A stretch of 64,000 bases of DNA. Origin: Ruditapes philippinarum. Lineage: Eukaryota. A program made the position numbers and the translations under genes. Every line of letters begins with the position of its first letter. Within the stretch, counting starts at the first letter, position 1. Positions 1 to 64,000 of the stretch are shown one piece after another. The stretch lies in the NCBI RefSeq assembly GCF_026571515.1, contig NW_026855141.1:62001-126000 (forward strand), given 5' to 3'. The notes under the pieces are model-generated. The model was not told where the DNA came from and did not search any database. It saw only the letters and a list, made by a program, of their open reading frames with translations.

Positions 1-2139
1 ATGTAAAAGCGAGTAGCGACCAGTGCCGACCTTGATCAGACGGTTCAGATGTGCTGATCTTGGTCTGCAGTGGTTGCCTGGGTAGAATCAGTCGTGAGTT
101 AAGGAGTAGGGGTTGTCTTGGTCCGAGCGGCGGTAGACTTCCATCATAGTATAATGAGCATAATGTCACTTTTAATTTGCCATGCATTGTTCATTGCTAA
201 AACGTATTTAAAGTTTGTCAGGCATTTTCATAATTCACAATTTTGTCAGGTAAAGTTCATATTTACTATCACATAGTCGACCGCGATAATTAAGTACCTA
301 AAATTACAAGTACCTGTCTCAATAAACTAAAAACTATTTTTCTAGACATTTGTCATTGGTTTTATTTGTAGTTTTTTGTTGTTGTTGTTTTTTTTTTGTT
401 GTTTTTTTAAACTATGGTTCTTTATTAGTACTTTTCAACTTAGAAAAATATGAAAATAGCAAAGATTTCTACAGATAATGAAAACATATTCTTTGTTGCT
501 GTTGTTGTATAAACCTGAAACAAAAGTTATACTTCAATTGTCAATATTTTTTAAACAAGACGGTAAACTTTTGTAATTTTTATTGTATTTATGTCCAAAT
601 TATAGTACAGTCTATTAATATAAAGTTCTAAATGCCTTTTGAAAAAGTGTTATTTATACATTCAATAACTTGCATTGATCATCTTCGAACATAAAAATAT
701 ATAATCATCCGATAATGCACTTTGCAACCTTGCACAAAAACAATTTTGCTTAGTGAAAACGTGTTTATTGTATGTTGATACATAATACCATTCCTATTTA
801 TAGAAACATAATATCACTAATTTAAATTATCGATGACGGATGTGTTATTTTTATTTTATGTCATGGGAATTTACTTTTTATTTTACGTCATAAAAATTTA
901 TTTAAAAACCCAGAGTTCGCTATATATGTTTTATTTATTCTACTTCCTGATTTATAGAGCACCAGCCGAAAACTTTTGTTAAAGTGACATTATGTCCATA
1001 TAAAGATATATAGCGAGTTAACAGCTGAAAGTCAAAACAAGTTTTTATTTGCCATAATTCCGTTCAATTATATTATTTTAATACATGCTTATAAATACGA
1101 TGAAAAACTCACATGGTCAATGAAATTTCAGTAAATATTCATCGGAATAATTTACTTTTAACGTTTAATAAATAAAAAGAATGGGACTGTCTTTTTCATT
1201 TAAGGCAGATTTATATTTTGTCCTGATCATTTTCCAGTTATTAACTACATTTTTGTATATTGGTCAAATACCATTATAACGGTTAATCTTTTGAAATATA
1301 TAGTCAATTCAGCTCAACTTGACAATGAAAAAATGAGCATAAATAAATGTCACTTTAACTTTCTCAACAGGTTTCTTCGTCTTTTCGAGACTTAGTCTAT
1401 AAATAATTTATGCAAGTCTTAATTCATGTTAGTTTTAATATTTTCGTGTTGACACGTGCGTTTTAATTTGGACGAAACATAATGTAATTGATATTTTATG
1501 AAGCACCTGCTCGCATCGAGAACAATAAAGACGAAACAACGATAACAATAACAACACACAAACATGGGTTCCCAGTTGGTCCCGGGCGAAACTCTTCACC
1601 CTGTACATAGGCGCTGTAAACCGTCCGAAAATGCTGCATGTATCCTGCTTATATGACTTATTTTAGCAAACAGCTAAAGTTGTAATAGTCTAATACATGT
1701 ACAACCAGAGCCTTCAACCGACGATTTAAGACATAACCCGCACCCCTCCGTCTCAACACCCCCCCCCCCCCCCCCCCAAAAAAAAAAGAAAAAACAAACC
1801 CACAGCGCAAATAATCAAACCACCACCAACTTTTTAATACTAAAGCATAAAATTGAAAGACATCGAGAAATAATCACAATTTTCAACACGTTTTGGGAAT
1901 ACACAATGTACTTTCCCAAACAAGCAAGTAATTTATGCAATTTATATCGATGTATAGATGTTTAAATGGAAACTTGTTACACTTGAACTGCACTACACAC
2001 CGTTAAGACTTTTAAAAAAAATTATTTTGGCTACAGTTATCTAATTTTCAAAATGCGAAATAGTTCAGTTACAAATAAGTGACGTTGTAAATGATCTATA
2101 AGTAAACCAGTCACAGAATATCACTTATCATCTAATCAA

Positions 2140-2150
2140 GGGGAATCCCC
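2140..2150. promoter_or_regulatory. Candidate NF-kB (Rel) site GGGGAATCCCC upstream of the UBL-RBR gene
   Basis: Near-palindromic match to the kB consensus, about 350 bp upstream of a TATATATA element (~2494-2501) and the presumed first exon. Confidence 0.45.
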
Positions 2151-2619
2151 AGTTGACTTCTATTGGACAGCTTTTGACTGTCATCACCATGACAACAAGA
2201 ACATGGCTATGATGTATGGCATGGAATGGTACTGTAGGGAAACTAACTTAAAGTTTAATGTTTCGTTACAAATGTTAGCATTAAGAATAGAAAGAATCTT
2301 ACAGTTGTAGATTTAAATTGAGTTTGTTTGAACATATGTATGTTTTGCAAATCTAATAATATACTACCCTTTTTGTAAAATGCGCATTAGAAATCCCATG
2401 CATGTATTGCATTATCTGTAACCATTGACTTCAATGAAATAATGGAAAAACCATGTGGAAAACCAATCACATGACATGTAGCCCTATGAAAGTGTATATA
2501 TACTGAACTTATTAATCAGTGCGCAGTTGATAGGTGTTTGCAGCTGTAGCTTACCGTAGGTACGTAAATAATATTTAAAATAAAAATACATAAATAATAA
2601 TTAAATAGTTATAATGTTT

Positions 2620-2620
<1 letters not shown>

Positions 2621-2655
<35 letters not shown>

Positions 2656-2664
2656 TAATAATAA
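2621..2664. repeat. (ATA)n microsatellite
   Basis: Direct reading. Confidence 0.9.
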
Positions 2665-2775
2665 TGGTGATGATGATGGTGGTGGTTGTTATGATAGTGA
2701 CTACTTAAATAAACAATTTAACATGCTGATTAGTAAAAAGAAGTGTTTTAATTTTTAATTCAGACACTGGTAAAA

Positions 2776-5700
2776 ATGCCTGGGAAGACATTTACTTTGT
2801 TTGTCGTGAGTGGCGAGAACAAAAACACTACGCTAGAAATTGACGAGGTAAATACTTTCTCATGCGTATGCTATTATTAAATAAGTACCGACAAAACCGC
2901 TCTGTATTAGTTTCGGTTTAAGCTGGATATATGCTTTTAGTTTCTGTTTTAATCTGGTTATTTGCTGTAAGTTTCGGTTAAACCTGGTTTATATGCTTTT
3001 AGTTTCGGTTTAATCTAGTTATTTGCTTTTAATTTCTGTTAAACCTGGTAAAGTGGCTCTAGTTTCGGTTTAACAAGGTTATATGCTTTTAGTTTCGGTT
3101 TAGTTTTAATCATGATTATATGCTTTTAGTTTCGATTTTTACCTGGTTATATGCTTTGAGTTTCGGTTAACCTGGTTACATCCTTTTTAGTTTCGGTTTA
3201 ACCTGGTTATTTGCTTTTAGTTTCGGTTTAACCCGGTTATACTCGGTTTAATCTACTTATTTACTTTAAGTTTCGGTTTAACCTGGTTATTTGCTTTTAG
3301 TTTCGGCTTAACCTGGTTATATGCTTTTACTTTCGGTTTAATCTGGTTATTTGCTTTTAATTTATGTTTAGTCTGGTTATATGCTTTTAGTTTCGGTTTA
3401 AACGAGGTTATATGCTTTTGTTTCGGTTTGGTTTAACCTTGTTATATGCTTTTAGTTTCGGTTTAAACAAGGTTATATGCTTTTAATTTCAGGTAAACAA
3501 GGTTATATGTTTTAGTTTCAGTTTAACAAGGTTATTTGCTTTTAGTTTCGATATTTGGCAGTTTCGGTTAAGCCAGATCATATTAGGCAGTTTCAGTTTA
3601 GCCAGATTATATTTGGCAGTTTCGGTTTAACCAGATTATATTTGGTAGTTTCGGTTTAACCAGATTATATTTGGTAGTTTCGGTCTAGCCAGATTATATT
3701 TGGCAGTTTCGGTTTAACCAGATTATATTTGGCAGTTTCGGTTTAACCAGATTATATTTGGTAGTTTCGGTTTAACCGGGTTGTTTTGCCAGTTTCGGTT
3801 TAAACGTTGTTATATGTTTGCAGTTCCGGTTTAATCCGAATATATTTAAAAGGTGGCACGATAGTTCAGTTGGTTTGACCACTGAATGTCACTCCTGAGG
3901 TCCTGCGTTCGATCCTGGGTAACACCCCTGGGATTTTTCAGAAACATTTTTAGTGTTTTATACCAACCTACAGGTATACTGCTAAGAAACTCAGGTAACC
4001 ATTGCATGTATCATTGCTATACACTGAGCATGTAAACTATTCAATAAGAGCTAGGGACTGGTTCCCGGATTTCCTTGTATCTCAAAGCTGTCTCTAGTGT
4101 CTGCTGAGGTAAGGACCCTACTAGCTGGAAATAAGTGCTTGCACTTTCGTAGGTTATCCTTGACCGCCCGGTCTAAAAAGAAAATCAAAGCAGTTCCGGT
4201 TTCATCTGGTAATAGTTTGGCAGGTTTGCGTAAATCGTGTAATATGTTGCCTTGCTTTGGTTATATTTTTTGCAGTTTCTGATTAATGTAGATTTTATAT
4301 TTTAATAGTGTTATTTAAATTCAAATATATACATGTATTTACAGTTTCAGATTGAATTTGATTACATATTTGCAAAGTTCACGTTCTTACTGGTCTCTCT
4401 TTTGTCAAAATATTGAATGCCGCAGTGCCGCTTTAAAACCTTGTTGTATTTTGGCAGCTTTGGTTAAATCAGATAATATATTGACAATTTTGACTTTATG
4501 GCAATTTAGGTTTGTTCTTGATATATATCTACAGTTTCTGTCAAACCAGCAGGTTTTGTTTAATATGGTTATAATTTGGTAATTGTTTATATTCTGACAG
4601 TTTCAATTTCACATGTATACCAAACTGCTATGTGATTTTGTCTATTATAGGATGCCACCATCAAAGAGCTTCGTAAAAAAGTTGCAGACGGCATAGATGG
4701 AGTTGGAGAAGACGATGTCCGCATTCACTATGCTGGTAAGAGGGTTTTCTCCAGTTTTGTTCAAATATATACCGTTTGCAAAAGAGAGACTATATCTGTT
4801 CAATTATGAACAGCCAAATAATTGTATGAACATTCATATTTAACAGGCAAGGATCTCCGACCTGAGGGCCCTAGCGGACAGAAACTGACATTAAAAGACT
4901 TCAACCTTCGTAATGAAGCGACACTTTTTGTAGTTATGCGTCTACCAGGAGGTTCAGACGACCCCCCGTCAGTGGTGGAGCCTAAAATGTACGGTCCGGA
5001 CGTTCAGCTTACTGACAAACCTGACATGTTTACCCTAGACGACGAAAGGGGAGGACAAAGAGCTGAAATGCCCTGTGGACATGCCATAAGTATGTTTTAT
5101 CTTATATTTTTCATTTAGATATTGAAATATATCCGTGAGATATAAGTTTGAAACTGAGTGAAATACACTCTGTGTTGTTTAATCATGCCTCCACTAAGAA
5201 AGTTGAGGCATACTGTGATGGGTGGTCTATATGTATGTCTTGTATGAACACACGCCCTGTTATCTTATCCTTGAGATAGCAAAAGCCATACTTTTATCAC
5301 TTGGTAGGGACTTAAAGCCATTTGGCCAGTAAATCCTTGTTTGATCAACAACTTGAGATATAATAAGCCCATGAATGCCTGCGGAAGGACATTGTCCATT
5401 GCCAGTGAATGATTTAAGGTTATTTGGTGAAAGGGTATGGTCATATATAGTGACACTGTTTAAAATCTTTTTTTTTCAATCAATAATTTGAGAGGGATTT
5501 ACCCAACGTTTCTTAAACTTGTAATTGCCCATGGCCTGTACATAATGAATTGATTTTGAGGCCATTAAGTCAAAATCACTGTGACATATGATGTTAAATC
5601 CTTGTCTTATAACAAACTGTCCCACAGATTCCTCAGTCATGGGTTTGTTAAACTTAGTTACCATAACTATATATATATTTAGGGAAACGGACTATATCCC

Positions 5701-7526
5701 TCCCGGACAAAGCCCTCCCGTCAAAAAATGACAAGGCGGACAAAAGCCCTCCCGTGAAAATGACAGGGCGGACAAAAGCCCTCCCGTGAAAATAACAGGG
5801 CGGACAAAAGCCCTCCCATGAAAATGACTGGGCGGACAAAAGCCCTCCCGTGAAATTAACAAGGCGGACAAAAGCCCTCCCGTAACAAAAATAAATATGT
5901 ATATTGAATACCTGTGTTTTTTTCAATGCACTCAACATATTAGAATTGTTACATATATTTCTTGTTGTTTTCAATTGGCCTAAGTACCTTTTATTCTGAA
6001 TATACCTTCTTGAAATATTTAACGAGGTAACTTTTTACACAAACAAAAACACTTTTAAAAGTAATTGACTCATTACAAGGCACATTATAAATGTCTTTAA
6101 CTTTAAGTTAGATAATTTTAACTTCTTTTCATCATTTATTACTCTTAACTTCACATAGGAGTAATCCTTCATATTTACGTGAATAAATGTGCCCTTTTAG
6201 TTTTTAGCACTTATTATTCAGATGCCTCTCATGAATGTGCTCAAGCTCATACAAACACGCTTATGCCAATGAAAAACAAAAATATTCATGATTACAATTT
6301 TAATATGTTTAGAGCGTTGAAAAGAATATATAAATTATTCAACGTGCATATATGTATTTGCTGCGGGAAGGCTTTTGTCCGCCCTATTATTTTCACGTGA
6401 GGGTTTTTGTCCGCCAAGTCATTTTTACGGGAGGGCTTTTGTCCGCCCTGTCATTTTCACGGGAGGGCTTTTGTCCGCCTTGTCATTTTCACGGGAGGGC
6501 TTTTGTCAGCCTTGTCACTTTTTGACGGGAGGGCTTTTGTCCGGGAGGGCTTTTGTCCTACACTCATATATTTATGTATGTATTGACGTTTATGAGATAT
6601 ACTAATAATGTTGTTCAGTGTAAATATGTCATAAGCTAGGTAGGGTGGATAAGTAAGGTGGCTGATTTGGTACGCTTTTGTGCGTCGCGTTTCATTACTT
6701 TGATTTTTCACCTATGTACATCCGACTTTTCATCATCGTACCTTCAACATCACCATCGTTTTGACTTTTCACCGCCGTAATTTCGTTTTTTCGTTGTTTC
6801 AAGTTATGCGTGTGACGCGATGGTCCTAAAGGACACCATGCGTATGACACACGTAAAAATTTAAATATTTGTTTTTCAGGTCCCGAATCACTGACAGCTT
6901 ACTGTAGAAGTCTGTTGTCTGCGGGAAAATATGAATTCTTATGTCCGTACAAAGCGAAACCTGGAGATCCGTACTGCGATGCAAGTTGGGAATTGTTTAC
7001 AGTAACACGATTAGCGGTTCTTACAGCAGATGAAGTGAAAGAGTTTGAGAAAAAAATGGCGGAAAATTATCTCAGAAAAGCTGTAGGTATACAGAGTTGC
7101 CCTCTTTGTAAAGGTTTTTGCGAGCGCAAAAACAAATCCGACCAAAGAGTTCGGTGCTTGGTGTGTAAAACAGAAACAGGAGGCAGGTACGAGTTTTGCT
7201 GGTTCTGTTTGAAAACATGGTTGACCGGCGAGTTCAAAGATTGTGGGAATTTCGGATGCACTGGCGAAGATCCAAGACTAAGGGTGATAAAAAACTGCAA
7301 CAAGAAGAAGGTTGTAGAAGTGCTGTGCCCAGAAATACGTGCATGCCCCTCCTGTGGTCTACTTATCGAACACAAAGAGGCGTGTAAACAAATGGTCTGT
7401 AGATGTGGCCAGAAGTTCTGCTTTATTTGCTTAGAGAAAGCTGATGAAAATGGAAGATACCAATGTGGTGTGTATAATTCCAAATGCGAGCCAGCTCCTG
7501 TACAAACCAGCATCCCCGGATGTTAA
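2776..7526 (+). CDS. Ubiquitin-like domain + atypical RBR (half-RING1/IBR/RING2) E3 ubiquitin ligase, ~348 aa, 4 coding exons
   Basis: Exons 2776-2847, 4651-4735, 4847-5089, 6880-7526, all GT-AG with matching phases, 1047 nt in total. The N-terminus MPGKTFTLFVVSGENKNTTLEIDEDATIKELRKKV...RIHYAGKDL...TLKDFNLRNEATLFVVMRLPGG has a ubiquitin-fold pattern. The C-terminus carries IBR (CPLC...CLVC...FCWFC) and RING2 (CPSCGLLIEHKEACKQMVCRCGQKFCFIC) cysteine patterns. A probable non-coding first exon ends at 2559 (AG|GTACGT). Confidence 0.88.
2905..3840 (+). repeat. 29-30 bp intronic minisatellite (core AGTTTCGGTTTAA), two unit subtypes
   Basis: Units such as TTTAGTTTCGGTTTAACCTGGTTATATGCT up to ~3550, then GGCAGTTTCGGTTTAACCAGATTATATTT. 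Decayed units continue at ~4190-4600 beyond a SINE. Confidence 0.92.
3852..4178 (+). mobile_element. tRNA-derived SINE
   Basis: A-box-like TAGTTCAGTTGG and B-box-like GTTCGATCC head; the body is shared with the copy at 58312-58582; A-rich end. Confidence 0.75.
5682..6565. mobile_element. Non-autonomous Mutator/Foldback-like element with long TIRs built from 31-bp tandem units
   Basis: The left arm repeats GGCGGACAAAAGCCCTCCCGTGAAAATGACA and the right arm is its reverse complement. A 9-bp direct repeat ATATATTTA flanks both ends (5673-5681, 6566-6574). Confidence 0.82.
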
Positions 7527-8454
7527 TTCTTTAAGACTCTCTCAAAGGACATAGATGCGCTTGTTTAACTAACATATGGATCTCATGATTATTATCATAA
7601 TGTGATACACTGATACATAGACATAAATCTTTCAATTATACATATGTTATATGTTGAAATAGTGATATTTAACGCTGAAAATACAAAAAGATACAAAAAA
7701 CAACTTTCAACTCGTATCTTTCTGCATGTAATTGCATCATACTTTCTGAGGCTATATAACATGTACCATGGAACTAGATTATATTTCGTATATAAATGCA
7801 TGTGTACATGGCTATACCTTTTTACATTTCTTAACATGAACTATACTCGTATATGTATCTGTGCTTGTTTGTTGTCGTATTTCCGTTTGCTTTCAATTTA
7901 TTTGTGACTGAAGTGTGTTATATTCAATTATATTTCTTTGTAATATACATGTATGATCAATTTAAAATTGTTCATTTCAAGCAATAGGCTAGAGTCAAAC
8001 TAGTCATGGTTATGTCAGTTGCAAATATATATTTAAAAAATAAATTTTATCAAATATTTATTCCCAATATATTTTTTCAACTAGATCTAATACACGTATT
8101 TTAATTATATATTGTAAATATTCATATATATAATTGAAGCAAATAAAAATAATAATTCATTATCATAAAATATTTGTTTATAGCATGTTACAAAGAAAGC
8201 AAGTTAACTCTCTGGCTCGTGGTGGTTGAGGGAAAAAATATCCTGACAAGTCTTCCTGGGCGGATCTAAAATTATTTTTATTCCCATCTGTAATAGTATT
8301 TTGCAATTATTGCATATTCAGAAAATAAATAATATTACCATACACATGCATTTCCCTTTTTGAATAATGTCTCATTGCGTAATTAAATTGACAGAATTAA
8401 CTTAAATCACACATCATGTGCGATGTGCAGTATATATAAAAAGTAACATTTTGG

Positions 8455-10734
8455 CTATTCCAACATGGCGGCGATATTTTTTGCGGTATTTATGCTCATT
8501 GCTCTTCGAGCCTCCTCCGTGTTAGTTCCCATATGTGGTAAAATGACGCAATTCTTCAGCGTCATTAACGGATGATCTACAGGAAGTGGTTCCGGTTCCG
8601 TGACGTCAAGACCGGCTGCACCAATCAGATTGCTGGAAAGTGCGTCATACAAGTCAGTCTGGTTCACGACAGAACCACGCGAGGTATTTATAAGAACAGC
8701 ACTCTGTTTCATTTTCTCGAATGCGCTTTTATTGAATATTCCAATCGTTTGTGAAGTAACAGCACAGCATATGCACAAAATATCTGACTCTCGTAAGAGT
8801 TCGTCGAAAGGAACTCTTTCCGCGACCCCAGAAGCGTAAGTGGCTTCCATGACGTCAGTGTATATGATCCGAGATACTCCGAATGGTTTCATTCGTCTGG
8901 CAATTCCGAATCCAACACGGCCAAATCCGAAAATTCCGAGTGTTTTCCCCAAGGATACAGTACCTAGACACCACAATGGTTTCCATGGACCCGACTCTCC
9001 AGATTTGATGGCAAATAAACCTGAATAAATACAAACATTTATTAGAGTCAATGAAAGATTTTAAGTACATGTAATTCAGTACCGAAAATTCACTTTAATC
9101 TAATGTTCCGTAACAACCTGAATCAATTTCAAAGTCTCTTCGCTAAGCATTTCCTTTGCCTTGTCTATGATAGCAAGGCGATGGATTTATTGCAATCAAC
9201 CATTTATACAAAGCCATATGTCAGCTTTCATTCTTTAATTTGCAGCAACCCGTCTATATTATAAATATAAACATTACGATCGTCCAGTGAAAAACGACGT
9301 AACAAACGTGCAGTATTATAAGTTGGTTATATGAGGAATACAAGACTACTGTAGTCATTCAATTGAGCAAATTAACAAAGATCTGTTATTGTTTAATCCG
9401 ACAAATTTTTCTTTTCATTCTCTAAAAACGTTAAGAAAAGTAATTCTTGTCTAATACATTAAGATAAAAGATAAATGGACATTTATATTCATATAATACT
9501 CCATTATCAAGTCAGACACTCTTGTTCCTAACATTTACCTACATACCTTCTGCTAATCGCCGTGTTGTCATTAGCAACAAAGCAACACTCAGTTCGGCAG
9601 CGCTGTCGGAGGCGACATCCGGGGTTGTCGCAACAAACACCTGACGACGTTTGCACTCCAAAACATCGACGTGGTCATTGCCTACCGACATGGTTCCGAC
9701 AACTTTTAGACTCGTCCCTGTAAGATATGAATAAGGACAATGTTTATAAATTTTTAGTAAAGATAAACAGTTCTGAGTTAATAAGTGAACAAAGTGAAGT
9801 GTTCTCTCACATTCTTCAAGTAGATTAGTGCATATCATGATACCATTCAATGTTTTTTTCTCACTTATTTAGGAAGAGGCCCTAAGAATTGGACTCAGGG
9901 ACGAGTTATAGCTAATTAAATTACTAATCTGGGAAGTAAAATAATGCATGATTTTAAAATTTCCATAATTGTGAAGAGGTCTATACAGGTCTCTGGTATA
10001 TATGGTGAAATATCACTGCCATTTAGTCGTTTTATTTTCAAAATGAAACAGCAAGTACATGTATTTTTATTGTGTTTGCTAACCGGATGTTGCTAGAGGT
10101 ATATGTTTTATTTCCGGCACGAGCGGATATCCAAGTAAAACCATCGATCTTTTGCAAATTATCTGCGTAAAGATTCTCCTAATATAGAATACAGACCCTT
10201 CACTCTCGGTATTTGAACCCAGCCCAGTCAAGCTCGTGCACATGACCTTATCCATCCAACTGCAGATTCAAACTCCGCATATCCGATTCATAATTGAAAT
10301 TTGTACCACTTGAAACAATATTATTTAATTTAGAAAAAGAATATTAAATTATTGTAAATGTATGTTTTAAACTACAAGCGATTTATACACATCCGTGCAT
10401 TAAACACGGATGTATAAATAACAATATGTATAAATAACAATAACAAGCTATTTAGTGTACCGGAAAGATTACTATACATAAATAACATATACATGTAACT
10501 ATTAAATAAATTAGAAATTATGCAAAATATTGTACCTGCAGCATTCAATACCTCTTCGTTAATTTTGTCATTGATTGTACAAAACAAGCCGTTAACGCCT
10601 TTAACGCGTTCAAGTAACGTCTCACGCGGCACTACGTCATCACTATCCCAAACGTCAACGTCACATGTTTCTTTTAATATATCAATTCCTTCTTGAGGAA
10701 CCCTGCGAGTCACAAACACTTTAGGTTTCGCCAT
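8455..10734 (-). CDS. GRHPR: Glyoxylate/hydroxypyruvate reductase-like D-2-hydroxyacid dehydrogenase, paralog 1, ~311 aa
   Basis: Exons 10734-10536, 9717-9547, 9020-8455 (936 nt, GT-AG, phase 1/1). Motifs KVFVTRRVP, TMSVGNDH, GFGRVG, INTSRG, GLDVTEPEP, ILPHMGT. Confidence 0.93.
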
Positions 10735-11225
10735 TTCCTTATGTTCATATGAGAAACTTTCCTGCACAGAAGACTAGACACGCTGACATAAAATCAATAT
10801 CAATTCCAGCAAGGACAACAAATGTCAAGGTGAACAACTATTTCCGATTGATTGAATGAATAATAAAATTAAAATAGTTTTAAATAGAAGGAACATGAAG
10901 ATTATCACGCGCTGTGCTTATGTTATGTGCACACAAGTTTTCTTCCTTAATGTGTTCTTTTTTTAAATTATCGATCGAAGGAGGCTCGCGACAGGATTTA
11001 TAACAGAAATTAAAGGGAATGAACTAATACACTGCTTAAATATGCACTATAATGAAGTACTCTCCCTTTGATAAGAAAGTCTCGCGGACATGGTGACGTT
11101 CAGCGTCTTTTCGGAGAATCGTAACAAAACAATAATCCTTGATATTGAAATTGTATGTGTCATAGGGTGTGAACAATGCAGGTTCATTAATAAACAAATG
11201 AAGACGGAAAATTTATGAACTTTAA

Positions 11226-11551
11226 AGCAGCACGCCTCCAGATTTCATGAAAATTTGAAAATGTATTTAACAGTATGATATTGTGAACTAACGAAAAGAA
11301 TGCAATTTACACATTATCAATGGCACTTATTTCCCATACTATGAAGGTCAAAATTTGCAGAAATAGCCTTTACTGCGTTAGTAACGCGGTAGAAATAGAG
11401 TTATAAATACTGAAAAATCGGTCAATAATCGCACATAAGATGTAAATTATTACTAGGATTTTGAATTGTTATACTTATCCTTAAATCTTAGTACATTTGT
11501 CTCAGGTTTGATTTTATCGAAATAGTTTTGCTCATCTGGAGGCGTGAAGCT
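11226..11551. mobile_element. TTAA-flanked MITE (Kolobok/piggyBac-type target site)
   Basis: TTAA|AGCAGCACGCCTCCAGAT ... ATCTGGAGGCGTGAAGCT|TTAA terminal inverted repeats. Confidence 0.75.
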
Positions 11552-14500
11552 TTAAGGTGTTGAAGAAAAAAAGATGCACTGAACTTACTTAAAAGTCTTG
11601 CTTTATTTTACTCCAGGTATTCTCAATTTGGAAGACTATGTTGCCGTCTTGTGCCGGTGTTTCTAATAGCCTAAGAATTTACATAGCATCAAAATATTAT
11701 TCGATGTTACACAAGTTTTGTCACTGTTAAACTTTATTAACATATTAGACATGAATTAAAGTATATACTTTAAAGTGGCTGAATTGAAATTGATCTTTTT
11801 GTTGTACAAAATTGGATAAGTTGTACAATCATAATGATAAAATTATTTTGATTAATTCTGCATTCTTCCAAGTATCAAAATAGAAAATTAAGAAAGTTAA
11901 TTTGTTTTCAATAATTATCCACAAGCAATTGTTTTTGAATATTTAGAACCCTCTTAACATTTTCATAAAATTGTCCATCTTTCTAAAGGCTTGCTGCATT
12001 ATCGTATAAAAGAACATAATGATCAATATGAAATTTTATGTGTTTATGAACTTTTTTAATATCTTGTTTTAATGTAAATGTATATAAACGCAACTTATAT
12101 TTTTGCATACCATAACGTGCCGTGATTTAGCGCAAGAAACACATTGGCAGTAACAAAAGTTAACATAAGAACTCCAGGGCATATTTTGAGGTATCACAAG
12201 AACTCCGGGACATTTGAAAAATCGGGTATAAAGTTGTTAGCCGGGGCTTCATGCTTGCAATTTTGCATTATAATTAGGTAATTATGTATGGCAAGGATGA
12301 AGACTTGAAATAAACAGGTTGATACTTGCGAATTAGCAAATACATTTAATTTGGAAATTTTACTCAAAATTACCACATTTTACGCCAGAGGCGATGAAAA
12401 ATGGACTATGAATTAGTTTTTGACACATAATGCAATATGCAAGGCAAGCTTAATTTAGCAACTAAAACTCACTTCTTAAAGATGAAAAATACCATTTTTG
12501 ACGAGTGTTTTTGCAGTATATACAAAAGTTTTCCGACGAACTCCGTGACAGTTATCACAAGAACTCCTTGACAAGTTATCATAAGAACTCCATCCCTCGT
12601 GTAACACTTCCTCCCCCGTGAAGTGCGTGATTCAGGGCACTTTTATAGAGGATGCTTTATGCCAAATACTAGTATAGAGGCATAGTATTTATCCACAAAA
12701 AGATAAAATATGTTTTCCTATACCTTAGTCTAGTTAAAGCAAGTGACTCCCGGGACAGGGCCAATTTTTGAACTAACGGTCACGATTAATATAAATTTTG
12801 TAGAAATCTTAAGCTCTTGGCTTTGTAGTTTCACACTATCAGACTTAAATGTGTTTTTCGTTTTCCTATAAACAAATGACCTCAAGGAGGGTCAATTTTG
12901 ACCCTGTGGTATAATAACTATCAACAAGGTTATGTTGCAACTCTTGACATTGTAGTTTCACAAAATAAAATTGAAATGGGTTTCTCATACAGACTAAATC
13001 AACTAAATGCCCCAGGGACGGGGCCAACATTAACCAAAGGGGCATGAGTAATGCTAACAGACGGATGGATGGACGGACTGACGACCAGGTGTACAACATT
13101 ATACGCCGGATTTTTTTTCGGAACCCACAACAGAGCAATTAGAGCTGTCAACTAAAGGACTATTTTACAAGACTGTTTTCATGAGCAGGTTTTACTGTAA
13201 GCATTTGTCTTTTATATAGTACCAATTTAGAAAAAAAAGTATTATACTATAATGTCCATTCTTTGTTTTGAAAAGAAGAAAAATCTGCAGTAGTTTTATT
13301 CTTTTATTATAACAGTTTCATAATTATATTTAGATATTGTATATCCTGATTTTATATGTGTGAAATACAATGTCCTATGAAATACTAAAACAGAATTATA
13401 TACAATGTATGTTCAACAATATAATTTATGGAAATGCGATTATAACACATGTGAACATATCGATTACATGGAAGGACATAGCAAATTCACACGAGAACAT
13501 AACAAGTACACAAATTAACATAAAAAATTCACAGGTATAAAATATTCACCATTATTAAATTCTATATACATGTACATATAATTTCGAAATTACACATCCA
13601 TGTAAATTCATTAACAGTTATCAACAAAAAACAACAAAATTTCGAAACGTGAAATATAACAATGTTAACAATGAACATTCATATAAAATGCAAGATGAGA
13701 TCAGTTTTGAAGTTTAACGGGATATTGTTATATTTCAAGTGGCACCGACACTCTATGTGTCATAATTATGTCTGGTTTCCAGCTCAAGTGATAGACTGAG
13801 ACCTCGGGATTATTACTGGCACAACAAGGAACTGGACCGCTTCCTCACATAGAAGAATGAAGTTATGTGTAGTATTCGAACCTGAAGCGGTGAGGGACAG
13901 TCGAACTTGACCATTGAGGCCGACATGTAGGACAAAAAAGAAGTTACAATCAATTTTCAAAAAATGCTCATAATTTTCTCATTAATGTATACATACATGT
14001 ACATTGTACCTGTATATACTTTTCATGTATAATATCATACAGAGCCCTTTATGAAAATTAAAGGATTTTCAAAGACATGTTAAAAAAGTAATATACTTAT
14101 TTGCTAAATAAGCAATTTTTTTTGCTGAATAAGCAAAATTGTTGAAACAGGACATCCAGATATTATTCAGTAATTTCACAATGGGTTTACAGGTGATAAA
14201 GGTTAAAAGCACAGCTTTGGTAGCTATTTATATAATAACCTAGCTTGGACTAATATATAAAATGTCCATAATATTGTACATGTATACAGCTCAAACTGAG
14301 CTAGGTTTTAAATGAGTAAATGAAGGAGCAAAATTAATGATATGCACAGCACCAATCTAACCTATAAAATTAAAAGATGGCTTCAGAAAGTCAAGCCGAA
14401 ATTATGCTATTTTGGAAAGGTTTCATCAATTGAATATTTACAACTACTACGAGTATCACAACTGTTCGCGCCATTTCTAAAATTTGCGCCATTTCTCAAA

Positions 14501-14592
14501 CGTGTACGCATGCGCCATTTATGTCAGACATGCCCTGAACCGGAAATATATAAAACATGCTCCATATATCACTGTATCATTGGGGAAGTTTT

Positions 14593-17500
14593 TCAAATAT
14601 GTACGGGAATGCTCATTTTCGGAACCAGGGATTCTCCGGGGCTGCATATAACAGGTTCCTGCTTTTTCTTGCTGATTTCAATTTCTTGAAGTGCCGACAG
14701 GATAGAGGTGGCGAGCTCAGCAGAGCACTTCCGGCGCCCATCCCATTTATAACACTCTCTGAATGGCAGAAAATAACAGTTCTCAAGACTTGCGAGCGGA
14801 TGTCTATTAGGTATGACGTCATACTCTCTGACGTCCAATCCCACTGCTTCTAGTTCTCCGTCACGTAACGCATTATACATGTCCGTGAAGTTGGCAAGCA
14901 AGCCTTTTGTGACGTCGATTAATATTGCAGACGACTTCATTTTATGGAATGCCGCTTTGTTAAACAAGCACCCATTTTTGCCAGACGACAGTCCAAGATT
15001 TGAACACACAAAGATAATATCACTTGTTTCTAATAATATGTCTTTCTCTACAAAACTAGCGTCAATATCTGTTGCCATAGCAACTGATTTAATGTCATTG
15101 TAAATCAAGGCTGATACTCCCAGACTTTTGAGCATCTTGCCGACCGACAGTCCAAGAGGTCCCATGCCTATGATACCTACTGTCCTGTTGCTAAGTTCCA
15201 GACAATAGGTGGCGTCATTCTTTATGTTCTGAATAACATCTTTAGACTGTATAATCAGATTTAAGTTGCTATTAGAACCTGAAAATAAGCGTATATCTGT
15301 TTGATTAAGAGAGCTGTTATTAAATCATTCTAAATATAGTACATAATTCGTCACATAGCAAGGTATAAATTCGTATGTAACGTTGAAATGTTCTTTTTGA
15401 GTGATACTTTTTACATTTGCTATATTAAATATGCGGACATGTACTGCTTATCATGCAACATAATACATGTACATCTTAAAGAGACTCCACTGAGGTTTTT
15501 TCACATGACGGGAATGGTAACAATTTTTCGAGATTAATTTTCTATTGACAATTAACTTGTATGCAAAATTTCAGATAATTCACTTACTCCATTTCCCCCA
15601 GAATAATTATTTTGATTGTCAAAATCGGGCTAAGAATAGCTTTTCAATTCAGTTCTTAGCATATTTCTTAATTATCTTTTGCATAGGTACCCAAGTTGAT
15701 AATATTATAACAAATTCAAATTTAATGTTTTAGGCATTTGGAACTTATAACACTTTGTCCGGTTAAGAATTACCGCAATGGACGAAAAATGTTTCTTGAA
15801 TATAAAATGACATTTTTTGTTCATTTAAAAAAATGCTTAAAAATATATACTTTACTGTGATGACATGTATTGAGTAGTCTTTTAGTGGGTAGAAATTTGT
15901 TGACTTCAGAAATCATAATTTCAGCACGTGTTATGAGCACGTGTTATGAGCACGTGTTATGAGAGCACGTTTTATGTATCCATATTTTAGTTTTATTTCA
16001 CCACTTTCTCACCTGAAGTCCAGTCGGCTGTTATAACTCTCAATAAAGCTATTGCCATTTGAGCCACTGTGTCGAATGTGATCTTCGGAAGTGTCAGGAC
16101 CCTGATGTTACGTCGTGAACATTCGGATGTTTCTATGTGATCGGAATCCTCGGACATTGTCGCTACGATCTTCAAGGACGGACCTGTCAAAAGTACAGAT
16201 AACTACGTTTTAAACAATAACAAGTTAATTAATCACGTAAACGTAATGCAACAAGTTTTATTATTGGACTCTGTTCAGATGAATGACGTCTTTAACTATA
16301 TACACGGTCGTACCAAGGACATTCAGTAGGCAGAATTTATTAGTAAGGCTATAGTTTGATAATTATTAATTTTAAATAATGCATACACTATCAGTCACAT
16401 CGATCTACCAAAATTCAATTCATGATAATGATTTACGAATACATCAATTTAAATTGATCGAGTCACGACCTTTATCTACATTATAAGCAAATGGTCCTCT
16501 TAAAAAATCGGGGTCTTTAAAGGAGTTCAAGCCTTATATATGAAATGTTTTATATAGATCAAGAGAAACACTTGAAATGGAAAAAATTACAAGGATAATA
16601 AAGAAATATAAGTACATGTAAGTGCCCTTCTAAGCACAACGGGAGTGAAAAGCAACGCTTATGTTTTTTTGTTTGTTTTTATGTTGCACAATAAAATTGT
16701 TTATTCTAAGTGACGGAATGATCTGAAAATTAGATTCAGACATACATCAAATGGTACACAAATTTCGTTTCTTTTTCTGTATATTCTATAAACAATGGTT
16801 GTTTTTCACTGACATTTTGGCAATCACACGTATGACGATTTCTAGAGATACAAGAGTGCAATGTTCTACCCTCATCTCGAAAACAGGCCAGTTAATATCG
16901 TCCGTAATCAATGTTAATGCCAGCTAAACAGCTTCTTTGTCTGCTTAACTTTGAAATATAAAGGTATTATTTCTATATCTTCATACGTCATTCGTGAATA
17001 AGCAAATACCTGCGATCAGCTGATCAGACCCCGTTCACATACGTTAAGTACATTTGTTTTGTTTTGTTGTTGTTGTTTTTTTGCGGTGTACTATACTTGT
17101 TCAGTTATTAGGTTTAAAACTTAAATGCTTTCAAGTGTGAATTATAAGTAAGTTGTGGTTATATGTATACACTTTAAAGAGCTTTTATAGTCTGTAAGTG
17201 GATCATTGACATTCTTAATATACAATTTTGTACATATATGTATATATGGGGAGACTAATCGATTTTTATTTCAAAAGTAAACGGAACATTTTTTTTGAAC
17301 GACATATCAAATAATGTAAGAGTTTACTTATATATGTTCACATGAACGTGGCATTGACTTGCCTATAGATATTTGGCTAATTACCAGACAAAACATATGT
17401 TTTTAAAGTCACCCACGTTCCTTCCTAGTTCTTTCAATACCAGGTAACAAAGGCGTAAACAATGTTTAAACACGATTCATAAAGCGTGCTGTAATTCCTT

Positions 17501-19266
17501 TATTCCTATTTTTGATTTTTTTGGTCGACATTAAATAGTATTTTACATGGGTATTACAGCAATCGAACTTTTCGGACATTTCCGCCAATCTTCGGATAAT
17601 GGTTATGAATAACCGAGGAAATATTCCGATTGTTGTTCAATATGTAAGTCGAAAGAGGAAGCGATCTCGTTCTTCACAATGAACTTTATATCATTATGAA
17701 ATGATATTAAGGAAGTAACCTTTTTAATGTTGTACAGTCTTAATTCACAAAACATTACGTGTTCCAATTTTACTTTCGAATTTATTGTGAATTTATATCT
17801 ATTAGAGGAGAGAGTTATAACTTGAGAAATTCGTTACACCAGTTAATATGTATCATTTTTACGTAAATGGCTTACAATAGCCATATTTTATAAAGATTAT
17901 GTAGGGGGTTACGTAAAGTCTTTCGTGTCCCGGACCGATAGATCGGTAGGGCATCTTATTTTAATGTTGTTTTATGTCTGTCCTTTATGACACGAAAGTT
18001 CTTCCTCCTACAGCCCTTGAAGAACTGTACCCGCCAGATTCCATGAGAGGGTATGGCGCCACTGAGACAATGATTAAGATAACGACGAAAATAACAATAA
18101 TGATTTATATAGATGTGATAGAATTATATTATAAATATATTATAAACGGTCTTTTCAAGGACAGATTAAAAAAAACAAGCACGTGCGTGTAGTTTAATTG
18201 AACAAAAAATGGGAAATTTAGGAGATATAATTTATGGTAGCGTTAGTCGGTCTTTGTTAAAGATATTGACTTATCTTTGAAACACTTGTTTTAACGCCTG
18301 ATAGGTCTCCGCGGTTTATTTTAATACCGTTTCTTTGTTATTATCTATTTACAATTGTATTGTAAAGTATTTATGACGTGCGCTTATAATATCACGATAT
18401 ACCATGGTTTATGTATGAACTATAGCTTGACCTCTCGTGTTATTGCTTGACCTCTCGTGTATATGTAAGAAATGATGATGAAATATTTCATGTAACAAAC
18501 TAGAGTCTACGAAAGATAGAAATATATGAAATTTTCACATTTTTAAACATGCCCGGAAAAACAAAGTTGAATAAAAATGAGTAAGCTTGCACTTTAAATA
18601 ACGTTTAAATCAACAGATAAGCGAGTCTGAACAAATTTGTGATAAGATAACGTCGCGTCAAAACAGTGCACCGTCTGGCTTTTATATAACACACTGCCCT
18701 TTAAAACGTTATACTAACTGACCTCGCCTTACTGACAGCTTGAACTTACTTTCTTTCAATCTATCAGAATCAATCATAAACATCTTAAACTGAAAAGTCG
18801 GTCAGGTAAATCATGTAACTATGCAATTATCATAATATATTCAGTAGTTTTAATTTGATTCTCCTGTATGTAAGAATATACTTTGCCTATATAAAGTATA
18901 CAGAGTTCGGTCTGTATTTTATCGTAACTGCTAAATACATTATGTCCTACAAATGAACCAACCTTGGAAGAAGAATCATAAGGGTCGGTTTTTAGTCAGA
19001 CTGAAAATAAAACCACCAAAAAACTTAAATATCATCTCACCTGCTGCATTAAGAATATCCCGGTCGATTTTATCCGTCGGCATACATATGAGCACGTCAC
19101 AGCCTGGAATGTTGACGAGCAGTTCGGTTTTGGTGGCGGGGTCGTGGCTGTCCCAGTACGACACGTTACATCTTCCCAGTAACAGGTCCAATCCTTTCTG
19201 TGGTATTTGTCGGGTTATATAAACCTTCGGTCGGCACGATTTCGTCGTGGATATCACCGACAACAT
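14593..19266 (-). CDS. Divergent GRHPR-like paralog 2, ~360 aa, predicted catalytically inactive
   Basis: Exons 19266-19041, 16183-16013, 15278-14593 (1083 nt, open frame, same intron positions and 171-nt middle exon as its neighbours). Rossmann GMGPLG is kept; catalytic motifs are altered (IDVTKG, DVREYDVIP, FLPFREC). Confidence 0.88.
15480..15881. mobile_element. Degenerate TTAA-flanked MITE
   Basis: The left end TTAA|AGAGACTCCACTGAGGTTTT resembles ends at ~50936 and ~61320. The right end is imperfect and its boundary approximate. Confidence 0.45.
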
Positions 19267-22200
19267 GGTTAATTACTAAGTCAACTGTTTTAGTATAAAT
19301 CCGTCGGAAAATTTCAACTTAATTTCATTAGTTCATATATAACTTCAAGTTTAACTACCTCAAGCTTGGTGTTTTGATGAAACGTTAAAGTATAGTCATA
19401 ATATGAAAACATTCCCCGGGCACTTTATCTCACGTTCTAACGATCAATTTTGAGCAAAACAACTCGCGACTAGGGTTTATATACGTATAACCGATTTACG
19501 GATAAATTTAAAGGTAGGTGTGCAATGTAAACCGATTTATACGTAAGTTAAAAGGTAGCGTTGTAATGCTTTAGAGCTGTACGTTATTATTTTGAAATTC
19601 ATGTGAACTGAAATTCAATTATGGTGATTAAAGTGAATTAGTCTATAATGGAAAGTCTGAAATACATTGTATAATTACTTTGATAGTATTACGTATTAGA
19701 CATGATAACAAACAACGAAAGTTTTATACATGAAAGTTGTTGGCAAGTCCGATATGTATTTATTTAGCAGATAATAACTTGTTCTAGGACAAAATATTAT
19801 TATTGATCAGATAAATGTTCGAAATCACCTAAAACTTTATCAACATTTTTTAAGCAGGATTTAATGGGGGGGGGATCCAAATGATACATTTATGTTTTCA
19901 AATACTTATAGAAAATGTGCCAATTGAAGACCTATAATGCTGTAACATTGATACTTAATGACATCTGTTTTTACAAAGAAAATACTGCCATCCAAATATG
20001 TTAACTTTCAAGCCCTCTTTTTATGGCATTTTTCAATTTTCAAATTGTTAGAACATCGATTAGAATGTATCCCATTTCGAACCGACACTTTAGTTAGTAC
20101 CTCCCTTTTACAGTTATATTTAACAATTATTTTTAAGAAAACGAATCTGGATTAAAATTTTGAGAATAAAGATACTGCAATTAAAAACCTCCCCATTCCA
20201 AGGAAATTGAATCCGGAGCATTTTCTTTTCAGTTTTAAAATATTCTACTATCAGCGAAAAGCTTATCATTGTTAGTTTGTAAATTACCTCCCTTTAAATT
20301 AAACTTTCATGATCATGAAGATAACATGAATAAAAGCGTTCCTGGAAATAGCTTACAAATTACTTTCTATCTAAAATACTTAGTAGTTTAATATAATAAT
20401 ACAGGCTTACTGCATTTACTAATACATTTTGTTTAAAATTGACGTAAAATAGATATTTCAAGGGGAATAACTGCATATTTAGCGTCATTCTATTCACTGT
20501 AATATTGATTTTAACACATAAAAATATTTCTTTATAGTAAACATTAGGACAGCCAATGAAATTAAGAAACGAGATAATTTAAAGTTTCAAAAAGTTTGGT
20601 TAAAGTACTTTTTATTTATGTGAAAATCGTTTGAAAACCAGTTTTATCCAGTAACAGATGTTCCATTCATGTTTAAATGTTAAAAGATTTTAGAGTGTTT
20701 ACAGGGGCGTATCATGTTGAGGACAGGCGAACGTCTGTGCTCCTTTAGTTGTTATTCCCTAATCGTTCAGTCTTATCCTCCAGACGTTTGTTGCCCATGA
20801 AACGTCTGGATGACACAGACTATCAGCTCTTATGTCCGTATCTCTGTCCAATATGTGTTCTCATTTTTGTCCACATTCATATCAAAAAAATTATGTTGAT
20901 AAACTTCCAAAAAAGTGGGTAGAGCTTGCGTGTCGTCATCATCATTCATCCTGCTAAAACTAGCAATTATATCTACTAGCAATTATATCTGACACCTTTT
21001 TTTACTATTAATCTCTCCAGATATGAGATTCAAAACACTATGTAAAGAACGTGATTGTATATGGAACGTTCGCAAGATTCACACGGAACAAAGCATTATC
21101 GGAGAGAAGCCTACCGATATCTACGCGCCAGCGTACTGTTACCTTGTCTTACATTAGGATCTAATTTATTTATAATTTGTGACCTTATCACATATCAAGG
21201 CCAAGTACAAAAAGGAAAAAACAGAAAAGTTAACGCGCATATTATATTGTTGGTTCAATGTTCTATAATAATGTTAAGTGCATATTCAAGGTCGCTATTA
21301 TATTATTGTGCAAGGATTCTTTACAAATGACGTATTGTGCATAGAAGTAAACATTTTTATCAGGAAACTATATATAAATCTGTTTACGCATTTTGAGCGT
21401 TTTTTTAACTCTGCATAAAACATTAACATGTTTATTTCCTGAAATTCTAATTAAAAACTATGACAATATTAGCGCAGTTAATGATGTTTTAGTAGAAACA
21501 AAGATTAATGCTTTTCAATGTTTATACTGTTTTCGACTTCAAAGGTCCCAGTGGTTTATATATGTACGTCATGAATTGTAGCATTTGTTTTACGCGCAAC
21601 ATATATTCATAGAGCTAACGAAATAGCAAAATTATCAGGTCGATTATGACTAGAGCATTACAAAATAGGTCAGTACCATAATATTGACAATATACATGTA
21701 ATGTAAATATGGTCCACAAGTGTTTGCAGTATGATATCAAGTGGCATCTTAAACTTAACAACTCCTTATACCAGTATAATTATTGAGAGCACTAACGTCA
21801 AATGACACCGTGATTGACGTTAATTAAGTGTTACGGCCTACGGTAGGAACACGGAGTCACAAAATATGCCTTGTACATATTATGTAAATTTACTGCCTTA
21901 ATCTAAGTAATACACATTTGCCCAATTCGAACATGTTTCGACGATTATTCAGTCCTCTGTTTTAGTATTACCTGACCTTTAACTGGAGTTTATAGGATAT
22001 CAATGCGAAAATTATTGATAAAAGTCGGCAGGTTCATAGGCAATGGACTTATGTTTGGCATTCAATATTTATAATGCGTAACGAACAGACATATACCTAT
22101 CTTTCAAACACCTAAGTTCGGACCATTGACACAATATAGAGTTCATTGACAGAGACTATGTTTCGCTGACCGGACTTCAAAATGTGAATGTTTCACCAGT

Positions 22201-22274
22201 CAATTTCTACAAGTATACTCGTCGAGGTCACTCCAATATAATTCACGTTTACTGCAAGTAAACAAGCATTTCAA

Positions 22275-24476
22275 AACTAGAACTATCGCTGAATGCGATT
22301 CATACCCCCACCAATGTCCTTGACAGAAGAGAACTTGGAAAGGTGGTTAATGGAATAACTTTGAGAAATTATCTCTGGTGAAAAAAAAGACTAATTGTAC
22401 AGGTAATAGTATAAATATATATATTATCAAATCATGTTCGAAACAGTTACAAATAACCTTTCATTTTCCCAATGTACTAACCATTTTATAAGTCAATTTT
22501 TGACCTTTAAGTGTGGCCTTGACCTTAAGCTGGCACAAGGGTAAGATGGGTTCTGCACATTGCCCAGTTGGGGTGAACATTTGAGTAAAGTTTGAAGAAA
22601 ATCCTTCCATTAGTATAGAATTTATAGAGCGGACACGACATATTTTCTAGTATTGATTGTATGTAAATTTAAAGACTTAAAAATGGGCATAACTTTGTTA
22701 AAATATAATACAGAGTTATGAAACTTGACCTGCATATCTTATTTGTGACACCTCATATATCGTTTAAGTTTCAAGCAAATACCTGTGCTAGTATCAGAAA
22801 TATTCAACTACATGTTAAAATTTAAGAACATTTTCTAAGTCAATTTTTGACCTTCAAGTGTGACCTTGACCTTTAGCCGGCACAAAGATGACATGTATTC
22901 TGCAAATAACCTTGTTGGGGTGAACATTTGAGTAAAGTTTGAAGAAAATTCTTCCATTAGTATAGGATTTATAGAGCGGACACGACATATTGTCTAATAT
23001 TTGATTGTATGTAAATTTGAAGACTTAAAAAGGGGCATAACTTTGTTAAAATGCAATACAGAGTTATGAAACTTGACCAACATATCTTAATTGTGACACT
23101 TCATATATATTTTTTAAGTTTCAAGCAAATACCTTTACTAGTTTCAGAAATATTCAAATACATGTTAAAATTTAAGAATATTTCCTAAGTCAATTTTTTA
23201 CCTTAAGTGTGACCTTGACCTTAAGCCGGCAAAAGGGTGACATAGGTTCTGCACATCCCCTTGTTGAGGTAAACATTTGAGCCAAGATTGAAGAAAATCG
23301 TTCAATTAGTGTAGGACTTTCAGAGCGGACACGACATACTGTGTAATATTTTGACTTACAGAGCGGACACGACATACTGTGTAATATTTGATTGTTTGAT
23401 ATTTGAACTTTAATTGTGACCTTGACCTTGAGCTGACACATGGGCAACATAGGTTGTGCACATCCCCTTGTTGAGGTGAACATTTGAGCCAAGTTTGAAG
23501 AAAATCCTTCTATTAGTGTAGGACTTACAGAGCGGACACGAAATATTGTCTATTATTTGATTGTTTGATATTTGACATTCAAGTGTGACCTTGACCTTGA
23601 GCTGACATATTGGCAACATGGGTTCTGCACATCCCCTTGTTGAGGTGACCATTTGAGCCAAGTTTAAAGAAAATCTTTCAATTAGTGTAGGACTTACAGA
23701 GCGGACACGACATACTGTGTAATATTTGATTGTTTGATATTTGACCTTCAATTGTGACCTTGACCTTGAGCTGACACATGGGCAACATGGGTTCTGCACA
23801 TCCCCTTGTTGAGGTGAACATTTGAGCCAAGTTTGAAGAAATTCTTTCAATTAGTGTAGGACTTACAGAGCGGACACGACATACTGTCTATTATTTGATT
23901 GTGTTTGATGTTTGACCTTCAATTGTGACCTTGACCTTGAGCTGACACATGGGCAACATGGGTTCTGCACATCCCCTTGTTGAGGTGACCATTTGAGCCA
24001 AGTTTGAAGAAATTCTTTCAATTAGTGTGGGACTTACAGAGCGGACAAGACATACTGTCTATTATTTGATTGTGTTTGATATTTGACCTTCAATTGTGAC
24101 CTTGACCTTGAGCTGACACATGGGCAACATGGGTTCTGCACATCCCCTTGTTGAGGTGAACATTTGAGCCAAGTTTGAAGAAATTCTTTCAATTAGTGTA
24201 GGACTTACAGAGCGGACACGACATACTGTCTATTATTTGATTGTGTTTGATATTTGACCTTCAATTGTGACCTTGACCTTGAGCTGACACATGGGCAACA
24301 TGGGTTCTGCACATCCCCTTGTTGAGGTGAACATTTGAGCCAAATTTGAAGAAAATCCTTCAATTGGTATAGGATCTATATAGAGCGGACACGAAAATAC
24401 AGACGGACGGACCGGCCGACGCGTTAAAGCGAATCCATTATAGCCCCCCCCCCACATTTTGTGGTGGGGGTATAAA
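22275..24476 (+). mobile_element. Non-autonomous Helentron/pearl(DINE)-type element with internal tandem array
   Basis: Subterminal inverted repeat ATACCCCCACCA / TGGTGGGGGTAT; two ~350-bp units followed by about seven 169-171 bp units (TGACCTTGACCTTGAGCTGACAC...); GACG microsatellite and 3' hairpin. Confidence 0.82.
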
Positions 24477-25203
24477 AATGCTAGGAATCGCCGTTCAGTC
24501 GGGTATTTGAAAACTTTTTTTTCGTGAGATGTGAAATAAACTCCTTTCTGAAAAACAGAGCTAATGTTTCTTCTTTTAAGAGAATTTACTCCAGTGGTTT
24601 CGAGCTTGGTGCATTTAAGATTGTATTTCAGTAACCCGACAAAAACATGGCGGATAGCGTGTCCTGTAGACGGCCTCTTTTGAGGTCTTTAGCCGTCCAG
24701 TTTGTTATCATGTGGTATACAATTCTCTGTTTTGATTGGCTTAAATCGGGCGGTGTACGGGTAGAACTGCAATCGGAACATTTAGGCTATTAACAATAAT
24801 ATCATTTAGATGGCCTTTGGCAGAAAAAAATCTTTCGGATAATAAAGATTAGTTTAGGTGATACAAGTATTCCTCGTTCACATAGTACTAATTGAATTTG
24901 ACCATAGATTTTTCTTTCAGATTGCATGCTCGAACGTGGGACCCTCGGAATACCGTGACGCGGCTTTACCAACTGAGCTATCCGGCCGCTGACACGATAT
25001 CTTCCCCAATTAGTGAACAGTTATGCAGTTCCCTTGTGTTAAAAAGCTCTATATGATGACAAACTTTATTTTCAACCTTACCAATGCAAATGACGCATCG
25101 AATTTTTCAAAATAATATTGATGCATTATGTATACAGATGAACTTTTTAACTTTCAAAATTCGGTAAATTATGCAGGCTTTATCTAGAGCGTATTAACCA
25201 TTT

Positions 25204-25437
25204 GAGCCGTGTCACGACAAAACCAACATAATGGGTTTGCGACCAGCATGGATCCAGACCAGCCTGCGCATCAGCGCAGTCTGATCAGGATCCATGCTGT
25301 TCGCTTACTAACCCTATAACAAGTAGAGAAACTGATAGCGAACAGCATGGATCCTGATCAGACTGCGCGGATGCGCATGCTGGTCTGGATCCATGCTGGT
25401 CGCAAAACATTATGTTGGTTTTGTCGTGACACGGCTC
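25204..25437. mobile_element. Palindromic ~235-bp MITE, GAG...CTC ends, 4-bp TSD ATTT (Sola-like)
   Basis: About 105-bp inverted arms (GAGCCGTGTCACGACAAAACCAACATA...); same family as 26164-26398 and 32878-33112. Confidence 0.88.
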
Positions 25438-26163
25438 ATTTATCGTTCATATTACAGACAAGAATCCGGTTCGATTAACCGAATATCAAACATTTAAACG
25501 AATTACAAAATGTATGTATACATTTTATTACCACCGAAAAATGATATTTGATATATCCGGTACACCAGATAGCCGGACTTTATTTTTGAATTTTTTGACA
25601 CATTTTATGGATGGTTAATTACAATCTGACTAAAGTTCAGATTTAATTACGTAATTTCTTGCCATACATAGCGTTAATAATAAGCTGATTTTAAAGGTTT
25701 ATTTTTTTCTGTATTTATCTGTATTTTTTGTGTTTGTTTTTTGTTGTTTTTTTCTTTGAATTTGACCGATAAAATTGTTTAAATATATGTTAACATTTCA
25801 TTTTTTGCCGAAATCTTTTTCTTTTTCATCAACCCACACACGGATAATTTATCCGAGTTTCAATAATAGTGAAATTAAAGCGGAGTCATGGCAACAAACA
25901 CAGGTGTACAAACATGGAATGCAGGTAGAATTCGCTAAAATGAACGTGTAGATTTTTTGTTAGTATATGTACCATCATAATGACAAATTCCGCCGAAATA
26001 ATTTTAGACGGATGTGTCGTCAGTTCTGGGTCTGCACTGGTCGCATGGATAGATCAAAATGCCTTCAGCAGGCTATGAAAATTACATGTTTAATGTCATG
26101 AAAATCAGTAGCTCTGAATTGTTTTATATTTACTGAAGCATACAAAATAAGGCAAATAAATAT

Positions 26164-26398
26164 GAGCCGTGTCACGACAAAACCAACATAGTGCGTTTGC
26201 GACCAGCATGGATCCAGACCAGCCTGCGCATCCGCACAGTCTGATCAGGATCCATGCTGTTCGCTAACCAACTCTATTACAAGTAAAGGAACTGATAGCG
26301 AACAGCATGGATCCTGATCAGACTGCGCGGATGCGCAGGCTGGTCTGGATCCATGCTGGTCGCAAACGCACTATGTTGGTTTTGTCTTGACACGGCTC
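26164..26398. mobile_element. Palindromic ~235-bp MITE, copy 2, TSD ATAT
   Basis: Near-perfect hairpin with ATAT on both sides. Confidence 0.88.
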
Positions 26399-28361
26399 AT
26401 ATCTTTGTTTTCAAGGAATATGCATGTACATATAAACCGTCATTTAAATAATAGAAATCATGTATAATATATAGATCTCGAGGATATTGACTGATTGTAG
26501 ATTCAGGACTGAATTTATTGAACGAGTTGAATAAAATATATTATGCCAGCCTCTGTCGAGATATTATTATTTTATTCAACGAGTACAATAAATTCAGTAA
26601 TAAACCTACACAAATATAATATTCTTTTTATTACATACCAAATATAAAGATTGTATGCATTAAAAAAAGAACCATTTCTCATTGACGCGCTTGTTGTTTA
26701 GCGCGACTTTAGTTTTTATTTTTTACATAACGCAACGACGTCACGTCAAAATATGTGCACGTCAGTGCAATACCATTTTTACGTAGTCACAAAAGCGATG
26801 CGTGTATGTGATAAACGACTATTAAACTTTTTTTCGGAAACTAAGGTAGAAAGAAAAACAGAAAGGAAAAAGAAAGCCGTGGTTGGCCTTAAATAATTAT
26901 GATTTTATTAGCCTACCTTTAGTGACTCAGTTAGCGAAAATTATGATTGTCGTAAAAAGCTAATAATACTTGAAACTTTTGAATATCTGCCAAATTTTGT
27001 GTCATAAATAATCTAATGTACGTAACCGAAATTTTATTTTAGGATTTTTTTTTGACACACGATATTTAAAAGGTTTAAACGAAAATATCCGGGTACATTA
27101 TTTTACCTTGACATTATGCAAATTTGATATTAACAATGGTAAAAGTATATCGGTTTTTTTTTCAGGAGAATAATTCGTTAAAATATTAAACAAGATAAAT
27201 GTCAGCTTTAAAAAGAGAGTTTGGTAACACTATTACTATATTGAATACGAATGATCACTTAAATATGATTTACATACATGTATATATTTGTACTACTTTT
27301 TACGAGAAAAAAACAAGTTTACGATATCAAGCACCTTTCAGATTTCGTTCATCACAGATTTTTTTCTGAATTTGAACTCAACTTACAAGTTCAGCTTAAA
27401 AAACAAACGATTATTTGATTTTTTTTTAAATTTTTTTTATCTAGATATGTTTTTACATCTTTATGTATTTCAACATAGATTTGGCCATAGCGTTCATTAT
27501 TTCACAAAAATGTAAAATAATATTTTGAATGTTTTTTGTTGTTGTCATTTTCATACATAACATGAATTATATTTTAAACGGTATATAATTTAATTAACAT
27601 AACAGTATAATTTCGGTTAATTTCGAGTATTTCAGGTTCCGTTGATCGCGCATTGCCTAATACTTCATTTTGTATACCCTGCTAAAACACAACATGGCGG
27701 CGTTTACTGATATTTTAGACAGTTTCCATCTGCGAAAGCGGCTCCATAATTGTTAAAATTATTTTTCTTATGGTGAAAATATTGTTTTTTTTTAATATAC
27801 ATGTATGTACATCTTTTAAAAAAAAACGCCAACTGTAACAGAACTGTGACAGATACACGGTAGTACATTACGTACTATAAATCTCGGTAGGTTCTCAAAG
27901 GTTGTCTCCCTTGATGATCCAACAGAATCAAAAACAACGGAAAACTTGACGTTACTTATTTGCAACTATGGCATTTAGCCACTATTTCTATATAGTGTCC
28001 TTGTCGTTCTACTTTTTTCTAGAGCTGTTAACGGTAAAATAGATGTAATGATCTATTGTAGAATAGCTTAATTCAAGAACTGCCGATTTCAGTAACATAT
28101 ATATTCAAGTAAATACCTTTTTTTTTTCTTCTTTATAATTTGTTAAAACTTAAAAGGTTACACAACGATATCGTAAGAAAAATACCTTCAGTCTATGTGA
28201 CAAAGTATCCCCATAATATTAGAATATGTATGTCCCCATTACTCTAAATCATATAACTATTTTCTTTTCTTAAAATAATGTAGTAGATCTACAGAGGCAT
28301 GGATTTTTTGTTTTCATTTAAAGAACTTTTTTTTTTCTCTTTCAACCTGGTCACGGTGGCA

Positions 28362-31300
28362 TTATAATTGGTAAACATCCCCGACTGCACTTTCACCATT
28401 GAATACCGCAATTATATTTTGGGCAACAGTTTCTGACATGCAATTCCGAGACTCCCACGTATTACTGCCCATATGCGGAAGAATAATGCAGTTTGAAACG
28501 GTAACTAGCTTGTGATCTGCCGGAAGTGGTTCCGGTTCTGTGACGTCAAGTCCCGCAGCGAATATTTCACCGGAAGTAAGCGCATCGTACAAATCATCAT
28601 GGTTGATAACGCCACCGCGCCCACTGTTAATAAGAACTGCAGACTTTTTCATTTTTTGGAAAGTTAATGTGTTAAACCTGTGTTTAGTTTGTGGCGTCAA
28701 ATTACAGCATATACAAATTATGTCGCTTTCTGTTATAAGATTCTCAAAGTCAACAAATTTTGCACCCACGTCATCAGCATATCCAACGCGAGAAACATCG
28801 TGGTATAGAATATTTTTTACCCCGAATGGCTTTAATCTTCTCGCCACCCCATACCCTATACGACCAAGCCCCAGTATGCCTACAGTCTTTTCTGACAGCT
28901 CTATACCGCACAACCACATAGGCTTCCATTTACCCCATTCACCATTCTTTACAGCAGCTACTCCTGAAATATCATGTTGAATGATTGCAATATTGAATAT
29001 TAATATTTTAATGTCTATGCATGTTTTTAATATGAAATATTTGATGTCACTCTTCGGGTTATGTGGTACATATTGCAGCGACATATATGTCGAAATGCAT
29101 CAAAAAGAACTTTATCTTTTTCTAATTTAACAATACCGAAAAATTTATCTGAATGATTTATAAAATGAAGAAACTAGCATCTATATACTTTAATCCTTTT
29201 GAACGAAAGTAATTCATTTACAAGTGAGGTGTATTTCATAGCACTAATTGTATAACAAACATTATTACAAAATAATGTATTAACTTATGCATTACATCAA
29301 TGGAAAATGCGGTGTGTTCAAGATGCTAGGACATACTCACTTCTCAGTGAGATATATTTGATATCAGTTCACACAAAACAATGAAGTATCCTATATATCA
29401 TATATCACTCACCTTCTAGAAGTCTTCTGGTTGTCAAGAGCAACAATGATATCGTCAATTCTGCCACACTGTCCGTGGAGACGTTCGGCGTGTTACACAC
29501 ACGGATTTTACGTTGCTTACATTCATTTACATCTATATGCTCAAAACCTACGGACATCGTGGCTACGACGGACAGTCCTGGACCTGCATTATTATATTTT
29601 ATGAAAAAATTAAAGCAAAAGCCCTGAATGAAATGTTATGAAACAGTTGCTAGCTCATTTCCGAACCTGTGACGGTTTTTTTTATTTGTTTGGGTCAATT
29701 TAAACGCTGGAAAGCATTGGTGGCACTATACAAAAACAAATTGGTTTAAAATGTCACAACCTTCACCTTTCTGACATTCTGAGATCCAAACAAATTCAGC
29801 GCCTTCTGTGCTTTGATTTACAAATGTTTCTGTAAAGTATTTTTCATTTTAACCGTTTGTACGGACTATGAGAATATTATATCATTTAACGTCATCTTAG
29901 TTTAAAAAATGGCCAAATCTGACGATATAACAACATGACTTATATACTGTAAAATTTGACAGACTTTTTTTAAAAAAAAGTAGATTTATCGGCCCAGATT
30001 ATATAACAATATATCCAAAGGTCGAACCAACAATTTATAAAAGCCGATACAAGATCTGGAATATGTACCATAATATGCGGCCCCGTTCCATGAGTCCTTA
30101 TATGAATATTATTTATCATAATTTATTTTCTTGCTATCAATTTGATTATTCGATGAAGTAATAGAGGGAAGATAATGAAATAATTTAAAATGTAACATAA
30201 TATTCAAGGTAGTTTGGCCTTTTACGATCAGTAGCTCATGCACAATACGAGCTACAATGTGTTTTTAGATGAAATACATTAAAGGCACATCATGCCGCAG
30301 AAACGATTTAAATTTTCCTTCTTTACAAATGGCAATAATAAGTTTTAAAACGTTTAATAGGAGCGATGGCCTAGTGGTTAAGGTGTCTGCCTCTCAACTT
30401 ATGAATCAAGGGTTCGAGCCCTTATCGGGTAACGACCATATGACAACAGTACTGGCCGCTTCCGGAAAGCGGACTCGAAAGTGATAAATATATTATAATT
30501 AAGTTGCAATTGAGCTTAACTAAATATGTTTAAACAACGTTTAATGGTTTTAGACAAGTTAGATGATTATTACCTGAAGAAGGTAGCGGTGATTGTGATA
30601 TTATTATAGTAGAAAAAGTAGCATTATAGTAGAAAAGAGCATTTTGATTTCCATACAAAATACCAAATTACTGCGACTGTACCTACTGCCAGAAATCAAC
30701 AGAAGCAAAAGATGGTTCAGGAAATTGGACAATGTGTACCTTTTATGAAATTGTAATAGGGCATCAACAATAAATTGCTCTTGAGAAATAAAAATAAAAG
30801 CATATTTAGAACAAGACGAGCCTTTTAAATGCTGAAATCTATGCCCTTAACTCGCCTCCAGGTTCAAGGTATATTCTATGTGATTTAAGAATGTATTTTG
30901 TGCAGATATAAATGTGTTGCCAAGCGTGTAAAATCTAATGCAATTAAAATGCAGATATTGTCAATAAAGGCAACATTTGCGTTTGTAAATAATGCGTAGA
31001 AATATCATTATAACATGCTTTTAAACACGGTAAACTCATATCAGGTATTATATACAAAACATCACTTCACCATCTATACTTTTCGTTGCTGTTGTTCTTC
31101 TTATTGTTGTTGTTGTTGTTTTTAAACAAACCATTAAGAATTATCACTTCTCTTTTTCGAGACTTAGCATACTGGTGGCAAAAATGATTCTTTACATGAT
31201 CATGGTTTGCATTGTTCGCTATTCAGTCTGTTATATACAAGTTTTTTTTAAAAGATTTCCCTAAAGTCGATGAATGGTTGTGTCCATAATTGAAAGATGG

Positions 31301-32155
31301 ACAAGTCCATTTACTTGGTGAGGGTCAAATGAAGATACGAGAACAGTGAAAACGGAAGTGTAATTAAATTGTTTCGAAGTATAAAAGTAAACAAAAACTG
31401 CCTCAAACTCGATTTAAAGTGAAAATATGATATATAAAGTATACACATAATCCTTGTATATTGTTTTGTTTGAATTACTGTATAATTTGATACTGCGTAT
31501 TAATTCTTACTTCTTATATACATGTCTTCAAGGGCGAATGATATTTATAATTGAGTAACGATAAATTTAGAATAATTATCACCACGTGTGGAAAGTCACA
31601 GGTGCCATTTTCAGTCAAATATATTAAACGTTATGGGCTTGAAGTTTATGGTGGTCTTTGCCAAGAAGTAAAAATATCTCAAAGCAGCGCTATATTCATA
31701 GGGTGGCCGCACGTGCCAAGAATGTGTCGCCAAATGACATCTGATTTTGGTTTCCCTCAACTATTTAACTTACAGGAAAACAACCATATTTCTATTACTA
31801 AAGAAAACAATTACACGTAGTTCTAGGAAATATATACAAAATAAACAAATCTTTTCTTAATAAGGTCATTAAGTAGCTATTAATCGTGTCAGGAATCTTT
31901 TACTACGAAAACATAAGTGAATGGAATTTGAAATAAAAAATAAAACAAACCTGCCGCATCGAGAACATCTTTGTCAATTATATCTGTCAACATACAAAAC
32001 AGAGCATCTACCCCGGCAATGTTTTTAATAAGTTCTTCACGTGGAATGGCCTCATCGCTCTCCCATATTTTGACATCATAATCCGAGAGCAGGTCGATCC
32101 CGGGCTGTGGAACCCGTCGTGTTATATAAATCTTTTTCTTTCCTTCCGATAGCAT
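28362..32155 (-). CDS. GRHPR: Glyoxylate/hydroxypyruvate reductase-like dehydrogenase, paralog 3, ~325 aa
   Basis: Exons 32155-31951, 29583-29413 (absent from the ORF track; GPGLSVVATMSVGFEHIDV...), 28963-28362; 978 nt. Motifs WKPMWLCG, GLGRIG, INSGRG, DVTEPEP, LPHMGS. Confidence 0.94.
30359..30535 (+). mobile_element. tRNA-derived SINE (second family)
   Basis: TGGCCTAGTGG A-box and GGTTCGAGCC B-box; a related degenerate copy lies at ~59565-59790. Confidence 0.6.
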
Positions 32156-32877
32156 ATTTTTATTCTTTTCTCCGAATTATGTATCGATACGTTTAAACGA
32201 TTGAAATCGTTAGAATAAAAACAATTCTTGTTTGATTATATATTCAAACCTTCCCAGAACTGATGTAATTTAGAACAATGTTTCGTGACTTTGAGGATTT
32301 TTCCAATACCATTGCCTTCCTTGATACAACGCGCATGACCTTCAGTGCATTATGAAACTTGCAAGGATAGGCTATAAGAGGGGCGCATATTGGGAAATCG
32401 ATTTATAACTTTTTTATTTCCTTGATCAGTGTCCGGAAGTAAAGGGAGATAACAGCAATGACTTTTAAGAACACTGTTATGCAAGAGTTATTTTTCTTTA
32501 TTAGTAGTGAGAACATCAACAATAATGATAATAATAATTATCATAGTAATAAATGACTGCATATTGCACAAAATTTTATGGTATGTGGGGGATGATTATT
32601 TCTGCAAGTCGTTAATAGCGTTTTTTTCTACATTAATTGGTTTCATTTGTTACATTTTAAAGGCCCATTTAGCCCAAACTAAAATGCAAATACTTTTTAT
32701 TCGATTTTTTTTTTACTTTTAATATCATGTTGATTTAGTATTTTGAAATCTCACAATACCATTTTATTTACACTTTTTTGCTATCTTTATCACAAATAAT
32801 TTCAAGTTCGACGGTATTTTTCTCGGGTGATGAGCACGTTTTTAACCTATGATAACACCACTGTAACACACAAATAT

Positions 32878-33112
32878 GAGCCGCGTCACGACGAAACCAA
32901 CATAATGGGTTTGCGACAAGCATGGATCCAGACCAGCCTGCGCATCCGCGCAGTCTGATCAGGATCCATGCTGTTTGCTTACAAACTCTATAACAAGTAG
33001 AGAAACTGATAGCGAACAGCATGGATCCTGATCAGACTGCGCGGATGCGCAGGCTGGTCTGGATCCATGCTGTTCGCAAACCCATTATGTTGGTTTTGTC
33101 GTGACGCGGCTC
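32878..33112. mobile_element. Palindromic ~235-bp MITE, copy 3
   Basis: Same family; lies in the divergent promoter region between GRHPR paralog 3 and the MIF4G gene. Confidence 0.88.
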
Positions 33113-33999
33113 AAATATTCATTTCTGAGGCTTTGTGTGCCTTTTAGCGTGCATATAAAAGTATTTTAAAAATTCTTGTTTGATATATTGACAGCGGGCT
33201 GGTGCGTTGAAAACGGAAGTTGGATAGGTAACATTATACTTATATAGCATAATTAGTTATATACATGTATTTCAAGTTATCAGTATTATAATTGTCATTG
33301 ATCAAATGTAATCAAAGCACAGATGGCGCTGAATTTGTTTGGGTCTCAGAATGTCAGAAAGGTGAAGGTTGTGAGATTATAAACCAATTTGTTTTTGTAT
33401 TTTCGCTACCATTATTTGTTTGGTCTGACAACCCAAACTAATAAAAAAACTGAGCTACTAAAAACAAACAACAACAAAAAAACACAAAAAAAACACGGAA
33501 AACTGTAAAGTATTTTATTTTTTGTCTGTTTAAACTTAGATGGGGGTAATCTCATTTTACGTTTGACAAGATTAAAACTCATATTTGTTGTTATTGGGAT
33601 CTTGTTTATGTGGAATCTTGTTTATGTGGGATCTTGTTTATCTTTCGCAAGCTATGTAAACTTTATGAATGACTCATCGTGCGTTATCTGGCCTGACCAT
33701 TTTAAGAAAAAATATTTAATCGAATGTACACGTGTATAAACTTCGTGTAATTTATATTAATATTTTATGTCTGGAAATATTATCTACAAAATTATATCAT
33801 CTACAGAATCATAAAAAACAAGGTATTTATGATTATTTTAAGTCCAATCGTTTTATAAATAACCTTTTATGTCTAATTCATGAAAAAATACTGACATTTT
33901 GGTAAATAAACACTTTTACCTGTTTTATATTTTGTTTTATGAGAGCGGTTCTGTAAGACCATTTGAAGTTACTACTTATTGTGCTTGAAGTTTATATAC

Positions 34000-36900
34000 A
34001 TGGACGGTGTCAAAGGTCAAGAGCATGGTCAGATTGTTATGCTTCACAAAGCTGAAAATGCATGGAAACCCAGATGTCTTGGACCATGGGAATGCAGTGT
34101 CGAAGTTAAGTTGAATAAAAAATTATACATTACTAGTATCCCACAGACGCTTGGGGGTCAGATCTTGTCCCCAACGTGATACGCCCCTGTAAACACTCCA
34201 TCAAAAATATTTTAATATTTAATTACGAATGGGACACTGCTACAACGATATAACTGGTTTTTAAACAATTAAAACATATCTGAAAATATTACCTTATACC
34301 ATCAAGTCTCGATGGTAAAAGCTTTTTTTTTTCAGTTTGAAAACCAGTTGTATCGTTGTAGCAGATGTCCCATTCGTGTTTAAATATTAAAATATTTTTG
34401 ATAAATTGTTTACAGGGGCGTATCACGTTGGGGAACATGATCTGAGACCCAAGCGTCTGTGCATTAACCAGGCTTCTAATAAAAATACAACAAATCCGGA
34501 TACAACAGAGCTAGTGGGGTTTTTTAATCTGGTAAATTGGTTAAGATCTTTTTGACAGTATATAAGTATTTTAAAGACCAGATGAAAAATAAAGTGACAA
34601 ACAACATAGATAAGGGCAAATTATTAATAGATCCAGTTAAACAATATACGTGTATATGTAAAGTGTTTGGAATCCCACATCAACACAGTTATTAAGTTTT
34701 AGATATACCCACACATTTTATTGCTCATGCAGGAAGACGTGTAATACCACTCAGTCCATTTCTTACAGACACGAGGGTTGGGGGCACTTTATCAGAACCA
34801 CTAGGTCATTGCACTGCTTTAAATAAAGAGATGACAATGTGAACCCGGCTCAGTGCAGCATGTGACACCAATAATAAACGTTTGAAGCACAATCCAAATA
34901 AATTATAGCGGATCAATCGAACATCGAATAAAATATATAATAACTGACATTTTGCGTAATTTCAGGAATTATATATGAAACTCAGGGGCATTTTGAATAA
35001 GATGACACCAGAGAAATGCCAAACCCTTATTTGCCGTGCCAAACGTTTGAATATAGATACAGAACCCAAACTGACAGAAGTCGTTAATCTTATCTTTGAA
35101 AAGGTGAGATACTTTTGAGTTTTTGTTGTTTTTTTTATTCATTAATTTTATTTTATTTTGTAAACATGGCTGGAAGGTCACAAATCTTCCCAAGTCTTTG
35201 CATTTAAGGCGGTGCTGGAAGGTCTGTCTTACGTGTACACACATTTCAGGAAGTTTGCATGGATTTTACCAAATTTGTTTGTTTTCGCATGTCCGAGATT
35301 TAACTTCGAAATGGCTGGACCGAAAATCAATGTCCGTATTATTCTCCGTGGTTGGGAGATGTCCAAGGTGATACGATTGCCTTACTAAGACCACTTGCTG
35401 ATTATTCAAAAAGTATGTCTTAATAGTAGTATGGTCTTAATTTCGGGAAAAGTGTTCCTTAAAGGAGTTTTGGTCTAATGGCTTCAATTGGAATTTAATG
35501 CTTACAGTTTATTTGTTTAATTGAAGTCATAATTGCATAATACAATGTCTTTTTATCAATCATTTATAAATTATTAATCAATTATGTTAGTACGAGTACA
35601 TTATTAGTCATATATTTTCTTGACATGTTATATGGCCCTATATAAACAATCGTTTGCATATACATGTATATAAAAGCCATTAGTTATATAACTTATATAA
35701 ACGTCACTTTTATACAATGAAAAGCGACGTTACAAACTGAAACGTGAATAATGATAAACTAAATCATCATGATTTTACATAATGGTGAGAAAAAAAACAA
35801 CAGGCAAACTATGTTCATAAACTTTAATGGCAAATCTTATGCATGTTGTTATTTCAGGTGATTATGGAACCTACTTACAGTTCTGTATACACTAACATGT
35901 GTCACTGCATGAAAGTATGTATATAGATAATACATGTACTTATTTGACAACGTTATTTTCTCTCTAAATATGTGCACACTTGATTTGTTGTTTTTGTTTT
36001 ATTTCTGGCAACGTAATTAAATCTTTACATTGAAATAATCTTGCAGATAAGACGTCGTTTAGAAATAAAATTGTTTGTTTTTCCCGTCATCTCATTTCTG
36101 TTTCATTTCAATGTGATCAAGGGAAATAAACGCGTATCGACTGAAAATAATTTTGTATCATTTTAATGCCCTTGTTTGGCTTTAAGATTGGTAAAATATT
36201 AAGTAAAATATTAAGTAAATTTTTAAAATAAAAATAACAGGTCCTCATTGAGGAAAAAAACACCAAACAAATTACTAATAAAATCTATGTAATTCAGCTG
36301 CGAATCATTTATATATCACCGGACATGAAATGTTGTTTGTAACAAATGGTACAATTTTAACAGCGATCTTGCGAAGTTAACAAGCGAATCCATATTCTTT
36401 TAAAGATTCGTAAGTTACCTCCTCATCTGACTGCTTGCCATCGTAATTACATTTAGAACAATATATTAAAACATATTTTCAGATCAAAGTGAGATCGGAA
36501 CAACAAGAGGGTAAAATGGTTACCTTTCGAGCTTTACTTTTAACAAGATGCCAAAGATTCATTCGTGAATCAAGGACTGAGCTGGAAAAGTTGAAAGATG
36601 TACGTATTTATCAATTGAAATCCTTTCATTCAGTCAGAAAGTGTCCCTTAATAATTGTTACTTATTAGTTAGTATTCAATGTAGAGATTTTAGAAAAGTA
36701 AAATTATTTTTTAGGTGGTATTGCCATCTTATCTTACTTTATCATAAAGAAATCTATACGTTTGGAAACGTTGGTATGACCGCTGACTCCAAATTCCTCG
36801 ACCCTCACCGCTTTAGTCTTCATGTATGACACGCTATCATGCAGCTTACAGAACGCCTGTGGTTAGGCCCGGTGCCCGGTCGTACACGAACAAAGCAAAG

Positions 36901-39900
36901 AATGGCACCTGAGGTCCTTCTCGACCAATTAAGCTTGAAAGTCGCCAATAATATGACAATTCCTTATTTTCTGCACTTAAATAAACGTGATTGACACAGT
37001 TGTAGGCCCTTAATTGTTGCTCCTAATTAATACTTAGTAAGCACGTGAATGTTTCCTTGAATTGTTCATTCTATGTTGTTATAACACAATTGTTTTAGGC
37101 TGATGAGGCTACTGTTAGCGAGTACCACTCAAAATTATTTGGTGCTTACAGGTAAATATATTTATAAACTTTTACCCAGTCATACAAAACAAATAAAAAA
37201 AAATGAAGTTAAATAAGTCTGTAGGCTAGAATAGGGAAATACAATCTGATCATTCTTGTCTATGGTATAGTTTTTGTCCTTTACTGTTGTAACATGCCGA
37301 GCAATAGAAAGTTCTCTCTCCATTACGATCTATAATGTAACGGACCAATTCTTGGAATATATATCTCGTTAACTTGATAAGAATTTATTTCAACCATTAT
37401 TCATGAACGTGTTTGTTGAGCAACATATGGTGGCTGATTTCTGCCTAGTCCGTAGTAGGAGTTATAACGCTTATCCATTTTAACGCACACCTTTAACACA
37501 ACAACTGAGAAAAATATACGCACTTTAGGAATCTGGTCGAACTTTCATTTTGGAAAATATTTTATAACATCGAGTTATTGAAATCACTAGAAAATAAATT
37601 GAACACTTTACCATGATTTTTCAAAGTTAACATATGCAATGGAAACATTTGATCTGACGGTGATGGTGTACTGAATGATATGGTGTTGAAGATATTGAGT
37701 AAGCGTGATATTGCTCTGATTATATGGTGTCGAAAAGGCAGTATTATTGTTGCCTAAGATATATTTGACTGATTATATGGTGCAGGGAAAGGCAAATTGT
37801 ATTGTCGCCTTAGGTATATGTTAAGACTTTGGAAGACTTCTTCCAAGCATAGAAATAAAATATTTTAGATTGTCCATTTTTCCTTTTGCCAAATTAAGTA
37901 GAAAACTGCAAGCAGTCAAAATTCATATCGTATCATTTGTTTGTATTTTGAAGATTTATAGGTGACCTATACAATAAAGGCATCGTTATAGAAAATGTTA
38001 TTCACGACATGATTTTCAAGTTATTAAAATGGAAGGACCCAGTTTCGCTGCAATGTCTTTGTGTGATTTGGCCAATAGTAGGGGAAAAGTTGGATGTTAG
38101 TAAAGCAAAGGTGAGAGGAAATTTTCTTTTACATATATTGGACTTGATTTGTCCTCGTTTACATGTATTGAACTTCATTTGTCTTTGTTTACATATATTG
38201 GACTTGATTTGTCCTCATTTACATATATTGGACTTGATTTGTCCTCGTTTACATGAATTGGACTTGATTTGTCCTCGTTTACATGAATTGGACTTGATTT
38301 GTCCTCGTTTACATGAATTGGACTTGGTTTGTCCTCATTTACATATATTGGACTTGATTTGTCCTCGTTTACATGAATTGGACTTGATTTGTCCTCGTTT
38401 ACATATAATGGACTTGATTTGACCTCGTTTACTTCAAAATAGTACAATTAGAAAATTTTACCATGCAAATTGATACTGAAAGAGACGAAGTTTTTGATAC
38501 GAATATTATCTTCTACATATAAAAATGAAACGCAAAAGACCATAGGCCATTGAATATACTTAAAGGCATTAAAGCCTTAGAAATGAATATATTTTTTCTT
38601 CTTTAGAAAGAGCAGACATGTGTTTAAAACTATTTTGATAATAGAATTAGAAAAACAAGTTAGGTGCTCATCGCCTAGAAAAGAAGAGCTGAATATGAAA
38701 TTATTTGTCCTGAAAATAGCATGGTATTTTAACGTTTCGTCAACTAATTTAGTCCCGTGATGCAATGTGTTACCTTCCTTTACAAAAAAAAGAAACAAAA
38801 AAGAAACAAAACCAAAAAGCAAACAAACAAAATTGCCGCTTACTCTTCAATTCAACAGGAAATACTCAGAAAATGAGCTGATGTACGTAGTTTGCAAAGT
38901 ACAGGTAAGTCACGGACTAAATAGGAAATGAAAACTCGTGTCATTTTTGTCTGTTTGATCATTCACATAGTGTAACCAGTACCCCTATGATATTCAGCTT
39001 TTCCAATTTAATTGACGTTGAGTGATTTATTTCATTCTCTGCAGTTTCCACATGGGCAAACATAATTAATGTACTTTTGCCTGCATATTCTTTGTGCAAT
39101 ATATAATCTGCGGATTACTTTGTGATCACTGTCCATTTTTCCATGTTCCATGTAGCCTTCACCAGACTTGATCCTAGTTTAATTTTAATTTCCATGGCCA
39201 TGTGTAATTGACAATGTACCATACAATAAATATATATTCTAATAAAAATTTAACCAGCCAGCCTGCATATAAAACAAATAGTACTTGCATTCATCTTTTA
39301 AAACTTTTCACACGATCAAATGATTTTCCACTTTTCCTTTGTGTTTACTGTGTGATCCCAAAATATTTGTTAAATCCATTTGTGAATTCTTAAAATTGCA
39401 TGATTTGGTAACATTTGCCAAGTCTGAATGATTAATTCCATTGTTAAATCAATCACTGTATGACACTAATATTTGATATAGATAGTACAAATTATTTATA
39501 TAGATATTATACATGCCAGAATGATAAAGGAGGGAATATTTTAGCTATTTGGTCAATGGGTGACTGTTTGGAAACTGAATCAGAACAATTTAAGGTTTTG
39601 AAAACAAAAATCATATTCTGAGGCTGAATGGGTCTTTAATTAACTACTTTTGAGTTTGATATAGACCAGTTAAGCGTTCTGTTATAATTTATTCAAAAAT
39701 GTTTATTCAGGTGTTGTTATTTGTTTGGGTCGTCAGACCAAACAAATAATGGTAGCGAAATTTCAGAGTATAATGTTCTTAATTGCAAATGCCGAAAGTA
39801 GTCCACTTTTTTGAAGCGGTTACTTCCCTTTTGTATGTACACTAAAGCCGAAAAATTCAGGGGAGATCACTGCGTAAAGATGGTCAAAGACAGGCGCATC

Positions 39901-42071
39901 AATTTTCAAGCACAGTAATTCCCGAATGGTCGAAGGTTTCTAATATTGTTTTATTGTATTTTCTGATCGAAAATAACTAAATACAAAGCGGACATTCAAT
40001 CTCTGACACAGAAGTTTACAACAAACCTAACAACAAGTAGTTCTCAAAACAGCTTAAAACTAGCGATTTAAAAGAAAGAAATATTTTATTTTGTTACAAG
40101 TATCCAACAAATTACAACGCATTTAAAGTTAAACAATAGCGTTGGCTTATAGAATTGTCAATAAATGCACAATCACAAATTACGCGGATGAATATGATTT
40201 TATCAATGAAAATACTATTTATAACCGAATACTACACAAACCGAGTAGTGGAATATATAGATTCTACATGTCGGACTGTTTGGGCGAGAGGATTTTCGCT
40301 AAAATATTTACTGTAATTTTAAACAACAGGTTTTCCCTGAACAAAATACCTCGAAATTAATAAGGATTACAAACCCGAAATGCAATGGAAGTTCTCAATT
40401 TAGAATGACTTGATATTATTCAGACTATCTGTGTAAAACTTCTCCGTGGTACAGTGGTAACGCGCTCGCTTAGTGAGTGAGAGGTCTCGAGTTCGCATCC
40501 CAGTCGAGAAAAAAATTTTTTCTGATAAATTCTTTTTTAAGTGTTTTTGTTAAGGAAGTAGCCATGATATGCAAGGATAAAGTGTGACTGTCGTAAAAAA
40601 TGAACATAAATAATTTTTTGATGCAACTCTAGTAATGCAGAATTCCGTATGTATCAAACTCTGGTGCCTTGCAAAATGAATTATAATACATAAAAATAAA
40701 CCTATACAGGAAAATGCATACAGATATACAGTACGATTTAGATTGCAAAGATCAGAAAATACCACAGAACTTGCAGCACTTTGATTTTTTATAAATATAA
40801 ATGCTTATAGTAAGCTCCAGGATTATTTACATCTGTGTTAAACAACAGTTAAAGTCGTTACAAGCCCTAATTTAGAATAATATGGTTTTCTTCAGCCCGT
40901 TCACATATAAATTCACCGTGGCTGAAGGGTTTTCGGGCTCGCTTAGGAAGCGAGAGGTCTGGAGTTCAAATCCCAGTAAAGGTAACTCTTTTTTTTCAAA
41001 TTGTTAAAGTCAAATAAACATTGGATTGAATATCAGTGTTGCAATTAGCCTTATAGCCAATTTACTACAATTAAAACGCTGGAAAGCATTGGTGGCACTA
41101 TACATATAATCTCACAACCTGCACCTTTCTTACATTCTGAGACCCAAACAAATTCAGCACCTTCTGTGCTTTGATTTTTTTATTGCAGCGAAGAAATGAT
41201 CAGTACTTCCAGCAGATGGCGAAAATAGCAAAAGATAAGAGACAACCCGGGAACATAAAATATCGTCTGCTGAACGTTATAGATTTGAGGGCAGTAAGTA
41301 TGAAAGCAATATTTTAACTATTGTCGTCACTTTTAGTTGAAACGAATATAGAGAATTACGTTCACGTCTTTAAGGAGAAGCCACGTACATAACATAAGCG
41401 GGAACTTTACCATATAAAACCTAGAGGTCAATATATCACCACGAAATGCGCTAGTGAAGCTAAGCTCATCTCGTTTTATGCGATCCTGACTAAAGCGAGG
41501 GGAGTGGTCCTACAAGGTAGACAGTGACGACGAGAAAGGGCACCAGTGTCTACGGGCCCTTTGTACGCATTGATGGCTTAAATAGGTCTCAGTCATTTGC
41601 CTGGTACCAATAAAGTGCTTATTGCCCTCTTTACAGTGAACTACTTCCGGTTTAAAATACATTTCTTTGGCTAAAACGCGGTGGAAACGTACTCTGTGCA
41701 ATGGTCTCATAATAATTAGTTATTATTCTTGTCAAGTAGTTTCCATTCTCGTCTTTTTAAAACAAAACACATAGCGAACATAAATTCCTAACAGACGAGC
41801 GTGCAATTTACCAATAGGATTTTTTTGTTAACTATTTCTTCCGTTAGTTTCCTTTCTATTGCCCTCTATTGTATTGTTGAGGAATAACGCTATAACGCTA
41901 TACCATCGCTACATTGCTCTTAAAATCTGTATTTTTGTTTTAAATAAACTGTTTATGGTTTTGCAGAATAACTGGATCTCCAGACTACCAGTTGTTAAAC
42001 CAAAGACACTTGCTGCAGTACGAATGGATGTTGAAAAGGAAATCAGTGGCGCGGAACTTCAAAACAAATGA
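34000..42071 (+). CDS. eIF4G-derived stand-alone MIF4G-domain protein, ~278 aa, 8 coding exons
   Basis: Exons 34000-34104, 34966-35103, 35858-35914, 36483-36599, 37099-37151, 37954-38110, 41189-41293, 41967-42071 (837 nt, GT-AG, phases consistent, no internal stop). The translation is collinear with the eIF4G core: LHKAENAWKP, LRGILNKMTPE, IDTEPKLTEVVNLIFEK, EPTYSSVYTNMC, VTFRALLLTRCQ, RFIGDLY, SLQCLC, DQYFQQM, IKYRLLNVIDLR, NNW...PKT. Confidence 0.88.
34142..34461. mobile_element. MITE with ~125-bp TIRs (CACAGACG...CGTCTGTG)
   Basis: Long inverted arms; a single arm of the same family sits at ~20625-20740. No clear TSD. Confidence 0.75.
38129..38432 (+). repeat. 30-bp minisatellite, ~10 copies (TTACATATATTGGACTTGATTTGTCCTCGT)
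   Basis: Direct reading; starts ~19 bp after the donor of MIF4G coding exon 6. Confidence 0.95.
40440..40510 (+). pseudogene. tRNA-like sequence (tRNA-Pro-like body, AGT at anticodon position)
   Basis: CTCGC-TTAGTGA-GTGAG anticodon arm, AGGTC variable region, GTTCG, downstream T-run; the T-stem pairs poorly. Confidence 0.5.
40912..40985 (+). pseudogene. tRNA-Pro(AGG)-like sequence
   Basis: CTCGC-TTAGGAA-GCGAG-AGGTC-TGGAGTTCAAATCCCAG resembles eukaryotic tRNA-Pro; the acceptor and D stems are imperfect; a T-run follows. Confidence 0.5.
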
Positions 42072-42633
42072 AATCTAAATTGTACTAGAAATGCCGTGTG
42101 CTATGCATTTCCATGTGATTTGAACAAAACATACCAATTATTCCTCAATTTCCATGTGATTTGAAGGAAAACTATGGTTTTATTCCCATGTGATTTGCAG
42201 AAAGTAAACTAAAATGTGCGTCGATCCGTAGATGTTCTACAGAAATAAGTAGCTATCTCCGGTCGCAGTTTCTATATTTTATATAGAACTGAAAGGATGA
42301 ACACTAACATGTACTTATAACGATGAGTACCAATTGTTAACAGTGTCACTATAAATTTTAGGATGGCTAAGTTAATTCTCTCTATAATGCTTGTTCCCGT
42401 AGATAAATTGCAATTTTACATTATGAGTAATAAATGAAATAAAAATGCATATTTTGTTATAGATATTTTTCTCCGACAACTATTATGAATGAAAATATCT
42501 TACCTTTACTAATTATTTGTTTGTACAAAAGATTAAAAAAATTTTATAGGTCTATTTTATTCTTCTGTTGTTAAGTCAGAAGGCCATACTGAAAATAAGT
42601 ATACTTCTTACTGTGTAAACTTTGTATGTTACC

Positions 42634-42815
42634 NNNNNNNNNNNNNNNNNNNNNNNNNNNNNNNNNNNNNNNNNNNNNNNNNNNNNNNNNNNNNNNNNNN
42701 NNNNNNNNNNNNNNNNNNNNNNNNNNNNNNNNNNNNNNNNNNNNNNNNNNNNNNNNNNNNNNNNNNNNNNNNNNNNNNNNNNNNNNNNNNNNNNNNNNNN
42801 NNNNNNNNNNNNNNN
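42634..42815. other. Assembly gap (182 N) followed by a (TAT)n microsatellite
   Basis: Direct reading. Confidence 0.99.
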
Positions 42816-42826
42816 TACTAGTATTA

Positions 42827-42868
<42 letters not shown>

Positions 42869-44889
42869 GGTGTGATAATAAGTAGGAAGTGAACAGCGAC
42901 ATTTATTCAATTTTTGTTTGGTACTGCTGGTGTACACTTTTTAATAAACACGACAGCAAGACGGATACATGTCTTTGAAACGCATTTTACTTTAGGGAAA
43001 AAAACAAACAAAAAAAACACAACATATTTTATGTATTAACTTATACAATGTAGCTTAACTAGAATGATAGCACGTAACTGACGTGACGTCAAAATAATAA
43101 CGTCAGACCATATTTTTTATTTAATTTTGTTATATTTGTTTTTATGAATTTCTACTTTTATTTTGTATGAGAATATATAGAGAATATTCCAGTTTTTTTC
43201 CTATAAACACAGGATTTATTTTCATCGAGTGGAATGAAAATAAATATTTCATGAGTGGCGGTAGCAACGAATAAACCATGATAATTTTTATACCACTGGA
43301 TGAAAATAACTTTAATTTTCTGTTTATTATAAACATTTTTTCTCTTTTTTTACCTTACACTTTGAAATACTTCCTCTAAAATTTTGTGCAATGGCTGAAT
43401 TTAGAAGAAAGTAATCAAGCAAGACACCAGTTAATTAAATACGGAAAATATACGACAGTGAAAAAAATAATTTTTTTACAGTGAAAATACGGAAAATGAA
43501 AATACGCATTTTATTTCATCAATATGTCTCAATACTTCATTTATAATTATATAATTAAACTGTTTATTCATAATTCATAAACATTATATAATTATGTTTA
43601 AAGTGCACATGCACTTGTAGTGTCAAATAGAAAATTTAATAATTTCGGAACAATGACTTTCAGGTTTTTCTCTTTTTTTTTTCCATTTTTTATTTTCTTT
43701 AATTCATAGTTTTTGTATATAAAAAGGAAAACAATACCGCTCAACTATTTCAATGGCGCAAAATTCATAACATATTTTTTCCCTTACAGAAGCTGAAATA
43801 TTAGCCCGTTGTTCAAATATATCAAATATTTTGATACCTACCTATACAACTTGTCACTGTAAGCTTTCGGATTTCTCATAATTTATTGAAAGCGTACGTA
43901 TTTTTTCTATTGTCACATAACCTTGTTAAAAAGATATTGACTCTATGTATTATTAATTCTCGATTAAGTTTCAAAATTTCTTTTGATGACTTTATTACAG
44001 ATCGTCTCAATTTTTAATATTGGAATGAAATATAAAAATAACATTGAAGGTCAGTTATTGAATTTGAAACGAGCGCTTATTACTTTTGTGAAAGGATTTG
44101 AACGACACTTAAAAAAATACGCGGTCCTCTCTTAATCAGCCGATATAAAAATATTGAAAGTGTACCAATCAAATTAAATGACAAACGAAAATTACCAGTT
44201 ACTTAAACTCCGCCATTCACTAGGCACCTTTCGTATACATTTCACCGATATTTTTGATAAAAAAATTGACGTTCAACTTATCAAAACCAAATCAATACGT
44301 GTAATATCACATTAAACCGTCCGGATTTTACCCAAATTTTTGTAATCTTAATACTAAAGGAGGGTTATTACGGTGATTATTGGATATCTGAAGGAATTTG
44401 AAGACATCTAAAATCAATTAGAATAATAGCGCAAATAGATAATAAGGGGTTTCGTATACTAAAACACGGACACTGTCATACCAGGAATTCAGGTGGAAAT
44501 GATCTTTTTACAAAGTGAGAAATATCATGAAATATGTTTATATAAGAAATAACAAGGACAGAGTTATAATAAAGCTAAATTTATCTCGTTAAACAGTACT
44601 CCTCAGTAAAGAAAATACTATACTATATTCCTAAAAAAAATATAGGGAAATAAATCGAAAGTTTTCTTCATGAAAATATGGAATATATTTGTACCAGTGA
44701 AATTAAGGATGAGATTTTGACGTCGTAAAACAAACGCATAACAACACGAAATAAGCTCATAGAAAAAGGAAAAAGAGAGGGAATCTCGCAAAAATATATA
44801 TGTAGGAAGGAAATACAAATATATACCGAAGCAAACTTGTAGACCGCATAAAAAGCAGGCAATAAATCCCAGACATTAAGAGAGAAGAT

Positions 44890-45267
44890 TGTTACTTGTA
44901 GACCGCGCAAGAAGCGCGCAATAGATTCCAGAGGAAATACACTGTTACTTGTAGACCGCGCAAGAAGCGCGCAATAGATTCCAGAGGAAATACACTGTTA
45001 CTTGTAGACCGCGCAAGAAGCGCGCAATAGATTCCAGAGGAAATACACTGTTACTTGTAGACCGCGCAAGAAGCGCGCAATAGATTCCAGAGGAAATACA
45101 CTGTTACTTGTAGACCGCGCAAGAAGCGCGCAATAGATTCCAGAGGAAATACACTGTTACTTGTAGACCGCGCAAGAAGCGCGCAATAGATTCCAGAGGA
45201 AATACATTGTTACTTGTAGACCGCGCAAGAAGCGCGCAATAGATTCCAGAGGAAATACATTGTTATT
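44890..45267 (+). repeat. 53-bp minisatellite, 7 near-identical copies plus a partial copy
   Basis: Unit TGTTACTTGTAGACCGCGCAAGAAGCGCGCAATAGATTCCAGAGGAAATACAC; a decayed copy precedes it at ~44835. Confidence 0.96.
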
Positions 45268-45723
45268 TAGGACAGTACAGTAAACACCGATAAACTGAAG
45301 AGAAAGGGAATAGTGGAGTACGATTTTATCATTTAAATAATTAACAATAAATTAAACGAATTGAGATTTAAAATTAGTGCAAGAAAATGCAATAAATTAA
45401 TTTAACCAGTTCATACAAAATACCAAGTTCGCAAAAAGAACAGATTTTGAACGAAATTCACGTGTAACGAATAGTTAAAAATGAACAAAATTATGTTCAA
45501 TCAGAAGAATTCATTGAAATGAAAACACCAACATTATATTAAACTTGAAATATTTCAACAGAGTGTAAACATAAGATTATATCAATTTAGCCATGCTTCA
45601 GAATAAAATGTCAACAGAACTTCCGCTATACCTATACACTTAAACGTGTTTACGTGGTAACGACAGATTAAAATCATTTATTCTCCATACTGTTTTTTGT
45701 CAAGATAACATTTCCTTGCTAAG

Positions 45724-46698
45724 ATGGATATAAACTTGCCAATGAGCCCTCCAGTAAACAATAACATCCAGTCGAGTTTGTGTGACAGACTGGACGCCGT
45801 TGTTTTTGAAAAGATGCGTGTCGTCAACACACAACTTGACGCCCGGCTTACACTTCAAGAAAAAATCATTAATAAATATCGCAGAGACGTGGAAAAAATA
45901 CACGCGCGTCAAACTCGAAAGATAAAGCGCGAGGTGAGACAAATTCGACAAAAGAAACCGGACTATGTGTGCGATGACTCTGATATAAGTACATCTAGAA
46001 GTCAAAACACGGTTGGTACAAGTCGACAACGATGTTTAAGTGAGCCGAGCAACTTAAGTTACTGCAGGCGGTACTATTCTCATCACTTTAACGTCAAGGA
46101 GCCGGAAAAAGAAGACAAGAAGGACAAAGACGGGAAAAAGCAGGGACCTACTGACTTCTTCAACATGAGGATGAGATTATATTTCGTCAACATGATGAAC
46201 AATATTCGTCAGAGGACACATTTGCATCATGACATACCGGACGATCTCTCTTACACAAATAGAGACAGGTTAGACAGCAACGATCTAAATCTACATTCAC
46301 ATTTCCTTCCAAAACTACCCCATAATGCTAATGCAAACTATGATATTCATGAAGAGAAAGAAATATGCGGAGCGCAACAGGATGAACCAAACGAGGAAAT
46401 CACAATTCATAGCGTTAAAGAAGAGGACGATGAAAACGTTTTCAATGAAGATGATCAAATTACAGACTTTGGAGGGATGCCTGTCCTTGCTAAAACCGAT
46501 ATTATACATGAAAACCCAAGAGATATTAATGCAAACAAGTCCTGGGACGGGAATAGACGTAGACATAGAAGTAAAGGCGGCAAGTCAAGGCGTAGAAGTA
46601 TTTTAGGATCTGGATCGGAAGAAGAGGTGGTGTATAATGAAACTGAACGTAGGAAAGCAAAGCATGCCTTCGAGAAGATCTTTGCTGGCTTATTGTAA
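45724..46698 (+). CDS. Uncharacterised 324-aa protein; N-terminal predicted coiled coil, acidic/basic low-complexity C-terminal half
   Basis: 975-nt uninterrupted ORF in AT-rich DNA, GC-richer than its flanks, preceded by a splice acceptor (TTTTTTGTCAAG, 45704). No family recognised with confidence. Confidence 0.8.
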   Translation: MDINLPMSPPVNNNIQSSLCDRLDAVVFEKMRVVNTQLDARLTLQEKIINKYRRDVEKIHARQTRKIKREVRQIRQKKPDYVCDDSDISTSRSQNTVGTSRQRCLSEPSNLSYCRRYYSHHFNVKEPEKEDKKDKDGKKQGPTDFFNMRMRLYFVNMMNNIRQRTHLHHDIPDDLSYTNRDRLDSNDLNLHSHFLPKLPHNANANYDIHEEKEICGAQQDEPNEEITIHSVKEEDDENVFNEDDQITDFGGMPVLAKTDIIHENPRDINANKSWDGNRRRHRSKGGKSRRRSILGSGSEEEVVYNETERRKAKHAFEKIFAGLL

Positions 46699-49600
46699 CT
46701 GAAAGAACTGCGTGGACTTTGTAAACGATAGTTGAAGCGTTTCTGTGAAAGAAAGAAATAGACACAAGTGCTTTCCTTTCGATATGGCAGTTGATGCTTA
46801 ATAAAAACGTAGTTGCTGCTAATAACATTTTTTTTTTCCGATAAGTATTTTTCTGGTTTAGTATGAAATAAAAATAAACCACATGTTCGAGAAGATATTT
46901 GCAGGCTTAGAGGACAAACAAACTAATTTCGAAAAGATATTTGCTAGCTTATTGTGACATATAGAACAATGTTTATTATATTGATGCTAGTTAGTTGTCA
47001 TAGAAATAAAATGGGGCCAAGTGCCAAAAGTTATTTGAAGGTTATTCTGTGGTAGATGAAAAATTATAATTTTTAGGGGATATCTGCTGGATGTCGGTGA
47101 TATAAAAAATACAGCATTATCTTTAAATAATTATTTGCTGTACTGCCGGTATTTTATTAATACAGCCGGACATATACTATACCTGAATTCAGACTGTTTT
47201 GCATAAAGACAATTAATGACGGATGACTGAATACAGACTTGAAAAAACGAATGATTACTGATTGCTTTTCAATGATTAGATGCCTTCCTGAAAATATTTG
47301 CTCACTAAGATAAACTAGTACAACATTGCTACGAACGACAGTGTCTTATTGTGTATGTACAATATGAATTCGAAAACACAATTGTTGATTGTGATACAGG
47401 AGTACAACACAACTTCTAGTGGATATTTTGCGAGCTGATATTATTTATGTACGTTCGTGTATGTTTTTATGATATAAAATTAACTGTATAATTTCGGGTG
47501 TACTTAAGTCAAACATTAATTATTTAACAACTAACATTTTCTATAAAACACGAATACAAACAAACATAACTGAAGGACAATTGAATATTGTTTGTTTTCA
47601 AGACACCACGTTAAAAAAGTTCCTAAAAAGTGAAATTTCGTTTGTAGCATTTAATTGACCCGTTTTGTAATGAAAAAGAATATAATATAAACTATATTAA
47701 ATTTATTTGTGTTGTTATAAAAGCGGTTGTAACTTTGCAGTACATAAAATCTTTAAACATAACCAAACTTACACGCTGGTCTGGCATGTGACATTATCCC
47801 AATCTAAAATGTAAATGGTGAGTGTGCCTGTAAAAGTAAAAAAACTTGACATTTTGACAATTGTTTTCAATTGTGTATTCTATTTCAATAACCCACATGA
47901 CTCATGGAAAGTTCTTTAAATATCCGTAAAAATGTACATGCATCTGTTACGGTCAATTGAAAGTACTGCAGTATTTTTATATTTCAGACCTTTTTTTTTA
48001 AATTTTTGGTCAATGGCTTTTGAAATATGGAACTAATTATAAATAAAGCTTGACTTTTCAACGAGAAAATGAGCATAATGTCACTTAAATGAAGTATTAT
48101 TGATGTAACACTGGGTATTTCAGATCGTGAACCTTGTAATATGAATATATAATTTATTATATGAATACATAATTTCTTTGCATTTCATCCAAGCAATATG
48201 TACATGAAACTGTTATTAAAATGAGCACTCTTATACCTGTATACCAATTTAGCACTTGTATGTATAGGTAAAAACATATTTCTAGAAAGAACAACTTCTC
48301 TTAGTCAATTTTATAGCAAAAGAAACAATTTCACTAGTGTTTATCGCTGCATTTCTTTATTTAACAATTTGCTTAAAAGGAACAATAATTAAACCTCAGA
48401 AAAGGGTATTTTTTATCTATAGAGAAGGGGAAACATGAGTTTTATAACATCGGAATAATGGATTTAGAGGTTTTAGATGTTTATCACTTGAAAAGAGTAG
48501 CCCTGAATGTAACACTATTTGTTATAAAAATAGAAAAATGTAAACAAAGTACATGTAGTATTTTGACTTCCATACAAAATAACTACATATATTAACTGTA
48601 CTGATTATAAAAGGCAACTGCAGATGCAAAAGGTTAAGCTGGTCACTGGCAAAAGGGTAAATTCTGGAAAGTATAATATGACATTTAAAATAAGAGTTAA
48701 GATATATAAAGAAAAGCATTTCTGGGGCCTAATGGGCCTTTACACTATGTGACGAGACGCTTCATGTTTAAAGTACTCTCAGCAATTTTCCAGTAATCTT
48801 TACAAAGAATATTTCGTCCTTTTTGCTACAATTGGATTTCATTATCAAGACCATGACCATTTATCAGGAGAAACCATTTTAAAACAAATTCTATGTTTCG
48901 TTTTAAGCTTAAGACAAATAATTTCAGAGGTAACAAATTATAGCCATTATTAAATCAGCAGGTGACGGGTATATAATATATATGCAGATTACCCATAATA
49001 ATTCATCATTGATACATTATATATACATTCATCATGATTATCTGTAAACACTATAATCAATTGAAAATTAAGTAAATTATTTTTAGAATTAGATACCAAT
49101 TATTTAAACAAAATTTATCTTGTTTTGGTAGTTCGTCAATCATACAATGTAGGTAGATTTTAGATATGCAGACAAATCCTGGGTAACTGATGTATTATTA
49201 ACCAAGAAATAACCAAAGAAAATTTTGTTATCAGTTATACCTGTTATAATCCCAACTGTTGACTGCATGTTTTTCATTTTCAATACTTGACAATTATTCT
49301 GACTATGTGTACGAGTGTAAATTGACCTATTATGTATACTATAGAAAAAGTTCATTAGTGTGTATTTACAAAATTAAATTGGTCAGGCCTGGCTGTGCGG
49401 GGCGAACAATTTAATTTTGTAAATACATACCAGCTTAGTGTTCCAAGTTATTTTTATAAACAATTGATTTACTAGACTGATTAACATTTACTAATTTACC
49501 AAAGTAAATGTATTACGATTCATTTTAAATACTGAAATCCTATTGGACAAAAAATGATTTCAAACACTAAGATTTATTATCATATATAATTTGTTCCCAT

Positions 49601-50713
49601 TAATAGTTTCAGGGTAATAATAAATGTATTGCAAGTAGGTACTGGAAACTTTATAATTTATATTCATGTAGCAATGTGTATTATAATATGGTCTGGGAAA
49701 TGCTTTTCTTATTCTTGGGTAGATTTGTATAAACTAAAATTAAATTACGCAAATTACCTCCCTTTAACCTGGAAGAATTTTCCTATCACTCTTCTGTCTT
49801 TCAAAATAAAGGTAAAAATGACACTGCATCCAAATAGATCCTGAACATGTAACTGACATGTATTTTCATTATAACAAAATCTGATAATAAAACATGAGAA
49901 AAATGTGTAATGCTTTTTTATTGTTATTTATTTCAGAAAAACAAACAGTATTAAATATTTATCAAATAACAACATTATGCACCAAATGAGCTTATGATTT
50001 AACAGTACAATACACACATATTTCTATATGTATGTAGATGTATTAAACTGAGTAATACATGTATATCTACACTCATTCATTGCTTACAGCAACAAGCCAC
50101 CACATTCTTCGAAAAATGGAAAATTCCGAAACGTGAGATTCATAAAGTAAAGGAAAATCTGGAAATTATGAAATTTTTGTCAAGCTTTGATAAAAACATT
50201 ATGCCTTAGTTTGAATATAAATCTACACAACATCTGAACTCAAAAACAACTAATGACATTAGCGTTCATTTATTATTATAATGATTTCAGCATAAATACC
50301 TTGACATTTTACGATAGAGTAGTCTTTTTTACAGTTAACAAAATTTTTGCAAAAGAAAAGATCAGAAAACTAACTTCAACAATAAAAATTTACAATTTTT
50401 TCTTAACAATAAAATGGCAAGGATATGTGCAGAGAATTCAAGTATGGAGGCAACTGAAGGACAGGGTCGAGTCTAGGACACCCAATTACAACATAAGGTA
50501 AAAATTCCATGCAGGTATATGCAATCTATGATCCATAACCTTTGACCTATAGGATTTTTATTGATCACTATGAGGAAATGCTGAGTAACAAACTTAATCA
50601 CTCAAAATTTACATCATAATCTTCGCCACTTTTTTTCGAGAGTTCACTCACACTGAATGGGTAAATTCAACTTTATGGCAACAAGAATATAGTCTGTGCA
50701 GTTGCCAAGGTAA

Positions 50714-53700
50714 TCACATTTTTACAAGCATCGGTGCCACCAATGAATCTGCTTTCTCTTTACCCTGTATGGCTTCGACAATTTCAAGCGATGAAGCAGG
50801 TCCAGGGCCCCGACTTTTCAACTTCCCCCCTGTACTCCGATCTCTAGTACTTGTAAACTCTTAAAAAATTTCATATTAAATTTTATAGATACCTTCTAAA
50901 GAAAAAGTTTTTAAAACAAAAAAAAATGTTTCTTAAAGGGACTACTCTGAGGTTTTTGATATGACAGGATTGAAAATAATTTTTCGAGATTATGTCTTTC
51001 TGTTTCATGTGCCCAAGATGGTTTATGTACCATCAAACAAATGTATATCTGTAGAAACCTGTGCTAAGATAAATCAATTTTTAGGTAAGAATATGTCAGT
51101 CCCTAAATGAGGCTGATTTTTTTAATCTTGAAAAACAACAACAACAAGGGTGCCATAGTCACAAAATACACCCGTTTACGAAAGCTTTAGATGGAGATGG
51201 GGGCATTATGGATAAGTGTTATCTAGCAAGCAAGTTTTTATCCTTGGCACTGTGTTGTTAAATGAACCTTAAAACAAATCAGTAGGGAAGATAAAAAGTA
51301 CATGTAATTGTAATTTAATAACTAAAAAATTCTGATTTAAGATTTTATTCTAGGGAAATACATTTCATTACAATTCTTAATCTTTGAATGAGCTGAACTG
51401 ATATTTACTTGAAAATTAAAATATAATTAAATTTCTATGAGAAAGTATTTACATTTGATAAGGTAATTACTGTATGATCTTTATGAACAAATACCAAGTC
51501 TACAGAACACCATAGTTATCACAGTTAAGAATCTTGACCAATGAATGAAACATGTGTAAATAAATGTTACATTCTTTAGAACATACTCAAGTCCAAGAAA
51601 GAGGATTATTTTATGCCCTTTGATTAAATTCTATTTTTAGAATTGAAAGTGAAAGTAGATCAAGGGGAGTAATTGTGTAAGTCATTTATGAACAAAGTAA
51701 TAACTTTGTTGTTGCCCTTTGATTAAATTCTATTTACAAAATCTGGATATTTCATCATCTTTAGTGACCTTGACCTTGTATATATTGACCTAAATTATAT
51801 GTATCACAGCCATAGTCTTGATAATGACCATTTGTGTTACAATCCCTCAATAAACAAGCATTTGATAGTATTGCGGGCAATACAGTAGTCCCCTACCGGT
51901 CCCTCAAAAAGTTCTTTAATTGTCATACACTCCTGTGTATTGCCATTTATAATGAATTTGAGGATGAAGTCTGTATTTGAAAATATCGACCACAAAACAT
52001 AATAAAATAAGTTTGTTTATATCACAGTAATGTGTTAAGTTTCCATGCTTAGTAAGGAAATTATGTTTATACAACCTTGTCATATTATTACGATGTGGGA
52101 TTTTAAAGTAAATCCTATAAGGAATGAAGAAGTTGGAGTGAAAATACCAGTTTCTCGAAAAAAATCTAAGTTCAAGGGGGACATAATTCTGGAAATAGTC
52201 TTGCTAGAGTATTTAACCTTCTCAAAAATGTCGAGTGATAATAAGAAACATATATATGAAGTTTGAAGTAGATACATTAGGAAATAAAGAAGTTATTTAA
52301 AAAAGACAACATTTTTTCCCCTAAAAAATCTAAGTTCAAGGGAGGTAATATTAATATTTTTTGTGCTAGAGTTATAAAACCTTGTCACATATGATGTGGT
52401 TGATGACCAGGAACTTATATATTTAAAGTTTGAAGTAAACACCTTAAGAAATAAAGAACATATAGTGAAAAAAGCTGAAAAATTTAAATCAGAAATCTTG
52501 AAATTCAGGCTATTTGTTGCCATAGCAACCAGAATTTTCAACATAGGAAGAAAATAAAAAGATGTGCATAATCTCCAGACTGCCATCTACCCATATTTCA
52601 AGTTTCATAAAAATATTTTCAGTACTTTTTGAGTTATCACTGGATCCAGTTTATGTGTTAAATTTGCCATATTTTCAGACTATTTGTTGCCATAGCAACC
52701 AGAATTTTCAACATAGGAAGAAAAAAAAAAGACGTGCATAATCTCCATACTGCCATCTATCCATATATCAAGTTTCATAAAAATATTTTCAGTACTTTTT
52801 GCGTTATCGCGGGATCCAGTTTTGTGGACGGACGGACTGACGGACTGACAGACTGACAGACAGACAGACGGACAGACAGACGGACAGACAGACAGACGGA
52901 CAGACGGACGGAGGGTAAACCTAAAGTCCCCTCCGGTTAAACCGGTAGGGGACTAATGATGACTAAATGGTCCATATACACATCTTCATATTTTTATCTG
53001 AACTTTGACCTCTATGTGTGACCTTGACCTTGGCCGCAAGGACCTGAATCTTGCACGCGACACTCCGCCTCACAATGGTGAACATTTGTGCCAAGTAATA
53101 TTGAAATCCCTCTATACATGTGGAAGTTTTGCTCTGACAAGCATTTTTCAATGACCTCTAAGTGTGACCTTGACCTTTGACCTAGAGACCTTGTTCATGT
53201 GCGAAGCTAAGCTTCTGATAGTGGTTAAAATTTCTATGAAGTTTCATTAAAATCCCTCCATACATGTAGGAGATATGCTCCAGACAAAATTGGACGCCGC
53301 CCGCCCGCCAGGGGCGTTCCCATAATACGTCCCGTTTTTCAAACGGGCGTATAAAAAGAATGAAAAACAACAACAAAACAAAGAGTTACCGTTGTCTTAG
53401 AGGTAATGTACTTACCTAACTTATCTTTCACACTAGGATGAGATGTTACATTCTTTCCACTGCCCACTTTGTGACTGGCCAGAGCAATTGGAGCTGAAAG
53501 AAAACATATACAATGTACAATTTTTATATTTTTGGGGGAATTTTATTTTTCATGTAATACATGTATTTTAAAATCAAAGGGCTCACCATGGTAGAACCAT
53601 AAACTTATATTATGAATCAATCAAAGAGTTATGAAAAGCTAAACTCATACAAGTACTAACAATAAGCCTACAAGTTAAGGGCAATGCCAACCTTTATGTC

Positions 53701-56700
53701 AGACCATAATTCCATACTGTTGGCTGCTTTGGATATTCAAATACGGTATTTATCTTTGTTTGAAATAATATACTGTAATACATGTATAGGAATCATGTTT
53801 TTTGTGGTTATTTTTTGGTATTATGTCACACCAACACATTATAGGTCATATGGCAACCTTCCAGCATTACTGTTGGAGGAAGAGCATAGGTGCCCTTCTG
53901 TGAATTATTTCAAGCACAAACAGGCACTTGAGTACAACCACCAACGTTCCATAAGTTAGTTGGATATGAAAGAATAAAAAGTCTGTGTCGGAATCTGAAC
54001 CCACAGCAGTGATGGGTAAGTGGTTTGAAGGCAATTACCATAACTATTTGGCCAACTTCAAATACCGCCATGTTCATTATTCATATTAAGCATGATAACA
54101 GTTACCCATTATTTAAACCTATGATATATTACCTGCACATACTGCTGCTATCACTCTGCCACCTTTCTCCTGATCCTGTAGAATCTCTCCAACTTCTTTT
54201 GACTGAAATAAAATAAACTTATGTTATAAATACATCAAGTGTTATTTCTTTTGTCCTGTCCTCAAATCAACTAATTCTAAAACCATGTCCAAACAAATAT
54301 TAAATACAAATAGGAGCAGTGCATGCGCTGTAAACCACTATCAATAAATATTGTAAGTTTAAAAGGGGCAGAACTCCTAAATATATTTGCCTTCAGGATA
54401 ATGTCCCTTGTTTTACAACTGCTTTGTCATGATGATCAAGCATTACAAGTTTCAAGTTTATAGCTATAATAGTTTTGAAATCATCTTTAATACCAATAAA
54501 AAGAGTCAAAAAGGGGAATAACTCAAAAAATAAAGCTTTCAGAATAATGCCCCTTGTCTAACAACTGACTTTTTTCACATTAAACATTGAGAAATGTGCT
54601 ACAGTAAAGTTTTTGCTAACCCTGCCACCACAGCAATAGTAATTATAGCTCCACTTTTTCTTCGAAAGAGAGGAGTTTTATATAATAACTTTGCCAAATT
54701 TTTTAAAAATATTTTTAGGAATAATTCAATTGACATACCATAATGATATGGAACATTATGTCTCAGAAATTGAAATATATTATAAATTCAACTCAACAAG
54801 GCAGCGAAGAAATGAGCATAATCAAAAGTAGGGTAGGAAAAAAACAATATAGAAGATTAAAAATCATATTAATAAAAGATCCTGTATGTTGTAATTAAGG
54901 ATGTAACATACAGTTAAGTGAAGTTTTATATAATTATGTATATAATTATTCTTCTAAAACAATTTCCAAACATCCAAGAATATGTTAAATATGTACAGCA
55001 AATGTTTATATACAAATTTACATTATAATTAAACATTAGAATAAAAATTAATGCATTCATTTCTTACTGAAGACTTCATCGAAAATAAATAACTAATTAC
55101 CTCCCTTAACTTACATGAAATATTAAATCCGGTAATATCTTTACAAATAATGCTTTTTGAAACTTACAATATTGATAAATCTTCATTTGAGCATCAGATT
55201 TATGAAATAAATCCATTAAAAACTTATTCTCACCGCAGCTAAATTTTTCGCTCCATTTGCTCCACCAGGACAAACAACGACATCATAGGGTCCTTGTTTA
55301 ACAGCATCAGAGAGGGCCGCATCAGGTACTATTTTCACATTACGGCTGCACAATACAGGATCACTATTCATTAAACCAGCAAGCGTTACATCTATCTGTA
55401 AACAAAATACATGATGTAAATAAATAATTTGTTATGAAAAATGACTACATCTGATATTTAGATTTTTTTCTAAAAAATTTAATGCAGTGCTTTTTTTCAT
55501 ACTTTTAGATGAATGGTGGCAAGGTCTATGTAGAGAGGAAAATTGCATTGCTAAGGGAAAAAGTGGAAATCTAAAAACAGATGAATCAGTTCATTTAATG
55601 CATACATGCCATAACGTCCCCGATGTCCAGGAAAGTCCCAGAAATAAGGATTAATTGTTTACCCCCTGTGGCTTCCTGAGCGAAGGTGCCATACATCATT
55701 AACAAATGGCCAGTATAAATTTAATCCGCCTGCAGGCAGTTATTAGTGGTCAAACAACATGAATATTACCGCTATATATATGAGGTGATGAAATCTACAG
55801 GATTTAGCAAATGACATGGCTAATTGTCCTTACTTAAAATAGCTTTATTCTATCCTGTGACTGATTGAATTTAGGATGCCTAAATACTTAAAAAAAGATA
55901 GAAAAACTGTCAATAATTATTGACATTTTGTCTTGTTTATGTTGTCATTAAATTTGCAAGTTGTAATTACCCGTAATATAGGTTGTATGCCACTATGTAA
56001 ATTTAAAAAAAAATGATCAATGCCCTCCAAATGAAAAGTGTCCCATAAATGAGTCTAAAAATTAGGGCATGTATGATTTTATGTTAATTCTAATATAATA
56101 TCATCATCATACTTTTTTTTTAAAAGGGAATTTTATCAGAAATAGGGGAAACAAAAAATATTTTGGAGATGGGATTTGGGCCAAATATTGGTCACAAATT
56201 GGCCTAGAAAGAATGCAATGATTTATTTAAATGGACATAAAATAGTTGATATGATATGAAAGACAGTCTAGTTAAGTATATTGTGTTTTTACACATAGAA
56301 AATTGAGTGTCCAGTCCGACCTAGCAAAAATGTGATATTTGGTTTGTTGTTCAAAAAAGTGGGAAGAATTATGTTATTGTCAACATCTAGTGATGTCATT
56401 TAGCTGCAATTTAGTGGCATTCTGCTGATTTGGCGTGTTCAACCCCTGGGCTAATTATATCCCAACACTGAGCAGATAGGCGGGGCATTCCGATAACAAT
56501 CTTTTCGGATTAGAATTGAGCTCGAATAGCAGGCCCAAGGGCCTGCTTCCAAAGTGACCTTTATGGTATAAACGCAAGTACCTGCTAGATAGTGATGGTT
56601 TTCAAAACTTTCATCGGAAGTATGAAATTGACACATATCTTGACACCGCAACTTTTTCGAATTACAAGATAAGGACAAAACCCGAGGAATTCTGATTGCT

Positions 56701-57162
56701 ATGAAAACAGATGCGTAGACTGGTTTCCTGCACACTTCTATGGGAACAATAACAGGACAGGGAACAAGAATAAACGGAAGCAGTGTATAAAATAGCGAAT
56801 GACAGTTTTAAAATAAAATAAAAATTTAGGAACGTTTATTTTGAGGCTTTGCCTTTTTCATAATAATTGGCGAGTGTTCCGAGTAAAAACCGATGTAGTG
56901 CATGAAATACCGAATGACTCCTTTGAAACGGAGAAATGAATGCTTTATAATCGACTTCACAGTTCATGGCTTTGCCTTATTTCATATTATTGAACTATCA
57001 AGGGAGACAACACATTTTTAACTAAATCAGTTTTACATCAAGGGAAGTAACTATAGTCTGAGAAAAGGTGACATTTACCCCTCCCCTTCTGAGAACATCA
57101 ACGGCGATGACAGTCTCCATTTCCTCCGCTCCTTCAGATAAGATAACCAAAGCTTTCGGCAT
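50714..57162 (-). CDS. PARK7: DJ-1/PARK7 (ThiJ/PfpI family glyoxalase/deglycase), 5 coding exons
   Basis: Exons 57162-57079 ([28 protein letters not shown]), 55395-55234 (..[21 protein letters not shown]..), 54202-54133 (..IAAVCA), 53493-53416 ([19 protein letters not shown]), 50859-50714 (..[27 protein letters not shown]). The Glu18 and Cys106 equivalents are present. Confidence 0.93.
51853..52956 (+). mobile_element. Helentron/pearl-type non-autonomous element in DJ-1 intron
   Basis: Subterminal inverted repeat AGTCCCCTACCGGT / ACCGGTAGGGGACT, internal ~150-170 bp duplicated units, long GACG/GACA microsatellite, 3' hairpin. Confidence 0.8.
52975..53355 (+). mobile_element. 3' fragment of another Helentron/pearl-type element
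   Basis: TGACCTTGACCTT units, CGCC microsatellite, hairpin ATACGTCCCGTTT..AAACGGGCGTAT. Confidence 0.65.
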
Positions 57163-57644
57163 GATTCTACACTGCTCGTGAAACTGCTTAAAACCGTGCC
57201 GTTTGACTGCTGTAATTGTTCGATAAACAAACCGCATGAAACCGGAAGTAGAATTAATTTTTAAAAAGTCTTCAAACCAAAATTTATTTAATAACTTATT
57301 TTTTATTTCGGCATATATTTTCCAGTTTCAAATAAATATGAATGATTTATTGAAAATTATCTCAGAGAAATGAAATTATTGCAGTAAATATTGAAAATAA
57401 ATAAAGAAATATTTTCAAATGTAGTCTCTAGGTTAGAGATTATGGTTGTTTGGGGTTGTTATGCCGAAACCTGTCAAATGTGGAAACTGATAGTTTTGAT
57501 GACAATTGACAAGTTCATCACCATTGTTTAAATTTACATGTGTTTTTGAATATGATATGAATAAGTGTTGAAATTGTGTTATCGGAAAACGTTGTAAATA
57601 ATTGCAAGTTAGTCAAATCTGTGTTCGATTTTCCAATTAATCAG
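57163..57644. promoter_or_regulatory. Probable bidirectional promoter (DJ-1 / FHAD1-like) with ETS motif ACCGGAAGT at 57241-57249
   Basis: Two divergent start codons ~530 bp apart, with an ETS/GABP-type motif between them. Confidence 0.5.
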
Positions 57645-57694
57645 TTTTTCACGGGCACCTGTTGTTTTTAATTGGCATGTGGTAAATCAACATC

Positions 57695-57802
57695 ATGAGC
57701 CGGAATTCAAAAGCATTTCTGAAAGGAAACGATGGGAATTACTATCCATTGGCACCTAAAGTTACAACTATAGGAAAAGATGGATGTGACATACTTTTAC
57801 AG
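57695..57802 (+). CDS. First coding exon of an FHA-domain gene, FHAD1-like (partial; later exons not found in the window)
   Basis: MSRNSKAFLKGNDGNYYPLAPKVTTIGKDGCDILLQ|GTGAAT resembles the FHAD1 N-terminus (KAYLK...TTIGR...DLVLQ); a splice acceptor lies at 57644. Confidence 0.7.
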
Positions 57803-58311
57803 GTGAATATTTGATATATTTTGTATCTAAGCATAATTCTTTTAACCATTAAAAATCATGTGCCATTGTGAATGCATGTCTGAAGCTGTTCACTCAATTC
57901 ATTAACTGCTTTTACAAGTTTCAAATGCACTTTAAGCTAGAAGATAAGATACTTTGCTGTTTTTACTGTACCAAAAAGGAGTGTGAATTTGTAAATTATT
58001 GGACAGATTTAGTAATTTCTTAATGCACTGTCAAGTATTTAGCCTGATTTCCCAATCCCTGTAGAATAGCAGGGAACATTTAAAATGTAGAGCCAACAAA
58101 GCTCTAGCGTGCCATGTGCAGGATAATTAGATTTATGAAATGACTGCCAATACACCCTCTCTCCTACGCCACCTCCCTACTCTTTTTAAGGTTCACATAA
58201 AAGTACCTACATGTATTTACCAGTGACAGAAAAGGCAAAAAGAGGTTCTTCGTTTCAATGACTGGTTCATATATTGTTATAACATTCAGATATGTTTTAT
58301 TTGATAGGCAA

Positions 58312-58582
58312 TGCGGTGGCTCGATAGCTCAGTTGGTTAGCCCACTGATTATCACTCCTGAGGTCCTGGGTTTGATCCTGGGTTATAACCTTGGGATTTT
58401 CAGAGACACTTTCAGTGTTTCCCACCCACATTAATTTGTACCTAGAGGTGTACTGGTAAGAAATCCAGGTAATCCTCGCATGTATCAGTGCTATACACTG
58501 GGCATGTAAAAGAACCAAGGGGTCTATTCAATAAGAGCTAGGGACTGGTTCCCGGATTCCCTTGTATCTCATAGCTGTCTCT
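58312..58582 (+). mobile_element. tRNA-derived SINE (same family as 3852-4178)
   Basis: TAGCTCAGTTGG A-box; shared body (TATTCAATAAGAGCTAGGGACTGGTTCCCGGATT). Confidence 0.75.
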
Positions 58583-61491
58583 TAAAAATGTAAAAAATGT
58601 ATACCTGCTTAGAGTGATCGTAAACGATTTTAAAGCAGTAAGATGTAGAACTAGAACTAGAATATGTACAATAGTTGAAAAAAAAACAACGTAAACTGGG
58701 TCAAATGGCATTGTTGCTGTGTTAGCCCATTAACAAATGCAGAACTTTGACTGGTTCAAATTGTCAGTGCTGGAGGATTTTCTAGGTTCACAATAATACC
58801 AAATGATTTTTGTTAAGTGCAAATCTATAATTTCATACTTTATTAGGTAAATAAAAAAATAAAATAAAAAAGAGTACCAGTTCAACGTTGCACATCAGTT
58901 TTTTTTTAAGACTGGCACTCATCAACATTGTATGCCTGCTGTTGTAATATTCATGTGAAATTTCTTCTTCTATGACAATTATAAATATAATGAATATGAC
59001 AATATAATCAATATTCCTATAAATTAGCTCTTAATTGAACATTATTGTGTAATCTGAATACATTTTGATATGTCGTCATAATAGAAAGAAAGGAACTTAA
59101 TATATGGCTATTAGATCAACCTCTGATGAAATAATTAGGGATATCTTGCTGTTGGCAGTGGTATAAAACATGGATATTTAACTTGGATACTTAGTTTTTG
59201 TGTCCAGCTTAATTTAACAATAAGGTGTGAGAGTATAATTGCTTGAAATGTACTTTACACAATATAAAATGTTTTTTGGGTCACTTTTACTAAGTTAAAC
59301 CTTTTGTGAACGAAACAAAAATTTCAGTTTGAGGTATTTATTTGCCTGCAAAGTATGGTATATCTCCTATACTACTGAAAATCTTCCCCCGAAACTTCAT
59401 GCTTGTCACATCAGGGTCAGAACTGTAGGTAATCACCTCAGACCCATAACTCTAGCAATGAAATTTTACTGAGTTATCCTCTTTGAATATAAATTAACTT
59501 TGTATATACCTAAGGCATGTTGCTTTAAATTGTATGTGTATAAATAAACAACAGCAGCAAGTGACTGCATGGCCAAGTGGTTTACATGTTAGACTCAAGT
59601 AATCTAAGGATCACTATCTGAGTAACATAGGTTTAAACACTGTCAGGGGTCACAGTTGTTTCCTTGAACAAGTCACGATTCACACTCATTGCTCAGTACT
59701 GGTTGGTTCCAGGAATTGATTCAAAAATGCGTCTAAAAGGTATTTAAGAAGCTTCCTATACACAATCAAACTAAAATAAATTATGTATAATTTACCAACA
59801 ACAACAAAATCTCAATGTTTTAATATCATCATGCATGTTAATATGACAGATATCATCACAGTGTCTTACACACATTTAGATAAGTATCACATGACATTTA
59901 ATTCGCTGTAAATCTTCCTCTATCAACAGTTACCGTAATGTTTCTATCAATACCTGAATTATAAAACACTAATTACAATCTATTGATTCATGGATGTAGG
60001 ACCTGTGAATCAAGGGTACATAAACCTTGTTGGCAGCAACAGCTGTTAGTATTGGAATTCAGTGGTGTTTTTTTTGTTATTGTTACCCAAGAGTAATTAA
60101 TGTAATTAACTAGAAAGGTGATACCAATAGATGAATTATAGATTAAATCAATCAAGTGAATCTGCAGCAGCATGAATGAATACTGTCTTTGTGACTAGGA
60201 TTTGGGCAAGTCTTACCTGAATAAAAGAAAAGAAAATGTCAACTTACATACAAATCTGATCAACTGAACCTTAATTTATATACATGTAATTACCATATTT
60301 TATCAGACTTAAATAGAAAAACAGATCTGATCCCCAAAAGTTTAATAATGCGTTTTTTGTTGTTGTTTTTTTTTCAAATTAAAAGCTTTAAATTCTCTTT
60401 CAAAATGTATTCTGCATAAGAAAGACAATTTTAACTTGATGGTGACTGACCTTAAAATGTACCAGTATGTTAATATATGTATTACAAAATTTGAAATTAT
60501 ATGTGAAATGTTTGATTGTCCTTGAATATGATTCAGAAGTAAATATTTAATTGTTATTGAAAAATTGTTAAAATTTAAGATTGACAAGTATTAAATAAAA
60601 ATGATAAAAGGGCTTGTAAACATGTAAATTAAAGAAACGTTAAATGCTGCTTTATTATAATGATCCTTAACTTGGATTTTTAACCCTTACCTTGCTAAAT
60701 ATCTTAAATGTACTTGTCCATATTTTAGTCTGGATAAAACTTTTGTTCATCATTTTTAGGGAATATTTCAAAATTAATACTTACTGAATAGCTAACTTAT
60801 AACTTAGCCTTGTTTGATTTTATTCATTAGTAAACAAAGCCTTAATTAGGTTGTTCCACTTTATTCATGTAGAAATTTTACGTAAAAACAATATTTTTAA
60901 GTTGTCTTACGATGCTAGAAAAGTCCAAACAAGATTTCGATCTGTGGTGAGTTACAAAAAATAATTATAAATTATAAAAGCTTTTGAGACTGTGATTTAA
61001 TTTTCTTTGATTGCTTTTAACAATTATTTTTTTATGTTATACTTACAGGTCTGTTTCAAAATGCTTAATTTTGCTATGCGTTAATTTTGAGGTAAAATCT
61101 GTGATTTCAATTTCTCTGAAATATATGAGAACAAAATAAAGAAAACAGAATCCTTAAAAAAACGTCCAGTTTTTTAACAACAATGATCAATAAAGAAGGG
61201 TGACATTCATTTAACTCATTGTTTAATTTCATGTTAAAAAATACTGAACAAATGTTGTCATTGATAGTTTGGCTAGAATGTAGGGAGTTGTAGGCTGGCT
61301 GGACTGACACATGACATTAAAGGGACAACACTGAGGTTTTAAGTACATTATGGAACTTAATTTTTTTCTAGATTTTTACACCATTTGATCATGGTCTGTA
61401 CCAATATTTTAGATGGTTTGCTTGCTTTGTTTTTCCTGAATAATCATTTGTATTTAGGAAATAAACTTAAATATAAAAGTTTTAAAATGCT

Positions 61492-62602
61492 TTTTGTGTC
61501 GCCTTGAAAAGGTGACATATAGGGGTTACTTTTGTCGGCGGTGTCGGCGGCGGCGGCGTCTGTGTCGGCGTCGTTGTCGGCGTCGGCGTCCGCTAAAGCT
61601 TGTCCGGAGCATAACTCAGTCACTATAAGTCTGATTGACTTCAAACTTGGTATGCATGCTTCTTTCAATAACCCGAAGTGCAGTGCACAAGGACCGGTAC
61701 TCTGCAGTTCTTATTTTTTGAGTTATTGCCCTTTGTTAATTTTCATACTTTAATTTTGTCCGGGCCATTTCTCTTCAACTAAAAAAGCTATAGACTTGAA
61801 ACTTCATAGGATGATAGATCTCATTAAGAAGAAATGCAGTGCACAAGAACCAGTACTCTGCACTTCCTAATTTTTGAGTTATTGCCCTTTGTTAATTTTC
61901 ATACTTTATTTTTGTCCGGGCCATTTCTCCTAATGTATAAAAGCCATGGACTTGAAACTTCATAGGATGATAGGTCTCATTAAGAAGAAGTGCAGTGCAC
62001 AAGAACTGGTACTCTGCATTTCTTATTTTTTGAGTTATTGCCCTTTGTTTATTTTCATTTTTTAATTTTGTCCGGGCCATTTCTCCTTAAGTATAAAAGC
62101 TATGGACTTGAAACTTCATAGGATGATAGATCTCATTATTAAGAAGTGCAGTGCACAAGAATCGGTACTTTGCATTTCTTAATTTTTGAGTTATGGCCCT
62201 TTGTTAATTTTCATACTTAATTTTTGTCCAGGCCATTTCTCCGAAAGTATAAAAGTTATGGACTTGAAACTTCATAGGATGATAGATCTCATTAAAAAGA
62301 AGTGCAGTGCATAAGAACTGATACTCTGCATTTCTTATTTTTGAGTAATTGCCCTTTTTTGATTTTCTTACTTTATTTCTGTCCTGGTCATTTCTCCTCA
62401 AGTATGAAAGCTATGGACTTGAAACATCATAGAATGATAGATCTTATTGATAAGAAGTGCAGTGTACAGAAATGCTGCTCTGCACGTATTATTTTTTTAG
62501 TTATTGCCCTTTGTTATTTTTCATATTTCATTTTTGTCCTGGCCATTTCCCCTAAACTACATTGTTCACAAGGCGACACATCCGACTCGCGGAGTTCTAG
62601 TT
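61492..62602 (-). mobile_element. Helentron/pearl-type element with ~156-bp internal tandem array
   Basis: Subterminal inverted repeat TGTGTCGCCTTG / CAAGGCGACACA, (CGG/CGT) microsatellite, about six 156-bp units. Confidence 0.82.
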
Positions 62603-64000
62603 TATCTTTCAGAGTACATGTAACTAATGATTTTCAATTAAATTCCTAATATATGTTTTATTATCTGTTTCATATTTTTTCATGTTAATTAGCGCCCCAT
62701 GTGATCTATGTAGGATTTTCAAATTTTATGTTTTAAGGCTTTAGACCTTAGTTAGGAGCTCTTCAACTATTCGCTCATTCTCAATAAAACACAGCATTTG
62801 GTGTTCCACTGGGTAGCTCTTATACGAAGGAATTTCTTGAGGTCAAAATGTCGTTAGAAAGGTGGCTGCCACTTTGTCTAATAGGGACTCTCTCAGTTTT
62901 ACATTTTTATATGGTATTTTTCTTTTACAAGTACCATTAATGCCCTAAAATGTAACATACGTTACTGTCGCCACCTAGATTTTTTAACTTTGAAATTGTG
63001 TTTCAGAAAAATAAGTTCCAGAATAAACGAAACATGTGCAATTTGTCATTGCCGCGTGTATATATGCACTTCGATTATTAGTAAAAATTATATTTGATTG
63101 ATAAAACCTCATTGATATAATGGATGATCAAATGTCGCCAAACGTATATAAATAAATATTTTCAAACCTAAAACAATTGGAAGCGAAACAGAAATTACAT
63201 TATTGAATCGATGCATGCTTAATAATACAGCATATATATAATTATAAGCAAAAATAAGCTTGCAGCCTCCAAAATATCATTCTGTTTTCGGAAATTTTCA
63301 ATTTTTATTCAATTTTTTTCAACAGCATTTTAAAAAGAAACATACGTTACCATTGTTTAAGAACTGATCCATTCAAGGAAGACTCCAAACAAGAAATAAA
63401 ATTAACATGTGTGTAACTCTGATATATTAACCACAAATTATGGCGGGTTATATGCTCTTGCGTCATTTTTCAACCCAATTTCGATGTAAAAATGAAACAT
63501 ACGTTACAGAAACATACGTTACTAACTTTTTAAAATAATTTTATCCAAAGGTAAATTGAAGTCAGAAAGCACGTATAACAGCAACATTAACTTCCATTTG
63601 ACATTAGTAAGTAAATTTTGTTAACTTTGGTCGAGTTTCAACATGTTTAAGTAACCACAGTGAAACAAACGTTACTTTTATCAAACAGACTTTATATTTT
63701 TTACACATGCAAATATAAAAAACATAAAATCGCATTTTTATGACAAAAGAATGATATACATTTGATTTCTAAATAAAAAAGTCGATTTTACATGTAAATT
63801 TCAATTTTGTGATAAAGTTCATAAATAGACCAGTGTGAAACATACGTTACTCCAACTTACAATTCAACAATTTTTGAAAATTTACTGGAATTAGCATGCC
63901 TGTTAGTAACGGTAACCTTGTATTAGATGAAAGAAAATACAAAAGTGTTTTTGCAAAGGAAAGATATTTGCATAATATGTTGATGTACCAGCAGAAATGT

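Follow-up and report, generated by a model that had tools for sequence, protein, structure and literature searches.

The window analysed here, 64,000 nucleotides of Ruditapes philippinarum contig NW_026855141.1, carries three genes resembling glyoxylate reductase/hydroxypyruvate reductase (GRHPR), and the middle one, g2, raises the question of why a gene is maintained whose product is changed at every catalytic position kept by its neighbours, g1 and g3. The original prediction was that g2 encodes an intact pseudoenzyme, serving to regulate the flanking enzymes either as a sensor of NAD(H) or by heterodimer formation. The features of the three genes are as follows.

14593..19266, minus strand: g2, GRHPR-like gene without the catalytic triad, three coding exons, 360 aa (identical to protein P0001; spliced contigs)
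19041..19266, minus strand: g2 coding exon 1, residues 1-75
16184-19040, minus strand: g2 intron 1, GT-AG, phase 1; 2857 bases skipped in X1 and X6 contigs
16013..16183, minus strand: g2 coding exon 2, residues 76-132
15279-16012, minus strand: g2 intron 2, GT-AG, phase 1; 734 bases skipped in X1 and X6 contigs
14593..15278, minus strand: g2 coding exon 3, encoding residues 133-360 and the stop; it covers the Rossmann domain, the catalytic loops that are altered, and the helix and tail at the C-terminus
28362..32155, minus strand: g1, upstream paralog, Arg/Glu/His intact, 325 aa (exons 32155-31951, 29583-29413, 28963-28362)
8455..10734, minus strand: g3, downstream paralog, Arg/Glu/His intact, 311 aa (exons 10734-10536, 9717-9547, 9020-8455), spliced in X1 and X6

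The predicted extent of g2 proves exact, and its frame and splice sites are indeed intact: the sole stop is terminal, and both introns are GT-AG, at positions matching those in g1 and g3. The 1083 nt coding sequence (19266-19041, 16183-16013 and 15278-14593, minus strand) is single-copy in the clam genome, and its translation is identical to the R. philippinarum database protein P0001, named 'glyoxylate reductase/hydroxypyruvate reductase-like'. Exact skipping of both introns is observed in contigs assembled from RNA runs X1 and X6, in which transcripts of g2 and g3 are found together. Relative contig depths of g2 and g3 are left out of account, the runs having been chosen with g2, and no evidential weight is given to the content of g2 words, which is 0.83 in run X7 and next to none in X21 and X22 of the same study. 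The X6 contig extends to at least 19400, and five of the six listed coding differences between the RNA contigs and g2 are synonymous.

By fold, g2 is a member of the D-2-hydroxyacid dehydrogenase (2HADH) superfamily. Both Pfam domains score above their cut-offs (PF00389, 58.8 bits against 24.6; PF02826, 2-Hacid_dh_C, 98.2 bits against 25.1), the AlphaFold model has a pLDDT of 83 with the fold and helix A predicted to be intact, and the structure closest to this model is human GRHPR (2GCG/2H1S; Foldseek E 1e-26, VIA Z 26.6 over 285-292 residues). A search of the ESM Atlas returned only generic 2HADH clusters for g2. The catalytic and substrate-site positions, numbered for human GRHPR where they are compared with it, are altered as follows.

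14905..14907, minus strand: Lys257 at catalytic Arg245 (alignment to human GRHPR)
14818..14820, minus strand: Asp286 at catalytic Glu274, both flanking prolines gone (Tyr and Val flanks; alignment)
14755..14763, minus strand: Phe305 at catalytic His293 and Glu307 at Gly295 (alignment)
16146..16151, minus strand: Glu87-Asp88 replacing the Val-Gly substrate loop (alignment)

The altered motifs on which the prediction was based are all found in g2, and the alignment to human GRHPR that it proposed gives Arg245>Lys, Glu274>Asp, His293>Phe and Val83-Gly84>Glu-Asp, together with Asn242>Asp (Asp254). All three triad residues are changed, as had been claimed, but two of the changes are conservative (Lys for Arg, Asp for Glu); judged from the sequence, the decisive one is His>Phe305. 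According to PMC6303947, the Val/Gly pair, the Arg, Glu and His, and the Asn two residues before the Arg are each more than 90% conserved in 2HADH proteins, the Val-Gly backbone amides hold the substrate carboxylate, and an aromatic residue at the His site is incapable of proton exchange. In the 50 clusters of the g2 clade, which are not independent because heterodont clams make up much of the set and some clusters are near-duplicates, the His293 site is occupied by Tyr (22), Phe (18) or Gln (10) and never by His, while Arg is kept at the Arg245 site in five, the supporting Asn in four and Glu at the Glu274 site in six. The Gly84 site is Asp in 18 of the 25 rows that cover it, Gly never being among the five commonest residues, and the Gly295 site is Glu in 42/50 and Glu, Gln or Asp in 50/50. 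The His293, Arg245, Gly84 and Gly295 sites are invariant in all 52 rows of the two intact lineages. As Arg/Glu/His is kept by both neighbouring genes and by 166 of the 171 proteins with the His in the collected set, the loss of the triad in g2 is not a matter of chance. The His, the Arg with its Asn, the Glu of Pro-Glu-Pro and the Val/Gly pair that mark active GRHPR/GHRB enzymes are thus all missing, and from established 2HADH chemistry it is very likely that g2 would have no 2-hydroxyacid dehydrogenase activity. New residues common to the bivalve members in the cleft (Arg283 in 40/50, Glu307 in 42/50, Asp312 and Arg314 in 50/50) could alternatively mark a ligand site.

The cofactor site presents a less uniform picture.

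15151..15177, minus strand: Gly-rich dinucleotide motif Gly167-Gly175, glycines kept, Pro173 for Arg
15094..15096, minus strand: Asp194, NAD-type ribose-binding position (PMC6303947), kept in 48/50 clade clusters

The Rossmann motif was described as retained, which holds for its glycines but not for Pro173, where 52/52 intact paralogs have Arg. With that exception, clam g2 carries the whole of GxxGxGxxG, the ribose Asp and the pyridine-binding Asp-Val, the contact positions kept being Gly167/170/172/175, Asp194, Asp281 and Val282. Across the clade, Gly167 is found in 50/50, Gly170 in 48/50 and Gly175 in 47/50 clusters, but GxGxxG is complete in only 25/50, and GxG[RN]xG is present in 3/50 against 52/52 in the intact lineages. 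The middle Gly is replaced by Thr (9), Glu (4), Asn (4) or Asp (3), the first is Lys in Potamilus and the last is Ala in Mytilus; in 12/50 clusters Asp281 is replaced by Asn or Ala, and the loop after Asp194 is 25% identical in g2 against 53% and 50% in g1 and g3. None of the motif glycines is described as totally conserved even among active families (PMC6303947), and the last is reported to be essential in human GRHPR, where G165D is pathogenic (PMC9815608). Binding of NAD(H) or an adenosine nucleotide by g2 is possible on these residues.

Searching for orthologues across molluscs and comparing dN with dS, as proposed with the prediction, reveals both orthologues and purifying selection. Genes with the same changes are found in at least 13 named bivalve and gastropod genera. 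Among bivalves these non-triad proteins occur in heterodont clams, oysters, Mytilus and a freshwater mussel, and among gastropods in five genera; the named matches among the best 150 of 9151, many of which are unnamed, included none of the g2 type from cephalopods or from outside the molluscs. All 24 of the 24 non-triad rows form one clade (support 100/100), which persists after removal of 40 active-site and cofactor columns (SH-aLRT 94 and 99). Because the clade holds without the active-site columns, and because synteny agrees with it, long-branch attraction is unlikely to be its source. The three paralogs group in a clade of mollusc proteins (SH-aLRT 97), separate from the one that holds GRHPR proper of vertebrates, echinoderms, insects and molluscs. 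By locus tags, the two intact paralogs are again the neighbours of the g2 orthologue in a surf clam (Mactra, ACF0H5_019287/019288/019289) and two snails (Bradybaena, BsWGS_26896/26897-8/26899; Batillaria, BaRGS_00014662/3/4), and a linked pair is found in Potamilus (CHS0354_001194/5). These tags and the scaffold lengths suggest that a tandem triplication predating the divergence of bivalves and gastropods gave rise to g2, which has kept its place next to two intact paralogs since, an order that is compatible with a functional link and equally with the inertia of a tandem array.

Comparison of g2 with three of three orthologous loci gives dN of 0.33-0.40 with saturated synonymous sites (NG86 is undefined for 3/3 pairs, YN00 returns no value for 3/3 and LWL85 none for 1/3), and codon-position identity is 33-39% at third positions and 73-76% at second positions. 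Owing to this saturation, the omega values of 0.18-0.22 (LWL85) and 0.01-0.07 (maximum likelihood) are rough. Spliced expression, purifying selection and a single bivalve and gastropod clade bear out the prediction of an intact pseudoenzyme rather than a pseudogene; by kind, and as far as sequence can assign it, g2 is an enzyme fold without the essential catalytic residues, expressed and under purifying selection.

The distribution of this constraint along the protein was studied by comparing identity within g1, g3 and g2 across nine matched species.

16092..19230, minus strand: substrate-binding domain at the N-terminus (residues 13-106, interrupted by intron 1), conserved at the level of the intact paralogs
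14596..14685, minus strand: C-terminal extension, residues 331-360, specific to heterodonts; its end is of low confidence or disordered

For g1, g3 and g2 respectively, identity is 62, 59 and 57% in the N-terminal domain, 79, 62 and 25% in the dimer elements (residues 107-162) and 67, 64 and 37% in the Rossmann core (residues 163-262). Helix A and the Trp-bearing loop segments, which we take from GRHPR structures to be the dimer face, are strongly affected: helix A is 33% identical in g2 against 85 and 74% in g1 and g3, and the dimer loop 19% against 70 and 48%, a value partly lowered by indels. Hinge 1 is 28% identical against 93 and 80%. Arg128, present in 52/52 rows of the intact lineages, is Arg in 4/33 of the g2 clade, and Glu117 and Trp155 are gone from the dimer region. 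The difference between domains persists without the active-site columns (permutation p 5e-5; 4/248 circular shifts) and is present in all four classes of background conservation; tree lengths for g1, g3 and g2 are 3.45, 3.69 and 3.17 for the N-domain and 2.67, 3.56 and 5.37 for the NAD-domain. No gene conversion between g1 and g2 is detected, g2-to-g1 identity being 47% both within and between species, and this equality, with the domain tree analysis, rules it out as the origin of the N-domain similarity. Clade-specific surface residues of this domain are Arg12, Leu26, Leu30, Ser36 and Pro63. Many of its conserved residues are common to the intact enzymes, at a level equal to theirs and not higher; hence folding constraint accounts for part of the signal. 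The C-terminal extension, predicted at about 30 aa, has that length relative to the downstream gene but is shorter relative to the upstream gene; it occurs only in heterodont clams and is poorly conserved, which rules it out as a family-wide functional motif.

The reading preferred here, tentatively and at a little short of an even chance, is that g2 would be a dead GRHPR-fold protein that binds or scaffolds through its N-terminal domain, and not through the cofactor site or the usual dimer face. Having given up the catalytic His, the Arg and the Val-Gly substrate loop, such a protein would carry out no dehydrogenase catalysis. CtBP binds PxDLS peptides in its N-terminal cleft, and by analogy the constraint on the N-terminal region of g2, which we take to be the equivalent of that cleft, would reflect a protein partner. 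The cleft may be plugged from within by Glu87 and Asp88 of the former substrate loop, and also by Glu307 in the nicotinamide pocket, facing Lys257, Arg283 and Arg306.

The regulatory role originally predicted, by NAD(H) sensing or heterodimer formation, fares poorly as a function of the family, the dimer helix, dimer loop and Rossmann core being relaxed while the N-terminal domain is kept. Its two halves nevertheless deserve separate weighing. That g2 is an inactive subunit, pairing with g1 or g3 and tuning their activity, is unlikely while retaining an appreciable chance: it would fit the persistence of g2 beside intact paralogs in Mactra, Bradybaena, Batillaria and Potamilus, the occurrence of g2 and g3 transcripts in the same two RNA runs, the predicted integrity of the fold and helix A, and the dimeric state of 2HADH proteins, described as having a Trp of the partner subunit in the pocket (PMC6303947). 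A subunit binding a surface as conserved as that of g1 should, however, be constrained there too, and the canonical dimer elements, helix A and the dimer loop, are the least conserved part of g2, with Arg128 mostly replaced and Glu117 and Trp155 gone. It also seems improbable, though not negligibly so, that g2 senses NAD(H) or its adenosine half (AMP, ADP or ADP-ribose) and signals by a change of shape or oligomer in the manner of CtBP. The near-universal Asp194 and motif glycines, the complete set of these with Asp281-Val282 in the clam, and the Pfam score of 2-Hacid_dh_C favour such a sensor, but the full motif survives in only half of the clusters, Asp281 and the loop after Asp194 vary, the Gly295 site is always Glu, Gln or Asp, and the last motif Gly is lost in Mytilus.

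Neofunctionalisation to an enzyme whose acidic cleft was rebuilt, such as a His-independent reductase of cationic imines or one that is cofactor-free, is distinctly unlikely. A 2HADH-fold imino acid reductase would be a precedent for such an enzyme, and a literature search for one found nothing. The bivalve cleft set of Glu87, Asp88, Asp254, Lys257, Arg283, Glu284, Tyr/Phe305 and Glu307 would suit it, and active triad-substituted 2HADH enzymes are described (FDH, Glu>Gln; SERA IIIK, His>Lys), as is the His>Trp subfamily X4 of unknown function (PMC6303947). Yet the replacements differ between bivalves (Tyr/Phe and Arg-Glu) and gastropods (Gln and Cys-Asn), and Lys, Arg, Asn, Ser or Gln may stand at the Arg site, which leaves the clade without any shared catalytic residue; furthermore, the cofactor site erodes in several lineages and hinge 1 has diverged far beyond that of g1 and g3. 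Lastly, a young or decaying pseudogene, or an assembly artefact, is already refuted and has next to no probability left. The depth of 0-0.36 over g2 exon 3 in the raw-read RNA runs X23 and X24 (with about 4-5% of each run sampled) might suggest silence, but g3 is near background there too, and the combination of no expression and neutral evolution is contradicted by the open frame, exact splicing in the two other runs, orthologues with the same changes in so many genera, and saturated dS with dN below 0.41.

The binding or scaffold protein preferred above can be extended to a more speculative and rather doubtful proposal: that g2 is a molluscan CtBP/ANGUSTIFOLIA-like peptide-binding adaptor, derived independently, over 500 million years ago, from a dehydrogenase of metabolism. 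On this view, catalysis was given up along with the canonical dimer face and most of the cofactor site, while the cleft domain at the N-terminus would have remained under enzyme-level constraint. Still linked to two intact paralogs, one of them perhaps the NAD-dependent D-lactate dehydrogenase of molluscs, the adaptor would connect anaerobic end-product metabolism with a protein partner. Literature searches found no description of a non-triad mollusc GRHPR-like lineage. All named members of the clade are annotated as active 'glyoxylate reductase/hydroxypyruvate reductase' or as hypothetical; therefore, mollusc transcriptome studies will misread g2. It is a rare and old animal 2HADH pseudoenzyme whose two intact sister genes can serve as internal controls; the conservation split points to the half of the protein to be examined first, and its function is testable with three small soluble proteins.

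Among known systems, GRHPR (2HADH subfamily GHRB; human 2GCG) shares with g2 the fold, both Pfam domains and the database name, but in g2 the triad, Val-Gly, Asn242 and Gly295 are changed and the dimer loop is replaced. Subfamily X4 resembles g2 in having an aromatic residue at the catalytic His; it is archaeal, with His>Trp the sole change named in the account of it available in PMC6303947, whereas g2 is metazoan and has lost the whole catalytic set. Reuse of the 2HADH fold with an N-terminal cleft that binds protein is described for CtBP/BARS and the RIBEYE B domain (PMC9907507, PMC5536941). Of the two precedents cited with the prediction, ANGUSTIFOLIA is indeed without the triad, but CtBP keeps Arg-Glu-His (PMC9907507). 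CtBP combines these residues with NAD(H)-driven dimerisation, whereas g2 has no triad and relaxed cofactor and dimer elements. Nor does g2 belong to the CtBP family, as the triad is absent, it nests among GRHPR-like mollusc paralogs, and a g2-clade profile search scores CtBP at 90 bits, far below the 250 bits of GRHPR. Plant ANGUSTIFOLIA, whose role is described as non-enzymatic and cytoplasmic (PMC9907507), is like g2 in having the 2HADH fold without the catalytic residues. It is, however, a CtBP-like plant protein, whereas g2 goes back, by a separate origin, to a mollusc paralog of the GRHPR-like kind; a long conserved C-terminal domain is missing from this lineage, and its genes lie next to intact paralogs in an array that is itself conserved. 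Hence g2 adds, beside ANGUSTIFOLIA, an independent case of the 2HADH fold being kept after catalysis was lost.

The window carries three GRHPR-like genes, modelled by coordinates as follows:

32155-28362, minus strand: g1, the upstream intact paralogue, 325 aa
19266-14593, minus strand: g2, the middle paralogue, 360 aa
10734-8455, minus strand: g3, the downstream intact paralogue, 311 aa

Each has two phase-1 GT-AG introns at identical positions and a single terminal stop. The g2 translation, which is identical to P0001 (GRHPR-like protein of Ruditapes philippinarum in NCBI), shares 40.6% of its residues with g1 and 38.8% with g3, which are themselves 56.8% identical; every motif quoted in the original prediction was found where it had been placed. 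Exact skipping of both g2 introns is seen in contigs of two of the four RNA runs examined (X1 and X6). The raw reads of X23 and X24 contain hardly any g2 exon sequence, and g3 is near background there as well. Searching the large clam genome identified, as lower bounds, at least one g2-type gene and at least five other GRHPR-like genes, the latter all with the catalytic Arg/Glu/His triad. A second g1-lineage gene is found elsewhere in this genome (L001, G000:C15272:181000-190999; exon 3 73% identical to g1), and extra g1-type genes also occur in Mactra and Mercenaria. High-depth repeat elements lie between and inside the genes (11208-11608, 12010-12811 and 15218-15618), one of them, in g2 intron 2, having inverted joints to 15684 and 16738-16758.

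Alignment to human GRHPR bears out the predicted replacement of the catalytic motifs: Arg245, Glu274 and His293 correspond to Lys257, Asp286 and Phe305 in g2, and the carboxylate-binding Val83-Gly84 to Glu87-Asp88. Across the g2 clade, with each 90% cluster represented by a single row (31 clusters came from an exon 3 search and 19 are distant, omitting cluster members and fragments P0059 and P0095; the rows are rich in heterodont clams and not independent), the catalytic sites retain His in 0/50, Arg in 5/50, Glu in 6/50 and Asn in 4/50, while Gly295 is replaced in all 50. By contrast, His, Arg, Asn and both Gly are present in all 52 rows of the g1 and g3 lineages (26 each), and Glu in 51. The machinery conserved in D-2-hydroxyacid dehydrogenases (2HADH) consists of Val/Gly, Arg, Glu, His and a supporting Asn, the exceptions in the portion of the source consulted being single-site only (PMC6303947). 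As this machinery is replaced in the g2 clade, g2 has very likely lost 2-hydroxyacid dehydrogenase activity. The Mytilus g2-type proteins P0276-P0280 retain the catalytic Arg.

That g2 is a pseudogene can be excluded, in agreement with the original prediction of an intact gene rather than a young pseudogene. Relative to all three orthologous loci found (L005-L007, metagenome records), dN is 0.33-0.40 and dS is saturated, with 33-39% identity at third codon positions and 73-76% at second; furthermore, five of the six g2 coding differences in RNA contigs are synonymous, counted among 40 listed rows of a set with 382 more.

The ortholog search across molluscs recovered g2 members from both bivalves and gastropods. 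The 31 exon 3 clusters (49-100% identity) include Mercenaria, Mactra, Mya and Dreissena; a full HMMER scan and profile search added more distant members, namely Potamilus, five Mytilus species, Magallana, Saccostrea and Haliotis, and further gastropods (Lottia, Batillaria, Elysia and Bradybaena), named through cluster look-ups. A 49-row tree (323 columns, LG+C20+F+G4) unites the 24 non-triad rows, without exception, in a single clade (100/100), which divides into eight gastropod-type and 16 bivalve-type rows (those without names grouped by motif) and nests with the g1 and g3 lineages (100/99). In a second, 45-row tree this molluscan trio (SH-aLRT 97) is separate from GRHPR proper, whose clade contains vertebrate, echinoderm, nemertean, insect and mollusc proteins. 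Removing 40 columns at active-site and cofactor positions leaves the g2 clade in place when the N-domain (94) and the NAD-domain (99) are analysed separately. In heterobranch snails the old dimer loop is interrupted by a long insertion that is conserved among them, and certain gastropod members are extended at the N-terminus, where they share a short basic-serine motif; the proteins concerned are Bradybaena P0086 and P0311, Elysia P0112 and Batillaria P0308.

Outside the clam, gene order was read from locus names, each given a lineage according to its highest-scoring BLAST match, and from scaffold lengths rather than DNA. Mactra (ACF0H5_019287, 019288, 019289) and the land snail Bradybaena (BsWGS_26896, 26897-26898, 26899) share the order g3-g2-g1, the latter with two g2-type records side by side. 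The order is g1-g3-g2 in Batillaria (BaRGS_00014662-14664); in Potamilus it is g2-g3 (CHS0354_001194, 001195). Judged by equal scaffold lengths, g2 shares a chromosome with g1 or g3 in Mercenaria, Dreissena and Haliotis asinina; in Lottia, Mytilus coruscus and Saccostrea cucullata the shared scaffold is <2 Mb. Bivalves and gastropods diverged in the Cambrian.

Conservation was compared across nine species with all three genes (Saccostrea g3 taken from a sister species; Mercenaria and Potamilus g1 possibly co-orthologues). Mean pairwise identity in g1, g3 and g2 is 62, 59 and 57% over residues 13-106, and 76, 66 and 54% over residues 263-314. With active-site columns removed, g2 conservation falls by 0.02 over the 90 columns of the N-domain and by 0.24 over the other 158, a contrast (permutation p 5e-5; matched by 4/248 circular shifts) present in each of four background-conservation classes. 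Tree lengths for g1, g3 and g2 are 3.45, 3.69 and 3.17 in the N-domain, and 2.67, 3.56 and 5.37 in the NAD-domain. This implies that selection on g2 at present is mostly on the N-terminal domain, with relaxation in regions outside it.

The relaxed regions are those required by both mechanisms originally proposed, NAD(H) sensing and heterodimeric regulation of the flanking enzymes. The hinge, helix A and dimer loop (residues 107-162), needed for heterodimers, average 25% identity in g2 against 79% in g1 and 62% in g3, and a heterodimer regulator seems unlikely. A nucleotide sensor is similarly improbable: Asp194, Gly170 and Gly175 are each retained in 47-48 of the 50 clusters, and Ruditapes g2 keeps all motif glycines and Asp281-Val282, but the Rossmann core averages 37% (67% in g1, 64% in g3) and the dinucleotide motif is complete in just 25/50. 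Elsewhere its middle Gly is Thr, Glu, Asn or Asp, its first Gly is Lys in Potamilus and its last is Ala in Mytilus. Given the retained glycines and Asp194, g2 may still have a site for the adenosine half, or may bind NAD(H) in certain lineages. The cofactor-site glycines lost differ between Mytilus P0276-P0280 and Potamilus P0209; the pattern among lineages suggests a common His loss, then stepwise independent decay. That g2 is a rebuilt enzyme is less probable still. Ranked ahead of these readings, which are not fully exclusive, is a non-catalytic binding role, which would reside in the N-terminal domain and which we rate at close to even. The conserved strand 2 and helix 2 of g2 may form a surface equivalent to the one with which CtBP binds its partners. 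CtBP holds PxDLS partners in an N-terminal cleft (PMC9907507, PMC5536941, PMC10760060).

Three further frames lie on the forward strand. That at 6816-7523, adjoining g3, is stop-free over 236 aa and exceeds the Pfam cut-off for an IBR (half RING) domain; it probably represents one exon of a gene for an RBR-type E3 ligase. The exon at 37952-38419 has a weak MIF4G match (E 8.5e-5, under cut-off) and is likely part of an eIF4G-like gene. The third, 45709-46695, is a stop-free 329-aa frame on an A-rich strand, with no Pfam match over cut-off. As for the intact neighbours, an Octopus vulgaris protein groups with the g1 lineage, its record presumably deposited as D-lactate dehydrogenase. All 52 g1 and g3 rows have Asp at the ribose position, a mark of NADH preference in several 2HADH subfamilies (PMC6303947), and several molluscs have D-lactate dehydrogenase activity only (PMC2570690). 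Identifying the D-lactate dehydrogenase of molluscs with g1 or g3 is no more than a lead.

By fold g2 is a 2HADH, although it lacks four of the features that define an active enzyme, and its lineage, misannotated as GRHPR, is a real and old pseudoenzyme subfamily, apparently undescribed in the literature searched (subscription papers and bioRxiv supplements fell outside this scope). Plant ANGUSTIFOLIA, which like g2 is without catalytic residues, is the nearest kind, whereas CtBP, unlike either, retains them (PMC9907507).

What the first reader, a model, noticed from the sequence alone, without database searches (positions are those of the whole stretch)
33185..42071. Hidden 8-exon 'mini-eIF4G': an intact gene encoding only the eIF4A-binding core of eIF4G
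Seen: eight short exons splice in phase into a 278-aa ORF that follows the eIF4G middle region from the AWKP motif to the NW...PKT motif and then stops (TGA at 42069-42071). A TATA element (~33154) and a small non-coding exon ending at 33227 lie upstream, and the opposite-strand GRHPR gene starts at 32155, so there is little room for a long N-terminus. Established: full eIF4G also has PABP- and eIF4E-binding (YxxxxL) regions and MA3/W2 domains, and the isolated middle domain binds eIF4A and RNA and can support cap-independent initiation. The anchoring Trp (AWKP) and ILNKxTP are kept, while other conserved positions have diverged (TPEKC, SKLFGAYR, IKYRLLNV, shortened acidic helix). Inference: a lineage-specific truncated eIF4G paralog acting as a cap-independent initiation factor, an eIF4A sponge, or a decoy against viral factors. 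Its motifs look eIF4G-derived rather than like PAIP1, MIF4GD or CTIF, and it lacks the MA3/W2 domains of DAP5.
Basis: partly seen in the sequence, partly recalled or inferred. Interest (0 to 1): 0.85.

Follow-up and report, generated by a model that had tools for sequence, protein, structure and literature searches.

The report
Clam mini-eIF4G: HEAT-1 domain only
The Manila clam carries an expressed, intact but very fast-evolving partial copy of its translation factor eIF4G that keeps only the helicase-binding domain. The gene is real and already predicted in RefSeq, and what it does is untested.

Summary
Eight GT-AG exons (34000-42071, + strand) join in phase into a 278-aa ORF that ends at TGA 42069. 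RNA contigs from two studies join E6-E7-E8 and run through the stop into the 3'UTR. An independent transcript-derived protein (P0151, 279 aa) covers all eight exons.

The gene is not hidden. RefSeq lists it as XP_060586589.1, "eIF4G1-like" of Ruditapes philippinarum, 240 aa, starting in exon 2.

It is a DNA-level partial duplicate of the clam's canonical eIF4G (contig C3108, about 26 exons). Intron positions and phases are the same, and no other eIF4G exon lies in the window. Synonymous sites are saturated, yet the frame and all 14 splice sites are intact, so the gene has been kept by selection. Its tree branch is about 20 times the median. It has lost 18 of 47 residues invariant in canonical eIF4G.

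The anchoring Trp and Thr773 are kept, but the invariant Asp982, which contacts the eIF4A N-terminal domain, is Asn. The protein lacks the eIF4E, PABP, RNA and eIF3 sites and the MA3 and W2 domains, and it is smaller than the minimal ribosome-recruiting core. The most likely role is a free eIF4A-binding modulator or competitor; this is inferred, not shown. Interest is moderate.

The parts
33155..33161 (+).
   Evidence: Sequence read. No transcript-start data were obtained.
33185..33227 (+). Proposed 5' non-coding exon (donor GTAACA at 33228); unverified
   Evidence: Sequence read. If it is spliced to an acceptor just upstream of the ATG, it brings an in-frame TAG. No reads were laid here.
34000..34104 (+). 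E1 coding part (35 aa): start codon and the HKAENAWKP Trp motif. The 5' edge of the exon is not mapped.
   Evidence: P0151 starts MDGVKGQ.... It matches the parental exon at C3108:103662-103627. W is invariant in 31 canonical eIF4Gs.
34966..35103 (+). E2 (46 aa), first HEAT helices, ILNKMTPEKC. The RefSeq model starts at Met 34975.
   Evidence: MIF4G profile positions 3-44. 57% identical to the parental exon of the same 138 nt.
35858..35914 (+). E3 (19 aa)
   Evidence: The parental exon is 60 nt with the same acceptor position.
36483..36599 (+). E4 (39 aa), with an in-frame 10-codon deletion relative to the parent
   Evidence: Covered in runs X1 and X8.
37099..37151 (+). E5 (53 nt, ends in phase 2), shortened acidic loop, 9 codons shorter than the parent
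   Evidence: The parental exon also ends AG|gtaaat in phase 2. Covered in X8. The junction is seen in P0151.
37954..38110 (+). E6 (157 nt), FIGDLYNKG...VSKAK, with acceptor GAAG
   Evidence: MIF4G profile positions 105-160. 50% identical to the parental exon of the same 157 nt. The X1 contig starts here and joins to E7.
41189..41293 (+). E7 (35 aa), last HEAT helix; holds Asn in place of the invariant Asp982
   Evidence: MIF4G profile positions 165-201. Joints 38110>41189 and 41293>41967 in RNA contigs. Residue comparison.
41967..42071 (+). E8 coding part (34 aa plus TGA at 42069-42071). The stop falls at codon 35 of an exon that has 45 codons in the parent.
   Evidence: RNA contigs read through the stop. 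P0001 and P0151 both end ...ELQNK.
42072..42450 (+). 3'UTR. Covered by RNA contigs to at least 42346. AATAAA lies at 42429-42434 and 42438-42443. The end is not mapped.
   Evidence: sequence; depth 33 in bin 42070-42269; X8 pieces reach 42346.
31949..32155 (-). Neighbour, not part of the gene: first coding exon of a GRHPR-type 2-hydroxyacid dehydrogenase, which bounds the 5' side
   Evidence: ORF; PF00389, 27.4 bits, cut-off 24.6.

Best explanation
This is a real, expressed, selectively maintained gene of the Manila clam Ruditapes philippinarum. It arose by DNA-level duplication of eight contiguous exons of the canonical eIF4G gene.

It encodes a 278-aa protein with three parts:
- a flexible N-terminal Trp motif (site 3 of the eIF4A interface);
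- one complete HEAT-1/MIF4G domain;
- a short novel tail.

It has no eIF4E, PABP, RNA-binding or eIF3-binding segment and no MA3 or W2 domain, so it cannot bridge cap, poly(A) or the 43S complex.

The most likely mode of action is as a free DEAD-box-helicase-binding module. It would dock on the C-terminal domain of eIF4A through the conserved Trp, Thr773 and region ii/iv contacts. Its contact to the eIF4A N-terminal domain is altered (Asp982 is Asn). It would thereby titrate or retune eIF4A away from eIF4F rather than recruit ribosomes.

Shown: gene structure, expression, origin, domain content, fold and long-term maintenance of the frame. Inferred: eIF4A binding and the competitor or modulator effect.
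For: Structure and expression:
- Splice sites and phases are canonical.
- RNA contigs join E6-E7-E8 and read through the stop. Exons are covered and introns are not, in two studies.
- About 0.12-0.16 of the locus's sampled words are held by the listed small-share runs, most of them only guessed to be RNA; that share is about what the exons would give.
- P0151 (279 aa) and RefSeq P0001 (240 aa) have the same junctions and the same stop.

Origin:
- The exons are colinear with the canonical eIF4G at C3108, with identical intron positions and phases. E2, E6 and E7 have identical lengths, and all length differences are in frame.
- Nothing else of eIF4G lies in the window, and no MA3 or W2 match lies on the contig.

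Maintenance:
- pS is 0.91 (saturated) against dN 0.40, with an open frame and 14 intact splice sites.
- Of 12 listed coding differences in another individual's transcripts, 7 single changes are synonymous and 3 conservative (I>V, R>K, V>I); the other two fall in one codon and together give Pro>His.

Family:
- Pfam MIF4G scores 103 bits.
- Against solved structures, human eIF4G1 scores 172 bits and DAP5 97 bits.
- AlphaFold pLDDT is above 90 for residues 31-250, and the best Foldseek matches are eIF4G HEAT-1.
- The tree places it inside the heteroconch bivalve eIF4G clade. The AU test rejects a place outside molluscs, p = 0.011.

Interface (residues as defined in PMC7470955 and PMC9177959):
- W735 and T773 are kept.
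- S767 is Gly, as in DAP5 and in 10 of 31 canonical proteins.
- Q783 is Arg.
- D982 is Asn.

Limits: the protein spans human-equivalent residues about 714-1022. The minimal stimulating domain is 653-1053 and the eIF3 sites are 1011-1104 (PMC7470955, PMC12709193).
Against: - No binding test was run. An eIF4A sequence of this clam could not be obtained, so no complex was predicted.
- The protein has lost 18 of 47 positions invariant from sponge to vertebrates and 40 of 106 positions that are at least 90% conserved. These include REFE>RFIRE, LGNI>FGAY and RFMLQD>KYRLLN, so eIF4A binding may be weakened or lost.
- Two haplotypes differ at 10 of 240 residues, which fits weak constraint as well as diversifying selection.
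- No close ortholog was found in other species.
- Expression is low in the two raw-read RNA runs.
Confidence: 0.5

Rival explanations
1. It is a stand-alone cap-independent initiation factor: the isolated core recruits ribosomes to mRNAs or IRES-like leaders.
For: It carries the HEAT-1 domain of the eIF4G1 type, whose human counterpart binds eIF4A and IRES RNA (PMC9177959). The Trp motif is kept.
Against: By the alignment, the protein spans only human-equivalent residues about 714-1022. The minimal tethered stimulating domain is 653-1053, and truncation to 719 already lowers activity (PMC7470955). The eIF3-binding segments 1011-1051 and 1052-1104 are absent (PMC12709193). D982, whose charge reversal kills the tethered activity, is Asn.
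Confidence: 0.1
2. It is a transcribed relic: a partial duplicate drifting under weak or no constraint, with no function of its own.
For: The end branch is 3.1-3.9 changes per column against a median of 0.15. It has lost 18 of 47 invariant residues. Haplotypes differ at about 4% of residues. No ortholog was found elsewhere. Depth is low in two raw-read RNA runs.
Against: Synonymous sites are saturated (pS 0.91), yet 278 codons stay open. All indels relative to the parent are in frame and all 14 splice sites are canonical. At 33% G+C a random frame would carry a stop about every 13 codons. The model folds with pLDDT above 90 over the whole domain. Transcript variants are mostly synonymous or conservative.
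Confidence: 0.15
3. It is a decoy for viral factors that target eIF4G HEAT-1 (VPg proteins, IRES elements, proteases), evolving fast in an arms race.
For: The branch is very long and amino-acid polymorphism is high. HEAT-1 is a known docking site for calicivirus VPg and picornavirus IRESs (PMC4703368, PMC9177959).
Against: There is no evidence of positive selection, no infection-linked expression data and no known clam virus partner. The pattern is equally explained by relaxed constraint.
Confidence: 0.08
4. It is a neofunctionalised adaptor for another partner: a different DEAD-box helicase or a non-helicase protein. Other MIF4G modules work this way (CNOT1-DDX6, CWC22-eIF4A3, SLIP1-SLBP, PAIP1).
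For: Many canonical surface residues are replaced while the fold is kept. MIF4G domains of several families bind different partners (structures listed).
Against: The eIF4A-specific Trp motif, which lies outside the folded domain, is retained after saturation of synonymous sites. That argues for continued use of the eIF4A C-terminal-domain pocket.
Confidence: 0.14
5. It is a fragment of a longer gene whose other exons lie upstream of GRHPR or beyond the N gap.
For: An assembly gap lies at 42634-42815 and a 329-aa ORF at 45709-46695. The 5' exon structure is not mapped.
Against: RNA contigs keep the in-frame TGA and continue colinearly for at least 275 nt. Two independent protein models end at this stop. 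No eIF4G-like exon, MA3 or W2 lies elsewhere in the window or contig. P0151 starts with the E1 Met.
Confidence: 0.03

Closest known systems
Canonical eIF4G (eIF4G1/eIF4G3 type): the clam's own gene at G000:C3108:117222-85457 (-) and human eIF4G1/eIF4GII HEAT-1 (PDB 8HUJ, 1HU3, 6ZMW)
   Same: It has the same HEAT-1/MIF4G fold and the upstream Trp motif. It is 51% identical to the parental exons and about 38-40% identical to human HEAT-1 in the structural alignment (phmmer 172 bits). Intron positions and phases are identical.
   Different: It keeps only 8 of about 26 exons. It has no eIF4E or PABP sites, no RNA-binding region, no eIF3 linker and no MA3 or W2. The loop and linker are shortened. 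It has lost 18 of 47 invariant residues, including Asp982>Asn.
DAP5 / eIF4G2 / p97 (PDB 4IUL)
   Same: It is an eIF4G relative that lacks the eIF4E- and PABP-binding N-terminus. It shares Gly at the S767-equivalent position and the motif GILNK.TPEK.
   Different: DAP5 keeps MA3 and W2 and is a separate old paralog, present in this genome at C14408. The mini protein scores 97 bits against DAP5 and 172 bits against eIF4G1.
PAIP1 and SLIP1/MIF4GD (single-MIF4G proteins; PDB 3RK6, 2I2O, 4JHK)
   Same: They have a similar size and architecture: essentially one MIF4G domain acting as an adaptor.
   Different: They are only distant in sequence and fold ranking: 16-19% identity and Foldseek E around 1e-5, against 3e-15 for eIF4G HEAT-1. 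Their evolutionary origin is different.
Other short eIF4G-like predictions: Ciona intestinalis 317 aa (P0156), Gigantopelta aegis 367 aa (P0295), an unnamed 370-aa bivalve-like transcript ORF (P0028), Mercenaria 456 aa (P0012) and Sinanodonta 457 aa (P0026)
   Same: They are partial eIF4G1-type proteins built around the MIF4G domain. This shows that partial duplication of this region recurs.
   Different: None is a close ortholog: identity is at most 42-46%. P0012 and P0026 keep a W2 domain, and P0028 has lost the Trp motif. All are uncharacterised predictions.

Membership tests
MIF4G / HEAT-1 domain (PF02854) | Profile match above the curated cut-off over the whole domain | tested here: met
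   103 bits against a cut-off of 30.8, profile positions 3-203 of 203. Exon-wise matches are colinear.
MIF4G / HEAT-1 domain (PF02854) | Ten-helix, five-repeat HEAT fold | tested here: met
   AlphaFold2 mean pLDDT is 86, and residues 31-250 are above 90 with helices throughout. The best Foldseek matches are 8HUJ_B, 1HU3 and 6ZMW_g, with TM (target-normalised) 0.75-0.78.
eIF4G1/3 subfamily (as opposed to DAP5, PAIP1, SLIP1, CTIF) | Closest in sequence and phylogeny to canonical eIF4G | tested here: met
   phmmer scores are 172 bits to human eIF4G1, 97 to DAP5 and 24 to yeast eIF4G. The closest paralog in its own genome is C3108. The tree and AU test agree. CTIF was not compared directly.
Canonical eIF4G scaffold | eIF4E-binding YxxxxL-phi motif and PABP-binding N-terminus | tested here: not met
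   The ORF starts 21 residues before the Trp motif. tblastn of a canonical clam-family eIF4G (P0211, residues 1-605) finds nothing in the window.
Canonical eIF4G scaffold | eIF3-binding linker (human 1011-1104) | tested here: not met
   The ORF ends at human-equivalent residue about 1022, with no similarity after about 1013. Boundaries are from PMC12709193 and PMC7470955.
Canonical eIF4G scaffold | MA3 (HEAT-2) and W2 (HEAT-3) domains | tested here: not met
   Genome-wide HMM scans find MA3 and W2 exons at C3108 and elsewhere but none on C3628. No tblastn hit of P0211 residues 945-1484 is found in the window. The mRNA keeps the stop.
eIF4A-binding HEAT-1 | Conserved Trp motif and contact residues (human W735, S767, T773, Q779/Q783, D982) | tested here: inconclusive
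   W and T are kept. S767 is Gly and Q779 is Thr, both seen in canonical proteins. Q783 is Arg. D982 is Asn, although Asp is invariant in 31 canonical sequences.
eIF4A-binding HEAT-1 | Physical binding to eIF4A and stimulation of its ATPase | not testable with these tools
DAP5 / eIF4G2 | MIF4G plus MA3 plus W2 architecture, and orthology to eIF4G2 | tested here: not met
   There is no MA3 or W2. A DAP5-like locus lies separately at C14408 and scores only 18 bits with E6.
Processed pseudogene / retrocopy | Loss of parental introns | tested here: not met
   Seven introns lie at the parental positions and phases.

The most novel reading that the evidence does not exclude
It is a naturally evolved, genome-encoded HEAT-1-only eIF4G. 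It keeps the eIF4A C-terminal-domain anchor but has lost the invariant N-terminal-domain contact (Asp982>Asn). It would act as an endogenous regulator that holds eIF4A in an inactive, eIF4F-free state, or as a rapidly evolving decoy for viral VPg or IRES elements that dock on HEAT-1. Either way it would be a new layer of translational control or antiviral defence in bivalves.
Probability: 0.15. Interest if true: 0.7.

Novelty: new variant of a known kind. Interest (0 to 1): 0.4.

Why it matters
Free HEAT-1 fragments of eIF4G are known from protease cleavage and from laboratory constructs, where they change how eIF4A and ribosomes are used.

A gene that encodes such a fragment on its own, and that has been kept open long after synonymous sites saturated, would be a natural experiment. 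It shows what the eIF4A-binding core does when cut off from cap, poly(A) and eIF3.

It also adds a clear case of exon-block partial duplication giving a new, shorter protein in bivalves, a group known for gene-family expansion.

The practical value is modest until binding and expression context are measured. The gene model itself is already public.

Tried and rejected
- Joined model: I did not send a joined spliced model to any search tool. Exons were searched one by one by reference. Whole-protein work used database proteins returned by the tools (P0001, P0151). In one search a script indexed codons across the exon list in memory to classify variants.
- eIF4A partner: I looked for a clam eIF4A sequence for complex prediction. 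Helicase_C scans and four fetched loci turned out to be RecQ-, Dicer-, DDX47- and DDX3-like. The complex job was therefore not run.
- Orthologs: searches with P0001 and with a small profile found no protein above 46% identity outside this species. The searches depend on shared words and on length, so this is weak evidence of absence.
- Papers: Schutz 2008 and Virgili 2013 are not held. Interface residues were taken from PMC7470955 and PMC9177959 instead. A search for eIF4G paralogs in bivalves found nothing relevant.
- Divergence time: Nei-Gojobori dS between the mini gene and its parent is saturated, so no age and no branch-specific dN/dS could be given.
- Reads: the single read-laying run covered 36470-42469 only. 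The 5' exon, the TATA element and the E1-E4 junctions rest on P0151, not on reads.
- Rejected readings: retrocopy (introns are kept), DAP5 or PAIP1 membership, and continuation into MA3/W2 exons.
Full report
**1. What is in the sequence**

On the + strand of the window, eight short exons with canonical acceptors and GT donors join in compatible phases:

| Exon | Coordinates | Note |
|---|---|---|
| E1 (coding part) | 34000-34104 | start codon, Trp motif |
| E2 | 34966-35103 | |
| E3 | 35858-35914 | |
| E4 | 36483-36599 | |
| E5 | 37099-37151 | 53 nt, ends in phase 2 |
| E6 | 37954-38110 | starts with the third base of the split Arg codon |
| E7 | 41189-41293 | |
| E8 | 41967-42071 | TGA at 42069-42071 |

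Searched exon by exon, Pfam MIF4G matches E2 (profile positions 3-44), E6 (105-160) and E7 (165-201) in colinear order.

The opposite-strand ORF that starts at 32155 matches the 2-hydroxyacid dehydrogenase catalytic domain. This leaves about 1.8 kb upstream of the start codon. That interval holds a 243-bp near-perfect palindrome at 32874-33116 and the TATA-like TATAAAA at 33155-33161.

**2. Is it transcribed and spliced as proposed?**

The genome is a 1.4-Gb mollusc assembly and the window is C3628:62001-126000. A protein look-up names the species as Ruditapes philippinarum.

About 0.12-0.16 of the sampled words of 33900-42200 are held by the listed small-share runs. Most of these are only guessed to be RNA; X8 is on record as RNA. 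That share is about what the exons alone would give.

Four runs were laid on 36470-42469:
- One 509-nt contig of X1 joins 37954-38110 | 41189-41293 | 41967-42213.
- X8 shows the 41293>41967 joint, and a loose end at 41187 spells the end of E6.
- In X8, exon bins are covered and intron bins are empty.
- Coverage continues past the TGA to at least 42346, at a depth equal to or above that of E8. Two AATAAA signals follow at 42429-42443.

So the stop codon is part of the mature mRNA.

Expression is low in the two raw-read RNA runs sampled. One X1 contig covers E4 with adjoining intron-3 sequence but leaves at the E4 donor. This could be retained intron 3 or an internal start, and it is unexplained.

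**3. Public models**

A search of 1.84 billion representative proteins with E6 alone returned one 100% match, P0001. This is XP_060586589.1, [quoted passage not shown], 240 aa. It starts at the Met in E2 and ends at the same stop. The gene is therefore not hidden.

Its 90% cluster holds a second member, P0151. This is a 279-aa ORF from a 1062-nt transcript contig of a public run. It starts MDGVKGQ... at the E1 ATG, reproduces all seven junctions and ends ...ELQNK. It has one extra Glu at the E1/E2 joint, and over E2-E8 it differs from the reference allele P0001 at 10 of 240 residues.

I sent no joined spliced model to any tool. Whole-protein analyses used P0001 and P0151.

**4. Origin**

HMM scans of the whole assembly place the canonical eIF4G at C3108 (MIF4G, MA3 and W2 exons) and a DAP5-like gene at C14408. 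They find no MA3 or W2 on C3628.

The mini gene's exons find C3108 as the only significant paralog: E2 at 57% and E6 at 50% identity, full length.

Mapping a canonical venerid eIF4G (Mercenaria, P0211) onto C3108 gives about 26 exons from 117222 to 85457. The mini exons E1-E8 are colinear with the parental exons between 103746 and 95414.

Splice-site inspection shows the same intron positions and phases throughout:
- E2 (138 nt), E6 (157 nt) and E7 (105 nt) have identical lengths in both genes.
- E3 is 1 codon shorter in the mini gene, E4 is 10 codons shorter and E5 is 9 codons shorter. E1 carries a further in-frame deletion.
- The mini stop falls at codon 35 of an exon that has 45 codons in the parent.

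tblastn of P0211 against all 64 kb finds only these exons.

This is a DNA-level partial duplication of an exon block, not a retrocopy.

**5. Age and selection**

Over 211 aligned codons, mini versus parent gives 51% amino-acid identity, pN 0.31 (dN 0.40) and pS 0.91, which is beyond saturation. The split is therefore old at the DNA level.

Yet 278 codons remain open in a 33% G+C sequence, where a random frame would meet a stop about every 13 codons. All length changes are in frame and all 14 splice sites are canonical. That is not compatible with neutral decay over most of its history.

Twelve coding differences are listed between the reference and the transcripts of X1/X8. Seven single changes are synonymous and three are conservative (I>V, R>K, V>I). 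The other two fall in one codon and together give Pro>His. A few further differences were not listed by the tool.

In a maximum-likelihood tree of MIF4G regions, the protein sits inside the heteroconch bivalve canonical eIF4G clade. Its end branch is 3.1 changes per column against a median of 0.15. In a reduced set it falls in a starred five-row set, and the AU test rejects a position outside molluscs (p = 0.011).

Long-branch effects cannot be excluded, but the highest identities are also to Dreissena, Mya and Mercenaria.

No close ortholog was found in other species. The best matches are 42-46% identical partial eIF4G-like predictions. Those searches are limited by length and by shared words.

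**6. What the protein is**

- P0151 scores 103 bits on Pfam MIF4G over the whole profile and matches nothing else.
- Against solved structures it matches human eIF4G1 (172 bits) and eIF4GII, then DAP5 (97 bits) and yeast eIF4G (24 bits).
- AlphaFold2 with a 30-row alignment gives mean pLDDT 86. Residues 31-250 are above 90 as a helical repeat with the beta hairpin. The N-terminal 27 residues, which hold the Trp motif, are disordered, and the tail is of low confidence.
- Foldseek ranks eIF4G HEAT-1 structures first. PAIP1, SLIP1, CWC22, UPF2 and CNOT1 rank far lower.

The deletions relative to the parent lie in two places. One is the linker between the Trp motif and helix 1. The other is the acidic loop; from my own knowledge that loop is poorly ordered in crystal structures.

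**7. How it probably works**

All six human eIF4GI residues named in PMC7470955 match by identity the chain of 8OZ0 at an offset of +196 in the alignment. This allows a residue map:

| Human residue | Role | Mini protein | Canonical proteins |
|---|---|---|---|
| W735 | yeast W579, site 3 (PMC9177959) | kept | invariant |
| T773 | region iii | kept | invariant |
| S767 | region ii | Gly | Gly in DAP5 and in 10 of 31 |
| Q779 | region iv | Thr | Thr in the clam-family canonical eIF4G (Mercenaria) |
| Q783 | pairs with eIF4A1 D296 | Arg | Gln in 26 of 31, Lys in 3 |
| D982 | pairs with R45 of the eIF4A N-terminal domain; D982R was inactive | Asn | Asp in all 31 |

Overall the protein keeps 29 of 47 invariant columns and 66 of 106 columns that are at least 90% conserved.

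It spans human-equivalent residues about 714-1022. The minimal tethered translation-stimulating domain is 653-1053, and truncation to 719 already reduces activity (PMC7470955). The eIF3-binding segments are 1011-1051 and 1052-1104 (PMC12709193).

The mini protein therefore lacks what is needed to recruit the 43S complex. I read it as a free helicase-binding module. It is likely still able to dock on the eIF4A C-terminal domain, has a changed N-terminal-domain contact, and so is more likely a competitor or modulator of eIF4A than an initiation factor.

This step is inference. No binding test was possible, because no clam eIF4A sequence could be obtained.

**8. Rivals**

- A drifting, transcribed relic remains possible, given the very long branch, the lost invariant residues, about 4% amino-acid polymorphism and no ortholog. 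It is hard to square with the open frame after synonymous saturation.
- A switch to another partner, or a decoy role against viral HEAT-1 binders (PMC4703368), fits the fast evolution but has no direct support.
- Continuation into further exons is refuted for the main transcript.

**9. Comparison and novelty**

It belongs to the MIF4G fold and to the eIF4G1/3 lineage. It fails every other defining feature of the canonical scaffold and of DAP5.

Short eIF4G-like predictions built around MIF4G exist in Ciona, Gigantopelta, Mercenaria, Sinanodonta and an unnamed bivalve-like transcript. Tandem MIF4G arrays occur in several fishes. Partial duplication of this region therefore recurs.

None of these is a close ortholog, and none that I found is characterised. 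The paper search returned nothing on bivalve eIF4G paralogs.

I rate it a new variant of a known kind. It is already present as a RefSeq prediction, and its interest is moderate.

Noticed in passing
window 39670-41269 (intron 6): A repeat with RNA depth in the hundreds to thousands on both strands in all four runs. It shows many internal-deletion joints (for example 39952>40784) and many fixed differences from the reference. It is probably an abundant transposable element family, not part of the gene.
   Followed up: no
window 38128-38432 (intron 6, right after the E6 donor): A 30-bp unit repeated 10.2 times (90% matches). It keeps long open frames on both strands (137-aa and 90-aa ORFs). RNA coverage fades out within it.
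   Followed up: no
window 32874-33116: A 243-bp near-perfect palindrome (two 119-nt arms, 91% complementary, 5 nt apart). It is MITE-like and lies just upstream of the TATA-like element of the mini-eIF4G gene, between it and the divergent GRHPR-type gene.
   Followed up: partly
window 44890-45265: A 53-bp tandem repeat, 7.1 copies, 99% identical. It is open in all three + frames.
   Followed up: no
window 45709-46695 (+): A 329-aa ORF starting MDINLPMSPP..., with only a weak sub-threshold Pfam hit (Piezo_TM25-28, 15 bits). It is unrelated to eIF4G and was also noted by the first-stage scan (s1-804542).
   Followed up: partly
window 36470-36599 and upstream (intron 3 / E4): One 623-nt RNA-run contig (X1, depth 11) carries intron-3 sequence directly upstream of E4 but leaves at the E4 donor. 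This is either intron-3 retention or an internal transcript start.
   Followed up: no
G000:C3108:117222-85457 (-), loci L001-L004: The canonical eIF4G gene of the clam has about 26 exons. Its MIF4G exons are 82-100% identical to Mercenaria eIF4G (P0211).
   Followed up: partly
proteins P0012 (Mercenaria, 456 aa), P0026 (Sinanodonta, 457 aa, five loci away from the canonical gene by locus tag), P0028 (370 aa, transcript ORF), P0295 (Gigantopelta, 367 aa): Other molluscs also carry short eIF4G-like predictions: MIF4G part plus W2 without MA3, or MIF4G only. P0028 has lost the Trp motif. These look like independent partial duplicates or partial models.
   Followed up: partly
proteins P0002, P0003, P0007, P0006, P0055, P0195-P0199: Several teleosts (Dallia, Xiphias, Xyrauchen 'titin-like', Anguilla, Synaphobranchus) have predicted proteins with two to several tandem eIF4G-type MIF4G domains.
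   Followed up: no
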